Shown one piece after another: positions 1 through 64,000 of a stretch of 64,000 bases of DNA. The translations under genes were made by a program, and so were the position numbers. The notes under the pieces are model-generated. The model was not told the DNA's origin and searched no databases. It saw only the letters and a program-made list of their open reading frames with translations. The stretch is from Nitrospirota bacterium (lineage in GTDB: Bacteria > Nitrospirota > UBA9217): contig JAOUEV010000001.1 in assembly GCA_029858565.1 (NCBI GenBank), forward strand, positions 156,678 through 220,677, read 5' to 3'. Numbering within the stretch: position 1 is the first letter of the stretch; every line of letters begins with the position of its first letter.

Positions 1-2
1 AG

Positions 3-1448
3 GAAGGTATCGGCGGGTTCATTCTCTTTGGCGGAGACATCAAAAGCACGCCTGCCTACCTTGCGGAGCTGCAGGCCAAGGCGGAGCACCGCTTGCTCAT
101 CTCCTCGGATGTGGAGCGGGGGCTTGGGCAGCAGCTTGCCGGCGGGACCCGGTTTCCCAGCCAGCGGGCCGTGTCAGCGGCGATCGACCGGCGGTCGAAA
201 AAGGACAGCGATCTCCTGAACCGCATGCTCGACGCGGTCAGGACGGAGTCCCGGGCAGCGGGGATCCATATCGTGTTCTCGCCGGTCATGGATGTGAACA
301 ACAATCCCGACAATCCCATTATCTGCACCCGCGCCTTTGGCGATGATCCGCAGACCGTGGAGTGGTTCGGCAAGCAGTATATCCGGAGGCTCCAGAAGCC
401 CCGTTCCAACGGTGACCTCGACCTTCTTGCCTGCGCCAAGCATTTTCCCGGCCACGGGGACACGGACCAGGATTCTCACTCCGTTCTTCCGGTGATCCGC
501 GCGGACAAGGCAAGGCTGAACCGGGTGGAGCTGCCGCCGTTCCGCGAGGCGGTCAAGGACGGCGTGGGTACGGTGATGATCGCCCACCTCTTGGTGCCGG
601 CGCTCGATCCGACAAAACCGGTGACCTTCTCGAAAAAGGTGGTGACCGCGCTGCTTCGCGAAGGCATGGCCTTCGAAGGGCTCATCGTATCCGACGCGCT
701 GGACATGGGAGCCCTGGCGAACGAATATCCCCAGGGCGAGATCGCGATCCGCGCTGTAGAGGCCGGTATGGACATCCTGCTTCATCCCGTGGACGCCCGA
801 GTGACCGTGGAAGCGGTCGTGCGTGCCGTGGAGCAGGGAAGGCTCACCCAGGAGCGAATCCAGGAATCCGTGGACCGGATCATGGGGATGAAGAAGAAAC
901 TGGGGATCTTGAATGATGCTGCACCAGTGAATGCGAAGCTCGACTATGAAAAACACCGCAAGATAGCGCAGGAGATCTCCCGCAGGGCGGTCACCGTGGT
1001 GCGGGGGAGCAAAGGGATGCTTCCCCTTGATGCTGATAAAGGCGCGGCATGCTTCATCCTGGATGACGATTCCCAGGGCAGAGGCGAAGCATTCCAGCAG
1101 GAACTGATGGCGCGATTCGTCGACGCGACAGTGACCACGCTTACCCCGGACGCATGTGAAGCCGCTTTGTCATCCCATCTGGATATCAGCAGAGCCGGCG
1201 CTGCGGTGATCGCCATATTCTCCCGCATATCCGCTTCCAAGGGCAGGTCCGGCATCTCGCCGAAGCTTCGGGACGCGGCAATCGAGCTGCTGAAGCGCGC
1301 GAAAGCCGCGGGAAAGCCATCGGTGGTCATTTCATTCGACAGCCCTTATATTCTGGACCAGTTCAAGGACGCTGGCCTGCATATCGCCTGCTATGACCGG
1401 ATGGACGAGATACAGAGGGCGGCAGCAGAGAAACTAGTAAAGGGCTAA
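3..1448 (+). CDS. nagZ: Glycoside hydrolase family 3, beta-N-acetylhexosaminidase (5' end outside window)
   Basis: Frame open from position 3 (EGIGGFILFGG...). Motifs SSDVERG, RAFGDDP, KHFPGHGDTDQDSH (NagZ-type) and IVSDALDM; GH3 C-terminal domain present. Confidence 0.85.
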   Translation, partial: EGIGGFILFGGDIKSTPAYLAELQAKAEHRLLISSDVERGLGQQLAGGTRFPSQRAVSAAIDRRSKKDSDLLNRMLDAVRTESRAAGIHIVFSPVMDVNNNPDNPIICTRAFGDDPQTVEWFGKQYIRRLQKPRSNGDLDLLACAKHFPGHGDTDQDSHSVLPVIRADKARLNRVELPPFREAVKDGVGTVMIAHLLVPALDPTKPVTFSKKVVTALLREGMAFEGLIVSDALDMGALANEYPQGEIAIRAVEAGMDILLHPVDARVTVEAVVRAVEQGRLTQERIQESVDRIMGMKKKLGILNDAAPVNAKLDYEKHRKIAQEISRRAVTVVRGSKGMLPLDADKGAACFILDDDSQGRGEAFQQELMARFVDATVTTLTPDACEAALSSHLDISRAGAAVIAIFSRISASKGRSGISPKLRDAAIELLKRAKAAGKPSVVISFDSPYILDQFKDAGLHIACYDRMDEIQRAAAEKLVKG

Positions 1449-1540
1449 GAAGAACAAAGAAGGGCTAGAGGGGTAATGGGCTAGGGTCAGGAGTAAGGCG
1501 TAAGGGGTAAGTAACCTCCAAAGAGACGCAAGCTGTGTCC

Positions 1541-1567
1541 GTCATTCCCGCGCAGGCGGGAATCCAG
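1541..1567. repeat. REP-like palindrome GTCATTCCC-N8-GGGAATCCAG (same core layout as Neisseria dRS3)
   Basis: attccc gcgcaggc gggaat hairpin, nested between agagacgc (1522-1529) and gcgtctct (1593-1600). Confidence 0.75.
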
Positions 1568-1646
1568 GTTCTGTGCTTTTCTCTGCGCCTCCGCGTCTCT
1601 GCGCGAGATGCTTTGGTTTTGAGTCAGCGATTATGCTCTCTATCAC

Positions 1647-2297
1647 ATGGCAACGATACTAATTATCTTCCTCTTCTTCGCGCTTATCCACAGCATCACG
1701 GTCTCCCATCGATTCAAGAACCTCTGCAAACAGCTTTTCGGGGAAAAGTTCCTGCGAGTCTGGTACCGGTTCCTGTATACCTCGGTGAGCGGGTTGACCG
1801 CAGCCATAGCAGTGTGCCTGATAGCCCAGGCGCCGGACCGTCATCTCTGGACAGCTCCGTCATGGCTCCGCTGGACCATGCACGGGATACAGATCGCAGG
1901 TTTTGTTTTCGGCGCAAAAGCCTTTGACTATCTGGACAAGTGGGAGTTCTTGGGGTTCCGCCAGGTGTTGCGGTATCTCCGGTCCGGCGAGGTCAGCGGA
2001 AATGTCGAAGGCCTGACCGACAGGGAATTGGCCACTACGGGAGTCTACGGCATCGTGCGTCATCCGCTCTATGTGGCGGGCATTGTGATATTCACGTTCA
2101 GCCCTGTCATTACCGTGAATGGACTCCTGATCACCGTCCTGGCGGACCTGTATTTCCTCTTCGGTATGTTTATCGAAGAAAAACGCTTCCTTCGCATCTT
2201 TGGCGACCGGTATCGGGAATATATGCTGAGAGTTCCAAGGATGCTGCCCCGGCTAAGAAAGAATGCGGAGAAGGAACACCCCCGTACCTCTGCCTGA
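1647..2297 (+). CDS. Isoprenylcysteine carboxylmethyltransferase-family (NnrU/nurim-like) membrane protein
   Basis: Several TM helices; GVYGIVRHPLY and EEKRFLRIFGDRYREY...VPR motifs. Confidence 0.8.
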   Translation: MATILIIFLFFALIHSITVSHRFKNLCKQLFGEKFLRVWYRFLYTSVSGLTAAIAVCLIAQAPDRHLWTAPSWLRWTMHGIQIAGFVFGAKAFDYLDKWEFLGFRQVLRYLRSGEVSGNVEGLTDRELATTGVYGIVRHPLYVAGIVIFTFSPVITVNGLLITVLADLYFLFGMFIEEKRFLRIFGDRYREYMLRVPRMLPRLRKNAEKEHPRTSA

Positions 2298-2393
2298 GAT
2301 TATCCGTGGCTTCTGATTTCCCTTCGCAGTGACCGCTATCCATGATCAGCAACCTCATTTGACCTCCAATGACATGTTGACCTGATCTTTCCG

Positions 2394-2425
2394 TTGACTT
2401 TCGTTATTCCCTCAGATATATTACG
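2394..2425 (+). promoter_or_regulatory. sigma70 promoter of modE-tupABC overlapped by a ModE-type operator
   Basis: TTGACT(2394-99), 17 nt, TATATT(2417-22). CGTTATTCC-N6-TATATTACG (2402-2425) resembles the ModE box CGNTATATA-N6-TATATANCG. Confidence 0.65.
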
Positions 2426-2429
2426 CTTA

Positions 2430-2849
2430 ATGCCGAACAAAGATCACGGGAATAAGACGAAGAGAGTTCATGAACCCGGAGTACATGGCCGGATCTGGAT
2501 CGACGGTCCCGACGGAGTATTCATCGGTCATGGTCGGGTGGTCCTGCTCGAACGGATCCGGGAACATGGCTCCATCACCCAGGCCGCCAAGTCCATGGAA
2601 ATGGCCTATCGCCATGCCTGGGACCTGGTGGACTCCATGAACCGCCAGGCCGTGGAACCCTTTGTCGTGGTCGCCACCGGCGGCAGGGGCGGCGGCGGGG
2701 CGCAGGTCACCGAAGCGGGTGAAAAGGCGATCAAACTGTTCTGGAAGCTCCAGGAGGATTTCCGGAAGTTCCTGGAAAAGGAGCAGAGAGCGCTGTTGAA
2801 GAAATACCTCGTTCCTATAGACGGAAAGAAGAAGCAAAAGAAATGGTAA
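2430..2849 (+). CDS. modE: ModE-family winged-helix regulator (DNA-binding domain only, no TOBE domains)
   Basis: GRVVLLERIREHGSITQAAKSMEMAYRHAWDLVDSMN...GGRGGGGAQVT; upstream of tupABC. Confidence 0.85.
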   Translation: MPNKDHGNKTKRVHEPGVHGRIWIDGPDGVFIGHGRVVLLERIREHGSITQAAKSMEMAYRHAWDLVDSMNRQAVEPFVVVATGGRGGGGAQVTEAGEKAIKLFWKLQEDFRKFLEKEQRALLKKYLVPIDGKKKQKKW

Positions 2850-2937
2850 TCACCTGTTCCGGTTTCGCCGGGACACACAGGCGAAGTCAAAGTCGGGGCT
2901 GGATTGAAAGTTTGGAAGGATTATCGTTCTGGTTATT

Positions 2938-2963
2938 CTCCGTGTCCTCCGTGGCTCCGTGGT
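2938..2963. repeat. CTCCGTG(G/TC) 8-9-mer tandem array
   Basis: ctccgtgtc ctccgtgg ctccgtgg, flanked by ggttatt/aataacc; same family as 45631-45710. Confidence 0.6.
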
Positions 2964-3009
2964 AAATAACCGATCTTGCTTTGTATTGATCTTCTGCAGA
3001 GGGACCTGC

Positions 3010-3819
3010 ATGAAATGGGTCACGACCTTCGCTTTTGCGGTGATGCTCATCAGTACGGCTGCGTTCGCCGAAACGCGCGTCAAGATGGCATCGACCACGA
3101 GCACGGAAAATTCAGGGCTCTTCAACTACATACTTCCGCTCTTTGAGAAAAAGACGGGCATCAAGATCGACGTGGTTGCCGTGGGTACCGGCGCGGCGAT
3201 CGAGATCGGCAGGCGCGGGGACGCAGACCTGGTGTTCGTGCATGCGAAAGAGCAGGAGCTGCAGGCGGTGAAAGAAGGCTACTTCGTGAACCGGCACGAT
3301 GTGATGTACAACGATTTCATTCTCCTCGGACCGCCCAAGGACCCCGCTAAGGTAAAGGGCAGGACGACCGCAATTGACGCTTTTCAGGCCATCGCTGCTT
3401 CAGGCGCACGTTTCGTATCCCGGGGAGATCGGTCGGGCACGCACACGAAGGAGCTTGCTCTCTGGAAAGCCGCTGCCGTCGACCCCGCGGGCGCAGGGTG
3501 GTATCGCGAAGCAGGGCAGGGGATGGAAAAGACCATGCGCATCGCTGATGAACTCGGAGCCTATACCCTTGCGGACCGCGGAACCTGGCTTGCCGTCAAG
3601 GACAAGGACAAGCTGGACCTGAAGATGCTTTTTGAGGGAGATCCTCCGCTGTTCAACCAATACGGCGTCATGGCCGTGAACCCCGAGAAGAGCAGGGGCG
3701 TCAACTACAAAGAGGCCATGGCGTTCGTGAACTGGATCATATCCAGGGAAGGGCAGGCGGCGATCGCGGCGTTCAGGGACAAGAGCGGCAATCCGCTCTT
3801 CATCCCGAACGCAAAATAG
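3010..3819 (+). CDS. tupA: Tungstate ABC transporter substrate-binding protein
   Basis: Signal peptide; STTSTENSGL (TTTS-like), VGTGAAI, VHA, MYNDF, SRGDRSGTH. Confidence 0.9.
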   Translation: MKWVTTFAFAVMLISTAAFAETRVKMASTTSTENSGLFNYILPLFEKKTGIKIDVVAVGTGAAIEIGRRGDADLVFVHAKEQELQAVKEGYFVNRHDVMYNDFILLGPPKDPAKVKGRTTAIDAFQAIAASGARFVSRGDRSGTHTKELALWKAAAVDPAGAGWYREAGQGMEKTMRIADELGAYTLADRGTWLAVKDKDKLDLKMLFEGDPPLFNQYGVMAVNPEKSRGVNYKEAMAFVNWIISREGQAAIAAFRDKSGNPLFIPNAK

Positions 3820-3831
3820 TTCGTCAACTCC

Positions 3832-3901
3832 GGCGCGGGCCGGTGCGGAGCAAGGAATGATACCCCCAGTATCCCTCGCCGGTCCGGTCCGCGCCTTTTT
3901 T
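3832..3901 (+). terminator. Large hairpin plus U-tract between tupA and tupB (partial terminator or mRNA stabiliser)
   Basis: ggcgcgggccgg...ccggtccgcgcc followed by tttttt. Confidence 0.6.
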
Positions 3902-4069
3902 GAAGTGAAAAACAAATCGTGTGAATACCTGATGCAACCACGGGTCACGGCTGCTTCGTGACAGAGGGACGGACTCAAAACCCTGCAGCTGGCTCCATCT
4001 GTGTGCGGCGAAGCCGCCCGTGGTTAAAAGGCCGTTCAAGGTTCTTTCCGGAAAACGCAGCAAGCATCT

Positions 4070-4774
4070 ATGGATCTATTTCTCCAGGCAATATCCCATG
4101 CCTTCAGCCTGATCGTGCATCTCGATCCGGTCCTTACGGGGATCATCGTCCTTTCCCTGAAAGTGTCCGGCTACGCACTGATCATAGCGACCGTACTCGG
4201 TCTTCCCGCAGGCGCCTTTCTCGGGTTGAAACGGTTTCCGGCACGTGACCTGGCGATCAGCACGATCAATACATTCATGGGCCTGCCGCCGGTGGTGGTC
4301 GGCCTCTTTCTGTACCTTCTTTTGTCCCGAAAAGGCCCTCTTGGATTCATGGGACTGCTCTATTCGCCGTCTGCAATGATCATTGCCCAGACGGTCCTGG
4401 CGGTCCCCATCGTTACGGCGCTGTGTCACTCAGCGATCATGAGCGTTGATCCGATCATTCGACAGGCTGCGCGGACCCTCGGCGCCACGGACACCCAGGA
4501 GACCCTGGCCGTGATCCGGGAGGCGCGATACGGGATCCTGTCGGCCCTTCTTGCCGCTTTCGGAAGGGTCATGGCCGAGGTGGGCGCGATCCTGATCGTC
4601 GGCGGCAACATCGCGGGATACACACGCGTTATGACCACTACCATTGCGCTCGAGACGGACAAGGGCAACTTCGAACTTGCTCTCGCCCTCGGCATCATAC
4701 TGCTCGCCATATCGTTCCTCGTGAACGCAGCTCTCCACTTTGTCCGGAAAAAAGGGATGGTCCACACCTCATGA
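4070..4774 (+). CDS. tupB: Tungstate ABC transporter permease
   Basis: TFMGLPPVVVGL, AARTLGA (EAA-like loop), GGNIAGYTRVMTTTIALET. Confidence 0.9.
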   Translation: MDLFLQAISHAFSLIVHLDPVLTGIIVLSLKVSGYALIIATVLGLPAGAFLGLKRFPARDLAISTINTFMGLPPVVVGLFLYLLLSRKGPLGFMGLLYSPSAMIIAQTVLAVPIVTALCHSAIMSVDPIIRQAARTLGATDTQETLAVIREARYGILSALLAAFGRVMAEVGAILIVGGNIAGYTRVMTTTIALETDKGNFELALALGIILLAISFLVNAALHFVRKKGMVHTS

Positions 4775-5418
4775 GGCTGATCGCCAGGCATATCAGGAAG
4801 GACTACGGCGGCAGGACCGTGCTGAAGGACTGCTCCTATGAGTTTGATGCGCACGCTGTCTACGCGCTCATGGGGCCGAACGGCTGCGGCAAGTCGACCT
4901 TCCTGCGGATCTGCTCCCTGCTCGAACGGCCTGACTCCGGAGACGCGCTTTTCTCGGACGGGGCGACGATGCTTCTGCCGGACCTGTCGCTGAGACGACG
5001 CATCACGCTGGTGCTCGCGCGGACCGGGGTATTCAACACGACGGTCTACCGGAACGCGGCCTACGGACTGTCGATACGGGGGGCGGGGAAGGCAGAAATC
5101 GCGCGGAAGGTCAAAGAGGCGCTCAACTTTGTCGGCCTGGGCCACAAGATCGATCAGCACGCGCGAACTCTTTCAAGCGGGGAGACCCAGCGCCTGGGCA
5201 TTGCCCGTGCCCTTGCCGTCGAGCCGGAGATACTCTTCCTTGATGAGCCCACCGCGTCGGTGGACCAGGAGAACACCGAGATCATCGAGTCGCTCATCAT
5301 GAAGATGAGGACTGACGGAAAGACCATGGTCATCATGACGACCCATGACCGCGACCAGGCTGATCGATTGGCTGACCAGGTTCTTGTGATCAGGGACGGG
5401 AGTATCACTCGTCATTAA
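4771..5418 (+). CDS. tupC: Tungstate ABC transporter ATPase
   Basis: GPNGCGKST, LSSGETQR, LFLDEPT; ATGA overlap with tupB. Confidence 0.9.
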   Translation: MRLIARHIRKDYGGRTVLKDCSYEFDAHAVYALMGPNGCGKSTFLRICSLLERPDSGDALFSDGATMLLPDLSLRRRITLVLARTGVFNTTVYRNAAYGLSIRGAGKAEIARKVKEALNFVGLGHKIDQHARTLSSGETQRLGIARALAVEPEILFLDEPTASVDQENTEIIESLIMKMRTDGKTMVIMTTHDRDQADRLADQVLVIRDGSITRH

Positions 5419-5521
5419 CATAGGGTTTGTCTTTCTGTTTACGGTCAAGGCCGGGAGATACCAGAAAACGGAAGTTGTGAGTGCTATACTTTGATCAGGG
5501 GGCTGATCGGAGGACAGCTAC

Positions 5522-5857
5522 ATGGAGAGCATTCACCGTGCTGTGGAGGTCGTTTCCCTGGGCGTCAGCATTATCGGGGCCGTGGTCACGATCTGGGGCG
5601 TTATTGAAGCTGTCGTTGGCTTCCTTTCCCTGAAGTTCTCCCGTGCGGGCAAGGACGAGATCGCCATGAGCGAGTTCCTGCGCCAGAAGCTCGGCGCCCA
5701 TCTGCTGCTCGGGCTGGAGATCTTTATCGCCGCGGACGTGATCAGTTCCGTGGTCAGTCCCACCTGGAACAAGGTCGGCCTGCTTGCAGCCATCGTGGCG
5801 ATCAGGACGGTGCTCAGCTATTTCCTCAGGATGGAAGTGCGCCAGACGCGGCAGTAG
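5522..5857 (+). CDS. DUF1622-family small membrane protein
   Basis: LLLGLEIFIAADVI...IVAIRTVLSYFL; RBS GGAGG. Confidence 0.85.
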   Translation: MESIHRAVEVVSLGVSIIGAVVTIWGVIEAVVGFLSLKFSRAGKDEIAMSEFLRQKLGAHLLLGLEIFIAADVISSVVSPTWNKVGLLAAIVAIRTVLSYFLRMEVRQTRQ

Positions 5858-5903
5858 GCGTTTTTAAGCTAGATTCAGAGAGAGGTGATGTACTGGGTGC
5901 TTT

Positions 5904-6449
5904 CTAGTCCGCAGAAAGGGCGGCGATGTAGGGCAGGTTCCGGTATTTCTCGGCAAAGTCCATTCCGTATCCCACCACGAACCGGTCGGGTATCTCGAAG
6001 CCCACATAGTCCAGTTGCACATCAATGGTCCTGCGGGTGCGTTTGTCGAGCAGCACAGCGGTCCTGATGCTCGCGGGGCGACGCTTCCGATAATGTTTCT
6101 GTAAATAAGCCAGGGTCCTGCCGCTGTCCACGATCGTGTCCACGATCAGCACATGCTTATCCATGATATCGATGTCGATAGCCCGGGATATCGCGACGTC
6201 CCCGGAAGAGGTCGTTGCGGTTCCGTAGCTTGCCGCGTTCACAAAGGCGAGGCGGGAATGAATGGTAAGCGACCTCGCCAGGTCCGCCGCGAAGATCGCC
6301 GCGGCTTTGAGCACGCATAGCACGATGATCTCCTTGCCCAGGTAGTCCCGTGATATCCGGCCTGCAAGGTCGGCGACCTTCTCCTGAATAACTCCCTCAT
6401 CGTACAGCGGTTCCAGGTCTTCGTACACGAGGCCTCCGGTGCCGTTCAT
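5904..6449 (-). CDS. hpt: Hypoxanthine phosphoribosyltransferase
   Basis: SYG loop, VLIVDTIVDSGRTL PRPP motif, FVVGYGMDFAEKYRNLP. Confidence 0.9.
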   Translation of the reverse strand: MNGTGGLVYEDLEPLYDEGVIQEKVADLAGRISRDYLGKEIIVLCVLKAAAIFAADLARSLTIHSRLAFVNAASYGTATTSSGDVAISRAIDIDIMDKHVLIVDTIVDSGRTLAYLQKHYRKRRPASIRTAVLLDKRTRRTIDVQLDYVGFEIPDRFVVGYGMDFAEKYRNLPYIAALSAD

Positions 6450-6514
6450 GCTTTTGGCTTCTTTGCCAAGAATACCCCCTGTTGATAATCTTGTAAAGAG
6501 AGAAGGTGATAGCA

Positions 6515-6595
6515 ATGAAGAACAAGATGTCGCTGGTCATCTCGAAGCAGACTTGCGTTGTAAATTGCTCCAATGGTGCGTGTTCAATGATCTGA
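6515..6595 (+). CDS. Putative 26-aa Cys-containing peptide MKNKMSLVISKQTCVVNCSNGACSMI
   Basis: RBS-like AGAAGGTGA before ATG 6515; TGA at 6593-95; too short for the ORF track. Confidence 0.4.
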   Translation: MKNKMSLVISKQTCVVNCSNGACSMI

Positions 6596-6794
6596 TCGTT
6601 CTGGTATTTTGCCATGGACAGCAAGTCGTGAGAACGGAACGGGCTGCGCGCATCCGCGAGAGAGCGCTGGAACACTCGGGTCACCAAATAAAATAGGATT
6701 GGCAAAATAATGTAGACATTCGGCATCTAAAGGGCTATAGTGTTGCCATGTGATCGGATAGCTTATTTGTCGATTCGCATAGGGAGGCATCACC

Positions 6795-7370
6795 ATGGCA
6801 ACGAAAAGGTTTTTGGTTCTAGTTCTGGTATGTGTTGCAGCAGTAGCGATAGGTGGCTGTGGTTCGAGCAGTACCTCGTCCGGACCGCAGGCATATACTC
6901 AGGACACGCTTGATTCTGATACTGTGTGGGCAGTCAATACCGGAATGGTAAGCATCTATAACAACAACCTCGCTGGCAAGCCTACGGGGTCGCAAAATAT
7001 GCCTAATAAAAACTGCGCACTTGGCGGGACAGTATCAATCACAGGCACCACGACATATGATTCGATTCATGGGATCACAACAGTTGACCTGACCTATGCA
7101 CTTTCGAATTGCAGGTTTACCAGCGCAAGCGGATCGCTCTCGGTCACACTCACAATGAACGGCACCATGACGCACAGCGGATTTTTCAGCTCCAGCAGCA
7201 AGGATGAGATCTTTTCATCTAACGGAGCAAATGTGAGCATTGTAGGAACTGCTGAGAGGACGGGCTATATTGATGGGACGATCAACGAGAATTGCACTTA
7301 TTATGCTCAGTCAAAGACCAGTTCTGTGACCGGGTCGATCTGCGGCAGGGATGTTTCCTGGACCTATTAG
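6795..7370 (+). CDS. Ser/Thr-rich lipoprotein, unknown function
   Basis: RBS GGAGG; signal peptide with lipobox IGGC; beta-rich composition; lower GC than flanks. Confidence 0.8.
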   Translation: MATKRFLVLVLVCVAAVAIGGCGSSSTSSGPQAYTQDTLDSDTVWAVNTGMVSIYNNNLAGKPTGSQNMPNKNCALGGTVSITGTTTYDSIHGITTVDLTYALSNCRFTSASGSLSVTLTMNGTMTHSGFFSSSSKDEIFSSNGANVSIVGTAERTGYIDGTINENCTYYAQSKTSSVTGSICGRDVSWTY

Positions 7371-7398
7371 ACTGCTACGTAAAATTACATGTTTGGAG

Positions 7399-7429
7399 AA
7401 GCCGCCGAAATCCTGTTCGGCGGCTTTTT
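7399..7429. terminator. Intrinsic terminator between convergent genes
   Basis: aagccgccgaa-atcctg-ttcggcggcttttt. Confidence 0.8.
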
Positions 7430-8108
7430 AATTTGCCGCGGGAGCGGCTGCCGGTCGGGGAAGGACCGCACCTGGTTGCTGCTGCGGTGCAGTATACACG
7501 AACTTCCACTCGTTGTACTTGGTCTTTCCCTCGAATTCCCTGTTCTCGTCCGGGAAGTCCGCCTGCTTGAACGGTTCCTTGTCACTTGAACTGTATACGC
7601 CGATGAGCCTGTTCCCCTTGGTCTGATCGCGCAGCAGCTCGAAATCCTCGCCGGTGATGGGGTCCTTGTACTTCTGCCGGAGATGGCGTTTTCCCCGTGC
7701 CGTACGCCCGTCGCTCAGCAGGTCATCGATGTTCCGAGGATACTCGAGCCTGCCCGGGATGGCCGTAGTGTAACGCTCGATGGCCAACCGGTACTGGTTG
7801 CCCCGGAACAGCAGTTCCTCCTCTTTTTCCCTTGCCATGACCGCCTGCCAGTACTTTCCCGCCGCGCCCATTGAGATGCCGATGATGACAATTGCCGCAA
7901 GCAGCGCGATGTAGGTGAAACCGGAAGAAGTGCGGAGTGCGGAGTGCGGAGTGCGGAATAAGAAACGGCGGATCTGGTGAGGAACATCCGGCCGGGGGAT
8001 GTGGTGTTGATTTTTCTCCTCGTCGCAGGTGACGAAGCGAAGGGTCACGTGCTCCGGCGCGTCATTCACTTCGCACTTCGCACTCCGCACTCCGCACTGC
8101 GTCTTCAT
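7428..8108 (-). CDS. Type II secretion / type IV pilin-like (pseudopilin) protein with a long leader
   Basis: G|FTYIALLAAIVIIG prepilin motif (no Glu5); REKEEELLFRG, HLRQKYKDPITG; ATGA-coupled to the upstream gene. Confidence 0.8.
   Translation of the reverse strand: MKTQCGVRSAKCEVNDAPEHVTLRFVTCDEEKNQHHIPRPDVPHQIRRFLFRTPHSALRTSSGFTYIALLAAIVIIGISMGAAGKYWQAVMAREKEEELLFRGNQYRLAIERYTTAIPGRLEYPRNIDDLLSDGRTARGKRHLRQKYKDPITGEDFELLRDQTKGNRLIGVYSSSDKEPFKQADFPDENREFEGKTKYNEWKFVYTAPQQQPGAVLPRPAAAPAAN
7931..8098. repeat. Inverted pair of TGCGGAG heptamer arrays inside the pseudopilin leader
   Basis: (tgcggag)x3 tgcggaa at 7931-7958; cttcgca x2, ctccgca x2 at 8069-8096. Confidence 0.9.
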
Positions 8109-11100
8109 TCCATCTTCCTCTGGCTTACAAAGGCGCCATCGCATTTATACTGCACATCAACAGTGTTCTTTCGGTCCCCTGCTCCGGAACCCTGAAGCAG
8201 GTAGAGGATCCGCTGGGGCTGCTGGTCAACGGTGAGATCAAAGACCACGGCCCCGTTCCTGACAGCGCTGTTCCTGTTCGCCCAGAGAAGCTTCACGTCT
8301 TTGGGGAGAGGCACCGATATCCGCGCAGCGACCTGACCCGCGGCGGCGGCAACGGACAGATGGCCAGGGATGACCGTCCCACTCTCATCCGGCCGGGGGA
8401 CCGAAGTGAAAATGACCGCGCGCACCAGAAGGCTGTAAGGCGTTGACGTTCCGGCGGCCAGCGCGGAACGGATAAGGGAGAAGGGCATGACAATGAGCTT
8501 TCCGGCGCCTTCGGTAGCCGCGAGGACCGCGGGCTGATCGTTGGAGTAGACCGCGACGGCCCTGCCTTCTTTCCGCGAAGGGATAAAGGCCGGCTTGCCG
8601 AAGGGGAGGGTCCCGTTCAGGCCGAGGGGGGAATCGCCGGGGAAGGTTATGTATGCGGCATCGGCCGCAGTCGCGTACTGGAACCCGAACTGTTCGGCAA
8701 GGGAGCGGGAACGGTCATTGGAGCCGGACAGGACCACGACATGGCCGCGGCCGAGAACCGTGCGGAGCGTTTCCAGCGTGTCGAGGGTGCTGTCGATGTC
8801 GATCAGCAGGTACATGGTATAAAGTCCGGTCAAAGCCTCGCGGGAAAACGCTTCCGCCGAAGTGACGGTCTTGAGGTAAATGCCCTCCTGGGCAAAGGCT
8901 TCGCGGAGCAGCTTTTCGGAAAGAGCGCGTTCGATCGACGTGTCGCTCTCTCCGCCGGTCCAGACAAGGAGCCGCGGAAGTGGCGCTGCTATCGGCGTCA
9001 CCACGACCGGTCCCCGCACGACCAGAGGCCGCTCGTCGAGGAGGACGTCGCCGCTGGTGCCCGGTTTATTCCCGATCACCGACGCCCGCAGGGAAATGGC
9101 ATAGTCCCCTCCGGGAAAGTCCACGCGGGCGATCTGATGGGTCTGTTCGCCCATGACCAGAGGCAGCTGAATGGCATGGACCCGCTGGCCGATCCCCGCG
9201 GTCCGGATCTCGAGTTTGACCGAGCCGCCGGTGAAGGGAATGGTTCCGCTATTGCGGACAGCATAGCGCACCAGGAGCGGCTGGCATGGAGATGCCACGG
9301 GGTCGGTTCCGGCGAGCGAACCTTTGACCGAAAGTGTCGGTCTGATGACCAGTCCCACGGAATCCGCCGAAAGGACCGTGCCGCTCACTTCGGTCCGCGC
9401 GTCGACCAGGTAGACGCCCTCCTGCAGCGCTCCAGAAGCCAGAGACCGGTCGAACTGCCGCATGCCGCCCGATTCGAAGGCCACCACGGGAACAGACTCG
9501 GTGGAAACCGCTTTGCCCGACGGATCGCTGATATGGAGCGTAAGGTTCAGCAGGGGGATGGTCCGTGCCGTGAAGTTGGCGACCGCGACCTGGTAATTGA
9601 TCTCGTCGTCTGCGGCAAAGGATTCCTGCCGGGGTATGACCTCCAGAAGAACATCGGGGATCTCGAGCGCCAGGGCGAACTGGTTGTTGCTTTTGTCGGT
9701 CTCCAGGACAGCATTCTCGCTGTCCACGGCGGCCGTGAGCGAACGGGCACCCGCTTTTCCCGCGAGTTTCCAGGGTACAACAATGACATGCTGGCTTCCC
9801 GGTTCGAGCGGCGGGACCTCAAAGTGCGTGATGCGCTGTCCCCCTTTGCCCGGATCGCCTTCGTAGAGCGAGGCCCTGGCCTTGCCCGAAGGCACTTTGC
9901 CGCGGTTCGCGACGCCGACACCGATCTCCATGAAAGGCGCTTTTATCGCCGAGACCTGGATGGTCGCGATCAGGTCCGGAAGCCGGGCGCCGAAGGTGAT
10001 TGCTGCTTCGCGGCTGTCTCCGGGTCCGCTGGAGGAAAGCGCGGCGCCGATGCGGTGCACGCCCTGGGTCATCCGGCCGGGGGTGAACGATATCTTTGCG
10101 ATCCCGGGTTTCGGGAACTTCTCCCGCTGCACCCGCTTGCCGTCGACCAGGAGTTCCAGTGCCGCTCTGGTCCTGATGTAGGCTGTCGCGGACATGACGA
10201 TAGGGCCGCGTGCCTCGTAATAGACCGGCCTGTCCGTTGAGAGCGCCAGGATCGCAGCCTCGCCTGCATCGATGAACAGCTGGCCGGAGGAAAGATCCCT
10301 CGGCTCATCAGGGAAACCGGGACCCTCGGGAAGAACCGCCGCGATATTATAGCGGAGGCGCCAGATACCGGCGCGGTCCATTGCCGCGGGGAGCGCAAGG
10401 GAAAGGTCATTGGGGCCGGAGGTCAGGTTGATCGACCTTGTCTGTTCAGCCCGCTGCCGGCCCGCGGGATCAATGAGCCGAAGCCGGATGACCGCCGGGA
10501 GCCCGGCGGAGGACTCGACGCGGAGGACGGCCTGTGCCTGCGGCCCTGCGCCTGCTTCCCAGCGGATGTCGGTGCACCGCGCCTCCGCGCCGATGATCGC
10601 GACAGAGAGCGTTCCCTCGCGGCGGCCGCCGGTCCGGGTGAGAAAAGCCCAGGACAGGGGGTACAAGCCCGAAGGAAGGCCTTCGGGGATAATGATCTCA
10701 AAGCTCCGGTTTGAGCTGATATGCTCGCTCATTTCCGTTCCCAGGGCGCTGAAGGAAAAGGCGCCGAGCCCCAATCCCGTTGCAGAGATCCGGGCCTTTT
10801 GTCCGGGCGCATACCAGGGACGGTCAAAGGAGACATTGCCGCCAGTCGCTGTTCCGGGATCCACGGCGCCCCTGGCCAGTGATCTGCCGCTGGCGTGGTA
10901 GACCGCGTACACGACCGGCGACGGGTCTGCGGCGCCGTCCATATCAAAGACAACCTCGGTCCGCTCTCCGGTCAACTGGAAATATCTTTCCTGCCCGGCT
11001 GCGCGTGCAATAAGGTCTGCGGCGGCTGTTGTTGCCCCCGTCCTTCTGATGTCCAGAAGAAGCCGGAGGCCGCCGCGCTGCGCGGTCACGGACGGCTGCA

Positions 11101-12307
11101 CGGAGATGCCGAGGGGCGCTGCGGGGTAGGGTTTTGCCTGGGGAGGCACCGTGGACAGCGCTGCACGCGAGGTCACTGCGAACCATCCTTCCGATGACTC
11201 GCTCAAGGGGGAAAGGACCCGCTTCCCGTCGTGCAGGCGGTACTGGAGATGATAGATCCCCGGTTCGGCGTCGCGGGGGAACGTGGCGGAATAGGACAGA
11301 AGCGCGGTCTGTCCCGCTGCAACGTTAAGGTGGAAGATGGCCTCATCGCGGCGTCTGTCCGGTGAAGGGCCGACGATCCGCACGCCGACGATCTCAGCAG
11401 TGCCGGCTTCAGGACCGCTTATCCTGAGGGTTGCGGCCACCGGTTCCCCGGGAACCGCGGTCCGCACCTTACCTCCCGCTTTTGCCCAGAGCACCAGATC
11501 GCGCACCAGTTCCTGCTCTTCAGCATGGAGCTGGCCACGGGCAGCGGAGTAATCGCTCATGAGCGTCGTGGCCGCGACCCATCCTTTTCCCAGGGGATAG
11601 ACGATCAGGGTGGCGCGGCCGTCGGGACGGGCCAGCAGGACCTGCCCTTCTTCAGGGTAACCGGTCAGATAGCCGTCGGTCTCCAGCGCAGGCGATGTCC
11701 TTCGCTGCGATGCCAGTGCCGGGTGGGATGCACGGAGCAGCGATGCCCTGAACAGCGATCCGCTGTCCTCGGCCCAGCCCACGCCGGTGATCCCGGTCGT
11801 AGCGTTTTCCGGGACCGGCAGGCTGGCGAAGTCCGCGCCGGTCTGCTGGGTGAAGCAGATCACCACGCCCCCGGAGCGAACATACTCGGCGAGACCCGCC
11901 TGAAAGTACCGTGATGCGCGCAGTCCTGCCAGGCCGCCCGAGGGAATGAGCAGGACCGGTTTGTGGGAGGCCAGTCCCGCGACGTCGCCGGGTTCCACGA
12001 ACAGCAAGGATTCCCGGAACCCGGCCAGCATCCCGGGCCAGGGCGCGGAGAGCCCGTTCCGCAGAACAGCGATATCCGGGCCTGCCTTGATCTCCTCCGC
12101 AAGGGTCTGGTCGATAATGCCCTTGCGAAAGCCGGTCCGCAGGGACCACGAGGGCTCGGGTTCCGGCTGCTGAAGCGCGGGAGCGACGCCCATCCACGGT
12201 CCGCCGGGGTGGTCAGCGAGCGAAAGGGGGTCCTGGGCCGGAGCGGAAGAAGGCACTCCCGTCAGGAGCGAGACAAAGAGTATGACGATGATCGAGATGC
12301 GATTCAT
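8105..12307 (-). CDS. Large secreted multidomain protein with a CARDB (Ig-like) domain, about 1400 aa
   Basis: Signal peptide MNRISIIVILFVSLL...APA; LPDL...VANRG...YEGDP...VDSENAVLETDKSNN CARDB motif; GATase-like segments near both ends. Confidence 0.8.
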   Translation of the reverse strand: MNRISIIVILFVSLLTGVPSSAPAQDPLSLADHPGGPWMGVAPALQQPEPEPSWSLRTGFRKGIIDQTLAEEIKAGPDIAVLRNGLSAPWPGMLAGFRESLLFVEPGDVAGLASHKPVLLIPSGGLAGLRASRYFQAGLAEYVRSGGVVICFTQQTGADFASLPVPENATTGITGVGWAEDSGSLFRASLLRASHPALASQRRTSPALETDGYLTGYPEEGQVLLARPDGRATLIVYPLGKGWVAATTLMSDYSAARGQLHAEEQELVRDLVLWAKAGGKVRTAVPGEPVAATLRISGPEAGTAEIVGVRIVGPSPDRRRDEAIFHLNVAAGQTALLSYSATFPRDAEPGIYHLQYRLHDGKRVLSPLSESSEGWFAVTSRAALSTVPPQAKPYPAAPLGISVQPSVTAQRGGLRLLLDIRRTGATTAAADLIARAAGQERYFQLTGERTEVVFDMDGAADPSPVVYAVYHASGRSLARGAVDPGTATGGNVSFDRPWYAPGQKARISATGLGLGAFSFSALGTEMSEHISSNRSFEIIIPEGLPSGLYPLSWAFLTRTGGRREGTLSVAIIGAEARCTDIRWEAGAGPQAQAVLRVESSAGLPAVIRLRLIDPAGRQRAEQTRSINLTSGPNDLSLALPAAMDRAGIWRLRYNIAAVLPEGPGFPDEPRDLSSGQLFIDAGEAAILALSTDRPVYYEARGPIVMSATAYIRTRAALELLVDGKRVQREKFPKPGIAKISFTPGRMTQGVHRIGAALSSSGPGDSREAAITFGARLPDLIATIQVSAIKAPFMEIGVGVANRGKVPSGKARASLYEGDPGKGGQRITHFEVPPLEPGSQHVIVVPWKLAGKAGARSLTAAVDSENAVLETDKSNNQFALALEIPDVLLEVIPRQESFAADDEINYQVAVANFTARTIPLLNLTLHISDPSGKAVSTESVPVVAFESGGMRQFDRSLASGALQEGVYLVDARTEVSGTVLSADSVGLVIRPTLSVKGSLAGTDPVASPCQPLLVRYAVRNSGTIPFTGGSVKLEIRTAGIGQRVHAIQLPLVMGEQTHQIARVDFPGGDYAISLRASVIGNKPGTSGDVLLDERPLVVRGPVVVTPIAAPLPRLLVWTGGESDTSIERALSEKLLREAFAQEGIYLKTVTSAEAFSREALTGLYTMYLLIDIDSTLDTLETLRTVLGRGHVVVLSGSNDRSRSLAEQFGFQYATAADAAYITFPGDSPLGLNGTLPFGKPAFIPSRKEGRAVAVYSNDQPAVLAATEGAGKLIVMPFSLIRSALAAGTSTPYSLLVRAVIFTSVPRPDESGTVIPGHLSVAAAAGQVAARISVPLPKDVKLLWANRNSAVRNGAVVFDLTVDQQPQRILYLLQGSGAGDRKNTVDVQYKCDGAFVSQRKME

Positions 12308-12337
12308 AGGAATTATCAGGCCGTGAGATGGATGCCC

Positions 12338-12418
12338 TGAGACGTGAAATGGCAGAGGTGAGACGCGATTTTCCGGACGACCCGGCGATTTTCTCCTCAC
12401 GCCTGACGTCTTGCCTTT
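12338..12418. repeat. Inverted heptamer arrays (TGAGACG type) between gspE and the CARDB gene
   Basis: tgagacg tgaaatg gcagagg tgagacg ... cctcacg cctgacg tcttgcc. Confidence 0.6.
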
Positions 12419-12427
12419 CCGGTGGCG

Positions 12428-14146
12428 CTACTCAATGAACGTGACCCGGTTGATCTCCTTGAGCGTGGTATCTCCGGCCAGGACCTTTGTGACGGCGGAC
12501 TGGCGCAGGGTGGTCATGCCTTCGGCAATGGCGATCTTTCTGATCTCCGAGGACGGCCGTTTCTCAAGGATCATCTCACGGATGCGGTCCGAGAGGTCGA
12601 GGAATTCGGTGATAGCTTTCCGTCCGCGGAAGCCCGTGTAGTTGCATTCTTTGCAGCCCGCGGCGTCGAAAAACTCATGGTCACGATAGCGTTCGAACTC
12701 CAGGGCCGAGTCTTCAAGGTCCTTCCGCGCCAGGGTTACCTTCTTTTTGCAGCGCGGACAGAGCATGCGGACCAGGCGCTGGGCCAGGATGCAGTTCAGC
12801 GCGGAAACGAAGTTGTACGGCTCGATGCCCATGTTCAGGAAGCGGCCGAGCACATCAAAGGCATTGTTCGCGTGGACCGTGGTGAACACGAGGTGGCCGG
12901 TCAGCGCCGACTGGACGGCGATCTGGGCGGTCTCGGCGTCGCGGATCTCGCCGACAAGGATCTTGTCCGGGTCGTGGCGCAGGATCGACCGGAGGCCGCG
13001 CGCAAAGGTGAGGCCCTTCTTCTCGTTCACCGGGATCTGGACCACGCCGCGGAGCTGGTATTCAACCGGATCCTCGATGGTGATGATCTTGTCCTCGCCC
13101 GTGTTGATCTCCGTGAGCGCCGCGTAGAGCGTGGTCGTCTTGCCGCTGCCCGTGGGTCCGGTGACGAGCACCATGCCATAGGGTTCCCGAATGCTCTTCC
13201 GGAACCGCTTGAGATCGTTCTCATCGTGTCCCAGGCTTTCGAGCTTGAGGGTGCTCACGCCGGCGGTGATGGATTCCTTGTCCAGGATGCGGATCACGAT
13301 GTCCTCGCCGAAGGACGAGGGCATGATCGAGACGCGGAAGTCGATCGTCTTGCCGGCGGTTCGGAGCTTGAACCGACCGTCCTGGGGCACGCGGCGTTCG
13401 GCGATGTCCAGATCGCTCATGACCTTGATGCGCGACACGATTGCGCTGTGATACGCCATGTCAATGGGCTCGGTCGCCGGGTAGAGGACGCCGTCGATGC
13501 GGTACTTGATGATGACGTTCTTGTCCGTGGCCTCGATATGGATGTCGCTGGCCCTGCGCTGGATGGCGTCGAAGACCGTGGTATGGACCAGCTTGATGAT
13601 GGGGCTCTCGTCCTTGTCGATGGTTTCGAGCGACAGGACCTCCTCGCCGTCCTCCTGCTCCTTCACGATCTGGAACTTGAAGTCCTCGGACATCTCGTGG
13701 AGCACCCGCTCCGACGTGCCGCTCCGTTTGAGCGTGTCATCGATCGCCGACGGAGAGCTGACACACACCTCGATCTGGCGCTGGAGCAGCATCTCCAGTT
13801 CGTCGATGGCCGGGATATTGTTCGGGTCCGCCATGGTGATCACCAGCGTCTCGCCCGAGTCCTCCAAGGGCACGAACTGGTAGCGCTGCATCACGTCCAC
13901 GGAGATCAGCTCGTTGAACTTGGGATTGATGCGGAAATCCGTGAGGTCAACGTACCGGAGATCGCGCTGCTCGGCAAGGGACTGCGCGAGCATCTCCTCG
14001 GTGATCAGTCCTTCGGCAAGGAGGATCTCGCCGATGCGCTTCTGGCGGTTGTCCGACTTTGCCAGGGTCTCGTCGATGCGGGCGGCGCTGACGACCCCTT
14101 TTGCGGCGAGGATCTCGCCCAACCTTCTCCTGCGGAACGACGTCAT
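12428..14146 (-). CDS. gspE: GspE/PilB secretion ATPase
   Basis: RLGEIL (MshEN-like), GPTGSGKTT, TIEDPVEY, LRHDPDKILVGEIRD, HLVFTTVH, CxxC...CxxC. Confidence 0.92.
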   Translation of the reverse strand: MTSFRRRRLGEILAAKGVVSAARIDETLAKSDNRQKRIGEILLAEGLITEEMLAQSLAEQRDLRYVDLTDFRINPKFNELISVDVMQRYQFVPLEDSGETLVITMADPNNIPAIDELEMLLQRQIEVCVSSPSAIDDTLKRSGTSERVLHEMSEDFKFQIVKEQEDGEEVLSLETIDKDESPIIKLVHTTVFDAIQRRASDIHIEATDKNVIIKYRIDGVLYPATEPIDMAYHSAIVSRIKVMSDLDIAERRVPQDGRFKLRTAGKTIDFRVSIMPSSFGEDIVIRILDKESITAGVSTLKLESLGHDENDLKRFRKSIREPYGMVLVTGPTGSGKTTTLYAALTEINTGEDKIITIEDPVEYQLRGVVQIPVNEKKGLTFARGLRSILRHDPDKILVGEIRDAETAQIAVQSALTGHLVFTTVHANNAFDVLGRFLNMGIEPYNFVSALNCILAQRLVRMLCPRCKKKVTLARKDLEDSALEFERYRDHEFFDAAGCKECNYTGFRGRKAITEFLDLSDRIREMILEKRPSSEIRKIAIAEGMTTLRQSAVTKVLAGDTTLKEINRVTFIE

Positions 14147-15333
14147 TTTATTCTCGCCCCCATTTCGAAGATCGGCAGATAAAGAGCCACCACGATCACG
14201 GCGATCACGACGCCCATGGTAAGCATGAGCACCGGTTCGATCATGGTCGTGAGCATGGTGAGGCGGCTCTCGACCTCCTGTTCATAGAAATCCGATACAT
14301 CCTCGAGCATCTGCGGCAGGTCGCCTGACGATTCCCCCACCTCGATCATGCGCACGGTCATGTCCGGCGCCAGCCTGGTGCGCTCAAAGGAGTTGGCCAG
14401 GCCGACGCCCTCGGTCAGGAGCTGGCGTGACTCCCGCAGACGAAGCGCGATAACTCGGTTCGCCACCACGCCTGCCGTGGTGTCCAGCGCCTGGACCAGC
14501 GGAATGCCCCCCCGGAGCAGCGTGGCCAGGGTCCGCGTGAGCTGGGCAAGGATATACTGCATCAGGAGCGACCGCACGAGGGGAATGGCGAGGACAAGCC
14601 GGTCGACGGACATCCGTCCCTGATCCGTGCGGTACCACAGGCGAAGCCCGATGCCGCCGCCGACGATCAACAGCGCCAGGAAGGGCGCCAGAGCGGACAG
14701 CGTGTCAGCGAACCCGATCATCAGGGTGGTGAGGAACGGGAGCTTGCCGCCCTGGTCGCTGTACATCTGGGTGAAGTTGGGGATGATATACAGGAAAAAG
14801 AGCATGATCACCGCGAAGAGCGCGAGGACCAGAAAAACAGGATATGCCAGCGCCGTGACAAGCTTCCGCTGGACCGCCAGCATCCGTTTCTGATAGGTGA
14901 TATATCGGGTCAGCACGTCGACCAGTGCGCCGCTCTGCTCTCCCGATCGGACCGTCGCGGTGAACAGCGGCGGAAAGAACAGCGGATGCGCGGCCATGGC
15001 GTCGGAAAGCGCGGTTCCGCCGCGGACGGCATCGATAATGCCTGCCAGCGCAGATCTGAGCCCCGGCTGCTCCATGCGGCGGTGCAGGATCTCAAGGGCC
15101 TGCAGTATCGGCAGGCCTGCTTTCACCAGGGTCATCAGTTCCTGGTTGAAGATCAGGAAGTCCTTCTGGCTGGCCCTGCCGCCGGACATGCCGGTCTTCT
15201 TTTTCTGCAGGCTCAGCACCAGGAGACCACGCGCTTCAAGAAGCAGGCGCGCTTCTGAAGCCGTAGGCGCCGTCAATTCGTCGGATAGCGACGTGCCGTC
15301 CTCGCGGACCGCTTTATAGGTGAATTGAGGCAT
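14143..15333 (-). CDS. gspF: GspF/PilC inner-membrane platform protein
   Basis: AGLPILQAL, GEQSGAL, ALAYP, VGESSGDL, IEP...LYLPIF. Confidence 0.92.
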   Translation of the reverse strand: MPQFTYKAVREDGTSLSDELTAPTASEARLLLEARGLLVLSLQKKKTGMSGGRASQKDFLIFNQELMTLVKAGLPILQALEILHRRMEQPGLRSALAGIIDAVRGGTALSDAMAAHPLFFPPLFTATVRSGEQSGALVDVLTRYITYQKRMLAVQRKLVTALAYPVFLVLALFAVIMLFFLYIIPNFTQMYSDQGGKLPFLTTLMIGFADTLSALAPFLALLIVGGGIGLRLWYRTDQGRMSVDRLVLAIPLVRSLLMQYILAQLTRTLATLLRGGIPLVQALDTTAGVVANRVIALRLRESRQLLTEGVGLANSFERTRLAPDMTVRMIEVGESSGDLPQMLEDVSDFYEQEVESRLTMLTTMIEPVLMLTMGVVIAVIVVALYLPIFEMGARIK

Positions 15334-15341
15334 ACGTATGG

Positions 15342-15370
15342 ATAATACAGATAAATCAAGGGGATGTCAA
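15342..15370 (-). promoter_or_regulatory. sigma70 promoter of the gspF operon
   Basis: TTGACA, 17 nt, TATTAT, then 8 nt to the ATG. Confidence 0.65.
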
Positions 15371-16170
15371 TTGACCTGGCAAATGACATCCCACGCGCCC
15401 ACGATCAATTCCTTGGAAAGGTCCCGCGATCTCGATGACAGCGGCGCAATGTTCCAGGTCCACGATTCGTCGGGTTCCGGCAGGACCAGGCCTCCGATCG
15501 TGGATCCCCTGCTGATGATCGCTCCCGAACCGTCGCGCTTGATGAAACCATGGTCAGCGATGAGGCAGACCGGGCAGGAAAGGGATCGTAATGACGCGTA
15601 GTGGGCTTCGGTGATCCTGCCGCACCACTCATCCACGCGATCAGGGGCAAGCCGGCGCATGCGCTGCGACGCGAAGGTCCGAGGGATGACCCAGAGCTGT
15701 GACAGGATGTTCAGGGAGACAACGAGGCCGGCGTCCTGCTCGTCATCAGGACGGGAAAACAGCGGCTCGGGCAGTTCGCTCAAGCCCTGCACACCGTTCC
15801 TGTACAGCTGTTCCGCAACTCCGGTGACATCATGCTCCGCAAAGGTCACATTGGCGTAGCGCTTCAGTTCCTTCCTTGTCCCCGGAAGGCAGACCACGTC
15901 CTTCAGCGCCACTTCCCGGAACATTGCGGAGAGCGCCGCAAGCGGCAGGTCAAGCAGGAGACCGGAGCCGAGGATGACAACCTTGCCGTTGTCCTGACAT
16001 CGCCTGGCAGCGGACAGGATGAACTGCTGCGTTGCGTCAAGATGGGGCTGCCATGCCTGCTGGTTCGCCCGGGCCCGTGTGCGCATGTCGATCGTCTCGC
16101 TGAGGTAGCCCATGTTGCGGACATAGGGCGAGCAGGCGGTCGTGAGAGATGTGTAGAGGTCGAAAAGCAT
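15367..16170 (-). CDS. Conserved hypothetical protein, possible SAM-dependent methyltransferase fold
   Basis: VVILGSGLLLD Gly-rich motif, HDVTG, VVSLNILSQL. Confidence 0.65.
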   Translation of the reverse strand: MLFDLYTSLTTACSPYVRNMGYLSETIDMRTRARANQQAWQPHLDATQQFILSAARRCQDNGKVVILGSGLLLDLPLAALSAMFREVALKDVVCLPGTRKELKRYANVTFAEHDVTGVAEQLYRNGVQGLSELPEPLFSRPDDEQDAGLVVSLNILSQLWVIPRTFASQRMRRLAPDRVDEWCGRITEAHYASLRSLSCPVCLIADHGFIKRDGSGAIISRGSTIGGLVLPEPDESWTWNIAPLSSRSRDLSKELIVGAWDVICQVN

Positions 16171-16255
16171 GGGAGTGCAGAATTAGCTGGATCCTGACCC
16201 AGAGAAACTGGAAATATCATCTCTGACCCGCCAGGGCCGAGAGGGACTCGTGCTA

Positions 16256-16522
16256 TTATTGCTGCGTTTTACTATGGGTAGTGTCTTTTAACGAGCTTCT
16301 CATGAAGGATAAACTCGTGAGGCTAAATATAATGCCGGCCACATATTTCGTCCATCCATCGCTGGAAAAAGGCAAGCCTATTAACTTATTCAAGTCATCT
16401 AGAAGAGTAAAACCACCCAACGTAATGAGAAAATATATTATGACGAATTCGAGAGGATGGTTGCGGAGCAAGTAGCCGTATTTATTTTCGGTTAATGCAT
16501 TGCGTGTATGCTGGTCTTTCAT
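16256..16522 (-). CDS. Small AT-rich two-TM membrane protein
   Basis: Two hydrophobic helices; visibly AT-rich relative to the window; start uncertain (16522 or 16549). Confidence 0.55.
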   Translation of the reverse strand: MKDQHTRNALTENKYGYLLRNHPLEFVIIYFLITLGGFTLLDDLNKLIGLPFSSDGWTKYVAGIIFSLTSLSFMRSSLKDTTHSKTQQ

Positions 16523-16585
16523 GCGAGGTAGTCCCCTGTGCACTCCCACGTAATTAATCAGTAGATTACATAAGAAATCCTATTG

Positions 16586-16677
16586 TGTCATTGCGAGGAG
16601 CGTTTTTATCGACGCGGCAATCTCGTAGTTTTTGATTTTATGAAATACGAGTTTGCTTCGCTGTGCTCGCAAAGACA
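16586..16677. repeat. Palindromic REP/RPE-like element TGTCATTGCGAG...GCAATC...TTGCTTCG...CTCGCAAAGACA
   Basis: Terminal IR tgtcattgcgag/ctcgcaaagaca with an inner gcaatctcgta/tacgagtttgc stem. Confidence 0.75.
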
Positions 16678-16725
16678 GGAAAAAGACTTTTTCAGTGACC
16701 TGTTTGTGCAATCCAACTAAACGTA

Positions 16726-17769
16726 CTATCTCAGGCTTTTCCAGTATTTTTTCTGATGAGCAATGGCTGTTTCTATGACCTTCGATGCTTTTGGCGCGTC
16801 AGGATCAGACAGGGTCCAGCGGGGGCCGGTCATGGCCTGCAGCACGGAGCGGACGCCTTCGGTCAGTCCTTCAGGGTTGTAGCCGCCTTCCAGCGTGATC
16901 AGCACCCTGCCGCCGCATGCGGCATCGGCAATCTCCCGCGCGATCGTAGCGAGGTTTCCAAACCCGTTGCCGGTCACTTGCATCCCGCCCAGGGGGTCCT
17001 TGACATAGGGATCGAATCCGGCTGACACAAGCACCAGCTGGGGCTTGTACTCCAGCGCGATCGGTCTCAGGATCCGGGAATAGACGGAGATATATTCTTC
17101 ATCGCCGAACCCGGCGGGAAAGGGGGTGTTCACGGTGAACCCTTCGCCGCTTCCGCCGCCGACCTCATCGAATCTGCCGCTGCCGGGGTAATGGGGATAC
17201 TGGTGGGAAGAGAAGAACAGGATGTCGGAGCGGTCATAAAAGGCATGCTGCGTGCCGTTGCCGTGATGCAGGTCCCAATCGATGATCAGGACGCGCTGCA
17301 GTCCGTGTTTTTGAACAGCGTATTCCGCCGCGATCGCGATATTGTTGAACAGGCAGAAGCCCATGGCGCGGTCCTGTTCTGCGTGGTGGCCCGGAGGACG
17401 GACGAAGGCAAAGACCGAAGACGGAGAGACGAGCGACGAGGGACGAGAGACGAGAACGTCAACTGCCTGGAGCAGGCCGCCGGCCGCGAGGCGGGCGATC
17501 TGATAGGAGCGGCTGGAGAGGCCGGTGTCGGGATCGAGCTGGGTGAAGGTCTTTCCGTCGGTCTCCGCGACCCGCTGGATATAGAAGGGATCGTGCACCA
17601 GGGCGAGCTCGTTCTCCGTCGCCAGCCGGGGCTCGATCCGGGGGAGGTCCTTGAACTCCTGATCGATCAGGCGGTGGATGATCCTGAGGCGGTCCGGGCT
17701 CTCGGGATGAAAATCCCCGGGCTGGTGGTCAAGGTACCGTTCATCCTTGATGATCGCAAGAGTGGTCAT
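16726..17769 (-). CDS. Histone deacetylase family (Zn-dependent amidohydrolase)
   Basis: HPESPDRL, RPPGHHA, GFCLFNN, DWDLHHGNGTQ, SAGFD, LEGGY. Confidence 0.93.
   Translation of the reverse strand: MTTLAIIKDERYLDHQPGDFHPESPDRLRIIHRLIDQEFKDLPRIEPRLATENELALVHDPFYIQRVAETDGKTFTQLDPDTGLSSRSYQIARLAAGGLLQAVDVLVSRPSSLVSPSSVFAFVRPPGHHAEQDRAMGFCLFNNIAIAAEYAVQKHGLQRVLIIDWDLHHGNGTQHAFYDRSDILFFSSHQYPHYPGSGRFDEVGGGSGEGFTVNTPFPAGFGDEEYISVYSRILRPIALEYKPQLVLVSAGFDPYVKDPLGGMQVTGNGFGNLATIAREIADAACGGRVLITLEGGYNPEGLTEGVRSVLQAMTGPRWTLSDPDAPKASKVIETAIAHQKKYWKSLR
17420..17454. repeat. GACGAG-N heptamer array translated in-frame inside the HDAC gene
   Basis: gacggag agacgag cgacgag ggacgag agacgag encodes LVSRPSSLVSPS just before AFVRPPGHH. 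Confidence 0.75.
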
Positions 17770-17783
17770 AGAGCAGAAAAGGA

Positions 17784-17861
17784 GATGCGGTGACGCGGTG
17801 ACGCGGAGAACACTACGCTAACCGATACTAATGTCTCACCATGTCTCCCTGTCTCCGTGTC
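17784..17861. repeat. Inverted octamer arrays (GACGCGGT / TGTCTCCG)
   Basis: gatgcggt gacgcggt gacgcgga ... tgtctcacca tgtctccc tgtctccg tgtc. Confidence 0.65.
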
Positions 17862-17894
17862 GTTGTTGCTTCATGATGTCGTTTTGTCAGTCTC

Positions 17895-18443
17895 TCAATG
17901 GTCCCGCGCGTCGGATTTACTGCCGTTCGGTTTTGAGATCGGCGACGGTGCCGCTTCCCGGAAGTTCTTGATGTTCAGGGCATCGAGGAACTTCTGCATT
18001 TCAGCTGACGCCGGCAGTTTGGCAGGGACCCTGGCGTCAGGAGCGCAGACCGTCAGGACCGTTCTCACCAGATCCCGTGCGCTGAAGTCCAGCATCTTCC
18101 TGATCTCGATGGGGGCGGCTCGTTCGATCAGCAGGGGCGTCTCGCGGTACCAGCCCGTGCCGACCGGCGGGGTGATGGGACCGCAGGGAAACTGTCCGGC
18201 CGATCTTGTCCGCTTGCCGGTCTTCTGCGCATAAGCGGATATGTCGGCACGGAGCTGTTGGAGGCCTTTGAATGCGGGATTCGAGCAGATGCCCGCCTTG
18301 CCCCAGCAGATGGGGTCGAACCGGGACATGTTGATGCCGCAGCAGAGAACATGGGACCCGGGAGCTATCTCCGGCGTCTCACGGATGATGATGTAGAAAT
18401 AGTCGTTCTTGTACTCGTAGGTTGCGATCCCTTTTCCGGTCAT
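17895..18443 (-). CDS. Hypothetical protein, Cys-containing
   Basis: High-GC3 codon usage; CCGINMSRFDPICWGKAGIC segment; start uncertain (18443 or 18452). Confidence 0.7.
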   Translation of the reverse strand: MTGKGIATYEYKNDYFYIIIRETPEIAPGSHVLCCGINMSRFDPICWGKAGICSNPAFKGLQQLRADISAYAQKTGKRTRSAGQFPCGPITPPVGTGWYRETPLLIERAAPIEIRKMLDFSARDLVRTVLTVCAPDARVPAKLPASAEMQKFLDALNIKNFREAAPSPISKPNGSKSDARDH

Positions 18444-18503
18444 GGCGTGCACCGCCTTCCTGAAGTGAGCGGGGAGCGGATCTGCCGTTCCCCGCCGGGA
18501 ATG

Positions 18504-18830
18504 CTATTTTGAGCCCTTCTTCTTGGGTTTTGCCTTTGTCTTGGACTTTGCCGCCGGCTTGGCCTTTGCCTTGGGTTTTGTTTTGCACTCCTCCAGGGCC
18601 CTCTTGGTCTTGTCCAGGTCCTGGTTCTGCATCTCAAGCATCTGGCTCAGCTTTGCGTTGTCCTGCTTCAGGACCTCGATCTCCTTACGCGCGGCATCAC
18701 GCTCGTTCCGTGCCTTGTTGCCGACAAAGAAGCTGATAATGAGCAGGATGGTGACAACTGCCGCCAGGGAGATGAAGATCAACTTTGCTTTCTGTGCATC
18801 ATCCATGCTGCTGCGTTCCGGTCTGTCCAT
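18504..18830 (-). CDS. Single-TM coiled-coil protein with Lys/Ala-rich tail
   Basis: RBS AAGGAGG; TM helix, heptad coil, KPKAKAKPAAKSKTKAKPKKK tail. Confidence 0.8.
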   Translation of the reverse strand: MDRPERSSMDDAQKAKLIFISLAAVVTILLIISFFVGNKARNERDAARKEIEVLKQDNAKLSQMLEMQNQDLDKTKRALEECKTKPKAKAKPAAKSKTKAKPKKKGSK

Positions 18831-18863
18831 GCTGATAAGTTCCTCCTTGGGAAATTAAGTAAT

Positions 18864-18932
18864 AAAGCGATAAGCGCTAAGAAGTAAGCAGCCAATGCCG
18901 TTGTCTGCCTACTGCTTACCGCTTCAGAGCTT
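18864..18932. repeat. Inverted heptamer arrays (TAAGCAG type)
   Basis: aaagcga taagcgc taagaag taagcag ... ctgccta ctgctta ccgcttc agagctt. Confidence 0.7.
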
Positions 18933-18935
18933 TTT

Positions 18936-19445
18936 CTAATGGTACCTTTTCACCTCGAACCGGGAGAGCGTGATCTCCGTGCCCGGGGGGATGCCCGCCT
19001 TCTGCATGGAGATGCTGATCTGCTGCTGTGCCGTGTCAACGCCTTCCAGGTCCGGGAGCAGCAGACCGCGTCTGCGGCCGGCCGCGACAATGACCCCGTA
19101 GCGCTTCGGGTCCAGGTCTTTCAGGTCCGTGACCGGCTCGGGCGGGGACAGGACGTCCACGGAGTATTCAAGGCCTGCCAGTTCGTGGGGCCTGACGGCG
19201 GGGAAACGGGGATCGCAGGTAGCCGCGCTGATGGCGTTCCGTATGATCTCCTGCGCCACGTTGGGCTCACAGGGCTCGAAGGTGCCGATGCACCCGCGCA
19301 GCATGCCCCGGACCTTGAGTGACACGAACACGCCCGCTTTTGCGTTCATTTCGGGCGTCAGGTCCTGGTCACGAAGGGGCAGCACCCGGCCCTCGTTCAC
19401 GTAGAGCTCAATGGTGTCCTTCGCCAGCGTGACAAGGGGATGCAT
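18936..19445 (-). CDS. amrA: AMMECR1-domain (AmmeMemoRadiSam system protein A)
   Basis: GVFVSL...LRGCIGT, DPRF, SVDVLS, GLLLPD. Confidence 0.9.
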
Positions 19446-20428
19446 TACCTCTCCCGTTGTACCACGTAATCGGCAAGCGCCGACAGCGCCTGCCGGGCAG
19501 GTGAATCAGGGAAGACCGCGAGCGCCGCCTTGGCGTCGTCGGCAAGGGACTGGGCATAACGGATCGCCTCGTCCACGACCCCGTACTTTTCCATGAGCTT
19601 GATCGTGTAGGCAAGGTCCTCGTCGGTCATGGCGTCGGCGCTCAGGATCGTGCGGATCGCGCCTTGCTCGTTGTGGTCGGCCTCGCGCATGAGGTAGATG
19701 AGCGGAAGGGTGACCTTGCCTTCGGCAAGGTCCTTGCCCAGCACCTTGCCGAGCTGCTTCTGGTCGGCGGAATAATCGAGGGTGTCGTCGGTGACCTGGA
19801 ACGCGAGGCCGAGCTTCCGGCCATAGGCGGCCAGGGCGTCCTCCTGGGACAGGGGCGCCTTGCCGATCACGGCGCCCAGTCGGCAGGCGGCGGTGATCAG
19901 CACGCCGGTCTTGCATTCCACGATGCGGAAGTAATCGGCCTCGGTCATTTCCGGATTCTGGATCTGCATGAGCTGGAGCACTTCGCCTTCGGACATGGCG
20001 GTGGTCGTTTCGGACAGGACGTCCATGACCCGCTGGTTGTGCAGCCGCACGCCGTGATAGAGCGCCTTGGAGTAGAGATAGTCACCCACGAGGATGCTGG
20101 CCTGGTTGCCCCAGATGGAGTTGGCAGCGGACTGGCCGCGGCGCACCTTGGCCTCGTCGATCACATCGTCATGAAGGAGCGAGGCGGTATGGATGAACTC
20201 GACCACGCTGCCGAGGACATATTCAGCGTCATGGCTGCGGTAGCCGCAGATGCGCGCGGACAAAAGATGCAGGAGGGGACGGAAACGCTTGCCGCCCGCT
20301 CCGAGGATGTATTTGCTGACCTGCTGGATGAGCGCGACATCGGTGCCCAGGCTCTCATGGATGTGCGACTCCATGCGCTCCATGTCGGATTTGTATTCCT
20401 TGAGGATGTCCTGAATGGTCGTGATCAT
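19445..20428 (-). CDS. ispB: Polyprenyl (octaprenyl-type) diphosphate synthase
   Basis: [19 protein letters not shown]...RRG, KTG, AFQVTDD. Confidence 0.9.
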
Positions 20429-20486
20429 GGCGATTTTCCAAGAAAACTGGTTGAATAATAGGGGGAAATCTGTGGAAAGTCAAGTG

Positions 20487-21473
20487 CTACAGCTTCATCG
20501 CTTCCTGCACCCGGCCGAGCATTTCCCGTGCAACGATCCGGGCTTTGGCCGAACCCGCATCAATGATCTCCTGGACCTGCTTCGGGTTGGCGATCAGTTC
20601 CTTCCGCTTGTCCTGGATCGGCTTGAGATAGGCGAGCAGGTGTTTGAGCAGTTCTTTCTTATCGTCCACGCACCCGATGCCGGCCTTGGGGCATTCGCGC
20701 TTCACGTGGTCGCACCATTCCCTGGGCGCGAAGATCTGGTTGAGCGAGTAGAGCGGGCAGATGTCGGGATTGCCCGGGTCCGTGCGCCGCTGACGCGCGG
20801 GGTCCGTGACCATGGCCATGACCTTCTTGGTGATCGATTCGGGCGTATCCGAGAGATAGAGGCAGTTGTTGTAGCTCTTGCTCATCTTGCGGCCATCGGT
20901 GCCCGGAAGCTTGGGGTACTGGGTCAGGAGCGGCTGGGGATCGGGGAATACCTCGCCGTAAAAGGAATTGAACCTCCTGCCGATCTCGCGGGTCAGCTCC
21001 AGGTGCGGCAGCTGGTCGATGCCCACGGGCACGTAGTCCGCCTCGTAGATCAGGATGTCCGCGGCCTGCAGCACGGGATAGCCCAGGAACCCGTAGGTGT
21101 AAAGGTCCCGGTCGTTGATCTGTTCCATCTTTTCCTTATATGTCGGCACTCGCTCCAGCCAGGGGAGCGGAGTGATCATGGAGAAGAGCACGTGCAGCAC
21201 CGCGTGCTCGGGCAGCTGGGACTGCTGGAACAGGACGGACTTGTTCGGATCGAGCCCGGCGCTGAGCCAGTCGATCACCATTTCATGCACGAAGGTGCGC
21301 ATCTTCGACGTGTCGCTGTACTGGGTGGTGAGCGCGTGCCAGTCGGCGATGAAATAGTAGCATTCGTACTCTTCCTGGAGCGTGCGCCAGTTGTCGAGCG
21401 CGCCCATGAGGTTGCCGAGATGGAGCAGCCCGCTGGGCTGCATGCCGCTGAGGACCCGTTTCTTTTTGGACAT
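20487..21473 (-). CDS. trpS: Tryptophan-tRNA ligase
   Basis: SGMQPSG, HLGN, YPVLQAADIL, VPVGIDQ, KMSKS. Confidence 0.97.
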   Translation of the reverse strand: MSKKKRVLSGMQPSGLLHLGNLMGALDNWRTLQEEYECYYFIADWHALTTQYSDTSKMRTFVHEMVIDWLSAGLDPNKSVLFQQSQLPEHAVLHVLFSMITPLPWLERVPTYKEKMEQINDRDLYTYGFLGYPVLQAADILIYEADYVPVGIDQLPHLELTREIGRRFNSFYGEVFPDPQPLLTQYPKLPGTDGRKMSKSYNNCLYLSDTPESITKKVMAMVTDPARQRRTDPGNPDICPLYSLNQIFAPREWCDHVKRECPKAGIGCVDDKKELLKHLLAYLKPIQDKRKELIANPKQVQEIIDAGSAKARIVAREMLGRVQEAMKL

Positions 21474-21477
21474 GATT

Positions 21478-22155
21478 TTACAATCCTCCGTCGCCCAGCA
21501 GCAGCGAAAGCAGCGGCCGGATGACCGGCGTCATGATCTTGCCGAGCACGCCCATCATGATGAGCGCCATCAGGATCAGCGTGCCGTAGGGCTCCAGGCG
21601 GTAGTACATCATCGCCTGTCGGTCCGGCAGCGCCCAGTAGACCACGCGGCTCCCGTCGAGCGGAGGGATGGGAATGAGGTTCAGGACCGCGAGGACGACA
21701 TTGATGACCACTGCGTAGCCGAGCATGAGCGTGAGCGGCACGGCGATCCAGGACCAGTAGGGCTCGGGAACGTTGCCCTCAAGTCCCGTCATGACCACCC
21801 GGAGGAAGAGGGAACTTGCGACGGCCATCACGATGTTGATGCCGGGACCGGCGAGCGCCGAGAGCGCCATGCCTTTCTTCGGGTCCTTGAAGTACGCGGG
21901 ATTGATGGGGACTGGCTTGGCATAGCCGAAGAGCATTCGTCCGTCGGTCAGCACAAAGAGCATGAGCGGCATCAGGACCGTTCCGAACAGATCGATGTGC
22001 GAGATCGGGTTCAGGGTCAGCCGGCCCATTTCCTTTGCCGTGGGATCTCCGAGCCGGTAGGCGACCCATCCGTGGGCAACCTCGTGCAGCACAATGGCGA
22101 AGACCATGGGCGCGGCCATGACGGCGATCTTTTGTATGGTGGTCAGTTCGGTCAT
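21478..22155 (-). CDS. Site-2 protease (peptidase M50)
   Basis: HEVAH, AGP, NLIPIPPLDG. Confidence 0.93.
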   Translation of the reverse strand: MTELTTIQKIAVMAAPMVFAIVLHEVAHGWVAYRLGDPTAKEMGRLTLNPISHIDLFGTVLMPLMLFVLTDGRMLFGYAKPVPINPAYFKDPKKGMALSALAGPGINIVMAVASSLFLRVVMTGLEGNVPEPYWSWIAVPLTLMLGYAVVINVVLAVLNLIPIPPLDGSRVVYWALPDRQAMMYYRLEPYGTLILMALIMMGVLGKIMTPVIRPLLSLLLGDGGL

Positions 22156-22162
22156 AAGTAAG

Positions 22163-24070
22163 CTATTGCGGCAGGAGCGTGAACTTGCCGTTCTCCACCT
22201 TGATCAGGAAGAGTTTCTTGACCGCCTCGCCCGAGCCGACAAAGGACGTGCTTCCGGACACACCGGGAAAGTCCCTTGTTCCCAGCAGCGCTTCCCGTAC
22301 CGCCGCAGGCGTCTCTTTTCCCTGGTCCAGCGCAGCGAACACCATGGCCGCCGCGTCATAGGCCTGGGAGGACAGCAGGTCCGGGTCTTCCTGGTACGCG
22401 GACCGGTAAGCTTCCACGACCGCCTTGACCGCCGGTTCCGGGCTCTCGGGACAGAATCCGTCCACGAATACCGCGCCCTCTGCGTGCTGGCCCGCGCGCT
22501 CGATCAGGTCCGGAAGATGCCAATTGTTCGATCCGATCAGCGCCTTGCCCGTGATGTTGTAGAACGCCAGCTGGGGGATCAGGAGTCCCACGCGGTCGGC
22601 ATAGCCGGGCAGATACAGCGCATCGAAGGTCGGGACGTACATCTGGAACAGACGCTTGCGCTCCTGGTCATCGTCGGGGATCGGGATCTTCTGCGAGCGC
22701 ATATCGATCTCGATGATCTTCTTGATATAGGGCCCGAAATCATTCGCATCGGCCGGATAGGTGATGGTCGCCAGGATCTCGGCCTCTTTCCCGAGCTCCC
22801 GCGAGAAATGCCGTGTCAGGTCGCGTCCATAAGGGTCATCGGGCGCCAGGATCACGAACTTCCTGAATTGCAGGCCCATACCGTACCGTGCGGCGGCGAT
22901 CGCCTGCGACGCATTGGTGAGAGCGTTCCGGAAGATCCAGGGGCTGAGCTCGGTCAGCCCCGTGCCTGAAGCCGTCGGCGTGATGACCGGCACCTGGAGT
23001 TTGGCCAGAGAGGGCGCCAGCGCCTCGACCTCGCGGGTCAGGAGCGGACCGACAACTGCAACGACGTTCTTCTGCACAAGCTCGGCCAGGCCGCTGACGG
23101 CTTTCTCGGGATTGCCCTCGGTGTCCTTGATGATGAGTTCGACGCGGCTGTCGGGATGTTCGGTGTTGTAGGACAATGCCGCCAGCTGGATGCCTTTCAG
23201 CACGCGGTCGCCGAAGAAGGAGGCCTGTCCGGTCTGGGGTACCAGGACGCCCAGGGCGTACCGCGGCTCGGTGAGCTTGGCCGTGGCATCAGCGAGCAGC
23301 ATTTCCGCGCGGGTCTTTTCGGGATGCGCCGCGAACCGTTCGAGGAAAGCTTTTGCCGCCGCGACCGCGTCGCGATAATGGCGTTTCTCGATCAACACGG
23401 TCGTGCGTCGGAGCAGGGCAAGGTCAGCGGGATAGGTCTTGTCTTCGGCAAGGGTCGCGATGTCGTCGTCGGACAGTCTCTTTTCGATGAGGTCGCGCAC
23501 GCGGTCGCGGTATCCCGCCCGCTGTTTTTCGTTCGGCGCGTTCTGTGCAAGCCAGGCGAACTCCCGGACAGCGGGGAGCAGCCGGTCCTTTGCCAGATAG
23601 GAAAGGGACAGCACTTCGGCGATGCGCTGCAGCTTCTGCGGGTCGGTGATGCCGGTACGCTCCGAGAGATTGCCGATAGCGAGGTCGTATTCCTTGATCT
23701 CGAAATAGCAGAGGCCGATCCGGTACTTTGCCTCGATGATGAGCGGGGATCCCGGATGGCGCTCGATCAGGTCCATATAGTACTTGAGCGCCAGCGGGTA
23801 GTTCCGGAGCGTGAACTGGACGTCACCCATGAGCGACCGCGCGCGGTCGTCATGGCGGCTCGTGGGATAGGTGACGAAGAAGCCCTCCACGGTCTTGGCC
23901 GCCTGCTCATACTGCTTTTTCACGTAGAGCGATTCAGCGTGGTTCAGGAGCGCAGCGGCGTCCTTTTCCCAGGGGGCTTCGGGAATCATCGCGGGCGCAC
24001 AGCCAAGGACCAGGATCGCTGAAAGGACGATGAGGAGCAGGACAGGCGTGAGGAGGGACCTCAAGTGCAT
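22163..24070 (-). CDS. TPR plus periplasmic-binding-protein lipoprotein (LpoA/penicillin-binding protein activator-like)
   Basis: Lipobox VLGC; TPR-like helices; type I PBP fold (GVLVPQTG, KDTEGNP, VVGPL, AYDA, GVSG). Confidence 0.8.
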   Translation of the reverse strand: MHLRSLLTPVLLLIVLSAILVLGCAPAMIPEAPWEKDAAALLNHAESLYVKKQYEQAAKTVEGFFVTYPTSRHDDRARSLMGDVQFTLRNYPLALKYYMDLIERHPGSPLIIEAKYRIGLCYFEIKEYDLAIGNLSERTGITDPQKLQRIAEVLSLSYLAKDRLLPAVREFAWLAQNAPNEKQRAGYRDRVRDLIEKRLSDDDIATLAEDKTYPADLALLRRTTVLIEKRHYRDAVAAAKAFLERFAAHPEKTRAEMLLADATAKLTEPRYALGVLVPQTGQASFFGDRVLKGIQLAALSYNTEHPDSRVELIIKDTEGNPEKAVSGLAELVQKNVVAVVGPLLTREVEALAPSLAKLQVPVITPTASGTGLTELSPWIFRNALTNASQAIAAARYGMGLQFRKFVILAPDDPYGRDLTRHFSRELGKEAEILATITYPADANDFGPYIKKIIEIDMRSQKIPIPDDDQERKRLFQMYVPTFDALYLPGYADRVGLLIPQLAFYNITGKALIGSNNWHLPDLIERAGQHAEGAVFVDGFCPESPEPAVKAVVEAYRSAYQEDPDLLSSQAYDAAAMVFAALDQGKETPAAVREALLGTRDFPGVSGSTSFVGSGEAVKKLFLIKVENGKFTLLPQ

Positions 24071-24073
24071 GGG

Positions 24074-24184
24074 TTACTTGCCCTTCTTTGCCGCTGCCTC
24101 GGCCATTGCGGCCTTGCGACGGGCGCGAAGGTTCTCTTCTTTCCGCTTCCGTCTTTGACGGATCTCTTTGTCACGAATGCGCAT
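24074..24184 (-). CDS. 36-aa highly basic protein MRIRDKEIRQRRKRKEENLRARRKAAMAEAAAKKGK (DUF6800-like)
   Basis: RBS AAAGGAG; strong promoter upstream; stop 3 nt before the next ATG; absent from the ORF track. Confidence 0.8.
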   Translation of the reverse strand: MRIRDKEIRQRRKRKEENLRARRKAAMAEAAAKKGK

Positions 24185-24231
24185 TCTGGTGGTCTCCTTT
24201 CAGGGGTGGTCGCTGAGGATTCAGCCTGCAC

Positions 24232-24260
24232 ACTATAGCGAAGAAACCCCTGTTTGTCAA
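24232..24260 (-). promoter_or_regulatory. sigma70 promoter
   Basis: TTGACA, 17 nt, TATAGT. Confidence 0.75.
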
Positions 24261-24304
24261 TAACTTGCTGGGCGATTTCCCGGGGGCTATCCCCTGCGCA
24301 GGAT

Positions 24305-24332
24305 AAAAAAAGCCGGGGCAAAGTGCCCCGGC
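24305..24332 (-). terminator. Intrinsic terminator of the lipoprotein gene
   Basis: gccggggca-ctt-tgccccggc followed by a U-run on the minus strand. Confidence 0.8.
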
Positions 24333-24365
24333 CTGTTTGCAATCGGTGTTTCCGCCTGTTCTGAA

Positions 24366-25967
24366 CTAGGGAGTTGCCGGTCTCCAGGCAAAGCGGAAGC
24401 TCTGGCCGCCGAACTGGTAGCTGATGCCGAAGTAGGCGAGATTGTAGCGGTCTTGGGTGAGCTCGTTGTAGAAGTACGGCCCATTTCCGTCAAGGTCTCT
24501 CACGTCGATGGTGGTTGTGCTGAAATCGATGCCCCACTTCTGGTTCCGCCGTAGCAGAGTGTTCCCCGTGACTCCATCCCAGTCATCGAGCGATATTTCG
24601 TATCCACCCAAGAGGCTGTTCAGGAGTGTCGCATCAGTCACTTCCACATATCCCGTGCCGTTGTGCTGATACCATTTCACATGCAGCGTCTGAACAGCAT
24701 TGTAGTTAGCCGCGTCAACATCGAAGCGTATTGCCGGGACGAACACGATCGGATTGCCGTTCGCATCGACCGGGTTGGCCAGGGAGAACTCGAATTTCCC
24801 GATTTCCACCGGACCGGAACCATTATTACGCGCGAGCACCCAGTCTCCCGCGGGAGTGTCGGTCGTCAACTGGGCGGCAACGTCGCCGGTGATGAACTGT
24901 AAGTGCCAGTTGCCCGTGCTTGTTACGTCCGAACTCACGTAAAGAATGTCCTTGAAGCAGCGGTATTCGTCACTGGAATCTTGGCGCGTCCCCGTGCTCG
25001 TGGTGCTGGTTGATCCTGTGGAAAGTGCATTGCCCGTATCGTACGTTACGGATATGAGCGAGATCGGGCCCGGAGGGGTCAATGTGTACTCGACTGTGGG
25101 AGCGCCTGAAGTCGGGCAGATGGCGAAGAATTCGGAGTTGTCATAATAGTCGTTCAGGTCAAAGTAGAGCTGATAGCCTGTATACATGGTAGCCGTGTCA
25201 TAGGTGGACAAGCTGGTGATGCTTGCATAGTCGCCCATGAACACGAAGGACTGTCTTCCGTTAATGCATGTATTCGTTGTAAGGTCGCAGTTGCGGATCA
25301 CGTCCTTAATCGTGCCCAGGATGTCGTCGGTCCGGGAGAGCGCTTCGAGGCTGCCCGCGCTCATGGTCACGTTGCTCGCAAGGGTGCTGACCGAGAGAGT
25401 TGCCACGCCGCTTGTGGAGTCGACGGTGCCGACGTTCATGGTGTCAGGTGTGAAAGCGGATAACGGGATCGACAACAGATTGTCGTAGGTAGCGTCGCCC
25501 TGGAGCGAGATCATGCCGACCGGCGTCGATCCTGCCATCTGTACCAGCATCCAGTCAACATCAAAGACAGCGCTGGCGTCCATGCCGGTTATATCCAGGT
25601 CGGGCACTTTCGCGATGATATCGGCGAGGCTAATCGTCTTTTCAAGGGTGAAGGAGAAGTTGCCCGACGCATCAAGGGTTGAGGTCTTTCTCAGGATGAA
25701 ATTGACCACATCGATGTTCGCTCCCTGCATTTTCGCGATCGGTATCGCCCAGACCGTATCAGCGGTCGCGGTCGCCGCCGCAGCGCCTGCCCGCAATGCT
25801 GCAGCCGCTCCCGTTGCTGCAACTGTACCGGTCAACTGCACGGAGTTCTTCGCAGCCGGTGCCGGTGCGCTACCACCGCCTCCGCTGCTGCATGCGGAGA
25901 GTCCTGCCGCGAGAAGGACCAGTATCAATACTGATGCCGACCATCTGTCTCCCGTTGCTATCTTCAT
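24366..25967 (-). CDS. Thr/Ser/Asp-rich surface lipoprotein, unknown function
   Basis: Lipobox LSAC followed by an SSGGGGS linker; RBS GGAGG; promoter TTGACA, 18 nt, TAGGCT. Confidence 0.8.
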   Translation of the reverse strand: MKIATGDRWSASVLILVLLAAGLSACSSGGGGSAPAPAAKNSVQLTGTVAATGAAAALRAGAAAATATADTVWAIPIAKMQGANIDVVNFILRKTSTLDASGNFSFTLEKTISLADIIAKVPDLDITGMDASAVFDVDWMLVQMAGSTPVGMISLQGDATYDNLLSIPLSAFTPDTMNVGTVDSTSGVATLSVSTLASNVTMSAGSLEALSRTDDILGTIKDVIRNCDLTTNTCINGRQSFVFMGDYASITSLSTYDTATMYTGYQLYFDLNDYYDNSEFFAICPTSGAPTVEYTLTPPGPISLISVTYDTGNALSTGSTSTTSTGTRQDSSDEYRCFKDILYVSSDVTSTGNWHLQFITGDVAAQLTTDTPAGDWVLARNNGSGPVEIGKFEFSLANPVDANGNPIVFVPAIRFDVDAANYNAVQTLHVKWYQHNGTGYVEVTDATLLNSLLGGYEISLDDWDGVTGNTLLRRNQKWGIDFSTTTIDVRDLDGNGPYFYNELTQDRYNLAYFGISYQFGGQSFRFAWRPATP

Positions 25968-26174
25968 TTGCATCTCCTCCCTGAGGTGGCAATCCCCCGG
26001 TTTCACGTTCCAGCTTCTGTTTCCGGGGATAGATAGAGCCTAGCCGAAGTGACCGGCCTCTGTCAAGGCAAAACAAACACTGTTTGCCGCAGGATGGTCT
26101 TTGCACAAATATTTTTTCGTGCTCTGCGAATGATGGCGTATAATTATGACCGAATATTTTATTCCGGAGGCGTC

Positions 26175-26899
26175 ATGATGTCCAAATCGGTCGTCAGTCT
26201 GTTCGTTCTTGACGGTTCGGGTTTCGGCACGCTTGGAGCGGCTGCCGGCGGATATTCCGTGGACTTCCGCGATACCCTGACCAATGCGTCCGTTGCCACG
26301 GCAACGGTCAATTTATGATGGACAATGCGACCGGCGGCCTGGCGAACGGTTCCTGGACAGCTGCGACGGCAACGGTCTACTATTCCGCAGTTGCGGCGGA
26401 CGGCACGCTCGGCGCGTGGTCCACGACGACCGCTCTGCCCCAGGCTCTTTTTGCCCAGGGTGCCGTTGTTGTGCGCGGCAGGATCTACGTGGCAGGCGGG
26501 AACGGTTCCGACGGCAACCCGGTCAAGACAGTGTACTCGGCACAGCTTAAGAGCGATGGGACGCTTGGCGCGTGGTCGACGCTTGCCAGTCTGCCGGCGG
26601 TCCGCGCTTATCATTCATTTGTTTCGGTTGCCGGGTATCTCTATGTGCTCGGTGGCACGGATTCTGCTGCGGATCCGACCAGCAACGTTGAAAGCTCCTC
26701 GCTAAAAACGGTTTACAATGCTCAGATAAATATCGCCGGCGGCAACGTTACCATTGCGAGTGAAGGTTCCTATAATCCGTACAACCACTCCAATGCTTTC
26801 TTCGCCGATTCCGCCGGCAAACCACATGTCATCATTTTGGGTGGTAGTGATGTTGGATCAGGTGCTCCGAAGAATGGGGTTTTTGTCTGCACCCAATGA
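26175..26899 (+). pseudogene. Broken Kelch-repeat (beta-propeller) surface-protein gene
   Basis: 47-aa ORF (26175-26318) overlapping a 194-aa ORF with only about 2-3 Kelch blades (RIYVAGG, YLYVLGG, DGTLGAWS); no signal peptide. Confidence 0.55.
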
Positions 26900-26933
26900 T
26901 CAATAAGCAGTAGTGGCAATGAAGAATATATTC

Positions 26934-26961
26934 AGGGGACGGCTGCAAGGTCGTCCCTTTT
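26934..26961 (+). terminator. Intrinsic terminator
   Basis: aggggacggc-tgcaag-gtcgtccctttt. Confidence 0.65.
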
Positions 26962-27069
26962 GTTTCTCCATCGGTGCTGAGCAGCGTCAACGCCGGCCGC
27001 AGTTCACTGTTTTTTCTCTTGATTTATTGCATCTGATAGATTAGATTATATCCGCTTATCGACCGGGAC

Positions 27070-27145
<76 letters not shown>

Positions 27146-27171
27146 ACTTTACGACCCATCATCGGACAAAG

Positions 27172-27205
27172 AAAAGCCTTGCAGGCATATCCTGCAAGGC
27201 TTTTT
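27172..27205. terminator. Bidirectional terminator (tRNA / purN)
   Basis: aaaagccttgcagg-catat-cctgcaaggcttttt. Confidence 0.88.
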
Positions 27206-27231
27206 GTTTTCGTTCTCCCGTTTTCCTTACC

Positions 27232-27882
27232 CTAGGGATTGAACAGGTGATCGTCCGATTCGGTCCTGCCTCCCGCCACTTTCACTATCCTGCCTTCGAC
27301 GGTCAGTTTCCCTTCCGCGAACAACTGTATGGCCCGGGAGAATATCCGGTGCTCCTGTTTCAGGATCCGGGCAGCAAGCGTATCCTCCGTGTCGTTGTCC
27401 AGGACCGGGACAATAGCCTGAATGATGATCGGCCCGGTGTCCATGCCCTCGTCAACGAAATGGACCGTGCAGCCCGAGAATTTTACGCCATGGTCGATCG
27501 CGGCCTTCTGGACATGGAGACCCGGGAAGGAGGGCAAGAGAGCCGGGTGGATGTTCATGATGCGGTTCGGGAAGGCCTTGACGAGCGTTCCCGTGATGAT
27601 GCGCATGAAACCGGCGAGGATCACGAGATCAACACCATGCTTCCGGAGCTCCTGCACCAGCAACCCGTCGTATTCCTCGCGTTTGCCTTTATAATCCCTG
27701 GCGCTGATGTGCACTGCCGGGATGTTGTGCGTCCTGGCGCGCTCCAGGGCGTATGCGTCCGCCTGATCGCTGATCACCACTGCGACCTCGGCTGTAAGAG
27801 AGCCGTTCCCGATATTGTCGATGACCGCCTGGAGGTTCGAGCCCCGGCCGGAGACGAGGACGCCGATCTTGATCTTTTTCAT
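27232..27882 (-). CDS. purN: Phosphoribosylglycinamide formyltransferase
   Basis: SGRGSNLQA, LAGFMRI, NIHPALLP, HFVDEGMDTGPII. Confidence 0.97.
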   Translation of the reverse strand: MKKIKIGVLVSGRGSNLQAVIDNIGNGSLTAEVAVVISDQADAYALERARTHNIPAVHISARDYKGKREEYDGLLVQELRKHGVDLVILAGFMRIITGTLVKAFPNRIMNIHPALLPSFPGLHVQKAAIDHGVKFSGCTVHFVDEGMDTGPIIIQAIVPVLDNDTEDTLAARILKQEHRIFSRAIQLFAEGKLTVEGRIVKVAGGRTESDDHLFNP

Positions 27883-27895
27883 GGTATGAAAAGGA

Positions 27896-27960
27896 GCCGG
27901 TACCCTGTAGCCTGTAGCCGGGATGTCTTTACCGGCTACAGGCGCCTGGCTACTGGCAAC
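27896..27960. repeat. Inverted heptamer arrays (GCCTGTA type) between purM and purN
   Basis: gccggta ccctgta gcctgta gccgg ... ccggc tacaggc gcctggc tactggc. Confidence 0.7.
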
Positions 27961-27966
27961 GAGGTC

Positions 27967-29001
27967 CTATTTCTTCTCCTCGTACTTCACTACCTGCTTG
28001 CCTTTGGCGATCTCTCCGATGAGGAACGCCTTTTCCCCGAGCTTCTGGGCCTTTTTGATGACCTTGTCCGCCTGTTTCTTCGGGACCACGAGGATCATGC
28101 CGATGCCCATGTTGAAGGCCCGGTACATCTCCGCGTCGTCCACGCCGGCTTTCTTTTTGAGGAGTTTGAAGATCGGAGGGATGTCCCAGGTGCCCTTGGT
28201 GATCACGGCTGTCGTGCCCCTGGGAAGGACCCGCGGCGTGTTCTCGGTGATGCCGCCGCCGGTGATGTGCGCCATGCCCCGGACATCAAAATCCTTCATC
28301 AGTGCCAGAAGTGTCCTGACATAGATCCGCGTGGGCGTGAGCAGCGCTTCTCCAAGCTTGGGTCCGCCCAGTTCCGTAAGAATGTCGTCAACGCCGTAGC
28401 CGGCCTTTTCGAACAGGACCTTCCGCACCAGCGAATAGCCGTTGGAGTGAAGGCCTGATGATGCAAGCCCGATCACCTGGTCGCCCGGTTTGATCCGCGA
28501 TCCGTCAACGATGTTCTTCTTCTCGACCACGCCCACGGCAAAACCCGCGAGATCGTACTCTCCTTCGCTGTAGAAGGAGGGCATCTCCGCGGTCTCGCCG
28601 CCTATGAGCGCGCAGCCGGCCTGTTTGCATCCATCGGCGATCCCTTTCACCACCAGGGAGTGGTTCTGGGGCATGAGCTTTCCTGTGGCAAAGTAATCCA
28701 GGAAGAACAACGGCTCGGCGCCCTGGACAACGATATCGTTCACGCACATGGCGACCAGGTCGATACCCACGGTGTCGTGCCGGTTCATCATGAACGCGAT
28801 CTTGAGCTTGGTGCCGACGCCGTCGGTCCCGGACACCAGGACCGGGTTCCTGTACTTCTTCAGGGCAAAGAGGCCGCCGAAGCCTCCGATGTCCGTGAGA
28901 ACTTCGGGCCGGAAGGTCGACTTCACGAAGGGCTTGATTTTCTGGACAAAAAGGTCACCAGCGTCAATATCGACACCTGCGTCTTTATAGGTGATCGTCA
29001 T
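27967..29001 (-). CDS. purM: Phosphoribosylformylglycinamidine cyclo-ligase
   Basis: [40 protein letters not shown]. Confidence 0.97.
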
Positions 29002-29039
29002 GGTTCTCCTCTGCCACGGGGTTATGAAAAATCGGCACA

Positions 29040-29068
29040 ATACTACAGGTAACCATTGGTGATGTCAA
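29040..29068 (-). promoter_or_regulatory. sigma70 promoter of purMN
   Basis: TTGACA, 17 nt, TAGTAT. Confidence 0.65.
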
Positions 29069-29105
29069 CACTTTTCACGGGGTGGGAACAGGGGGGCGAT
29101 GAGCG

Positions 29106-29585
29106 TTATTTCGTCACTTTCTGCTGGATGCTCTTGACCGTGCTATTGTTCATGAGTTCCAGGAACTTCGGATTGGCCAGGAGCGTTGCAATGTCGCCGG
29201 CGGTCACGGCCTGCATGATCGCGGGGTCCTCCATGGCCTTCTGGAAGGACGGATCGTCCTTGAGGGACTGGATCATGGACATGATCTCCTGGTCGGCGAT
29301 CATCTGCTTCTGCAGGGACTGTACCTGAGCTGCGTGGTCCGCGGGCGGCGAGGACACGCCGGAACCCTTGGCCCGGATCACGCGCACTGATGTGTCCTTG
29401 ACCGTGACCGTACCCATGGACTCGGTCCGGATCGTATAGACCCCGGTGGACAGGGAGAGGACCTCTCCGGTCAGCACGGTTCCGTCATACAGCTCGATTA
29501 CCTTTAGTTCCCCGGCAGACAGCATTCCTGCCGAAAGAACCAGGACAGTGAGAATCATAAGGATGAACGGAACGGTGCGTTTCAT
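29106..29585 (-). CDS. Exported hypothetical protein with STI1/DP-like helical C-terminus
   Basis: Signal peptide; DG..L.G beta domain; DDPSFQKAMEDPAIM...ANPKFLELM. Confidence 0.75.
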   Translation of the reverse strand: MKRTVPFILMILTVLVLSAGMLSAGELKVIELYDGTVLTGEVLSLSTGVYTIRTESMGTVTVKDTSVRVIRAKGSGVSSPPADHAAQVQSLQKQMIADQEIMSMIQSLKDDPSFQKAMEDPAIMQAVTAGDIATLLANPKFLELMNNSTVKSIQQKVTK

Positions 29586-29612
29586 AGGGCCTCCCGGAAT
29601 CACCATACGTAA

Positions 29613-30689
29613 CTATATACCGAAAAGCGGGTTGATGCAAGTGTGATCAAGTGTCATGTCAAGTGTCACCGTGCCGCGCGGGACTGCCGCGTCTGTCCGC
29701 ACCACGATCTTGCGCGCTTTTGTCCGGCCCAGCAGGATCGGAATGTTCCTTTTCTTCTGTCCCAGGGCCGTGGAAAGGTCCGCCGGGTGCACCCGCAGGA
29801 CCGCATCGCTGCCCGGCGTGATATCCGCCAGTACGCTGGTCATGAGCTTCAGGAACCGGGAGGAGGCCACAAGCTGGCCGAATGCCGGATGATACGGGCC
29901 GGCAACGACCGTGCCTGGACGGGCCAGTGTCTCGGTGTGCTGAAGCCCGATCCGTATCACATCAATGCCTGCGGCCTCGAACTGTTCCTGGGCTTCGGCA
30001 CACCAGGCAACTGCGTCCTCCCGTGCCAGGGGAGCGTACACCCCGTCGTGAAACAGCTTCTCCAGCGGCGTGTCGCGGATCACGAGCACCGGGTAGATGC
30101 GCACCATATCAGGTCCCAGCTCAACGGTCCTGATGACGGTCTCCCTGAACCGCGTCCTGCTGTCCTTGGGCAGGCCGGGCATGAGCTGGTACCCGATGAG
30201 AAAACCCTGCTCACGGAGCAGGCGCGTGGCCGCGACGGTGTGTTCTGATGTGTGGCCGCGGCCGGAGTGGTGGAGGACATCGTTATCCAGTGATTGGACA
30301 CCCAGTTCAACAGTTGCGACCTGATGCTTCCGGAGCAGGGCAAGCACTCCCGGCGTGATCCTGTCAGGACGCGTGGATATCCGGATGCTCCGCACTTCTC
30401 CGGCATCGAGGAACGGCCGCACCTCGCGCAAATAGGCCTGCTGCAGCTCCGGCGGGAGCGCGGTAAAGCTCCCGCCGTAGAATGCCACCTGGACATCGCG
30501 GGGTCGCTCCGCGGCCTGTATTCCCGCCTCCTGATGACCGTCACTGGCCTTTGCTGCGAGGAAGGAACGGATGGTCGCAGGGACCGATGCGGGGTGAACA
30601 GCGCTCTTTTTTCCGGTGATCCGCTTCTGGTCACAGAACACGCACTGGTGGGGGCAGCCGGCATGGGGGATGAAGAAAGGGATGATCAT
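29613..30689 (-). CDS. Radical SAM protein (Elp3/YhcC-like, no acetyltransferase domain)
   Basis: CPHQCVFC, AFYGGSFT, ISTRPD, ELGVQS, RIYP, GPYHPAFG. Confidence 0.88.
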   Translation of the reverse strand: MIIPFFIPHAGCPHQCVFCDQKRITGKKSAVHPASVPATIRSFLAAKASDGHQEAGIQAAERPRDVQVAFYGGSFTALPPELQQAYLREVRPFLDAGEVRSIRISTRPDRITPGVLALLRKHQVATVELGVQSLDNDVLHHSGRGHTSEHTVAATRLLREQGFLIGYQLMPGLPKDSRTRFRETVIRTVELGPDMVRIYPVLVIRDTPLEKLFHDGVYAPLAREDAVAWCAEAQEQFEAAGIDVIRIGLQHTETLARPGTVVAGPYHPAFGQLVASSRFLKLMTSVLADITPGSDAVLRVHPADLSTALGQKKRNIPILLGRTKARKIVVRTDAAVPRGTVTLDMTLDHTCINPLFGI

Positions 30690-30701
30690 AGCGCTACGCT
30701 C

Positions 30702-30791
30702 GAATGCGGAGTGCGGAATGTGGAATGCGGAGTGAAGGACAAGATCCGAGCCTTTACTCCTGACGTCTGACTTCTGTCTCCTGGTTCCTGA
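30702..30791. repeat. Two adjacent heptamer arrays (GAATGCG type; CTCCTGA type encoding the RNase III C-terminus)
   Basis: gaatgcg gagtgcg gaatgtg gaatgcg at 30702-30734; ctcctga cgtctga cttctgt ctcctgg ttcctga at 30757-30791. Confidence 0.8.
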
Positions 30792-31464
30792 ACTTTACAA
30801 GCGCTTCCCGTGCCGCGCGCTGTTCCGCTTCCTTTTTGCTCCTGCCAATGCCGCGGCCGTAGACCTCTCCTTTGATCGAAAGCTCGACGGTAAACTCCTT
30901 CTGGTGGTCCGGGCCGGACTCGGTGACGACGCGGTAGTCCGGGAGCGTCCGCATCCGTTCCTGGCAGAGCTCCTGGAGATCGGTCTTGGCATCGGCCCCG
31001 GTCCCGGCCGCAGGCGCGTTATTCAGGGAATCAAGAAAGAACCTGCTGATGAACGCGGCAGCCGGCGGAAGTCCGCCGTCCAGGTAGAGGGAGGCGATCA
31101 GGGCTTCGAGGGAGTCGGCCAGAAGCGAGTCCTTGTCCCGACCGCCGGTCTGCGCCTCGCCCTTGCCGAGGCGCAGGAACTCGCCCAGCCCGATCGACCG
31201 GGCAATGGCCGCCAGGGACTGCTCGCTCACGACCGAGGCGCGGAGGCGCGACAGCTCACCCTCGGGCGACTGCGGGCGCATCTCCATCAGGATCTCGCTC
31301 ACGACGAGGTTCAGGACCGCGTCGCCCAGGAATTCCATGCGTTCATTGTGCTCGGAGAGCCTGTTCTCGTTGGCGAAGGATTTATGAGTAAGGGCGCGCT
31401 CCAGCAGGACGGCATTCCTGAAATCATAGGACATCCGCTGCTGGAGCGCGTGGAACTGAGGCAT
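30754..31464 (-). CDS. rnc: Ribonuclease III
   Basis: NERMEFLGDAVL, LADSLEA, dsRBD (GPDHQKEF, SKKEAEQ). Confidence 0.96.
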   Translation of the reverse strand: MPQFHALQQRMSYDFRNAVLLERALTHKSFANENRLSEHNERMEFLGDAVLNLVVSEILMEMRPQSPEGELSRLRASVVSEQSLAAIARSIGLGEFLRLGKGEAQTGGRDKDSLLADSLEALIASLYLDGGLPPAAAFISRFFLDSLNNAPAAGTGADAKTDLQELCQERMRTLPDYRVVTESGPDHQKEFTVELSIKGEVYGRGIGRSKKEAEQRAAREALVKFRNQETEVRRQE

Positions 31465-31465
31465 G

Positions 31466-32707
31466 CTAGTTCCGGAACTTCTTGAAGATGACGGTGGCAT
31501 TGGTGCCGCCGAAGCCGAAGGAGTTCGACATGGCCACGTCGAACTCCTGCTTCCGGGCAGTGTTCGGCACGTAATCGAGGTCGCACTCCGGATCCGGGTT
31601 CTCGAGGTTGATCGTCGGAGGAAGGATCCCGTGCTCCATGGCGAGCAGGCTGATGACCGCCTCGACGCCGCCGGCCGCACCCAGGAGATGGCCGGTCATG
31701 GACTTGGTCGAACTGACCGGAACCTTCCGGGCGTGCTCGCCGAAGACCGACTTGATGGCCATGGTCTCAAGCTCGTCGCCGTACTTCGTTGACGTGCCGT
31801 GGGCGTTGATGTAGCCAACCTCGGACGGAGCGACGCCCGCGTCCTTGATCGCCATGGCCATGCACCGGGCCGCGCCTTCGCCGTTGGGCGCAGGCGAGGT
31901 GATGTGGTAGGCGTCGCCCGAGGCTCCGTAGCCGATGATCTCGGCGTAGATGCGGGCACCCCGTTTTTTCGCGAACTCCAGCTCCTCGAGGATGACGATC
32001 CCTGATCCCTCGCCCATGACGAATCCGTCGCGTTGGGAATCGAAGGGCCTGCTGGCGCGCTCGGGCTCGCTGTTCCGGGTGGAGAGCGCCTTCATGGCGT
32101 TGAACCCGCCGACCGCCAGGGGACAGATGGTCGCTTCCGTGCCGCCGGCGATCATGGCGTCGATCTCGCCCCGCTGGATCCATTTGAACGCGTCGCCGAT
32201 GGAATGGGTGCCCGTGGCGCATGCCGTGACCACGCTGATGTTCGGACCCTTGGCCCCGACGCGCATGGAGATATGTCCGGCCACCTCATTGACGATGACC
32301 ATGGGAATGAAGAACGGCGTGATCCTGCGGTAGCCCTTTTCCCGGTAGGCGTCATAGACCCGTTCGATGGCGGGAAGGCCGCCCATGCCCGCGCCTACCA
32401 TGACACCGATGCGATCGGCGTTCTCCGGGGAGATGATGAGCTTCGAATCTTCCATGGCCATCTGGCTGGCGGCGATGGCCAGATGGATGAAACGGTCCAT
32501 CTTTTTGATCTCTTTTGGCTCGATGTACTTGGCCGCGTCGAATCCCTTCACTTCTCCGGCGATCTGGGTGGGGATATCCTTGTCATCGAACTGGGTGATC
32601 GGGCCGATGCCGGACCTGCCCGCCGCTATGCCCTGCCACGAAGATTCCGTATCCAGACCGACGGGCGTGATCATGCCGACGCCGGTTACCACGACTCTGC
32701 GCTTCAA
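31466..32707 (-). CDS. fabF: 3-oxoacyl-ACP synthase II
   Basis: [25 protein letters not shown]; probable TTG start after GGAGG (alternative ATG at 32725). Confidence 0.96.
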
Positions 32708-32828
32708 AGGATGTACCTCCTGCATGCTTTAAAATCCGAAAAGCCAAAAAACCCGACCTCGTTCTGAGGGAGGGGGTCTTCTGGCTTTCGGAAAGTCCAG
32801 CAAAAAGAACGTAGTGCCGATGCTGCCT

Positions 32829-33065
32829 TTACTTCGCTTTTGCCTTGATGTAATCGATGGCGTTCTGGACCGTAGCGATCTTCTCCGCATCTTCGTCCGG
32901 GATCTCGACGCCGAACTCCTCTTCGAGGGCCATGACCAGCTCGACCGTATCGAGCGAGTCAGCGCCCAGGTCGTTCACGAACGATGCTTCGGGCTTCACG
33001 TCGCTCTCCGGCACGCCAAGCTGCTCGGAAATGATCTTTTTTACCTTGCCTTCAACTTCTGCCAT
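32829..33065 (-). CDS. acpP: Acyl carrier protein
   Basis: [20 protein letters not shown]. Confidence 0.97.
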
Positions 33066-33123
33066 TGTATCCTCCTCTGGAAACAGTCGATAATTCATCA
33101 GTCGTCAGTCGACCGGTTGGTCG

Positions 33124-33864
33124 TTACATGTACATGCCGCCGTTCACGTGGATCACCTGGCCGGTGATGTATGCCGCGGCCGGGGACGCCAGGAACCGAA
33201 CCGCATTCGCCACATCCTCGGACGATCCCAGACGGCCCAGCGGGATCTGCTTGGCCAGGTCCTGCCGCACCTGCTCGGAGAGCGCCTGGGTCATGGCCGT
33301 ATCGATGAAGCCCGGGGCAACGGCGTTGGCCGTCACGTTCCTGTTGGCGTATTCGCGCGCAATGGTCTTGGTCAGGCCGATCAGCCCGGCCTTGGACGCC
33401 ACATAGTTCGCCTGGCCAGCGTTGCCCATGGCGCCCACGATGGACGCGATGTTGATGATCGTGCCGCTGCGCTGCTTGGTCATGTGCTTGAGCGCGGCTT
33501 TGGTGCAGAGGAACGAGCCTTTCAGGTTGATCGAGAGCACCAGGTCCCAGTCCTCGTCCTTCATCCGCAGGATCAGTCCGTCGCGGGTAATGCCGGCATT
33601 GTTCACCAGAACATCGATCCTGCCGAACTTCTCCACCACCTGGTCGATCATTCCGGTCACTTCGGCCGAGGCGGCCACGTTTGCCTTGAGGGCCAGTGAC
33701 TTCCGGCCCTTTGCCTCGATGTCCGCCGCGGTCTTCTGGGCTGCTTCGAGGTTCACGTCGCAGATGGCCACATCGGCGCCGTCCGCGGCGAGGCCCAGCG
33801 CAATGTCCCGGCCTATGCCCTGTGCAGCGCCGGTGACGAGTGCTATTTTTCCGGAAAGCATCAT
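33124..33864 (-). CDS. fabG: 3-oxoacyl-ACP reductase
   Basis: TGAAQGIG, NNAGITRD, YVASK, VAPGFIDT, VNGGM. Confidence 0.96.
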   Translation of the reverse strand: MMLSGKIALVTGAAQGIGRDIALGLAADGADVAICDVNLEAAQKTAADIEAKGRKSLALKANVAASAEVTGMIDQVVEKFGRIDVLVNNAGITRDGLILRMKDEDWDLVLSINLKGSFLCTKAALKHMTKQRSGTIINIASIVGAMGNAGQANYVASKAGLIGLTKTIAREYANRNVTANAVAPGFIDTAMTQALSEQVRQDLAKQIPLGRLGSSEDVANAVRFLASPAAAYITGQVIHVNGGMYM

Positions 33865-33903
33865 GAACTTCTCCTCGGAAAAGACAAAAACCAGGAAATT
33901 ATA

Positions 33904-33930
33904 TCTCGCAGAGGCACGAAGCACGCAGAG
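33904..33930. repeat. CGCAGAG/CACGAAG 8-9-mer array
   Basis: tctcgcagag gcacgaa gcacgcagag. Confidence 0.5.
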
Positions 33931-33961
33931 AAAGCAGGACCCGGAATTAAGACTTCTCTGT

Positions 33962-34125
33962 ACTGCAGTGCGATGACATGCTCATGGCGAGCGGAGCAAA
34001 CTTTTTACGCCCGCAGCCTTGGCCGGTACCGTAGTATTTTCTCCGGTGATAACGATCTGGCCGGGGCTGTTGTAATTTGCAGGGGCAACTATACCATTTT
34101 TCGACACTTTGAGGCAAGTACTTTT
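33962..34125 (-). pseudogene. fabD: Degraded remnant of the native fabD
   Basis: Minus strand reads KSTCLKVSKNGIVAPANYNSPGQIVITGENTTVPAKAAG, then after a frameshift KKFAPLAMSMSSHCS. This matches the FabD motifs N-Y/F-N-S-P-G-Q and PL.VSVPSHC. It lies in the canonical slot before fabG. Confidence 0.85.
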
Positions 34126-34415
34126 CTAGGGAACCGGATCCGCGTGGGCTTGCGGGCTCAGGCGGCCCACCGTCGCTTTTGCACGCTCCCCCGGCATCTG
34201 GAGATGCGCGGTTATTGTCAAAATTAGACCGCAAAATCAGCCGGTTGTGCCGATAATTGTATTGATAAGTTCTCGTGCCCGTGCTATTTTTCTTCCATAG
34301 CTTCACGCAGGAATCTTTTCGCTGAAGGATCATGCGCTTTCACTGGATCGCTGGTTCTCGTGGGAGCGATCGTAGCGCAGAAATCGAGTCGTTTGTTCAA
34401 CCTGGGGGGGCTTCT

Positions 34416-34925
34416 ATGATCATCAAAGAGCTGAACGGGCATACCCCGAAGTTCGGTAAGGATTGTTTCCTGGCCGAGAATGCTGTTGTTATCGGTGATG
34501 TGGTGATGGGGGACCAGTGCAGTGTCTGGTACAATGCCGTCATCCGGGGCGATGTTCACTTCATTCGTATAGGGGATAAAGTGAACATCCAGGACGGAGC
34601 AGTGGTGCACTGCACCTATCAGACATCGCCGACCACGATCGGCAATAACGTCTCTATCGGACACAATGCCATCGTTCATGGCTGCACGATCCACGATAAC
34701 GTTCTTGTGGGCATGGGGGCGATCGTCATGGATGATTGCGTGATAGAAAGCAATTCGATCATTGCCGCCGGTGCAGTCGTCACCCACGGGACACGGGTGG
34801 AGGCGGGATCGGTGTTCGCCGGGGTGCCGGCGAAAAAGATCAAGAACGTCAGTCAGGAGCAGATCGCCAACGAGATCGAAGGCCGGGCGGACAATTACGT
34901 AAAATATGCCGCCTGGTACAAATAG
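34416..34925 (+). CDS. Gamma carbonic anhydrase family hexapeptide-repeat protein
   Basis: VIGDV, IRGD, NIQDGAVVH, IGHNAIVHGC, GVPAK. Confidence 0.9.
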   Translation: MIIKELNGHTPKFGKDCFLAENAVVIGDVVMGDQCSVWYNAVIRGDVHFIRIGDKVNIQDGAVVHCTYQTSPTTIGNNVSIGHNAIVHGCTIHDNVLVGMGAIVMDDCVIESNSIIAAGAVVTHGTRVEAGSVFAGVPAKKIKNVSQEQIANEIEGRADNYVKYAAWYK

Positions 34926-35091
34926 CCTTTCCCGCCCCGCATCCTTCCGAAAAGTTACATCAAGACCGATGGAACCACGGGTCCCGACTTTGTCGTGACA
35001 CACAGATGGAGACAAGGCTTTCCGTTCTTGATTCTATCTGTGTGTGGCGAAGCCACCAGTGGTTACAGCGGTTTGGTTCCGGCTTTTCAGG

Positions 35092-37101
35092 TCACGTCGT
35101 GAACGTGATGAGGACCTCATCGGTTTCCACCGCTTTGCCGACCGTCGCAGCCACCTCTTCCACGATCCCTTCGCAGGGCGAGGACACCCCGCTTTCCATT
35201 TTCATGGATTCGATGACCACCAGGTCCTGGCCGCGGTAGACGCGATCCCCTTTTTTGACCAGGATATTGACCACCATGCCGGGAAGGGGGGAGAGCAGCA
35301 TGTTCTCGGTGGAGCCTTTGGCTTCCTTCGGCATGTACTGGGCCAGCTCCCACTCTCCGGGCGTGTAGACCTCGAAGATGCGGGAATTGCCGCAATAGGC
35401 CGCCCAGATGAAGTTCTGCCGGTACTGGAGCCTGAAGTAGTGGTTCACGCTGTTGATCGACAGCTTCAATATGCGCCGGTAGAACTCGAACGCCGGCGTG
35501 ACTATGTTGTATTCCGTGCCGTTCACTTTGCAGTGCCAGTCCGGTGAGGCAAGCTCTCCTTCCAGTTCAACCTGAAAGATGTCGTTGTTGCCTTTGACCA
35601 CATAGCGGTGCAGGTGGTCCGGTTTGTGCGAGAGGCCGACCTTTGCCGCCATGGGCTTGAGGGATTCCCGGACCAGGTTCTTGCGGTTGTGATAGACGAT
35701 GGTCGCGGCGATGACCATGGCTGCGAGCTGTTCCATCGGCGGCTCGGCCTTGGCCGCGCCCTCCTCGAAATGCTGATCGATGAACCCGGTCGAGAGGTCG
35801 CCCTTGATGAAGGAGGGATGGTTCAGGATGGAGTTCGCGAAGTTCACGTTCGTGGTCACGCCTTCGATATGGTATCGGTTCAGCGCATTGATCAGGGAGG
35901 TCCGCGCCTGCTCCCGCGTCTCGCCCCAGCTGATCACTTTGGAGAGCAGTGAATCGTAGTAGACGCTGACGAAGCTGCCGGCCTCCACGCCGCTGTCGAG
36001 TCTGACGTTCCTGCCCTTGAGGTTCGAGTACCGGGTGATCAGTCCCGTCGAGGGAAGGAAGTTCCGCGACGAATCCTCGGCGCAGATCCTGGCCTCGATG
36101 GACCAGCCCTTGATCGAAACGTCCTTCTGCTTGATCGGCAGGGGCTCGCCTGATGCGACCTTGAGCTGCAGCTCCACGAGGTCGAGGCCCGTGACCATCT
36201 CGGTCACCGGGTGCTCCACCTGGAGCCGCGTGTTCATCTCCATGAAGAAGAAGTTCCTGTTGCCGTCCATGATGAATTCCACGGTGCCTGCGTTGGAGTA
36301 CCCCGCCTCGCGGGCCAATGCGCAGGCCAGCTCGCCCATGCGGGCCCTGAGCGCCTCGTCGACGGCAAGGGAAGGGGCTTCCTCGATCACCTTCTGGTAA
36401 CGCCGCTGGATCGAGCACTCCCGCTCTCCGAGATACAGTGCGTTCCCCTGCTTGTCGGCGATGATCTGGATCTCGATATGGCGGGGGGTGCTGATGAACC
36501 GCTCTAGGAATATCCGGTTGTCACCGAATGCCTTGCGGGTCTCCTCCTGTGCGGACTGGAGCGCGGATTCAAGTTCATGAGGCCCGGCGACCATACGCAT
36601 GCCCCGTCCGCCGCCTCCGGCAGCCGGCTTGAGCAGCACGGGATATCCGATCTCGGCGGCAAGCGCCCGTATCTCGTCGAGGTCGACGATGGGCAGGTTG
36701 TGGCCAACCACCACCGGCACCCCGGCCTTCATTGCGATGTTCTTGGCAGAAATCTTGTCTCCCAGAGCGGAGATCACCTCCGCCGAGGGCCCGATGAAGG
36801 TCAAGCCCGCGTTGGCCACGGCGGCGGCGAACTTCGAGTTCTCCGACAGGAATCCGTAGCCCGGGTGAACAGCCTGGGCGCCTGTTTCGAGCGCGGCGGT
36901 GACGATCTTTTCGTGCACCAGATAGGAGGACGTTGACGGCGCCGGACCTATGTGAACGGCCTCGTCGGCCTCCCGCACATGGAGCGAACGCGCGTCGGCG
37001 TCGGAGTAGACCGCCACGGTCTTGACCTTCAGCTTCCTGCAGGTCTTGATGATGCGGATCGCGATCTCACCACGGTTTGCTATAAGGATCTTGTCGAACA
37101 T
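35092..37101 (-). CDS. pccA: Propionyl/acyl-CoA carboxylase alpha (biotin carboxylase plus BCCP)
   Basis: ANRGEIA, HPGYGFLSEN, GGGGRGMR, EMNTRLQVEHPVTE, ESMKM biotin site. Confidence 0.9.
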   Translation of the reverse strand: MFDKILIANRGEIAIRIIKTCRKLKVKTVAVYSDADARSLHVREADEAVHIGPAPSTSSYLVHEKIVTAALETGAQAVHPGYGFLSENSKFAAAVANAGLTFIGPSAEVISALGDKISAKNIAMKAGVPVVVGHNLPIVDLDEIRALAAEIGYPVLLKPAAGGGGRGMRMVAGPHELESALQSAQEETRKAFGDNRIFLERFISTPRHIEIQIIADKQGNALYLGERECSIQRRYQKVIEEAPSLAVDEALRARMGELACALAREAGYSNAGTVEFIMDGNRNFFFMEMNTRLQVEHPVTEMVTGLDLVELQLKVASGEPLPIKQKDVSIKGWSIEARICAEDSSRNFLPSTGLITRYSNLKGRNVRLDSGVEAGSFVSVYYDSLLSKVISWGETREQARTSLINALNRYHIEGVTTNVNFANSILNHPSFIKGDLSTGFIDQHFEEGAAKAEPPMEQLAAMVIAATIVYHNRKNLVRESLKPMAAKVGLSHKPDHLHRYVVKGNNDIFQVELEGELASPDWHCKVNGTEYNIVTPAFEFYRRILKLSINSVNHYFRLQYRQNFIWAAYCGNSRIFEVYTPGEWELAQYMPKEAKGSTENMLLSPLPGMVVNILVKKGDRVYRGQDLVVIESMKMESGVSSPCEGIVEEVAATVGKAVETDEVLITFTT

Positions 37102-37123
37102 AGCGGCTCCTTTTTTTAGAAGA

Positions 37124-38677
37124 TCACAACGGAATATTCCCGTGCTTCCGCTGCGGCCGGTTCGTCCGTTTGTTCTCCAGGAACTGGAGGCTGCGGATCA
37201 GCCGGTGACGCGTTTCACGGGGGCTGATGACGTCGTCGATGAACCCGCGCTTTGCAGCCATGAAGGGATTGGCGTAGGCCTGCCGGTATTCTTCCGTTTT
37301 CCGGGCGAGCATCTCTTCGGGATTGGCGGCCTCGTCGATCTCCTTGCGGTAGATGATCTGCGCGGCGCCTTTGGGCCCGAGCACGGCGATCTCCGCCGCG
37401 GGCCAGGCAAGGTTCACGTCGCAGCCGATGTGCTTGGAGTTCATGACCACGTAGGCGCCGCCGTAGGCTTTCCGGATGATGACCGTGATCCGCGGCACCG
37501 TGGCTTCCGAGAAGGCATAGAGCAGCTTCGCGCCGTGCCGGATGATGCCGCCGTGCTCCTGCACCGGACCGGGCATGAACCCCGGGACGTCCTCGAGGCA
37601 GACGAGCGGGATATTGAAAGCGTCGCAGAACCGGACGAAGCGGGCGGCCTTTTCCGAGGCCTGGACGTCAAGGACGCCGGCGAGCACCGCGGGCTGGTTG
37701 GCGATGAGGCCGATGGTCTGGCCGCCGAGACGGCCGAATCCCACGATGATGTTCCGCGCGAAGTGGGGGTGGATCTCCAAAAACTCGGCCCCGTCCAGGA
37801 TGCTGGTGATGAGGATCTTCATGTCATAGGTCTGGTTCGGGTTCGCCGGGACCAGGTAATCCAGGGCTGGATCGGTGCGCTCGATCGGGTCCCGCAGGTC
37901 GAGGATCGGCGCCTGCTGGCGGTTGTTCGAAGGCAGGTAATTGATCAGACGCCGCACCTCGCGCAGGCAGAGGATGTCGTTGGGAAAGGCGAAATGGGCC
38001 ACGCCGCTCTTCTTGCTGTGCACCATGGCCCCGCCCAGGTCTTCCGCCGTGATGTCCTGGTGGGTGACGGTCTTCACGACGTTCGGCCCCGTGACGAACA
38101 TGTAGGAGGTGTGCTCGACCATGAAGGTGAAGTCCGTGATGGCCGGGCTGTAGACCGCGCCGCCGGCGCAGGGGCCCATGACGCAGGATATCTGCGGCAC
38201 TACCCCGCTTGCCTGCACATTGCGGTGGAATATCTCGCCGTAGGCAGCCAGGGATTCGACGCCTTCCTGGATGCGCGCGCCGCCTGAATCGTTCAGACCG
38301 ATGATCGGCGCGCCGACCCGGACAGCATGGTCCATGACCTTGCAGATCTTCTGGGAATGGGCCTCGCCGAGAGCGCCGCCCATGATGGTGAAGTCCTGGC
38401 TGAAGACGAACACCTCGCGTCCGTCGATGGTACCGTGGCCGGTGATCACGCCGTCGCCGGGAAACTCACCGACGCCGCTCGAGAGTCCCGCCCTGCCGGT
38501 CATCAGCAGATCGAACTCCTCGAACGAGCCTTCGTCGAGCAGCAGATCGATGCGCTCCCGCGCGGTGAGTTTGCCTTTCTTGTGCTGCGCGTCGATCCTC
38601 TTTGCGCCGCCGCCAAGAAGAGCTTCCTCTTTCATGGATTCAAGCTTTATCAGATTGTCCTGTCCGGGCTGCTGCAT
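37124..38677 (-). CDS. pccB: Propionyl-CoA carboxylase beta (carboxyltransferase)
   Basis: [41 protein letters not shown]. Confidence 0.92.
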
Positions 38678-38734
38678 CGAATTACCTCCCTGGAAAAGGT
38701 GCTTTGTAAGGAACGCAATGACCGGACGGAGCGT

Positions 38735-39724
38735 TTATTTTCCGTTCCTGGTCTGCAAAAAGGCAAGCAGGCTGTCTGCCGCGGCGGCCGGCGACGTCTT
38801 CTTTTCTTCCACGTCCCTTCGTAACCGCGGAAGGGTTTCCCGAACATGCGGGCTGGCGTAGAACCATTGCCGCAATCCGTCATCAAGCAGGAAATTCATC
38901 CAGTCGAGGTCCTGGGCCTTTCTCTTTTCCGCCAGATCGCCGCTCTCCGTCAATTTGTCGCGATGGTCCAGGATGGTTTTCCAGATCGCATCGATCCCCT
39001 TGCCTTCCCTGGCGCTGCAGGTAAGGACCGGCGGGCGCCAATTCGGGCTGGCGGGCATGAGCATGTTCAAGGCCGACTGATACTCCTTCTGAGCGCTCTC
39101 GGCCCGCACCAGGTTGTCGCCGTCTGCCTTGTTGATGACAACGGCGTCGGCCACTTCGAGTACGCCTTTTTTCATGCCCTGCAGCTCGTCACCTGCTCCG
39201 GCGATCATCAGTACCAGGAAAAAATCGACCATGGAGGCGACGGTTGTCTCCGATTGCCCGACACCCATCGTCTCGATGATCACCACATCATAACCCGCGG
39301 CCTCGCACACGAGCAGGGTCTCCCGGGTCCTTCTGCCGACGCCGCCGAGCGTTCCCCCTGAAGGGGAGGGGCGGATAAAGGCGTTGGGATCGATTGCCAG
39401 CTTTTCCATGCGGGTCTTGTCGCCCAGGATACTGCCGCCGCTGCGGCTACTGCTCGGGTCGATGGCCAGGACGGCAACACGGTGCCCCTGGGCTGTGAGC
39501 ATGGTTCCGAACCGTTCGATGAAGGTGCTCTTGCCCGCGCCGGGAACTCCGGTGATGCCGACGCGGATGCTGCGGCCGGTATGCGGAAGGAGCCGGTCAA
39601 CGATGGTCCGGGCGAGCTCCTGATGGGCCGGAAGCGTGCTCTCGATGAGCGTGATGGTCTTGGCGAGCATCAGGCTGTCGCGGTTCAGTACGCCTGTTAC
39701 GTAGTGTTGGGGGTCCTGGATCAT
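38735..39724 (-). CDS. meaB: Methylmalonyl-CoA mutase-associated GTPase
   Basis: [13 protein letters not shown]...[15 protein letters not shown]. Confidence 0.95.
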
Positions 39725-41868
39725 ATTCTTCGAAGATATTTCTCTTCCAGCAGCGCAAGCGTTCTATCGGCCGACTCCGGGATCGGCGTCCCTGGCCCGA
39801 ACACAGCCTTGACCCCGGCCTTGTACAGGAAATCATAGTCCCTGGGAGGGATGACGCCGCCGGCGACAACGAGTATCTCTCCGCCGCCGATCCGTTTCAG
39901 CTCTTCGATCAGGGCGGGAATGAGCAGCTTGTGCCCGGCCGCAAGGGACGATGCGCCGACGACATGGACGTCGTTCTCGATGGCCATCTTCGCCGCTTCT
40001 TCAGGGCTCTGGAACATGGGGCTGATGTCCACATCGAAGCCGAGGTCGGCATAGGCGCTGGCTATTACTTTAAAACCCCGGTCATGGCCGTCCTGGCCCA
40101 TCTTGGTGACCAGGATGCGCGGCCTGCGGCCCTGCTTTTCCAGGAACGCCGTTGTCCGCCGGCGCAGCGCTGTGACCGCATTATTGTCGCCGCTGTATCC
40201 CGACGCATAGGCGCCGGAGATGCAGCGGGTCGTGGCCACGAAGCGGCCGAACACCGATTCCATGGCATCGGAGATCTCGCCCAGCGTGGCCCGGGCCCGG
40301 ACCGCGGGCAGTGCGGCCTCCAGCAGGTTGCCGCCATTCTTCGCCACGCTGGTCAGGTCTGCCAAGGCTTTTTCGACGGCCTTCTTGTCGCGGCTGGCCT
40401 TGATCTCTTTAAGGCGGCTGATCTGCTCGTCGCGAACGGTCGCCGGCACTTCCCGGACCTCGAAATCGATGGTCTCGTTGGCAAGCTTGTATTTGTTTAC
40501 GCCCACGATCACGTCGAGGCCCTGATCGACCCGTGCCTGCTTCCGTGCCGCCGACTCCTCGATGCGCAGTTTCGGCATGCCGCTCTCGATGGCCTTGGCC
40601 ATTCCGCCGAGCTTCTCGATCTCGTCGAATATTTTCTGGGCTTCACTGACGATGCTGCTGGTCAGTGATTCGAGATAGTACGAGCCGCCGAGGGGATCGA
40701 TGACATGACAGATCTCCGACTCCTCCTGGATGATGAGCTGGGTGTTGCGGGCGATGCGGCTGGAGAGGTCCGTCGGCAGGCCGATGGCCTCGTCAAATGA
40801 GTTCGTATGGAGGGACTGGGTGCCGCCGAGCGCGGCGGTCATGGCCTCGAGCGTGGTCCGGATGATGTTGTTGTAGGGGTCCTGCTCGGTGAGGCTCCAC
40901 CCCGATGTCTGGCAGTGGGTGCGGAGCATGGAGGACTTGGGGTTCCTGGGATTGAACTGGCTCATGAGCCGGTGCCAGAGGAACCTTGCCGCACGGAGCA
41001 TGGCAATGTCCATGAAGAAGTTCATGCCGATACCGAAGAAGAACGAGAGCCGCGGAGCAAAGGTATCCACATCCATGCCGCTCCTGAGCGCCGCCCGTAC
41101 GTACTCGACGCCGTCGGCAAGGGTGAAAGCCGTTTGCAGGACGCTGTTGGCGCCTGCTTCCATCATGTGGTAGCCGCTGATGCTGATCGTGTTGTACTTG
41201 GGCATCTCCCTGGAGCAATAGGCGATGATGTCCGCGACAATGCGCATTGACGGGGCAGGCGGGTAGATGTAGGTGTTCCGGGTGAGATACTCCTTGAGGA
41301 TGTCGTTCTGGATCGTGCCTTCGAGCTTGTCGCGGCTGACGCCCTGTTCCTCGGCGGCGATGATGTACATGGCGAGGATGGGAATGACCGCGCCGTTCAT
41401 GGTCATCGATACGGACATTCGGTCGAGCGGGATTCCGTTGAACAGGATCTTCATGTCCTCGACGGAATCGATTGCAACGCCGGCTTTGCCCACATCGCCC
41501 ACGACGCGCGGATGGTCGGAATCATACCCCCGGTGGGTCGCAAGATCGAAGGCAACGGACAGGCCTTTCTGGCCGGAGGCCAGGGCTGTATGGAAAAAGG
41601 CGTTCGATTCCTTTGCTGTCGAGAAACCGGCATACTGGCGGATGGTCCACGGCCGCCCCGTATACATGGTGGCCATGGGGCCCCGGACGTACGGAGCCAG
41701 GCCGGGGAGGGTGTTGACCGATTCCATGCCCTCCAGGTCCTCGGCAGTATAGAGCGGTTTGACGGTGATACCTTCCGGAGTTGTCCAGGAAAGCGTGTCC
41801 ACCGACTTTCCCTTCATCTCCTTTTCGGCGGTCTCTTTCCATTTTGGCAGATGCGGATGGTGTGCCAT
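39721..41868 (-). CDS. scpA: Methylmalonyl-CoA mutase (B12-dependent)
   Basis: [33 protein letters not shown]. Confidence 0.96.
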
Positions 41869-41905
41869 GGGTTACCCCTTGATAAAACGATAAAAAAACT
41901 TGTCT

Positions 41906-41988
41906 CTCACGAAGCCACGAAGTCACGAAGAAATGCCTTCGAGACAATATTCAGGTTTCCCTTTGTGGTCTTTGTGACTTCGTGTGAG
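41906..41988. repeat. Inverted CACGAAG octamer-period arrays
   Basis: cacgaag x3 ... ctttgtg, ctttgtg, cttcgtg. Confidence 0.8.
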
Positions 41989-42058
41989 GAACGAATTTTA
42001 CGAATCTATCACTCCTTGGCCGAATGGTATTTCATGCCTGTAAACGCGAATAAGACTG

Positions 42059-42460
42059 TCAACGCTCGCAGAGCTCGACCAGGACCCCTCCGGTGAACTT
42101 GGGGTGCAGGAAGGCGATCTTGGCGCCGCCCGCACCGGTTCGGGGTTTTTCGTCGATGAGCTGAATGCCTTTTTCCTTGAGCTCTTTCAGGGCCTCTTCG
42201 ATGTTCTCCACTCGGAAGGCGACATGCTGGAACCCGGGGCCCTTCTTTTCGATGAACTTTGCCACCGGCCCGTCGGGCGAGGTCGACTCGAGAAGCTCCA
42301 CCTCGCTGTCGCCGACGGGAAAAAAGGCTGTGGTCACTTTCTGTGCTTCCACCGTTTCCGAGCCTTCGAACTTCAGGCCGAGCACGTCGGACCAGAAGGA
42401 TTTTCCCTCGGTTATATTGTTGACAGCTATGCCGAGGTGGTCGATCTTGAGAATTTTCAT
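42059..42460 (-). CDS. mce: Methylmalonyl-CoA epimerase
   Basis: DHLGIAV, ELLE, HVAFRV, FLHPK...GVLVELCE. Confidence 0.95.
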
Positions 42461-42478
42461 TGCGTGCCTCCCGTGAGA

Positions 42479-43348
42479 TCAAAAAACTTTGGCGCAGAGA
42501 TCGCCGAACGTGCCGAGGTCCTCGCAGACATGGATGCCAGCTTCCTTCATGACCGCGATCTTTGACTGTGCCGTGCCGCTGTTCCCGCTGACGATCGCCC
42601 CTGCATGTCCCATGCGTCTGCCCGGGGGAGCGCTTAATCCTGCGACGAAACCGACCACGGGCTTGGTCACATTTGCCTTGATAAAGGCGGCAGCCTCTTC
42701 CTCTGCGGTACCGCCGATCTCGCCTACCATGACGATGCCCTTGGTCTCCTTGTCCTCCTGGAAGGCCTTGAGACAGTCGATGAAGTTCGTGCCGTTCACG
42801 GGATCGCCGCCGATGCCGACGCAGGTTGTCTGGCCAATGCCCTTCGAGGTCAGCTGATGCACCACCTCGTAGGTGAGGGTGCCGGAGCGTGACACAACGC
42901 CAATGGGGCCGCCGGGCTTATGGATGAAGCCGGGCATGATGCCGATCTTGCACCGGCCCGGCGTGATGATGCCCGGGCAGTTCGGTCCGATGAGCCGGGT
43001 CTTTTTCCCGGACAGAAGGTTCTTGATGCGCAGCATGTCGAGCACCGGAATGCCTTCGGTGATCGCGACAACGAGATCGATCTCCGCGTCGATCGCTTCC
43101 TTGATCGCTTGCGCGGCAAAGGCCGGAGGCACGAAGATCATGCTGCAGTTCGCTCCGGTTGCCTGCACAGCTTCCCGGACCGTATTGAATACCGGCACGG
43201 CGTCCATCATCTGCCCGCCCTTGCCGGGGGTCACGCCGGCCACGACCTGGGTGCCGTATTCGATGCACTGCCGTGTATGGAACTGGCCTTCCTTGCCGGT
43301 GATGCCCTGGACAAGCAGTTTTGTCTCATTATTTACGAAAATGGACAT
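42479..43348 (-). CDS. sucD: Succinyl-CoA synthetase alpha
   Basis: [27 protein letters not shown]. Confidence 0.96.
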
Positions 43349-43403
43349 GGTCTTCACTCTCACTAAAACCTGGATAAACCGGAGGCATATGATCAAAGGC
43401 GTC

Positions 43404-43487
43404 TCGCGCAAAGACGCCAAGACGCAAAGGAAAGCTAAGACGGAGCCTGTTGTTTGTCTTTCTTGGCGCCTTTGCGGCTTTGCGCGA
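43404..43487. repeat. Inverted CGCAAAG octamer arrays between sucC and sucD
   Basis: tcgcgcaaag acgccaag acgcaaag ... cttggcgc ctttgcgg ctttgcgcga. Confidence 0.85.
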
Positions 43488-43540
43488 AAATGTTCTTGCC
43501 GTTTGAAGTGGATTTTGATCCCTTGGTAACTATCATATAT

Positions 43541-44704
43541 TCACGCCCTGGCGATGGCCGCGATCTTTCCGGCGGCATCATGCAGGCTTTCGGCAGTGAT
43601 CAGGTTCAGCCCCGAGGCGGCCAGGATCTCCCTGCCTTTGTCCACGTTCGTTCCCATCATCCTGATCACCACAGGAACTTTAATGCCCGTCTTCCGGGCG
43701 GCCTTGACAACTCCCTCGGCCAGCACGTCGCACCGGAGGATCCCGCCGAAGATGTTGATCAGGATGCCCTTGACATTGGGGTCGCTCAGGATGATGCGAA
43801 AGCCGTTCTCGACCATCTCCTCGTTCGCACCGCCGCCAACGTCGAGGAAGTTCGCAGGCTCGGCGCCGGCGGCCTTGATGAGGTCCATGGTGGCCATGGC
43901 AAGGCCCGCGCCGTTCACCATGTTCCCGATGGTGCCGTGGAGGTTGATGTAGTTGAGGTTGTACTTCGAGGCTTCCACTTCCTTGGGATCCTCTTCATCG
44001 AGGTCCCGGTACTTCAGGAGATCCTTCTGCCGGAACAGGGCATTGTCGTCGATCTCCATCTTCGCGTCCAGCGCGATCAGGGTCTCCCGGTTGGTGATCA
44101 CGAGCGGATTGATCTCAAGCAACGAGCAGTCGGTCTTGATGAAAAGGCCGTACAGGTTCTCGACCAGCGTGGTGAACGCTACGGCAAGGGGACCGGCAAG
44201 GTCGAGACGCGCGGCGATCTCCCGGGATTGGCCAGGCTCGATCCCGGTAAGCGGATTGATCATGAGCTTGATTATCTTTTCGGGGTGCTGGGCAGCGACC
44301 TCTTCGATGTTCATGCCCCCGGCCCGGCTGGCAATGATCATGATCTTCGCAGTGGAACGGTCGGGCAGGATGGAGAAATAGAGCTCATGGGCGATATCAA
44401 GGCCTTGCTCGACCAGGAGCTTTCCGACCTTTTTCCCCTGAGGTCCTGTCTGGGGGGTTACGAGCGGTTTGCCCAGAATGGCTGCCGCAGTGCTTCGGAC
44501 CTCATCGATTGTCTTTGTGAGCTTGACGCCGCCGCCTTTGCCGCGGCCGCCGGCATGGATCTGCGCCTTGACCACCACGGGGAATCCGCCGAGCTTTGCC
44601 GCCGCTGCGCAGGCTTCGTCGGGGGTCGCAGCGATGTATCCTTCGGGCACAGGAATATGATGGTTCCGGAAAACTTCTTTGGCCTGATATTCGTGGATCT
44701 TCAT
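43541..44704 (-). CDS. sucC: Succinyl-CoA synthetase beta
   Basis: HEYQAK, KAQIHAGGRGKGGGV, EINPL, NGAGLAMATMD, NIFGGI. Confidence 0.96.
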   Translation of the reverse strand: MKIHEYQAKEVFRNHHIPVPEGYIAATPDEACAAAAKLGGFPVVVKAQIHAGGRGKGGGVKLTKTIDEVRSTAAAILGKPLVTPQTGPQGKKVGKLLVEQGLDIAHELYFSILPDRSTAKIMIIASRAGGMNIEEVAAQHPEKIIKLMINPLTGIEPGQSREIAARLDLAGPLAVAFTTLVENLYGLFIKTDCSLLEINPLVITNRETLIALDAKMEIDDNALFRQKDLLKYRDLDEEDPKEVEASKYNLNYINLHGTIGNMVNGAGLAMATMDLIKAAGAEPANFLDVGGGANEEMVENGFRIILSDPNVKGILINIFGGILRCDVLAEGVVKAARKTGIKVPVVIRMMGTNVDKGREILAASGLNLITAESLHDAAGKIAAIARA

Positions 44705-44725
44705 GGGACCGCTTTCTTGATGTCG

Positions 44726-45568
44726 CTATTCGATCTGGCGTGCAAGGCCGGCAAGAACGGTCCCCGGGCCGACCTCGATGAACGTGTCAGCGCCTTGACC
44801 ACGCAGGCTTTTGACCGTCTCGACCCACCGCACACTGCTGGTGATCTGTTTGACGAGGTTCGATGCGACAGCATCATCCGTGTACGGCTGAGCGCTGCAG
44901 TTGGCGATGCAGGGGATCTTCAGTTTGTTGAAGCTGAATCCCTTCAGGAATGTCTGGAACTCGTCCGCAGCCGGCTTCATATAGCGGCTGTGAAAAGCGC
45001 CGCTGACTGGGAGAATGACCGCGCGCCGGGCCCCTTTGTCCTTGAGCCGGGGAGCAAATGCTTCGATGTCAGCCTTGGGACCGGAAATTACCGTCTGGCC
45101 CGGGGAATTGAAATTGGCGACATCAATACTTCCGGCCCCCAACTCGGCCAGGGCCGACGCAACGGCATCGCCCGTCATGCCCAGGATAGCTGCCATGCCG
45201 CCGCCGGTGGCCGCGTTCATCAGTGCGCCGCGCTTCTGGACCAGCTTGAGGCCGACGCCAAAATCGAATGCACCCGCGGCATACAACGCGGCATATTCGC
45301 CCAGGCTGTGGCCGATCACGAAATCCGGCCTGATCTTCTCATCCTCGACCTTCGCCAGATAGCTGAGGCTATCGACGACATACAGCGCGGGCTGGGTGTA
45401 ATCGGTACGCTTGAGCCTGTCGTCAGGATCGGTGAGGCAGAGTTCCTTGATCGAATAGCCGAGGATCGCGTCTGCTTCAGCGACCAGGTCGGGATATCGA
45501 TCGAAGAGCCCTGATCCCATCCCCACGGATTGGGAGCCCTGCCCGGGGAACATAAACACTAGTGCCAT
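44726..45568 (-). CDS. fabD: Malonyl-CoA:ACP transacylase, PksC/trans-AT-like
   Basis: FPGQGSQ, ILGYSIKELCL, TQPALYVV, GHSLGEY, NFNSPGQ, VSGAFHS, EVGPG. Confidence 0.9.
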   Translation of the reverse strand: MALVFMFPGQGSQSVGMGSGLFDRYPDLVAEADAILGYSIKELCLTDPDDRLKRTDYTQPALYVVDSLSYLAKVEDEKIRPDFVIGHSLGEYAALYAAGAFDFGVGLKLVQKRGALMNAATGGGMAAILGMTGDAVASALAELGAGSIDVANFNSPGQTVISGPKADIEAFAPRLKDKGARRAVILPVSGAFHSRYMKPAADEFQTFLKGFSFNKLKIPCIANCSAQPYTDDAVASNLVKQITSSVRWVETVKSLRGQGADTFIEVGPGTVLAGLARQIE

Positions 45569-45630
45569 GAACTACCTCCGGATGTTATTGAATGAGCCGC
45601 ATTACATGATGAAGTCGAAAAAACGATTTT

Positions 45631-45710
45631 CACCACGGAGACACCGAGGATACTGAGACAAATCGATAGATCTCAAATCGCTTTTCTCCGTGTCTCCGTG
45701 CCTCAGCGGT
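45631..45710. repeat. Inverted CACGGAG 8-9-mer arrays between prpE and fabD
   Basis: caccacggag acaccgag gatactgag ... ctccgtgt ctccgtgc ctcagcggt. Confidence 0.8.
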
Positions 45711-45750
45711 AGACCTAGCATTCTTACGAATCCATGAGTAACCGTTCCTC

Positions 45751-47646
45751 CTACTTCTTCCCGTACCCGATGCCCTTGATGGCCTCCTCGATCTCCGGGA
45801 GGATCGCCGGGTCGTCGATGGTCGAGGGCATGGTGTAGGACTCGCCGTCGGCGATCTTGCGCATGGTCCCGCGCAGAATCTTGCCGGACCGGGTCTTGGG
45901 CAGCCGCTTCACCACCGCCGTCTCCTTGTAGCAGGCGATGGGGCCGATCTGGTCGCGGATGAGCAGCGAGAGTTCTTTCTGGATCTCGGCAGCAGAGCGG
46001 TTCGCGCCGGACTTCAGCACGCAAAGACCGACCGGGACCTGGCCCTTGAGACCGTCGTGCACGCCGATGACCGCGCATTCGGCCACGTCCTTGTGCGTGG
46101 CAACGACCTCCTCCATCTCGCCCGTGGAAAGCCGGTGGCCTGCCACATTGATCACGTCGTCCACGCGGCCCATGATGTAGACATACCCGTCCTTGTCGAC
46201 GTGGCCGCCGTCGGCGGTGAAGTAGTAGCCCGGGAAGGGGTTGATGTAGGATTCCTGGAATCTCTGGTCAGCGTTCCAGAGCGTTGGAAGCGTGCCGGGA
46301 GGCAGGGGGAGTTTTACGGTCACAAGCCCCTCGGTCTCCGCCGGGACCTCCTTGCCGTTCGTGTCGAGGATCCGCACGTCGAAGCCCGGCACGGGCTTGG
46401 TGGACGAGCCCGGCTTCACGGGGAACTGCTCTATGCCCATGGAGTTGGCGGTGATGGGCCAGCCGGTCTCGGTCTGCCACCAGTGGTCGATAACCGGCTT
46501 CTTCAAAAGGTTGCTTGCCCAGTGATAGGTGTCCGGATCCAGCCGTTCGCCGGCCAGGAAGAGGGCGCTGAACTTCGAAAGGTCGTACTTCTTCACGAAC
46601 TCGCCGTTGGGATCCTCTTTCTTGATGGCCCGGAAGGCCGTCGGCGCGGTGAACAGCACCTTCACGTTGTGCTGGGATATGACGCGCCAGAAGGCGCCGG
46701 CGTCGGGCGTACCGATGGGCTTGCCCTCGTACACGATGGTGGTGCAGCCTGTCAGGAGCGGCGCGTAGACGATGTAGGAGTGGCCGACCACCCAGCCCAC
46801 GTCCGAGGCTGCCCAGAAAACCTCGCCTGGCTTTACGTTGTAGATGTTCTCGACGCTCCAGCGCAGAGCCACGGCGTGTCCGCCGTTGTCCCGCACGATG
46901 CCCTTGGGCTTGCCCGTGGTGCCGGAGGTGTAGAGGATATAGAGGGGATCGGTTGCCTTGACCGGCACGCACTCGGCGGGCTTCGCCGTGGCCACAGCTT
47001 CGTTCCAGTCCACGTCTCGTCCCGGAGTGAGCGCGGCCTTCACGAGATCGCGCTGGAATATGACGCATTTCTCGGGCTTGTGGTGCGACTCCGCGATGGC
47101 ACGGTCTATCAGGGGCTTGTATTCGAGGACCTTGGCGCCTTCCTTGGCGCCCGAGGCGGTGACGATGACCTTGGGCTTCGCGTCGTCGATGCGGATTGCA
47201 AGCTCGTGGGGCGCGAAGCCTCCGAACACCACTGAGTGGGTTGCGCCGAGGCGGGCGCAGGCCAGCATGGCGATGACGGCCTGCGGGATCATGGGCATGT
47301 AGATGATGACCGTCGTGCCCTTCTCCACGCCGAGGCCGCGGAGGGCTCCGGCGAAGAGGGCAACCTCGTCGCGAAGCTCCCGGTAAGTGTATTTCCTGAT
47401 GGTGTTCGTGACCGGGCTGTCGTAAATGAGCGCCGTCTGGTCGGCCCGGCCGCTGTCCACGTGGCGGTCAAGAGCATTGTGGCAGGTGTTCAGCTCTGCG
47501 CCGGAGAACCAGCGGTAGAAAGGTTTGTTCGAATCGTCAAGGACCTTGTTCCACTTCCTCGACCACGTTATCGTTTCCGCCGCGTCGCCCCAGAACCCCT
47601 CCGGGTCCTTGATGCTCCTCTGAAATAGATCGTTGTATTTCCCCAT
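45751..47646 (-). CDS. prpE: Propionyl-CoA synthetase (AMP-forming)
   Basis: YTSGTTGKPKG, SDVGWVVGHSY, DHWWQTETG, GRVDD, LPKTRSGKILR. Confidence 0.9.
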   Translation of the reverse strand: MGKYNDLFQRSIKDPEGFWGDAAETITWSRKWNKVLDDSNKPFYRWFSGAELNTCHNALDRHVDSGRADQTALIYDSPVTNTIRKYTYRELRDEVALFAGALRGLGVEKGTTVIIYMPMIPQAVIAMLACARLGATHSVVFGGFAPHELAIRIDDAKPKVIVTASGAKEGAKVLEYKPLIDRAIAESHHKPEKCVIFQRDLVKAALTPGRDVDWNEAVATAKPAECVPVKATDPLYILYTSGTTGKPKGIVRDNGGHAVALRWSVENIYNVKPGEVFWAASDVGWVVGHSYIVYAPLLTGCTTIVYEGKPIGTPDAGAFWRVISQHNVKVLFTAPTAFRAIKKEDPNGEFVKKYDLSKFSALFLAGERLDPDTYHWASNLLKKPVIDHWWQTETGWPITANSMGIEQFPVKPGSSTKPVPGFDVRILDTNGKEVPAETEGLVTVKLPLPPGTLPTLWNADQRFQESYINPFPGYYFTADGGHVDKDGYVYIMGRVDDVINVAGHRLSTGEMEEVVATHKDVAECAVIGVHDGLKGQVPVGLCVLKSGANRSAAEIQKELSLLIRDQIGPIACYKETAVVKRLPKTRSGKILRGTMRKIADGESYTMPSTIDDPAILPEIEEAIKGIGYGKK

Positions 47647-47790
47647 GAAACCCTCCTCTGAAGACAGGGTATTGAATACCTTTTCAGCATCCTCCGTACG
47701 GAGCGAAGGCCCTGCCTCCAGGAAAACGGATCAACGGCAGCGATGCAGCGCTACCGTCAAGCGCGCGGCGGACCACTGATGATACGCTGA

Positions 47791-47820
47791 ACTATAATAG
47801 CCTTTAAGCGTTTCTGTCAA
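47791..47820 (-). promoter_or_regulatory. sigma70 promoter of the prpE...pccA block
   Basis: TTGACA, 18 nt, TATAGT. Confidence 0.6.
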
Positions 47821-48051
47821 GCGGAATAAAGGCGTCTCAAGCTGGGATTTTGCTTTGTCTGAAACAGAAATGAGGTGATCGAAGATATCTCGTCGTGAGG
47901 AGGGTAGGCAGGGAAAGCGGGTTTCTTTCCTTTGCTCCGAGAGGCATTACCGGAAATGCCTCTGGTGCGGTTCCTGCAAGTTTCGTCAGGCGTCAGGCGC
48001 GGGAAACGAGTCTGTTGCCGTACGCTCCTACGCCTGACGTTTGTCGGGTCT

Positions 48052-49242
48052 TCAACCTCGAACTTCCCTGAACTTCTTGATCATCTCCGTCAGGACCTCG
48101 GTGACATCGCCCACGATGCCGTATGTCGCAACGTTGAAGATCGGCGCGTCGGGGTCCTTGTTGATGGCCACGATCGTTTCCGACGACTGCATGCCGGCAA
48201 CGTGCTGGATCGCGCCAGAGATGCCGCAGGCGATGTACAGCTTGGGGCAGACCGTCTTGCCGGTCTGCCCCACCTGGTGGGAGTAGGGGATCCACCCCTC
48301 GTCAACGGCCCCGCGGGTTGCGGCGACCGCGCCGCCCAGGACCTTGGCGAGTTCTTCAAGCAAGAGGAAGTTCTTCCGGCTTCCCAGCCCCCGTCCGCCT
48401 GCCACGATGATGTCCGCCTCGCAGATGTTCACGGTCTCGGTCAGCTCATCGACGGTCTTGAGCACCTTCGTGCGGACCGGACCGGAAGGCGTGTATTTCA
48501 CGTCGATGATCTCGCCCTTGCGGGAGTCGTCCCGCTGCGCAGGCTTCATGACCTTGTGGCGCACCGTGGCCATCTGGGGCCGGTGATTGGGCGTCACGAT
48601 CGTGGCCATGATGTTGCCGCCGAAGGCCGGACGGGTCTGGTGCAGATGGCCGGTGGCGTCATCGATATCAAGCATGGTGCAGTCCGCAGTGAGGCCCGCG
48701 TAGAGGGTCGACGCAACCTTGGGGAAGAAGGAGCGGCCGATGGCAGTCGCGCCAGCAAGGATGATCTCGGGTTTGTGCTGCTGTGCAAGCGCAGTCAGGA
48801 CCGCTGCGTAGGAATCGTCATTAAAATGTTCCAGCGCCGGGTCATTGCAGACGTACACGGCGTCCGCGCCATGGGCGATAAGCTCCTGTGCCTTGCTGCT
48901 GATCCCGGACCCGACGAGCACGGCCGAGAGCTTTGCCTTTTTCTTGTCTGCAAGCTTCCTGCCTTCGCCCAGAAGCTCGATGGACACGCTCGCGATACTG
49001 CCTTTATGCTGTTCAGCAAACACCCATACGCCCTTGTAGGCTGACAGGTCCTTTGCCGGACCGGTCGCTTCGATGGTCTTCTCAATGGCCTGGAACTGGC
49101 ATGCCTCGACGCAGGCGCCGCACATGGTGCAGGCATCGGTGATGACGGCCTTGCCGTCCTTCATCTCGATAGCGCCGAAGGGGCAGGCGGAAACACAGGT
49201 TTCGCAGCCGGTGCAGATATCCGGTTTGACTTTCACGCTCAC
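48052..49242 (-). CDS. etfA: Electron transfer flavoprotein alpha with N-terminal 2[4Fe-4S] ferredoxin domain
   Basis: [12 protein letters not shown] and [11 protein letters not shown]; [27 protein letters not shown]. Confidence 0.95.
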
Positions 49243-49261
49243 GACGAACTCCTTGAAATTT

Positions 49262-50047
49262 CTAGATCAACGATTGTTCCTTGAGTTTTTTAGCAACTGC
49301 CGCCACCTGGTCGGCCACAGAGCCGGAGAGCATCTCGCGGCCCCCGCGGGGCGCAGGGGGGAAGATCCTGACGACCTGGGTCGGCGAGCCCTTGAGCCCG
49401 AGCTTGTTCTCGTCGGCGTTCACGTCCTTGGCGCTCCAGGCGGTCACCTTGAGGCTCTTGGCCTTCATCTTGCCCTTGAGCGAAGGGACGCGGGGCTGGT
49501 TGATCTCTTTCACCACCGTGATCAGGCAGGGGAGCGAGGTCTCGACGACGTCGTAGCCCTCGTCCATCATGCGCTCAACCACCATGGTGTCGTTCTCGAC
49601 CTTCTCGATCTTCCTTATATAGGCTATGAAGGGGATGCCGAGCATGTCCGCGGTCTCAGGACCCACCTGCGCGGTGTCTCCGTCAATGGCCTGCTTTCCC
49701 GCGATCACGAGGTCGTACTGGCCGATCTTCCGGATCCCCATGGAAAGGGCGTAGGAGGTCGCCCAGGTGTCTGCGCCGGCGAATGCCCGGTCCGACAGGA
49801 GCACCACGTCGTCCACGCCGAGCGAGACCGCTTCCTTGAGCGCTTCCGCGGCCTGGGGAGGCCCCATGGTAAGGGCCGTCACCTTGCCGCCGTGCTTCTC
49901 CCGCAAGCGGAGCGCTTCTTCGATGGCGAACATGTCAAAGGGGTTGATGATGCTCGGCACACCGTCGCGGATAAGGGTGTTGGTTTCCCGGTTGATCTTC
50001 ACTTCCGACGTGTCCGGGACCTGTTTGACCAGAACGATGATGTTCAT
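49262..50047 (-). CDS. etfB: Electron transfer flavoprotein beta
   Basis: KQVPD, INPFD, MGPPQA, FAGADTWATS, QAIDGDTAQVGP. Confidence 0.95.
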   Translation of the reverse strand: MNIIVLVKQVPDTSEVKINRETNTLIRDGVPSIINPFDMFAIEEALRLREKHGGKVTALTMGPPQAAEALKEAVSLGVDDVVLLSDRAFAGADTWATSYALSMGIRKIGQYDLVIAGKQAIDGDTAQVGPETADMLGIPFIAYIRKIEKVENDTMVVERMMDEGYDVVETSLPCLITVVKEINQPRVPSLKGKMKAKSLKVTAWSAKDVNADENKLGLKGSPTQVVRIFPPAPRGGREMLSGSVADQVAAVAKKLKEQSLI

Positions 50048-50066
50048 ATATCTGTTCTCCGAATGA

Positions 50067-50092
50067 GGGCGGCCACGCGGGGCCGCCCCTAC
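50067..50092 (-). repeat. GTAG-type REP palindrome
   Basis: Minus strand GTAG-GGGCGGCC-ccgcgt-GGCCGCCC. Confidence 0.7.
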
Positions 50093-50105
50093 TGGCGTCT
50101 TGCGG

Positions 50106-51263
50106 TTATTTCTGCCTTGTCGCTTCCTTGACCATGTCGAGGCCGATCACGGTGCGCTGGATCTGGTTGGTGCCCTCGTAGATCTGGAGGATCTTGGCGT
50201 CGCGCATCATCTTCTCGACGGGGTATTCCTTCATATAGCCCGAGCCGCCCATCACCTGGACAGCGTCGGTGGTGACTTTCATTGCCGTGTCGGTAGCGAA
50301 GAGCTTGGCCATTGCCGATGCGCGGGAGAAGTCTTTGGCGCCGCTGTCGATCATCCGGGCGGCGTTGTAGACCAGGGAACGGGCCGCTTCGGTCATGGTC
50401 TGCATGTCCGCGAGCATGTGCTGGACCGCCTGGAAGGAGGTGACCGGCTGGCCGAACTGGACCCGGCCCTTGGCGAACTTGATGCACTCGTCGATGGCGC
50501 CCTGGGCAACGCCGACGCCCTGGGAGCCCACGCCTGCGCGGGAACTGTCGAGGGTCTTCATGGCCACGATGAAGCCCATGCCCTGCTTGGCGATGAGGTT
50601 CTCCTTGGGGATGCGGCAGTTGTTGAAGATGAGCTCGGTCGTGGAGGACGACCGGATGCCCATCTTGTTCTCCTTCTTGCCGAAGGTAAAGCCCGGGGTG
50701 CCTTTTTCCACCACAAAGGCCGACGCGCCGCGGGGGCCTCTGGACTTGTCCGTAATGGCGATGATGGTGTAGATGTCCGCCTCACCGCCGTTGGTGATCC
50801 ACTGTTTCGTGCCGTTCACGACATACTCATTACCTTCGAGCTTTGCCGTGGTCTGAATGCCGCTCGCGTCGCTGCCCGCATTCGCCTCGGTCAGGCCGAA
50901 AGCGACCAGCTTTTTGCCCGCTGCGATGTCGGGCAGATATTTCTTCTTCTGTTCATCGGAGCCGAAGAGCAGGATGGGATAGGTGCCCAGCGCGTTGGCC
51001 GCGTAGGTCGTGGAGACGCCGAGGCAGGCCTTGGAGATCTCCTCGATGGCGATGTAGAAGTCGAGGGTGCCCCGGCCCATGCCGCCGTATTCCTCGGGGA
51101 TGTAGAGGCCCATGAGGTCGGCCTGCGCCATGGCCTTCATGATGTCCGTGGGGAACTTGTTATGTTCGTCCAGTTCCGCCCGGACAGGAACGATCTTCTC
51201 GACCGCGATCTGACGGGCCAGATCACGGATCATCAGTTGTTCTTCGGTCAGCAAATAATCCAT
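50106..51263 (-). CDS. Acyl-CoA dehydrogenase (Bcd-like)
   Basis: LTEANAGSD, GTKQWITNG, KMGIRSS, RVQFG, GGSGY, IYEGTNQIQR. Confidence 0.93.
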   Translation of the reverse strand: MDYLLTEEQLMIRDLARQIAVEKIVPVRAELDEHNKFPTDIMKAMAQADLMGLYIPEEYGGMGRGTLDFYIAIEEISKACLGVSTTYAANALGTYPILLFGSDEQKKKYLPDIAAGKKLVAFGLTEANAGSDASGIQTTAKLEGNEYVVNGTKQWITNGGEADIYTIIAITDKSRGPRGASAFVVEKGTPGFTFGKKENKMGIRSSSTTELIFNNCRIPKENLIAKQGMGFIVAMKTLDSSRAGVGSQGVGVAQGAIDECIKFAKGRVQFGQPVTSFQAVQHMLADMQTMTEAARSLVYNAARMIDSGAKDFSRASAMAKLFATDTAMKVTTDAVQVMGGSGYMKEYPVEKMMRDAKILQIYEGTNQIQRTVIGLDMVKEATRQK

Positions 51264-51329
51264 TACAGCCTCCGCGCTACAGAATTTTTATAAAAAGAGA
51301 TGAACCCGGATGAATTCTTGTTTTGTCGG

Positions 51330-52310
51330 TCACCAGCGGATCAGCGCCGATGCCCAGGTCAGGCCGCCGCCGAAGGCTTCGAGCAGGAGGAGGTCGTTGT
51401 CCTTGACCTTGCCTTCGCGGACCGCTTCGTCCAGCGCCATGGGGATCGATGCGGCCGAGGTGTTCCCGTACTTGTGGATCGTGAGCATGACCTTTTCCAT
51501 GGGCATGTTCAGCCGCTTGGCCATTGCCTGGATGATCCGGAGGTTCGCCTGGTGCGGGATCAGGAGGTCTATCTCCTCGGGCTTTACTTTATTGTGGGTC
51601 AGCGCCTCTTCCACCACCTCTTCAAGCGCGCGCACGGCGACCTTGAAGGTCTCGTTGCCTTTCATCTTGATGTAGTGCTGCCTCCGCTCGACAGTGTCGG
51701 CGGTCGCGGGATGGGCCGCGCCGCCCGCCGGGATGTGCAGCAGGTCCCCGAAGTTCCCGTCGGAATGGAGATGGGTCGAGAGGACCCCGCGCTTGCCCGC
51801 GTGGCGCTGGAGAACGGCCGCGCCGGCGCCGTCACCGAAGAGCACGCAGGTCGTGCGGTCCTCCCAGTCAGTGAACCGGGAGAGCGCCTCGGCTCCCACG
51901 ACGAGGATGGTCGTGTACATGCCGCTTTTGATGAAGGCGTCGGCGATGGAAATGCCGTAGAGGAATCCGGAACAGGCTGCATAGACGTCAAATGCCGCCG
52001 CTTTCTTGGCATGGAGCTTGGATTGGAGCACGCAGGCCGTGCTCGGCATGGCCGTGTCCGGCGTGAGCGTGCCCACGATGATCAGGTCGATGTCCTGGGC
52101 TGCGATGCCCGCGGCCTTGATCGCCTTGTGGCCGGCCTCGTAGGCGAGGTCCGATGTGGTCTGGCCTTTTTCGCAGACCCGCCGTTCCCTGATCCCCGTG
52201 CGTTCCACGATCCAGTCGTCGCTCGTCTCGACCATCTTCTCGATGTCGTGGTTGGTCAGCACCTTTTTTGGCGCGTAGGACCCGGTTCCGATAATACGTG
52301 CGTGGATCAT
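51330..52310 (-). CDS. fabH: 3-oxoacyl-ACP synthase III
   Basis: AACSGF, LFGDGAGA, PHQANLRII, YGNTSAAS, FGGGLTW. Confidence 0.96.
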   Translation of the reverse strand: MIHARIIGTGSYAPKKVLTNHDIEKMVETSDDWIVERTGIRERRVCEKGQTTSDLAYEAGHKAIKAAGIAAQDIDLIIVGTLTPDTAMPSTACVLQSKLHAKKAAAFDVYAACSGFLYGISIADAFIKSGMYTTILVVGAEALSRFTDWEDRTTCVLFGDGAGAAVLQRHAGKRGVLSTHLHSDGNFGDLLHIPAGGAAHPATADTVERRQHYIKMKGNETFKVAVRALEEVVEEALTHNKVKPEEIDLLIPHQANLRIIQAMAKRLNMPMEKVMLTIHKYGNTSAASIPMALDEAVREGKVKDNDLLLLEAFGGGLTWASALIRW

Positions 52311-53320
52311 TTGTTCTTAGCCAGCTCCATATTGCATGCGATATCTTCGTGGATGTGGCGGTTCACTTCGCTCTTCGCGAACTCCACGGCCACGCGGATG
52401 GCGTTCTTGATCGCCCGGTCCGAGGAACGGCCGTGGGATATGATGCTGATGCCGTTGATGCCGAGGAGCGGGGCGCCGCCGTATTCAGCGTAGTCCATTT
52501 TCCGCTTCAGCGCCTGGAACGCCGGACGCATGAGGATGTAGCCCGCCTTGCGGAGCGGGTTGGATCCGATATTCTCGCGCAGGATCGCGCCGATGGCCTC
52601 TGCCACACCCTCCGCGGTCTTGAGCACCACGTTCCCGATGAATCCGTCGCAGACGATGACGTCGGCCTTGCCCATCATCACGTCGCGGCCTTCCACGTTC
52701 CCGATGAAGGTCAGCGTGGTCTCCCGGAGGAGCTTGTAGGTTTCCTTGGTGAGCTCGTTCCCCTTGGTCTCCTCCTCGCCGATGGACAGGAGCCCGACGC
52801 GGGGGTTCGGGTTTCCGAGCAGGTGTTTTGCGAACACCTCTCCCATGACGGCGAATTGGACCAGATGGCTCGGCTTGCAGTCCACGTTGGCGCCGAGGTC
52901 GAGGACAACCGATGACCCCTTGACCGTCGGCATGATCATGGCGATGGCGGGCCGCTCGACGCCCTCGATCGTTCCCAGGACGAATAGGGACGCGGCCATG
53001 GCCGCGCCGGTGTGGCCAGCGCTGATCACTGCGACGGCCTCGCCGCTCTTGACGAGCTCGTTGGCAACGCGGATCGACGAGTCCTTTTTCCTGCGGAAGA
53101 CCGTGGCGGGCGAGTCAAGCATGTCCACGACCTGGGTGGCGTTCCGGATCTCGATAGGAAGGGACGCTGCTGCAGGGTGGTTCTTAAGCTCGGCCTCGAT
53201 GGACTCCCGGAGGCCGACAAGGATGATGCCCACACCGTATTCCTGCGCCGCCTGCACTGCACCGGCGACAACGGCCCGTGGCGCGAAGTCACCACCCATG
53301 GCGTCAACTGCGATCTTCAT
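52307..53320 (-). CDS. plsX: Phosphate acyltransferase
   Basis: AVDAMGGD, RPAI, DLGAN, GEEETKG, DGFIGN, HGRS. Confidence 0.96.
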   Translation of the reverse strand: MKIAVDAMGGDFAPRAVVAGAVQAAQEYGVGIILVGLRESIEAELKNHPAAASLPIEIRNATQVVDMLDSPATVFRRKKDSSIRVANELVKSGEAVAVISAGHTGAAMAASLFVLGTIEGVERPAIAMIMPTVKGSSVVLDLGANVDCKPSHLVQFAVMGEVFAKHLLGNPNPRVGLLSIGEEETKGNELTKETYKLLRETTLTFIGNVEGRDVMMGKADVIVCDGFIGNVVLKTAEGVAEAIGAILRENIGSNPLRKAGYILMRPAFQALKRKMDYAEYGGAPLLGINGISIISHGRSSDRAIKNAIRVAVEFAKSEVNRHIHEDIACNMELAKNK

Positions 53321-53405
53321 CAGCGTTCACGCTCCCACAATACAAAAGGCAAAGGAGCGTCCCGGAGTTGTTCAGGATCCTCGCTTTGCCTTTTCATGAG
53401 TCTGG

Positions 53406-53588
53406 TTAGATCTGCTGGACGGCGACGACCTCGCGGCCGTTGTAGGTGCCGCAAGACAGGCAGGCGTGGTGCGGCTTCTTGACTTCCTGGCACTGCGGGC
53501 AGACCGTGAGATTGGGCGCTTTGAGGTATTTATGCGTGCGCCGCTTGTCCCTGCGGGACTTTGAATGTCGGTGTTTTGGGTTTGCCAT
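53406..53588 (-). CDS. rpmF: 50S ribosomal protein L32 (Zn-binding type)
   Basis: MANPKHRHSKSRRDKRR...CPQC...HHACLSCGTY. Confidence 0.96.
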   Translation of the reverse strand: MANPKHRHSKSRRDKRRTHKYLKAPNLTVCPQCQEVKKPHHACLSCGTYNGREVVAVQQI

Positions 53589-53596
53589 TTCCGATG

Positions 53597-54127
53597 TTAC
53601 TCCTTTTCCGGTTTAATGATCTTTTTCAATACTGCGAAGGGGCTTTCGGGGCTCTCCATCGCTTCTTGTGTGCAGGTGCACTTCTTCTCGTTTCGATCGA
53701 CGCCGCAGACCGGGCAAAGCCCTTTGCAGTCGCTCGCATGGACCGGGACCATGGGCAGCGCGAGAAGGACCTGTTCCCGGACAACGTCCGCGGGTTCGAT
53801 CTCGTCGCCTTTGTAGAACTCCATGTCCAGCTCGCCCCGTCCCAGCTCGTGCTCACCCGGTGCTTCCAGGAGACGCTCGGGCGCGAGGTCGAAGTCCATG
53901 ACCGCGTCCTTGACCGCGAAATCGAACTCCTTGAGACAGCGGCTGCACTCGAGGACCGCTGTCGCAGTGAGTGTTCCACTTATATGGAAGAGCCCGCTGC
54001 CTTCAGGTTTGATCTTGACCGTTGCCTGGAACGATGCGGTCTTTGCTCCCTCCTGAAACAAATCTGCCTTGTCCAGGACGTCGATCGTCATTCCTTCAGG
54101 AGGTATGTCGTTGATCTTAATAGCCAT
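53597..54127 (-). CDS. yceD: YceD/DUF177 protein
   Basis: CSRCL, LALPM...CKGLCPVCG; canonical position before rpmF. Confidence 0.92.
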   Translation of the reverse strand: MAIKINDIPPEGMTIDVLDKADLFQEGAKTASFQATVKIKPEGSGLFHISGTLTATAVLECSRCLKEFDFAVKDAVMDFDLAPERLLEAPGEHELGRGELDMEFYKGDEIEPADVVREQVLLALPMVPVHASDCKGLCPVCGVDRNEKKCTCTQEAMESPESPFAVLKKIIKPEKE

Positions 54128-54156
54128 TTTGCCCGCTTTCGGGGCCAGAGTCACGA

Positions 54157-54185
54157 ATTATAAGGCGAAGTGCCTGCTTTGTCAA
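54157..54185 (-). promoter_or_regulatory. Perfect consensus sigma70 promoter of the yceD-rpmF-fab operon
   Basis: TTGACA, 17 nt, TATAAT. Confidence 0.85.
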
Positions 54186-54249
54186 GGGAAAAGACCGGTC
54201 ATAGCGGATCGCGATTCCCCTGTCCGGAGAATGTATTATAATATAAAGA

Positions 54250-54576
54250 ATGAAGCGTTCACGAGAGTATATCCCGGTCGAGGCCCATGACACGGTACGT
54301 CAGGCGATCATGCATGCTCTTGAAGAGGGGCCGATGTCCTCAATGGACATTTCGGGGCTCGTAGGGATTCCGGAAAAGGAGGTTGCCGGCCACCTGGAGC
54401 ATATCCGAGTGTCGCTCCATCGCTCGGGAAAAGCATTCATTGTCCAGCCCGCTGAATGCGTCAAATGCGGATTTGTCTTTGAAAAGCGCGACCGGCTCAC
54501 CCGGCCGGGCAAGTGTCCGGTCTGCAGGAGCGAATCGATCCATGCCCCGCTGTTCTCGATAGAAAGCCTCGGTTGA
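54250..54576 (+). CDS. HTH plus Zn-ribbon transcriptional regulator
   Basis: HTH (DISGLVGIPEKEVAGHLEHI); CVKCGF...CPVCRSE. Confidence 0.85.
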   Translation: MKRSREYIPVEAHDTVRQAIMHALEEGPMSSMDISGLVGIPEKEVAGHLEHIRVSLHRSGKAFIVQPAECVKCGFVFEKRDRLTRPGKCPVCRSESIHAPLFSIESLG

Positions 54577-54814
54577 TAGATAGTTGTCCGCTTGTCGCAT
54601 ATAACAACCAGTTCAACAACGCATTACCGCTTTGAGAAGGCGACCGGGTAGGTGTTCGGACGATTCTATGGCAGGCCGAAGCTGAGATGGATCATAGCTC
54701 AGAACTCTATCACGACGCTATATCGGGGGGGCATTGATAATATATGAAGAATAGTACCGTGATTGATGAGCGGTACAGGAGTGAGGTCGCTCAAGGGCAC
54801 TGCGCACAATCGTG

Positions 54815-55030
54815 TCAGTTCTTTTTCACGCCGGCCATCACTTTCAGGATCAACAGCACCCAGGGAATGCTGTGGTAGAAAAGGTCGAACCAGTCGATGG
54901 GGCGGGAGAGCGTCCCGTTCTTCAGCATCAGGAGCTTTTCCCAGATATGGGGCGGGGCGAACGGTGCAAGGCCCAGCGACAGGCAGCCGATGATAATAAT
55001 GCTCCAGGGTAGTTTGTCGAGAAAGTTCAT
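54815..55030 (-). CDS. Small conserved membrane protein
   Basis: LGLAPF..PHIWEKL.ML..G.L.RPIDWFDL..H..PW pattern. Confidence 0.75.
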   Translation of the reverse strand: MNFLDKLPWSIIIIGCLSLGLAPFAPPHIWEKLLMLKNGTLSRPIDWFDLFYHSIPWVLLILKVMAGVKKN

Positions 55031-55309
55031 GCGCTTTTTACCGTCCATTAAAGTGTCCGACCTGAACTACTATATACCACAGAACAGCACAGAGCCAAAG
55101 GATTGTGTGTTCCTACAGATTCAACCTTTTATTTCAGACTGTGTCAAACCATGACAGCGCGATCAGGGCAGTGTACCTGAACGACGTATGTGTTGCAGAT
55201 TGAAGCGTCGTATGACGGCTATCTGCGTCCCTTTGCAGGAAGGCCGCTGCGGTATAATATGTCAAGTCCGCCTGTCGGACGAAATCGCTATTTGGGGAGG
55301 GTATCTGCA

Positions 55310-56773
55310 ATGGTTATTCAGATCAAGCAAGGCTGGTACAGGTGGTTCTTCGCAATTGCTGCGGCGGTGCTGCTGCTGCAGGTCCATCACGCGCAGGCGA
55401 AGGACGGCGTGGTCCCGCAGGAGAGCAAGACATTCCTCAAACAATTAAGCGCTTCGCTCGCTGATGTGGCAGAGGCGGTGAAACCTTCGGTGGTGAACGT
55501 TTCCACGACCACTTCGGTGTCAACGGAAGCGAATCCCTACGGCGACATGTTCAAGGATCCCTTCTTCCGCAGGTTCTTCGGCGACCAGTTCGATCATCCC
55601 AACGGGGGAAAGAAACAGCCGAAACGCAAGTCCGCGGCCATGGGCTCCGGAGTGATCGTGTCAACGGACGGCTACATCCTGACGAACAACCACGTGATCA
55701 AGGACGCGGACGAGATCACCGTGCTCCTGTCGGACAAGCGGGAGTTCAAGGGCAAGGTCATCGGGTCCGACCCCAAAACGGACCTTGCGGTGATCAAGAT
55801 CGACGCCAGGGATCTGCCCGTGCTGTCCCTTGCCGATTCCGACGGGCTCAAGATCGGCGACGTGGTCTTTGCCGTGGGCAATCCCTTCGGCCTGAACCAG
55901 ACGATCACCATGGGCATCGTGAGCGCCGTGGGCCGGTCCAACGTGGGCATCGCTGATTATGAGGATTTCATCCAGACCGATGCTGCCATCAATCCCGGGA
56001 ACTCGGGCGGCGCGCTCGTGAACACGGACGGCAAGCTCGTGGGCATCAACACGGCCATTTTCTCGACCAGCGGCGGGTACATGGGGATCGGGTTCGCCAT
56101 CCCCTCGAACATGGTCCGCATGGTAATGGACAGCGTGGTGAAGCACGGGAAGGTCGTCCGCGGATGGCTTGGCGTGAGCATCCAGAACCTGACCAAGGAC
56201 CTGGCCGAGCATTTCAGCCTCAAGGAGCGGCGCGGCGCCCTGGTCACCGACGTTTCAAAGGACAGCCCGGCGGAAAAGGCGGGCATGAAACGGAGCGATG
56301 TCATCCTGTCCTTTAACGGCAGAAAAGTGGAGGACACGACCGGCCTCAGGAACATGGTCGCCGAGACCAAGCCGGGTTCTTCCGCCGAGGTCACGGTGAT
56401 CCGGGAGGGCAAGGAAAAGACGCTCAAGGTCACGGTCGGAGAACTGCCGGACAAGGAAGGGAAGATGACCGTGCGCAAGGCCGAACGGGACAACGCGCTG
56501 AAGGGCGTCACGGTGCAGGAACTGAGCGCTGATCTGCGGAAGCAGCTCAACATCGACGACGATGTGAACGGCGTGGTGGTGACCGATGTGGCGCAGGACA
56601 GCGCGGCTGCGGGCGTGCTCGGCAGGGGCGACGTTATCCAGCAGGTGGACCAGAAGGACGTCTCCAACATCGCCGACTTCGAGAAGGCCCTTGCAGGCGT
56701 GAAAGCAAAGGACACAGTGCTGCTGCTGGTGACGCGAAAAGGCGGATCGCTCTTCCTGACCATCAAACCGTGA
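55310..56773 (+). CDS. degP: Do/DegP/DegQ-family periplasmic serine protease with two PDZ domains
   Basis: GSGVIV, TNNHV, DLAV, QTDAAINPGNSGG, GWLGV; RBS GGGGAGG. Confidence 0.93.
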   Translation: MVIQIKQGWYRWFFAIAAAVLLLQVHHAQAKDGVVPQESKTFLKQLSASLADVAEAVKPSVVNVSTTTSVSTEANPYGDMFKDPFFRRFFGDQFDHPNGGKKQPKRKSAAMGSGVIVSTDGYILTNNHVIKDADEITVLLSDKREFKGKVIGSDPKTDLAVIKIDARDLPVLSLADSDGLKIGDVVFAVGNPFGLNQTITMGIVSAVGRSNVGIADYEDFIQTDAAINPGNSGGALVNTDGKLVGINTAIFSTSGGYMGIGFAIPSNMVRMVMDSVVKHGKVVRGWLGVSIQNLTKDLAEHFSLKERRGALVTDVSKDSPAEKAGMKRSDVILSFNGRKVEDTTGLRNMVAETKPGSSAEVTVIREGKEKTLKVTVGELPDKEGKMTVRKAERDNALKGVTVQELSADLRKQLNIDDDVNGVVVTDVAQDSAAAGVLGRGDVIQQVDQKDVSNIADFEKALAGVKAKDTVLLLVTRKGGSLFLTIKP

Positions 56774-56796
56774 TAGTTGGAGCAACACCGGGAACG

Positions 56797-56834
56797 GAAA
56801 ATGCCGCTGCATCTTTGCAGCGGCATTTTCTTTT
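56797..56834 (+). terminator. Intrinsic terminator of degP
   Basis: gaaaatgccgctgca-tctt-tgcagcggcattttc-tttt. Confidence 0.85.
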
Positions 56835-56938
56835 GCATCATTCACGAACAAATGGGATCCGGTATATTTTATTCTGCAGGCGATTCGCAAACCCTCGCTG
56901 GCGTGCGGTCCTGACGAAGGTTGATACCTCCGTAAATA

Positions 56939-57192
56939 AGTTGAAAACAACTGCGAACTTCTGTCTCGCGCAAAGCCGCAAAGCTCGCAAATAAAAACAA
57001 TATCAGAAGCTCAAAGAAAAGCTACCGTGGGAGATGTGAAGACTTCAGAATGACGGCATCTTTCGGCCAGTTTTAGATCGTTACCGGCATGAAGATTGCC
57101 TTTCTTTGCGCTTTTGCGGCTTTGCGCGAGAAAGGGGATCCCTGTTCTATGATTGTTGATCGCTTGTGCATGAGAATCTCGCAATTTCAACT
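56939..57192. repeat. Nested inverted-repeat (MITE-like) element with CGCAAAG arrays
   Basis: Outer agttgaaa..tgcga / tcgca.tttcaact; inner tctcgcgcaaagccgcaaag (from 56964) / ttttgcggctttgcgcgaga (to 57131). Confidence 0.7.
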
Positions 57193-57380
57193 AACAGTCG
57201 AAAGACCCCGAAGGTTATAAGCTTTTTCAAGCTCTGCAGCACTTTCCCGCTCCCCGAAGCACAGACCCTGCCGTGTCCGCCCGGCATTGTGATCTGAGAG
57301 AACCGTTCTGCCTGGCCCTGTGGACGGTCTTGTTCAAGGGATGCCGGGCATCTGAAATGCAGTACGCTCAGGAAGCACCT

Positions 57381-57950
57381 TCACTGCTTTCTCGAAAAAT
57401 CCGCTCTCACGGGCTTCCGCTCCTCTTCGTTATCCAGCGCGAAGAACTCCTTCTGCTTGAACGAGAAAGCGGCGGCAACGATGTTCATCGGAAAGATCTC
57501 GGTCGTGACATTGTAGTCCCGCACCATGGCGTTGTAGAACCTGCGAGCGTGCTCGATGTTGTCATCGATCTCCTTCATGTTCGTCATGATCTCCCGGTAG
57601 TGGCTGTCGGCCTTCAGCTCGGGATAGGCTTCGGCGATCGCGAACAGGCTCTTGAGTGTTGCCGTCAGCATATTGTCCGCCCGGGCCTTTTCCTGGGGGG
57701 TCCGGGCCTGCATCGCCGCTGACCGCTGCTGCGTTACCCGGACCAGGGTATCGCTTTCATGGGCCGCATACGCCTTGACCGCCTCAACGAGGTTCGGCAG
57801 CAGCTCGTAGCGTTTCTTCAGGTGCACGTCGATGTCGGACCACGATGTCCGGACAGCGTACCGCAGACGCACCAGCTTGTTGTATATGTAGATGACGATC
57901 AGCAGGAACAGCACGCTCCCGGCAATGCCCGCAAGCACCTTGACGCTCAT
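57381..57950 (-). CDS. lemA: LemA family protein
   Basis: YNKLV, WSDIDV.LKKRY..PNLV, AEAYPELKAD, ARRFYN, FP.NIVA. Confidence 0.95.
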   Translation of the reverse strand: MSVKVLAGIAGSVLFLLIVIYIYNKLVRLRYAVRTSWSDIDVHLKKRYELLPNLVEAVKAYAAHESDTLVRVTQQRSAAMQARTPQEKARADNMLTATLKSLFAIAEAYPELKADSHYREIMTNMKEIDDNIEHARRFYNAMVRDYNVTTEIFPMNIVAAAFSFKQKEFFALDNEEERKPVRADFSRKQ

Positions 57951-57972
57951 CGTGGTCCTCCTTGTGCGAAGC

Positions 57973-58476
57973 TTATCGTGAAGGCCATTCGCCTTTCTTC
58001 TTTCTCGCCGCGGCTTCGGCCGGGCTCACGCCCATTTTTCTCCAGTCAGCCGCCAGGGTGTTGTGAAATCCCAGGTCCTTCCACGCGGCCGCTTCCTCGG
58101 GGACAAAACCCGCTTTGCCCCAGGCGCGCGCCTCATGGGGCCAGAAACCCCTGCTGTTCCATGCTCCGGCATTCTCGGGCTCAAAGCCCTCGCGGATCCA
58201 GATCGACGCATGGGGCGGCTTGAACCCGGCATTGCGCCACCGCACGGCCATGGCCCTGCCGATGCTCTCACGCTTCCAATCGTCGATCTCCGCGCCGCTC
58301 AGTCCGGTCCTTGACCAATCCCGGTCCTCAAGGTTTTCCTTGAGAACAACAGCATAATAGGGAACAGCATAGGAGGCAACAAGGCTCAGGACAAGGAGGG
58401 CACCGGCCATTCGGGGGGAAAAGATCCGGGCCGGACCTTTTGCCGTTGCCTTTTCCCTAGCACCCGGCCGGCTCAC
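57973..58476 (-). CDS. Single-TM protein made of about 8 Trp-anchored 13-aa repeats
   Basis: GTGA overlap with RBS GGAGG; WRNAGFKPPHASI, WIREGFEPENAGA, WGKAGFVPEEAAA and similar units. Confidence 0.8.
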   Translation of the reverse strand: MSRPGAREKATAKGPARIFSPRMAGALLVLSLVASYAVPYYAVVLKENLEDRDWSRTGLSGAEIDDWKRESIGRAMAVRWRNAGFKPPHASIWIREGFEPENAGAWNSRGFWPHEARAWGKAGFVPEEAAAWKDLGFHNTLAADWRKMGVSPAEAAARKKKGEWPSR

Positions 58477-58976
58477 GGCATGCCTCCGCTCAGCCGGGCT
58501 TTGGCGGCCTGTGCCGGGCTCATGCCTTTCTGCCGCCAAGCGGCCGCTTCCCCTGCATCAAAGCCGTGCTTCCGCCAGGCGATCGCATCGCCGGTGGAGA
58601 ACTCAAAGCGGATCCATTCAGCCGCTTTCCCCGGTGCAAAAGCATAGCGCCGCCATTCAGCAGCTGCCGCAACATCGGCCCGCGCATCGATCCACTCCCG
58701 CGCCTCGGCCGGCGGGATGTCCATTGCCTGCCACTGGCCGATCTCCGGTGCAGTGAATCCCTTGCTGCGCCAGGCGATCGCCGATCTCATGGAATAGACG
58801 CCGTTGTCCCACCACAACAGCGTGTCCCCGGGAGCAAAGCCGTATTTTTCCCAACGGGCGATGCGGGCGTTCTCGACCACCGCGACGACGGCAAAGGGGG
58901 CCAGGAACGAGAGCGCCAGGCTCAGGACCAGCAGCAGCCTCGATGACCAGGTATTCTTTGCGCCGGCAACATCCAT
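58473..58976 (-). CDS. Single-TM protein made of about 9 Trp-anchored 13-aa repeats
   Basis: RBS AAGGAG; WEKYGFAPGDTLL, WRSKGFTAPEIGQ, WRKHGFDAGEAAA and similar units. Confidence 0.82.
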   Translation of the reverse strand: MDVAGAKNTWSSRLLLVLSLALSFLAPFAVVAVVENARIARWEKYGFAPGDTLLWWDNGVYSMRSAIAWRSKGFTAPEIGQWQAMDIPPAEAREWIDARADVAAAAEWRRYAFAPGKAAEWIRFEFSTGDAIAWRKHGFDAGEAAAWRQKGMSPAQAAKARLSGGMP

Positions 58977-58989
58977 GGGACCACGCTCC

Positions 58990-61341
58990 TTACAGGGACC
59001 TCTTTATTGTTGTGATGAAATCACCGCAGGCGAAACCGCCGGAGTCTCCCTGGTACCACGACACTTCGCCGCTCCGGACCTGCAGACCATCGACAGCAAT
59101 TCCTGCCGCGATCGCATAGGGCAGGTGCTTCTGAAGAAAAGGCGGCAGATACGTCCGGCCGGGGAGGTCGGCAAAGCTTTGTTTCAGGAACGCGGCATAG
59201 GCGCGGAGCTTTTCCTGCAGGTCCACATGCTCCCGTGTGGGACGGCGAAGGAGCCGGCTGAAGAGGAGCGAGAGCAGGCTGAAGCCCGCTGCGACCACAG
59301 CTCCATAGGCTACCAGGCTGGCGGCAGCTTTGCCGTGGAAGCTGAGCCTGCTTGTATCGATGACCGCAAGGGAGGCGCCGAGGAACAGCAGGGACAGTCC
59401 GACGCCCGGCCAGAGATACCGGGTATTCTTTTCTGTCCGCCTTCGGTACTCACGTTGCATGGATCTTTTCAGCAAACGGCCTGCATGCGCAAGCTGCCTG
59501 TTCTTCGAACGTCCGGCAAGGATCACCGTGCTGCGTTCCTGAAAGAGCGCGCTCAGGAACTCCTTGTCGCTCTCGGGGAGCGGAGCCTGCTCCGGCTCCG
59601 TCCTTTCGATCCTGTAGGCGCCTCCGGATTCAAGGACCCTGATGAAGCCCCGGTTGGCAAGAGCGAGCAGCGCGGCTGCCGCGCTCAAATGGTCCGTTGT
59701 TCCCCGTGCCATGAGCGCGCGCATCCGCGGCGGGTCCACCTCCTTGGGCGGTGAGAACTCGGTGGTTGCGGAGCCCCGGGGCTTCGGGTCGCGGCCGACC
59801 CGGTGCCAAACGATCACGTAGTAGACAGTGCACACAACAAGTCCGGAAAGGAACAGGAACAGGCTGGACAGAAAACGCCGTGTTTTCCGGTCAACCTGAT
59901 CGAGCCGCTGCAGCCACGACGGCCGTGCATAGCCCTTGACGAACCCGAGATCGATGGAGAAGGACATGTCCTGCCTCAGGGGCCTGGTGACAGTATACCG
60001 CACAATATCGCCTGCTTCGGTCTCTTCTGTTTCCGTAAGGAAGTCCGTCCTTTCCCGCAGTCCAGCGGTCCCCCGGCTAAAGATGACATGGCCGCCCTTT
60101 GGCAGCCGGACGGTCGCGGCGGCGCTCCTCAGATAATTCCCCGGGGGAAGGTCGCCAACAAGAACAAAGCATAGTTCATCGTGGTGCGGTTCATCGCGTA
60201 CCATGCGGCCGGTCGTGTAGGCCAGTGTTATCCGGTGTTCGCCTTCCGGCAGCGGCGCTCCGTTCTGCATGACCTGGATCCCCTGGTCCGCAGGAACGTA
60301 GGCAGCGGGCCGGCCATCCACCTCGACCGATCTTACCTTCATTCCCGCCGCTGCGTAGGTAGACCGGGAGTTCCATAATCCGCACTCTTGCGCAGGAGCA
60401 AGCTTGTGGAAACCGTTCCGGAAAAATCCGCCCGGTCTGTCGATGACCGTGATCATTTCGATGATCTCGAGCGTGCCGTCGCTCCTCACGGTCATGTCCG
60501 CAAAGAACTCTGTTACCTCATCTTCCCGGACAGAGGAATCATGCTGCCTGAGTTCAGCCTCCTGCGCGGACAGTCCGGCGTTCCTTCGCGCCGCCGCGTC
60601 CTCCAGGCTGAAGCCCGAGTCCTTCCACAGGACCATCTCCCTGAATGGGAACCCGGCCTGTTTCCATTCGAGCGCCTCGTCAAGCTTGATCTGATAGGTC
60701 CTGGCACGATGGGCTTCTTCAGGGCCGAACCCGGCAGATCTCCATGTTTTCGCGAAATTGACGTCATGCACTTCCTGGGAATAACGCGCGTCCTTGGTGA
60801 AGTAGAACTCGCTCACCCGTGGACCATATCGCCACTCCAACGTTGACTGGGCGTCGAATCCGGCGTTCTTCCACTCTTTTGCCTCCTCGGGATAGAGGCT
60901 TCGTGACCAGAAGGTTCCCGCCTCTTTGGCAGTGAATCCGGCGGCCAGATATTCCGCGGCGCGCTCTCCGGACCTGATGCCGCTGTCCATCCATTCCCGC
61001 GCCTCGTCCGGGCTGAAGCCGTTCCTCAGGAATTTCCCCGCGGTATAGACGTTCGCTATCCCGTGCCATTGTCCCGCTGACCGCGCGTTGAAACCTTCGC
61101 CCTTCCACTGCGCGGCCCAGGCGGCGAATATGATCCCTTCCTCGATCCACTGCCGTGATTCCTCTGCGCTGATGCCGTGGTAATTCCACTCTGCCCTGTC
61201 CGACGGAGGCACGCCTCTCAGATTTTCGTCAAGATGGGCAAAGGCCGCAGGGGGGATTGCCGCGGTCAGGGCGAACAACATGACCGGGACAGCCAGTGCG
61301 GCAGCGGTGCGACGGTATAGGGAGGGATGCCTGCGGGTCAT
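58990..61341 (-). CDS. DUF2207-domain membrane protein with N-terminal Trp-repeat array
   Basis: Signal peptide (AFA|H), about 14 repeats, then DUF2207 hallmarks (ADMTVRSDGTLEIIEMI, WHRVGRDP, LANRGFI, LPYAIA). Confidence 0.85.
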   Translation of the reverse strand: MTRRHPSLYRRTAAALAVPVMLFALTAAIPPAAFAHLDENLRGVPPSDRAEWNYHGISAEESRQWIEEGIIFAAWAAQWKGEGFNARSAGQWHGIANVYTAGKFLRNGFSPDEAREWMDSGIRSGERAAEYLAAGFTAKEAGTFWSRSLYPEEAKEWKNAGFDAQSTLEWRYGPRVSEFYFTKDARYSQEVHDVNFAKTWRSAGFGPEEAHRARTYQIKLDEALEWKQAGFPFREMVLWKDSGFSLEDAAARRNAGLSAQEAELRQHDSSVREDEVTEFFADMTVRSDGTLEIIEMITVIDRPGGFFRNGFHKLAPAQECGLWNSRSTYAAAGMKVRSVEVDGRPAAYVPADQGIQVMQNGAPLPEGEHRITLAYTTGRMVRDEPHHDELCFVLVGDLPPGNYLRSAAATVRLPKGGHVIFSRGTAGLRERTDFLTETEETEAGDIVRYTVTRPLRQDMSFSIDLGFVKGYARPSWLQRLDQVDRKTRRFLSSLFLFLSGLVVCTVYYVIVWHRVGRDPKPRGSATTEFSPPKEVDPPRMRALMARGTTDHLSAAAALLALANRGFIRVLESGGAYRIERTEPEQAPLPESDKEFLSALFQERSTVILAGRSKNRQLAHAGRLLKRSMQREYRRRTEKNTRYLWPGVGLSLLFLGASLAVIDTSRLSFHGKAAASLVAYGAVVAAGFSLLSLLFSRLLRRPTREHVDLQEKLRAYAAFLKQSFADLPGRTYLPPFLQKHLPYAIAAGIAVDGLQVRSGEVSWYQGDSGGFACGDFITTIKRSL

Positions 61342-61452
61342 GAACAAAAGCATAGCGTGAACAGCAGACTGAATCAAGGTCAAATTCGGCAGGGGAGCGG
61401 AAAAGGCGAAAAGAACATAACGGGCGTGTTCACTGACAGGGAACAGCATTCA

Positions 61453-62679
61453 TCATTTATTTCGTTCATTCACCATGCGGAAATATTCCTCCCGGCATTT
61501 GTTCTCCGCCTCGACCAGTTTCCGGAAAGCGCCACGGAAGTCGTTCTCCGAACCCGCGAACACGCCGTGGCCGTAGACGATGCAGACGCCGGTCTCCTTG
61601 ATCGCGGCCGGGACGGTCCTGGCCAGGCCGCCGGCGCCCAACTCGCCGGACACGATGGGGATGCCGCAGATGGAGCGGGTCCGCTTGCAGTCCCTGCCGC
61701 AGTCCTTGACAGCGCAATTCTGTTCCTCGCAGAACATGGACAGGATCACGCTGAACTTCGGATGGCCGTGCAGGATGGCGTTGAAGCCCGTGGACTGGTA
61801 GATCGCCCGGTGCGCGGGAAGTTCCGACGAGGCCGAGAGCCCGGCGGTCGACGATCCGTCGAGCGGCACCGGATCGATGTGTCCCTCCAATTCGTCAAGG
61901 GACGACGCTGTCTGGCTGATATAGATCGTCTTTCCGTCAAAGAAACTGATGTTCCCGAAAAAGGAATCCACCAATCCTTTTTCGACCGTTGCCCGGCCCA
62001 CCTTGACTATCTCATCGTAGATGAGATTCTTTTGATCACATCCCGCACTCCGCACTCCGCACTCCGCGCTTGGCGCGCGCAGACTCTCGCGCAGAGGAAC
62101 GTCCGATGCCTCCACCGGCAGCGCCCAGGCAAGCCGCATCTCGTTGAATGCCGCAGCCTCGTCATTGTTCCGAAAGCCCTGCTCAAGGACATCGAGGCAG
62201 AATTTGAGAAAGGTCGCGTGGAACACCGTGGAGTAGACGATATAGGCCTGCTCAACGGTCACGCTGCCCATACCGATGAAACCCAGGCCCTCGACGATCA
62301 CGGCTTTGCGTTCTTTCAAACAGCGGACGATCCTCCGGGCGGTCTCTTCCGCGGACTGTCCCTGCCAGTCGCTCTTCCTGAGGAACGGGAAATCATGGTG
62401 AAAGGTCTTGGTCTCGCTGTCCTTGGGAACGATGCGATCCTCGGCAGGTCCCGCGGCAGCCACGAGCAGGTCGCCGAAGGGGAGCGGGGGCCGGGCCAGC
62501 AGCAGGGCCGTGGCGTTCAGGCCCGCGAAGACCTTGGTGAAAACCGGCAGCCACTCATCATCCCTGCCTGAAATGACCACGTCGTCAAGGCGGTAGAACC
62601 GGATGCTGTTCGCGAGCGCGATGCGGTCGCGCAGGAGCTTGCCGGAATATTTTTCGAACTGGTCGGCGAGAAGTGCCAT
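61453..62679 (-). CDS. Class II aldolase/adducin-family protein (two-domain)
   Basis: GLVDSFFGNIS, ASSELPAH, AILHGHP, VYGHGVF; promoter-like TTGACA, 17 nt, TATAAC. Confidence 0.85.
   Translation of the reverse strand: MALLADQFEKYSGKLLRDRIALANSIRFYRLDDVVISGRDDEWLPVFTKVFAGLNATALLLARPPLPFGDLLVAAAGPAEDRIVPKDSETKTFHHDFPFLRKSDWQGQSAEETARRIVRCLKERKAVIVEGLGFIGMGSVTVEQAYIVYSTVFHATFLKFCLDVLEQGFRNNDEAAAFNEMRLAWALPVEASDVPLRESLRAPSAECGVRSAGCDQKNLIYDEIVKVGRATVEKGLVDSFFGNISFFDGKTIYISQTASSLDELEGHIDPVPLDGSSTAGLSASSELPAHRAIYQSTGFNAILHGHPKFSVILSMFCEEQNCAVKDCGRDCKRTRSICGIPIVSGELGAGGLARTVPAAIKETGVCIVYGHGVFAGSENDFRGAFRKLVEAENKCREEYFRMVNERNK
62042..62069. repeat. TCCGCAC heptamer array in-frame in the aldolase inter-domain linker
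   Basis: cccgcac tccgcac tccgcac tccgcgc encodes SAECGVRSAG; same unit as 7931-7958 and 30702-30734. Confidence 0.85.
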
Positions 62680-62803
62680 GGCATCCTTGTTATAGCCTGC
62701 TTCCCTGCCGCTGTCAAGGAGGGAGGGAAGACCGTTTGGTGCGTCCCGAACGCCGCCAGCATGGTATACTATGCTCATGTTACAAGGACACAAAGGGGGA
62801 TCC

Positions 62804-63130
62804 ATGAGCCGCATATCGGTGATGGTACTGCTCCTGTGCGCGCTGGCGGTCATGGCGTGGGCATCGGAGGATTGTTCCAAGCTGGGCGGCAGATGCAGGG
62901 CAGCCTGCGAGGGGAACGAGGCCGCGGAAGCGGGCGCGTTCGAGGACTGCTCGGGCAACGAGGAGTGCTGCATGCCCCGATCAACACGCGACGCGGTCGG
63001 ATGCTGCGTTCGTTCCTTTGACCGGGCGAACTTCGGCCCGGGCAACTGCGCCGCGCCCCGGAACAACGCCTGCGCCCAGGGCTCTCCCAGCCCGGTCTTG
63101 TGCGAAAAGCTGTCCATGTGCAGAAAATGA
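62804..63130 (+). CDS. Secreted protein with 12 Cys in the mature region, beta-defensin-like first domain
   Basis: RBS AAGGGGG; signal peptide AWA|SED; C-x6-C-x3-C-x13-C-x5-CC, then CC-x13-C-x7-C-x9-C-x5-C. Confidence 0.8.
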   Translation: MSRISVMVLLLCALAVMAWASEDCSKLGGRCRAACEGNEAAEAGAFEDCSGNEECCMPRSTRDAVGCCVRSFDRANFGPGNCAAPRNNACAQGSPSPVLCEKLSMCRK

Positions 63131-63134
63131 AGGA

Positions 63135-63444
63135 TCGCACGAGCTCCGCACGCCGGTCACGACCATCAAGGCGTTCATTGAACTGTTCATGCTGAAGCCG
63201 GATATGGCCGGAGAGCGGAAGGACAGGCTCTCCCGGGCCATCGAAGAGGCGGACCGGCTCACGCGGCTGATCAACGATCTGCCGGACATCACGCGGATGG
63301 AGGAGCGGTCACTGCCCCGGCGGGACGAGGAACTCTCGGTGGAGGAGATCATCAACCGGTCCCTGGCAACCATGGCGCCGATCTTCGAGAACAAGAAGCT
63401 CCAGGTGACAACGACCGTGCTGCAGGGGGAGCACTTTTACCGTG
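63135..63444 (+). pseudogene. Histidine kinase remnant
   Basis: SHELRTP H-box and RLTRLINDL with no start codon; joined out of frame to a terminal GSTFTV motif; HATPase core missing. Confidence 0.75.
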
Positions 63445-63495
63445 CCGGTCATGGCCGGAAGCGGAAAGAGCGCCAGCATCGCTGCCAAACCGGCC

Positions 63496-63999
63496 TTAGC
63501 GGGAAGATGAACCCGCGCCCGGGGAACCGAGCGTGTCGGCAGCGATCCGCTCAAGGGAGATGCCGTGGTCGCGCTCCAGCTCGGCCAGGAACGTCCGGGC
63601 CCGCTGGTGCGCTGTTCGCATCCGATCAAGGAACCAGGCGTTCCCGTCATAGCGCCGCATGATGGACGCGATCCTCTTTTCCAGGGTGGTGGCACGGTCC
63701 ACTTCCACCACGCTGTCGATCATGGGCACGAGCTTTTCCTCGATCGTGCGCGGAAGGAACGCACGGTCCGGAAGGCCGTGCGCGGCGGCGTCCTCGCGCG
63801 AGAGGCCGCAGAGGATGTGCGACGCGCAGACATGCGCTTCCTGGTGATGGCCGAGTTCGGTCAGGAGCCGGTAGCCTTCCACGCCGTGGCCGATGGGGTC
63901 ATGGGTCCTGCATCTTCCGATATCATGCAGCAGAGCGCCCACGCGGAGGCGCTCACGGTCGATCGCGAGCCGCTGTTCCAGCAGGGCTCCTGCGGCGTC
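63496..63999 (-). CDS. HD-domain (HDIG) protein (5' end outside window)
   Basis: GALLHDIGR, HGVEG, ASH, PRTIEEKLV..D. Confidence 0.85.
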   Translation of the reverse strand, partial: DAAGALLEQRLAIDRERLRVGALLHDIGRCRTHDPIGHGVEGYRLLTELGHHQEAHVCASHILCGLSREDAAAHGLPDRAFLPRTIEEKLVPMIDSVVEVDRATTLEKRIASIMRRYDGNAWFLDRMRTAHQRARTFLAELERDHGISLERIAADTLGSPGAGSSSR

Positions 64000-64000
64000 G

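Follow-up and report, generated by a model that had tools for sequence, protein, structure and literature searches.

Introduction

According to a published review (PMC3896788), the fab cluster of Escherichia coli (plsX-fabH-fabD-fabG-acpP-fabF) contains internal promoters, one of which lies inside plsX, and has no promoter directly upstream of fabG, the mRNA of which is derived from longer transcripts. The Nitrospirota locus described here shares with that cluster a candidate promoter situated within upstream coding sequence, internal transcription starts being established for fab operons. It differs in that the candidate lies inside fabD, ~560-600 nt before fabG in relatives with an intact fabD, in that we infer it from conservation only, and in that it persists after the death of its host gene. 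The principle of a promoter embedded in a coding sequence has a precedent, although this particular site appears to have none.

Xenologous or paralogous gene displacement is the process by which a foreign homologue displaces an essential gene. The present case is like such a displacement in that the native copy has been lost and its role has passed to a distant homologue (~40% identity). It is unlike the usual displacement in that the newcomer arrived on the same DNA by which the native gene was disrupted; in a sister genome (G065), remnants of the latter can still be seen to the left and right of the insert. The incoming FabD resembles DisD and PksC, two trans-acting acyltransferases of trans-AT polyketide synthases (PKS), over its full length. 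Unlike these enzymes, it is encoded within a propionate/methylmalonyl-CoA cluster, is the sole FabD of its genome and passes the fabD equivalog model.

The remnant of the native gene (hereafter referred to as the fossil) is an ordinary kind of object, exhibiting the stops, frameshifts, deletions and lineage-dependent stages of decay of other bacterial pseudogene remnants. Unlike ordinary pseudogenes, it contains one sub-segment that resists decay in every lineage and coincides with an element whose synonymous sites were under constraint before the gene died. A non-exhaustive literature search returned, by title, no description of a pseudogene remnant kept as a promoter.

Results and Discussion

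Identity of the sequence upstream of fabG

A preliminary description of this DNA proposed that the apparently empty gap between fabG and the gamma-carbonic-anhydrase-like gene contains a decayed fabD bearing an upstream stop, a short internal deletion and a one-base frameshift. We searched the window, i.e. the whole 64-kb stretch of DNA analysed here (genome G000), by tblastn with the canonical FabD proteins of the relatives G012, G001 and G002. All three queries matched the fossil significantly, with summed E values of 1.6e-14, 2.7e-14 and 1.7e-13, respectively, the G001 protein being 61% identical to the fossil over 49 residues, with a gap of five residues; the sole better match in the window was the intact fabD of the cassette (44732-45568). 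On the minus strand, the translation of positions 34125-34009 shows the FabD signatures V.PAN.NSPGQ.VI.G and AKAAG, and the ..PL..S..SHC signature is found at 34006-33962, one base out of frame. A TAG codon (34128-34126) lies immediately upstream of the first reading, and alignment of the DNA with the intact fabD of three relatives revealed the loss of 15 nt between 34035 and 34034 and of 1 nt between 34007 and 34006, the latter causing the frameshift. Weak similarity extends past 33962-34125, to ~34188 upstream (codon ~120) and to 33953 downstream. Codons 1 to ~119, which include the GHSLGE nucleophile region, are missing, as are codons ~205-310, in place of which the native fabD-fabG spacer comes next. 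The His region is represented only by the out-of-frame ..SHC.. remnant.

In a search of 18,950 NCBIfam models, the 39-residue piece of the fossil matched TIGR00128 (fabD) and no other model (E = 1.5e-4, profile positions 146-176 of 290), with a score of 21.3 bits that is far under the cut-off of 260.9 for full-length FabD membership. Pfam assigned no family to either piece of the fossil, and a whole-genome search with PF00698 also missed it. The gap sequence was compared by blastn with 40 relatives, 24 of which belong to the same family. The fossil stretch was found at 72-87% DNA identity in 23 of these 24 genomes, the remaining one (G021) having no more than part of a fabD, at the end of a contig. 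Many weak blastn matches to 33887-33933 were also found in the relatives, with no convincing further copies in this genome. The 128-aa ORF at 33947-34333 (minus strand) and the 84-aa ORF at 33973-34227 (plus strand) gave no match in Pfam and were taken as spurious; the annotation should be corrected accordingly for the former, which is not a gene.

A canonical-type fabD lies directly upstream of fabG in all 19 relative loci fetched (L003-L021), and longer stretches from G012, G001, G002 and G007 have the gene order etfB-etfA-fabD-fabG-acpP-fabF-rnc-...-purM-purN. The local order in the family is plsX-fabH-acd-etfB-etfA-[fabD]-fabG. The placement of fabD between fabH and fabG, as given in the preliminary description, therefore holds for its position before fabG and not for a direct neighbourhood with fabH, the place of which is taken by etfA in this family. 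The window keeps the same flanks, with plsX, fabH and an acyl-CoA dehydrogenase gene located upstream of etfB, but ~13.7 kb of foreign genes separate etfA from the fossil (Table 1). With the tblastn matches (E ~1e-14), the NCBIfam fabD match and synteny, the central claim of a decayed fabD was confirmed, and both the slot between etfA and fabG and the DNA homology with the fabD genes of relatives indicate descent from fabD. The stretch is almost certainly the decayed 3' remnant of the original housekeeping fabD of this lineage. That it could instead be a partial duplicate of the cassette fabD (44726-45568), or a chance FabD-like motif, is extremely improbable: fossil and cassette gene are both FabD-like and have the NSPGQ motif in common, but the fossil shows the protein and DNA identities given above to the canonical genes, to which the cassette FabD is only 37-41% identical at the protein level, and it occupies the exact fabD slot of the relatives. 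A derivation of the fossil from the cassette gene was rejected on the basis of DNA identity, protein identity and synteny.

Table 1. Coordinates of the features of the locus, as positions in the window.
Feature	Position	Strand	Remarks
fabF (ketoacyl-ACP synthase II)	31466..32725	minus	
acpP (acyl carrier protein)	32829..33098	minus	True start probably ~10 codons inside this ORF
fabG (3-oxoacyl-ACP reductase)	33124..33864	minus	First gene downstream of the fossil; TIGR01830, 341.6 bits (cut-off 297.75)
fabD-fabG intergenic leader with fabG ribosome-binding site	33865..33945	minus	Partly aligns with the G001 fabD-fabG spacer
3' fossil of native canonical fabD	33953..34188	minus	Codons ~120-204 of 310; non-coding; tblastn, DNA alignment, NCBIfam
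Best-kept core of the fossil, candidate sigma70-like promoter	34069..34128	minus	A-rich stretch, hexamers and first ~20 nt downstream
-10 of the core, TATAGT	34093-34088	minus	18-nt spacer after the -35; consensus scan
TG of the core (extended -10)	34096-34095	minus	Consensus scan
-35 of the core, TTGCCT	34117-34112	minus	Consensus scan
Cassette	34189..47875	minus	~13.7 kb; both ends approximate
gamma-carbonic-anhydrase-like gene	34416-34925	plus	Cassette; divergent
pccA	35092-37101	minus	Cassette; propionyl-CoA carboxylase
pccB	37124-38677	minus	Cassette; propionyl-CoA carboxylase
meaB	38735-39724	minus	Cassette
Fused methylmalonyl-CoA mutase	39721-41868	minus	Cassette
sucD	42479-43420	minus	Cassette
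sucC	43541-44704	minus	Cassette
Replacement FabD, DisD/PksC-like	44726..45568	minus	280 aa; TIGR00128, PF00698
Propionate/acetate-CoA ligase	45751-47646	minus	First gene of the cassette
Promoter-like site of the first cassette gene	47791..47820	minus	TTGACA, 18 nt, TATAGT
Left junction, etfA stop to cassette	47876..48051	minus	No recognisable fabD 5' remnant
etfA, with ferredoxin domain	48052-49242	minus	Native upstream neighbour of fabD in the family
etfB	49262-50047	minus	Native upstream neighbour of fabD in the family

The replacement FabD

The FabD encoded by the cassette passes the TIGR00128 equivalog with 349.9 bits (cut-off 260.9), covering profile positions 3-286 of 290. Its best matches among solved structures are DisD (PDB 3SBM) with E = 2.2e-90 and PksC (PDB 5DZ6) with E = 2.7e-88, both full-length, and E. 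coli FabD (1MLA) comes well behind with E = 7.9e-55. The GQGSQ, GHSLGE and AFHS motifs are visible in its alignment with DisD. No other protein of the genome, which is estimated to be 100% complete, matches PF00698, and hence no AT-containing PKS module was detected. The same type of FabD occurs outside the family at ~20 other Nitrospirota loci, at 76-84% identity and directly after an etfB-etfA pair that is itself ~60% identical to that of the window. Since the DisD/PksC-like FabD is the only TIGR00128 match in two complete chromosomes from outside the family (G041 and G042), an enzyme of this type evidently can serve as sole FabD. The cassette FabD most likely serves fatty acid synthesis, and the loss of the essential fabD would have been tolerated because the protein both passes the equivalog cut-off and is the sole PF00698 match. 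The annotation thus needs a second correction, as the only FabD of this genome is a trans-AT-like enzyme located in a propionate cluster.

Splitting and decay of fabD across the family

We carried out a census of FabD types in 64 Nitrospirota/Thermodesulfovibrionia metagenome-assembled genomes. The cassette-type FabD was found at an identity of at least 87% in six of them, namely G000 and G003 (genus g1), G019 (g17), G084 (g11), and G065 and G075 (g19). Canonical-type matches only were obtained for 54 genomes, and the remaining four, which are 65-90% complete, had no FabD match. In one relative, G014 (L011, G014:C8), the tblastn match to the canonical fabD is broken in two (residues 1-84 and 75-310), which reflects either a frameshift or an assembly error; this genome has no cassette-type FabD.

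In G019 and G065 the cassette occupies the same slot as in the window. The least decayed pair of fossils surrounds the cassette of G065: its 5' fossil, on the etfA side, spans codons ~3-68 and contains a stop (69% identity over 197 nt by blastn, E = 1e-6 by tblastn), and its 3' fossil, on the fabG side, spans codons ~120-310 with a stop and frameshifts. The left side of the G019 cassette holds a 5' fossil of codons ~31-57, and on its right side codons 141-164 are fused to codons 229-310. As G065 and G019 thus hold 5' and 3' fossils around the cassette, it was inserted into the fabD reading frame, splitting the gene. The preliminary description had fabD decaying after an insertion; the decay was borne out, but the insertion itself fell inside the fabD reading frame. 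The halves of fabD have eroded differently in each lineage. In G003, ~codons 130-171 alone are left, adjoining pccA. No 5' remnant was found in the window, either by tblastn of the whole window (E <= 10) or by tblastn and blastn of 47620-48110.

The two other carriers have the cassette elsewhere. In G084, etfA is followed by fabD codons ~127-159 only and then by fabG. In G075, a single base is missing from an A-run around codon 170 of the canonical fabD (L166, G075:C1:971300-973700), which is 91% identical to that of its nearest relative before the break and 75% after it; the missing base could represent an early pseudogene or an assembly error.

A promoter-like core within the fossil

The part of the fossil that best matches the relatives (34128-34037) has a G+C content of 45% compared to 60% for the window. 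A consensus scan of 33700-34600 identified a single minus-strand site, which lies in the best-kept 60-nt core and matches 9 of the 12 consensus positions of the two hexamers (Table 1). The predicted transcription start would lie near 34081. The hexamer pattern alone is not significant, since two sites were counted in 900 nt against 0.7 +/- 1.0 in shuffles. In this genome, 33 of the 87 TATAGT hexamers located upstream of genes (up to 300 nt before a crude ORF) are paired with a TTG at 17-19 nt, compared to 34 of the 389 that lie inside crude ORFs (p = 2e-10). Closer to fabG there is another -10-like hexamer, TATAAT (33903-33898), which lacks a -35 partner and is not kept in G001.

We then aligned 37 intact fabD genes, 18 from L003-L021 without L011 and 19 from L149-L168 without L166; L011 was left out because the G014 gene is in two pieces. 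Codons 141-160, which correspond to the core, have a third-position entropy of 0.28 bits compared to a gene mean of 1.23 and to 0.99 bits for the next-lowest 20-codon window, a value that was reached in none of 20,000 permutations. Third positions are invariant in 10 of the 20 core codons versus 11 of 292 elsewhere, GC3 is 0.29 versus 0.67, and isoleucine is coded by ATA in 37 of 37 cases versus 99 of 728. The core also codes for the conserved FabD peptide ..NG.V.PAN.NSPGQ, and part of its nucleotide conservation is thus driven by the protein, but the synonymous signal exceeds that share and reveals a constraint independent of the protein code. Together with the atypical A/T-ending codons, this synonymous constraint indicates that the living fabD already bore an overlapping non-coding signal.

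Both hexamers, the TG and their spacing are kept in all five fossils (G000, G003, G019, G065 and G084), with the variants TTGCAT and TATATT in G019 and TTGCCA in G084, and the same geometry, within the 16-18 nt expected between sigma70 hexamers, is found in the 37 intact genes. Every fossil resembles the consensus more closely in the core than in its other parts (49/60 versus 106/186 identical positions in G000 and 54/59 versus 200/292 in G019), a contrast that is inflated because only inside the core is the consensus exact and hence a better stand-in for the ancestor. In G019 and G084, the deletions stop no more than a few codons 3' of the core. As the genome contains one copy of the core, we discarded the possibilities of a dispersed repeat and of an operator with several copies.

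Competing readings of the core and a proposed course of events

We favour the reading that the core is probably the promoter driving fabG-acpP-fabF. It is unlikely that the relic is instead purely neutral, devoid of function, with its core spared by chance, recency or the pattern of deletions. Pseudogene remnants do decay unevenly, and the fossils of G000, G003 and G065, i.e. three of the five, probably stem from one event, which leaves fewer independent retentions. Neutral decay is contradicted by the synonymous-site constraint and atypical A/T-ending codons seen in the same 60 nt of the 37 intact genes, and by G084, which lost both fabD flanks and retains little besides the core.

A cis-element other than a promoter, such as an operator for a regulator of lipid synthesis, a processing or stability site of the fabD-fabG RNA, or a recombination target of the cassette, is likewise improbable. 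Invariance reaches ~20 nt past the -10, beyond the needs of a minimal promoter, and the cassette-bearing fossils start at nearly one point, which could mark an integration site. However, selection would not conserve an attachment site in 54 genomes without the cassette, and in G065 fabD-derived sequence runs ~20 codons upstream of the core, so that the point of integration is not at its edge. A regulon operator would not be expected in a single copy, Rfam returned no family at E <= 1 in 33700-34500, and the RNA fold of 34030-34135 was no better than that of shuffled sequences (z = +1.54; 190 of 200 shuffles folded at least as well). The joint retention of -35, spacer and extended -10 in every fossil also speaks for a promoter rather than for these other elements.

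The following course of events can be proposed. The ~13.7-kb cassette landed within fabD and, by bringing its own malonyl-CoA:ACP transacylase, would have made the disruption of an essential gene survivable. The old fabD halves have since eroded by deletions and point changes, the 5' half being lost in this genome. If the core is indeed a promoter, this erosion would have been uneven, 34069-34128 being kept as a sigma70-type promoter under selection for transcription start. In relatives, the promoter within the intact fabD frame would give fabG-acpP-fabF its own transcription start. With fabD dead and the upstream operon severed by the cassette and its divergent gene, the relic would have become the main fabG-acpP-fabF promoter, with transcription proceeding from the predicted start through a ~215-nt leader into fabG-acpP-fabF.

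The locus is noteworthy in that an essential gene was displaced by a trans-AT-like FabD which the disruptive insert itself encodes, and in that every remnant of that gene contains a promoter-like core. It exemplifies how insertion into an essential gene is possible where the insert supplies a substitute, how regulatory signals inside coding sequence constrain synonymous sites, and how embedded signals can decide which pieces of a dead gene survive. This last point bears on genome reduction, on recoding projects and on the "intergenic" DNA of uncultivated bacteria. For the annotation, a third correction is that the likely promoter of the fab operon is concealed in apparent junk.

One event or several

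To trace the parentage of the fossils, each was compared with the intact canonical genes over the columns outside the core. The G000 fossil is nearest to the fabD of G001 (g1) and G012 (g10). The G065 fossil (511 columns) is nearest to G002 (70.3%), G001 (68.5%) and G012 (68.3%), and its identity to G069 of its own genus (58.7%) is among its lowest. The G084 remnant is nearest to genes of its own genus, g11, as judged from 51 columns only. One extra base just upstream of the -35 is seemingly common to the fossils of G000, G003 and G065, which are probably of one origin and hence do not represent independent retentions; the separate ones are G084 and perhaps G019. In a quick fabG tree, G000, G001, G003 and G002 group with g10 (support 98), and the fabG genes of G019 and G065 do not group with those of their congeners.

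Tentatively, these observations suggest one split event in a g1/g10-like lineage, later movement of the module to other genera, and a separate in-place loss in G084, a reading drawn from single short genes. It is in our judgement evenly balanced whether the intragenic promoter outlived fabD, kept by selection as the start site of fabG-acpP-fabF, in no fewer than two independent losses, that of the cassette-split lineage and that of G084 with its deletion of both fabD flanks, and whether the cassette-fossil-promoter module moved between Thermodesulfovibrionia genera.

Further features of the cassette and its flanks

No integrase or transposase was found among the ORFs of at least 150 aa in 34189-47875. 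The block at 47791-47875 (minus strand), which contains the promoter-like site of the cassette, is non-coding and conserved in G000, G019 and G065 (L039, L045). Among 41 genomes searched, the fused mutase occurs at an identity of at least 89% in G000, G003 and G019 only, and the G003 match (G003:C76:6155-8296) contains one TAA. Between the mutase gene and sucD, a stretch of ~600 nt (41869-42478) is devoid of ORFs of at least 150 aa. A further promoter-like site on the plus strand (34262-34290; TTGATA, 17 nt, TATTTT with TG) faces the gamma-carbonic-anhydrase-like gene and is divergent from the core of the fossil. G019 has ~5 kb of extra DNA between the latter gene and its fossil (L040 1-2800, L039 18000-20000), which includes the gene of another carboxyltransferase (57% identity to PccB) and a sequence resembling part of a biotin carrier.

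A second Nitrospirota/Thermodesulfovibrionia group (L046-L066) has an etfB-etfA pair, ~60% identical to that of the window, directly followed by a DisD/PksC-like FabD and then by (acs)-sucCD, a split methylmalonyl-CoA mutase, meaB and pccBA; its fabG-acpP genes are located elsewhere, without the core element. Since the cassette of the window differs from this cluster mainly in its fused mutase and MeaB, it looks like a mosaic.

An acyl-CoA dehydrogenase gene (50106-51263, minus strand) lies within the fatty-acid synthesis cluster, between fabH and fabD, and its best NCBIfam match is the acryloyl-CoA reductase AcrC, under the cut-off. It is followed by the EtfAB pair, the alpha subunit of which carries the ferredoxin domain. 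The dehydrogenase and EtfAB possibly have a role in lipid synthesis, e.g. in enoyl reduction. The order etfB-etfA-fabD is kept across the family, and the second Nitrospirota group has the same order with the other type of FabD.

What the first reader, a model, noticed from the sequence alone, without database searches (positions are those of the whole stretch)
44726..45568. Essential FabD apparently displaced by a polyketide trans-AT-type (PksC-like) acyltransferase carried inside a catabolic block
Seen: the only intact fabD in the window is 280 aa, lies between prpE and sucC, and has GAFHS where the relic has SSHC. Known: its N-terminal half (GMGSGLFD...ADAILGYSIKELCL...TQPALYVV.SLSYL...PDFVIGHSLGEY.AL.AA.AFDF..GL.LV.KRG.LM) follows the Bacillus PksC-type trans-AT enzymes, and GAFH suggests malonyl preference. 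Inference: xenologous displacement, which would tie an essential function to the inserted block and make it hard to lose.
Basis: partly seen in the sequence, partly recalled or inferred. Interest (0 to 1): 0.75.

Follow-up and report, generated by a model that had tools for sequence, protein, structure and literature searches.

The report
Polyketide-type acyltransferase replaced essential FabD
In this uncultivated Nitrospirota bacterium the normal gene for loading malonate onto the fatty-acid carrier protein has decayed to a short stump, and its job appears to have passed to a foreign, polyketide-type version of the enzyme that arrived inside a propionate-metabolism gene block.

Summary
The 280-aa ORF at 44726-45568 (-) is the only acyltransferase-fold (PF00698) gene in the 3.9-Mb assembly. 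The other TIGR00128 match is a ~180-bp frameshifted stump of another fabD at 33953-34131 (-), just upstream of fabG.

In 9 of 9 fetched loci of family members with the ordinary gene, the order is plsX-fabH-ACAD-etfB-etfA-fabD-fabG-acpP-fabF. Here a 13-kb methylmalonyl-CoA-pathway block carrying the new gene lies between etfA and the stump.

The new enzyme ("FabDx") is 37-42% identical to the family's own FabD. It sits in a clade (UFBoot 100 / SH-aLRT 99) with discrete trans-AT enzymes of polyketide synthases, and its best solved matches are DisD, PksC and PksE. An AU test rejects grouping it with Nitrospirota FabDs (p 0.0013).

Six of 64 family genomes carry FabDx, always with the block's mutase, and none has an uninterrupted canonical fabD. 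Of the other 58, 49 do.

The stumps all keep one segment: a promoter-like site inside fabD that probably drives fabG-acpP-fabF.

ACAD-etfBA is native, not inserted. "Hard to lose" is inference. Function is untested.

The parts
44726..45568 (-). FabDx: 280-aa discrete malonyl-type acyltransferase of the trans-AT clade. It is the only PF00698 gene in the assembly and lies 21 nt upstream of sucC.
   Evidence: Q10, S88, R113 and H193 are invariant in 27 FabDx sequences.
33953..34131 (-). Relic of the family's canonical fabD (codons ~142-204 of 310). It has a frameshift, a 5-codon deletion, and has lost both its 5' part and everything after codon ~204.
34088..34117 (-). Promoter-like site TTGCCT-18 nt-TATAGT with an upstream TG, inside the relic. 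It is the candidate promoter for fabG-acpP-fabF.
   Evidence: 2 sites found in the region against 0.4 expected; third-codon-position conservation is 0.85-0.95 at codons 136-160 of 22 canonical genes, against 0.44-0.77 elsewhere. The site is retained in the relics of G060, G019 and G079.
45751..47646 (-). Acs/PrpE-family acyl-CoA synthetase, at the left end of the inserted block.
   Evidence: 779 bits to the propionate--CoA ligase model, below its 955-bit cut-off. Absent from the canonical fab operons.
43541..44704 (-). sucC, succinate--CoA ligase beta subunit.
42479..43420 (-). sucD, succinate--CoA ligase alpha subunit. The ORF as listed; homology starts at residue 25.
42059..42460 (-). Methylmalonyl-CoA epimerase.
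   Evidence: TIGR03081 at 157.6 bits, cut-off 114.95. The overlapping 157-aa ORF has GC3 of 0.40 and is probably not the gene.
39721..41868 (-). Methylmalonyl-CoA mutase, fused 715-aa form.
   Evidence: The block type (89% identity or more) occurs in the same 6 of 64 family genomes as FabDx.
38735..39724 (-). MeaB, the mutase-associated GTPase.
37124..38677 (-). Acyl-CoA carboxylase carboxyltransferase subunit (PccB/MmdA-like).
35092..37101 (-). Acyl-CoA carboxylase biotin carboxylase plus BCCP subunit (PccA-like).
34332..34925 (+). Hexapeptide-repeat, gamma-carbonic-anhydrase-like gene, at the right end of the block.
   Evidence: It travels with the block in G019, G060 and G070.
48052..53320 (-). 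Native upstream part of the fab operon: plsX (52307-53320), fabH (51330-52310), acyl-CoA dehydrogenase (50106-51263), etfB (49262-50047) and ferredoxin-fused etfA (48052-49242).
   Evidence: The order is conserved in 9 of 9 fetched canonical-type loci.
31466..33864 (-). Native downstream part of the fab operon: fabG (33124-33864), acpP (32829-33065) and fabF (31466-32725).
   Evidence: acpP is 96-97% identical to the two same-genus genomes that keep canonical FabD.

Best explanation
FabDx is a discrete, malonyl-specific acyltransferase of the clade that holds the trans-acting ATs of polyketide synthases. It now serves as this bacterium's only malonyl-CoA:ACP transacylase for fatty-acid synthesis. 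By homology it should work by the usual ping-pong route. Ser88 (GHSLGE), activated by His193 (GAFHS), takes malonate from malonyl-CoA. Arg113 holds the carboxylate and Gln10 helps form the oxyanion hole. The malonyl group then passes to the phosphopantetheine arm of the unchanged housekeeping AcpP. The gene arrived as part of a 13-kb methylmalonyl-CoA-pathway block: acyl-CoA synthetase, FabDx, SucCD, epimerase, mutase, MeaB, acyl-CoA carboxylase and a gamma-CA-like protein. The block sits between etfA and fabD of the native fab operon. The native fabD became redundant or was truncated by the insertion. It decayed down to the one segment still under selection, a promoter embedded in its coding sequence that probably drives fabG-acpP-fabF. 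Shown here: the gene order, the relic, the clade placement, and the co-distribution of FabDx, the block and fabD decay. Inferred: enzymatic activity with AcpP, promoter activity, essentiality and the direction of transfer.
For: (1) Sole homologue. Searches with P0001, PF00698 (E up to 10) and TIGR00128 find one intact gene plus the relic in the own genome. Three closed chromosomes of other FabDx carriers hold only FabDx-type genes: G041 and G043 have one copy, G042 has two.
(2) Ancestral layout. In 9 of 9 fetched canonical-type loci (G001, G002, G012, G013, G064, G076, G078, G081 and G070 contig 1), fabD lies between etfA and fabG. The relic lies at exactly that place.
(3) Not the host's FabD. 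FabDx is 37-42% identical to family FabDs and scores 169-201 bits against them, versus 546-547 bits to the other FabDx genes. The AU test rejects a clade of FabDx plus Nitrospirota canonical FabD (delta lnL 82.4, p 0.00128).
(4) Trans-AT clade. In the careful 53-row tree, 12 FabDx, 7 ATs with PKS context and 4 Legionellaceae ATs form one clade at 100/99 on a branch of 0.44, with all 27 fab-context FabDs outside. PDB ranking agrees. Of 7 nearest non-Nitrospirota loci scanned, 3 hold AT-less KS megasynthases (L061, L069, L070), and L060 (like L061) holds an AT-AT-ER type protein. Bacillus nakamurai has a pksC/D/E-like trio.
(5) Co-distribution. FabDx occurs in 6 of 64 family genomes, and the block-type mutase occurs in the same 6 and in 0 of the other 58. 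None of the 6 has an uninterrupted canonical fabD. G000, G019 and G060 have relics. G079 has an 87-bp remnant. G070 has a 1-nt deletion plus changes at 10 of 135 invariant columns, against 0-5 in the leave-one-out control. In G003 none was found. Among the other 58 genomes, 49 have a full uninterrupted canonical gene.
(6) Catalytic residues and the malonyl-type motifs are invariant in 27 FabDx sequences.
(7) No modular PKS for FabDx to serve. The five ketosynthase-domain hits in the genome lie in open frames of 479 aa or less.
Against: No activity data exist. NCBIfam's fabD equivalog TIGR00128 scores FabDx at 349.9 bits (cut-off 260.9), so by that model it is simply 'FabD'. However, the same model scores the Bacillus PksC-like and PksE-like genes at 409 and 395 bits, so it does not separate the two kinds.

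The order of branches inside the trans-AT clade is unresolved (63/13 and 75/32). Descent from a PKS enzyme is therefore not shown; FabDx could be a sister line.

The clade groups were named after a first tree had been seen, which weakens the AU p-value.

G+C and GC3 of the block do not differ from the flanks, and no mobility genes were seen.

The assembly has 144 contigs, so a gene in a gap cannot be excluded.

G070's frameshift follows an A5 run in a 10-contig assembly. Four FabDx-free, few-contig assemblies (G014, G047, G050, G051) also show a split or cut canonical fabD, so sequencing error is a live explanation for that one case.

FabDx lacks two of the basic residues that E. coli FabD uses to bind AcpP: the K279 and K286 equivalents are T and A. 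It keeps the K189/R190 pair (as RR) and R287. The interface residues come from passages of bioRxiv 10.1101/2020.05.15.098798. Their placement on FabDx was done by eye against the family's canonical FabD.
Confidence: 0.8

Rival explanations
1. FabDx has a role specific to the propionate block or to another acyl-carrier system. For example, it might drain malonyl-CoA made by the promiscuous carboxylase, load methylmalonate, or feed the paired KS genes on contig 129. Fatty-acid synthesis would then get malonyl-ACP by some other, unseen route.
For: FabDx lies within about 2 kb of sucC, prpE or pccB in 20 of the 21 Nitrospirota loci that have enough downstream sequence; 26 loci were fetched, and 5 end too close to the gene to judge. 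It is 21 nt from sucC here. A pair of adjacent KS-like genes exists on contig 129.
Against: No other PF00698 gene was found in the genome at E up to 10. Three closed chromosomes carry FabDx only. Canonical fabD is decayed or not found in all 6 family genomes with FabDx, and intact in 49 of 58 without, which is what functional redundancy predicts. GHSLGE and GAFHS are the malonyl-type motifs; this motif rule is recalled from the AT-specificity literature, not tested here. One FabDx copy sits in a fab operon with no block genes downstream (L056).
Confidence: 0.1
2. FabDx is the lineage's ordinary, vertically inherited FabD that was merely moved by rearrangement, and the 'relic' is a stray partial duplicate.
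For: TIGR00128 scores it above the fabD cut-off. Base composition matches the flanks.
Against: The relic matches the family's canonical gene and sits at the canonical position (72% DNA identity to the same-genus gene). FabDx is only 37-42% identical to family FabDs. The trees and the AU test separate them. Two same-genus genomes, G001 and G002, have the canonical gene and no FabDx.
Confidence: 0.03
3. The arrangement is an assembly or binning artefact: a foreign contig piece was joined into this MAG.
For: The genome is a metagenome-assembled draft of 144 contigs.
Against: The block and both native flanks lie on one 220-kb contig. The same etfA-block-relic-fabG order is seen in two other genomes (G019, G060), and G003's contig ends fit it.
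Confidence: 0.02

Closest known systems
DisD / DSZS AT, the trans-acting malonyl transferase of the disorazole synthase (PDB 3RGI, 3SBM, 5ZK4)
   Same: Best solved match: 306 bits over residues 4-279, with GQGSQ, GHSLGE, KRG..LM and AFHSR aligned. It is also a discrete protein of about 280 residues, against about 310 for the family's FabD.
   Different: DisD serves an AT-less modular PKS. This genome has no KS hit in an open frame above 479 aa, and FabDx sits among methylmalonyl-CoA-pathway and fab genes. At the position of E. coli R287, FabDx has R where DisD has A (alignment; numbering).
PksC and PksE acyltransferases of the Bacillus bacillaene synthase (PDB 5DZ6, 5DZ7)
   Same: 299 and 283 bits. 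The B. nakamurai homologues are 52% identical to FabDx and fall in the same 100/99 clade.
   Different: They are not the nearest sisters; those are standalone Legionella/Tatlockia acyltransferases at 94/90. The Bacillus genes sit in a C/D/E trio, and that genome also keeps a separate housekeeping FabD next to plsX, fabG and acpP.
Housekeeping FabD (E. coli 1MLA/6U0J; NCBIfam TIGR00128)
   Same: Same fold (PF00698), same catalytic residues, same presumed reaction. FabDx scores above the TIGR00128 cut-off. It is the only such gene in the genome, as FabD is elsewhere.
   Different: Only 189.5 bits to E. coli FabD and 37-42% identity to the family's own FabD. It falls outside all 27 fab-context FabDs in the tree. 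It is about 30 residues shorter.
Cross-talk in the opposite direction: housekeeping FabD loading AT-less PKS or NRPS-PKS lines
   Same: It shows that the two enzyme kinds can stand in for one another.
   Different: The direction is reversed here: a trans-AT-clade enzyme serves fatty-acid synthesis. I saw only the search listing and the first lines of the abstracts of PMC12828459 and PMC13096860. That FabD fills in for missing ATs is otherwise recalled.

Membership tests
Malonyl-CoA:ACP transacylase FabD (TIGR00128 / EC 2.3.1.39) | Acyltransferase fold and a score above the curated model cut-off | tested here: met
   PF00698 at 132.8 bits. TIGR00128 at 349.9 bits against a 260.9 cut-off. The model also passes Bacillus PksC-like (409 bits) and PksE-like (395 bits) genes, so it is not discriminating.
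Malonyl-CoA:ACP transacylase FabD (TIGR00128 / EC 2.3.1.39) | Catalytic Ser-His dyad, carboxylate-binding Arg and oxyanion Gln | tested here: met
   S88, H193, R113 and Q10 are present and invariant in 27 FabDx sequences. The residue roles are taken from knowledge of E. coli FabD (recalled).
Malonyl-CoA:ACP transacylase FabD (TIGR00128 / EC 2.3.1.39) | Descent within the housekeeping FabD radiation of its own lineage | tested here: not met
   Trees. The AU test gives p 0.00128.
Malonyl-CoA:ACP transacylase FabD (TIGR00128 / EC 2.3.1.39) | Malonyl transfer to the fatty-acid AcpP | not testable with these tools
   Inferred from three observations: FabDx is the only homologue, canonical fabD has decayed in carriers, and acpP is unchanged.
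Discrete trans-AT of trans-AT polyketide synthases (DisD/PksC type) | Membership of the trans-AT sequence clade | tested here: met
   Clade support is UFBoot 100 / SH-aLRT 99. The top PDB matches are DisD, PksC and PksE.
Discrete trans-AT of trans-AT polyketide synthases (DisD/PksC type) | Works with an AT-less modular PKS encoded nearby or elsewhere in the genome | tested here: not met
   The five PF00109 hits in the genome lie in open frames of 479 aa or less. The neighbouring genes are methylmalonyl-CoA-pathway and fab genes.
Discrete trans-AT of trans-AT polyketide synthases (DisD/PksC type) | Malonyl-type specificity motifs (GHSLGE, GAFHS) | tested here: met
   Both motifs are present. 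That they predict malonyl preference is recalled, not tested.
Malonate decarboxylase subunit MdcH (TIGR03131) | Score above the curated cut-off and mdc neighbours | tested here: not met
   202.5 bits against a cut-off of 297.9. No mdc genes are among the neighbours.

The most novel reading that the evidence does not exclude
The methylmalonyl-CoA-pathway block is a laterally moving metabolic island that has captured an essential function. It brings its own trans-AT-clade malonyl transferase, so the host's fabD can decay. Afterwards the host cannot shed the FabDx gene, which biases the island towards retention. The island lands in, or recombines through, the highly conserved fab operon. The only part of the old fabD that survives is the promoter the downstream fab genes still need. 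A further possibility is that FabDx is kept beside the acyl-CoA carboxylase because the pair forms a self-contained malonyl-ACP supply line.
Probability: 0.3. Interest if true: 0.75.

Novelty: new variant of a known kind. Interest (0 to 1): 0.6.

Why it matters
FabD is treated as a fixed, essential core enzyme of bacterial fatty-acid synthesis. Its deletion is lethal in E. coli (PMC3896788, passages read).

Here a clade of Nitrospirota appears to run fatty-acid synthesis on an enzyme of the polyketide trans-AT clade. One family shows the takeover at several stages:
- the old gene near full length but damaged (G070);
- the old gene cut to stumps (G000, G019, G060);
- the old gene trimmed to 87 bp (G079).
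A genome outside the family (G044) still has both genes whole.

This gives three things. First, a natural test of how interchangeable FAS and PKS loading enzymes are. Second, a worked example of an accessory metabolic block picking up an essential function. Third, a clear case of a promoter inside a coding sequence outliving its gene.

It also bears on annotation. The curated fabD model does not separate housekeeping FabD from trans-ATs, and JGI-source names for this clade alternate between the two.

Tried and rejected
- The search of protein representatives was of no use. The best 150 hits were multi-AT proteins, mostly multi-module polyketide synthases, ranked by summed scores.
- Base composition (GC, GC3) gave no sign of foreign origin.
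- No fabD 5' remnant was found in the 405-bp etfA-prpE gap, even at E 10.
- The idea that the block's carboxylase is the cell's only source of malonyl-CoA was dropped. Two further carboxyltransferase-domain genes, which I read as accD-like and accA-like, lie elsewhere in the genome.
- MdcH membership was rejected.
- The 157-aa ORF at 42009-42482 was rejected in favour of the epimerase frame at 42059-42460.
- The first 90-row tree gave only SH-aLRT 86 for the trans-AT grouping and had many long branches. It was rebuilt with 53 rows. The 37 dropped rows were the long-branch rows (L147, L077, L077b, L074, L074b, L099, L137, L145, L079, L102) plus redundant FabDx, canonical, cyanobacterial, Nocardia, Victivallales and cis-AT rows.
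- Literature searches found no report of a trans-AT-clade enzyme displacing FabD: 'trans-AT + FabD + complement' (12 papers), 'fabD/xenologous/displacement' (157 papers held at least 2 of the 3 terms; the 12 listed were seen and none was relevant), and 'Thermodesulfovibrionia + propionate + methylmalonyl-CoA' (1 paper). Subscription journals are not covered.
- Look-ups in the scan's earlier findings gave nothing that bears on this.
- No structure prediction, complex prediction or read mapping was run.

Full report
WHAT IS THERE

The window is G000 contig 14, positions 156678-220677. It hits PF00698 at 132.8 bits and the NCBIfam fabD equivalog TIGR00128 at 349.9 bits (cut-off 260.9).

Reading the minus strand from high to low coordinates, the genes are:
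- yceD, plsX, fabH
- an acyl-CoA dehydrogenase, etfB, and a ferredoxin-fused etfA
- an Acs/PrpE-family acyl-CoA synthetase
- the 280-aa gene, here called FabDx
- sucC, sucD
- methylmalonyl-CoA epimerase (42059-42460)
- methylmalonyl-CoA mutase, MeaB
- the two acyl-CoA carboxylase subunits
- a plus-strand gamma-carbonic-anhydrase-like hexapeptide gene
- a short non-coding stretch
- fabG, acpP, fabF, rnc

That non-coding stretch holds a fabD relic at 33953-34131. Codons 142-190 of a same-genus canonical FabD align at 61%. Codons 182-204 align in another frame at 52%, and this piece includes 'SSHC'. DNA identity is 72% over 185 bp, and 31 bp of the native fabD-fabG spacer follow.

Whole-assembly searches with the protein, PF00698 (E up to 10) and TIGR00128 find nothing else.

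THE FAMILY'S NORMAL LAYOUT AND THE INSERT

The organism is an uncultivated Nitrospirota bacterium, judging by the record titles of its closest relatives. Its GTDB class holds one family of 64 species genomes.

I fetched 9 loci that carry the canonical type of fabD: G001, G002, G012, G013, G064, G076, G078, G081 and contig 1 of G070. In all 9 the order is (yceD-plsX-fabH-)ACAD-etfB-etfA-fabD-fabG-acpP-fabF, as far as each contig reaches.

So ACAD-etfBA belongs to the native fab operon. The insert runs from the acyl-CoA synthetase to the hexapeptide gene, about 34332-47646. The relic lies exactly where fabD should be.

WHO CARRIES IT

A search of all 64 family genomes with FabDx finds the FabDx type (87-89% identity) in 6: G000 and G003 (one genus), G019, G079, and G060 and G070 (one genus). 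Each of those four genera also has members with only the canonical type (38-42% identity).

The block's fused mutase (89% identity or more) is found in the same 6 genomes and in none of the other 58. Eight genomes carry a different mutase at 45-48% identity, two of which (G070, G079) also carry the block type.

Of the 58 genomes without FabDx:
- 49 have a full, uninterrupted canonical fabD.
- 7 have partial or split matches. G021, G066 and G073 are partial matches, which I put down to contig ends (not checked). G014, G047, G050 and G051 are assemblies of 10 contigs or fewer.
- 2 have no match: G049 (65% complete) and G069 (90% complete).

Of the 6 with FabDx, none has an uninterrupted canonical gene:
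- G000, G019 and G060 have the block inside the operon and a relic in front of fabG.
- G079 has the block on another contig, and its operon keeps only 87 bp of fabD between etfA and fabG.
- G070 has the block elsewhere and a full-length fabD with a 1-nt deletion. It also has changes at 10 of 135 columns that are invariant in 22 canonical genes, including Q62K and E93G in GHSLGE. A leave-one-out control gives 0-5 changes.
- In G003 no canonical gene was found. Its operon contig ends in etfA and its block contig starts with the synthetase.

The G070 frameshift follows an A5 run in a few-contig assembly. On its own it could be an error. The substitutions at invariant columns are the better evidence.

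WHY THE STUMP SURVIVES

All four relics keep the same segment, codons ~138-160 of fabD. It contains TTGCCT-18 nt-TATAGT with an upstream TG (34117 to 34088, minus strand). The region has 2 promoter-like sites against 0.4 expected from shuffles.

In 22 canonical family genes, third-codon-position conservation is 0.85-0.95 across codons 136-160, against 0.44-0.77 elsewhere. That points to constraint on the DNA itself. G079's 87-bp remnant is essentially this segment alone.

I infer a promoter embedded in fabD that drives fabG-acpP-fabF. For comparison, the E. coli fab cluster is transcribed from several promoters, though E. coli fabG has none directly upstream (PMC3896788, passages read). Promoter activity here is untested.

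WHAT FABDX IS

Against solved structures the ranking is:
- DisD: 306 bits
- an unnamed MCAT (6MHP): 300 bits
- PksC: 299 bits
- PksE: 283 bits
- 3G87: 258 bits
- every chain listed below these: 204 bits or less, with E. coli FabD at 189.5 bits

Outside Nitrospirota, the closest genomic relatives are 49-54% identical and have no fab neighbours. Acyltransferases flanked by fab genes, from many phyla, reach only 32-46%.

I scanned 7 of those nearest loci with Pfam, 18 large ORFs in all. L061, L069 and L070 hold KS-rich megasynthases without AT domains. L060 and L061 hold AT-AT proteins of about 1,100 residues with a FabD helical-insert domain at the C-terminal end (in L060 also an NMO-type reductase domain). 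L063, L064 and L065 (Legionellaceae) show no PKS. B. nakamurai has a PksC/D/E-like trio besides its FabD.

The 90-row quick tree puts FabDx with these enzymes at SH-aLRT 86. After removing long-branch and redundant rows, the careful 53-row tree gives one clade of 12 FabDx, 7 PKS-context ATs and 4 Legionellaceae ATs. Support is UFBoot 100 / SH-aLRT 99 on a branch of 0.44. All 27 fab-context FabDs lie outside it, and the Nitrospirota canonical FabDs lie with Bacillus and Paenibacillus FabD.

An AU test rejects FabDx plus canonical Nitrospirota FabD as one clade (delta lnL 82.4, p 0.00128).

Inside the clade, the nearest sisters are Legionella/Tatlockia enzymes (94/90). The deeper order is unresolved (63/13, 75/32). 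Clade membership is therefore firm, while descent from a PKS-serving enzyme is not shown.

TIGR00128 cannot settle the matter. It scores the Bacillus PksC-like and PksE-like genes at 409 and 395 bits.

FUNCTION

Q10, S88, R113 and H193 and the GHSLGE/GAFHS motifs are invariant in 27 FabDx sequences, in which 123 of 280 columns are invariant. That these motifs predict malonyl preference is recalled, not tested here.

The genome has no ketosynthase-domain hit in an open frame above 479 aa, so there is no modular PKS for FabDx to serve.

acpP is 96-97% identical to the two same-genus genomes that use canonical FabD. FabDx must therefore work with an unchanged carrier.

Of the E. coli FabD residues shown to contact AcpP (K189/R190/L192, K279, K286/R287; bioRxiv 10.1101/2020.05.15.098798, passages read), FabDx keeps RR at 189/190 and R at 287. 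It has T and A at 279 and 286. This placement is an alignment by eye against the family's canonical FabD.

Three closed chromosomes of other carriers have only FabDx-type genes. A fourth (G044) has FabDx and an uninterrupted canonical-type gene (the latter next to etfA).

Taken together, FabDx is most likely the working malonyl-CoA:ACP transacylase. I put this at 0.8.

ORIGIN AND SPREAD

Twenty-six Nitrospirota loci hold FabDx at 76-89% identity, and two further loci hold fragments at 80%.

In records titled Thermodesulfovibrionia, Thermodesulfovibrio or Nitrospiraceae, the usual order is plsX-fabH-ACAD-etfBA-FabDx-(prpE)-sucCD-mutase-meaB-pccBA. FabDx lies within about 2 kb of sucC, prpE or pccB in 20 of the 21 loci with enough downstream sequence. 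The exception is L056.

The family's FabDx sequences form one clade (100/97) nested among the others. This fits import into the family, although the tree's root inside that clade is not established.

Within the family, block similarity does not follow genus. G070 and G079 (different genera, both with the block outside the operon) share 95-96% identity in FabDx, SucC, SucD, mutase and MeaB, but 78-86% in PlsX, FabH, EtfB and EtfA. G070 and its congener G060 share only 84-92% in those same five block proteins (prpE 78%).

That points to movement of the block between family lineages. No integrase, transposase or compositional signal was seen.

The mutase genes differ between the family's block (fused 715 aa) and the other Nitrospirota (split, 40-51% identity), so the block is mosaic.

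VERDICT

It is a new variant of known kinds of event: xenologous displacement, and FAS-PKS loading-enzyme cross-talk.

Three features make it unusual. It can be seen at several stages of decay. It is coupled to an accessory catabolic block. And it leaves a promoter-bearing stump.

I found no paper that describes it.

'Hard to lose' remains an inference, and the evidence ties it to the gene rather than to the whole block.

Noticed in passing
window 48052-51263 (-); also L114-L118, L128, L129: An acyl-CoA dehydrogenase plus EtfB and a ferredoxin-fused EtfA sit between fabH and fabD in the fab operon of every family locus fetched, and in many other Nitrospirota. The best models are acryloyl-CoA reductase AcrC/AcrA, but scores fall below their cut-offs. 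The trio might be the enoyl-reducing step of fatty-acid synthesis in this group. I did not check whether FabI, FabK or FabV are present in the genome.
   Followed up: no
window 34088-34117 (-); codons 136-160 of canonical fabD in 22 family genomes: A promoter-like site embedded in the fabD coding sequence is conserved at synonymous positions across genera. It is the one piece kept in all four fabD relics (G000, G019, G060, G079).
   Followed up: yes
G000 contig 129, about 11212-13154 (outside the window): Two adjacent ketosynthase-like genes with open frames of 419 and 420 aa (120 and 61 bits to PF00109). They look like a KS/chain-length-factor-type pair of a small type II system, which would also need malonyl-ACP.
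   Followed up: no
L054 and L056 (one closed chromosome, G042): Two FabDx copies (76-77% identical to the window's) and no canonical fabD. One copy follows etfA in the fab operon with no block genes downstream. The other sits beside prpE, the hexapeptide gene and only the first 43 codons of sucC, so the block itself seems to be decaying there.
   Followed up: partly
L120 2122-6280; L122 1-3112; L124 9759-13535: G019, G060 and G070 carry a second, divergent carboxyltransferase (56-59% identical to the block's PccB), with a small biotin-carrier-like ORF beside or inside the block. The window lacks it.
   Followed up: no
window 42009-42482 (-): The longest ORF here (157 aa, GC3 0.40) overlaps the real gene. 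The methylmalonyl-CoA epimerase is in the frame at 42059-42460 (-), so a longest-ORF gene call would mis-annotate it.
   Followed up: yes
rows for G014, G047, G050, G051: Four FabDx-free family genomes assembled into 10 contigs or fewer show a split, stop-containing or shortened canonical fabD. These are probably long-read frameshift errors. They are a warning for any pseudogene call in such assemblies.
   Followed up: no
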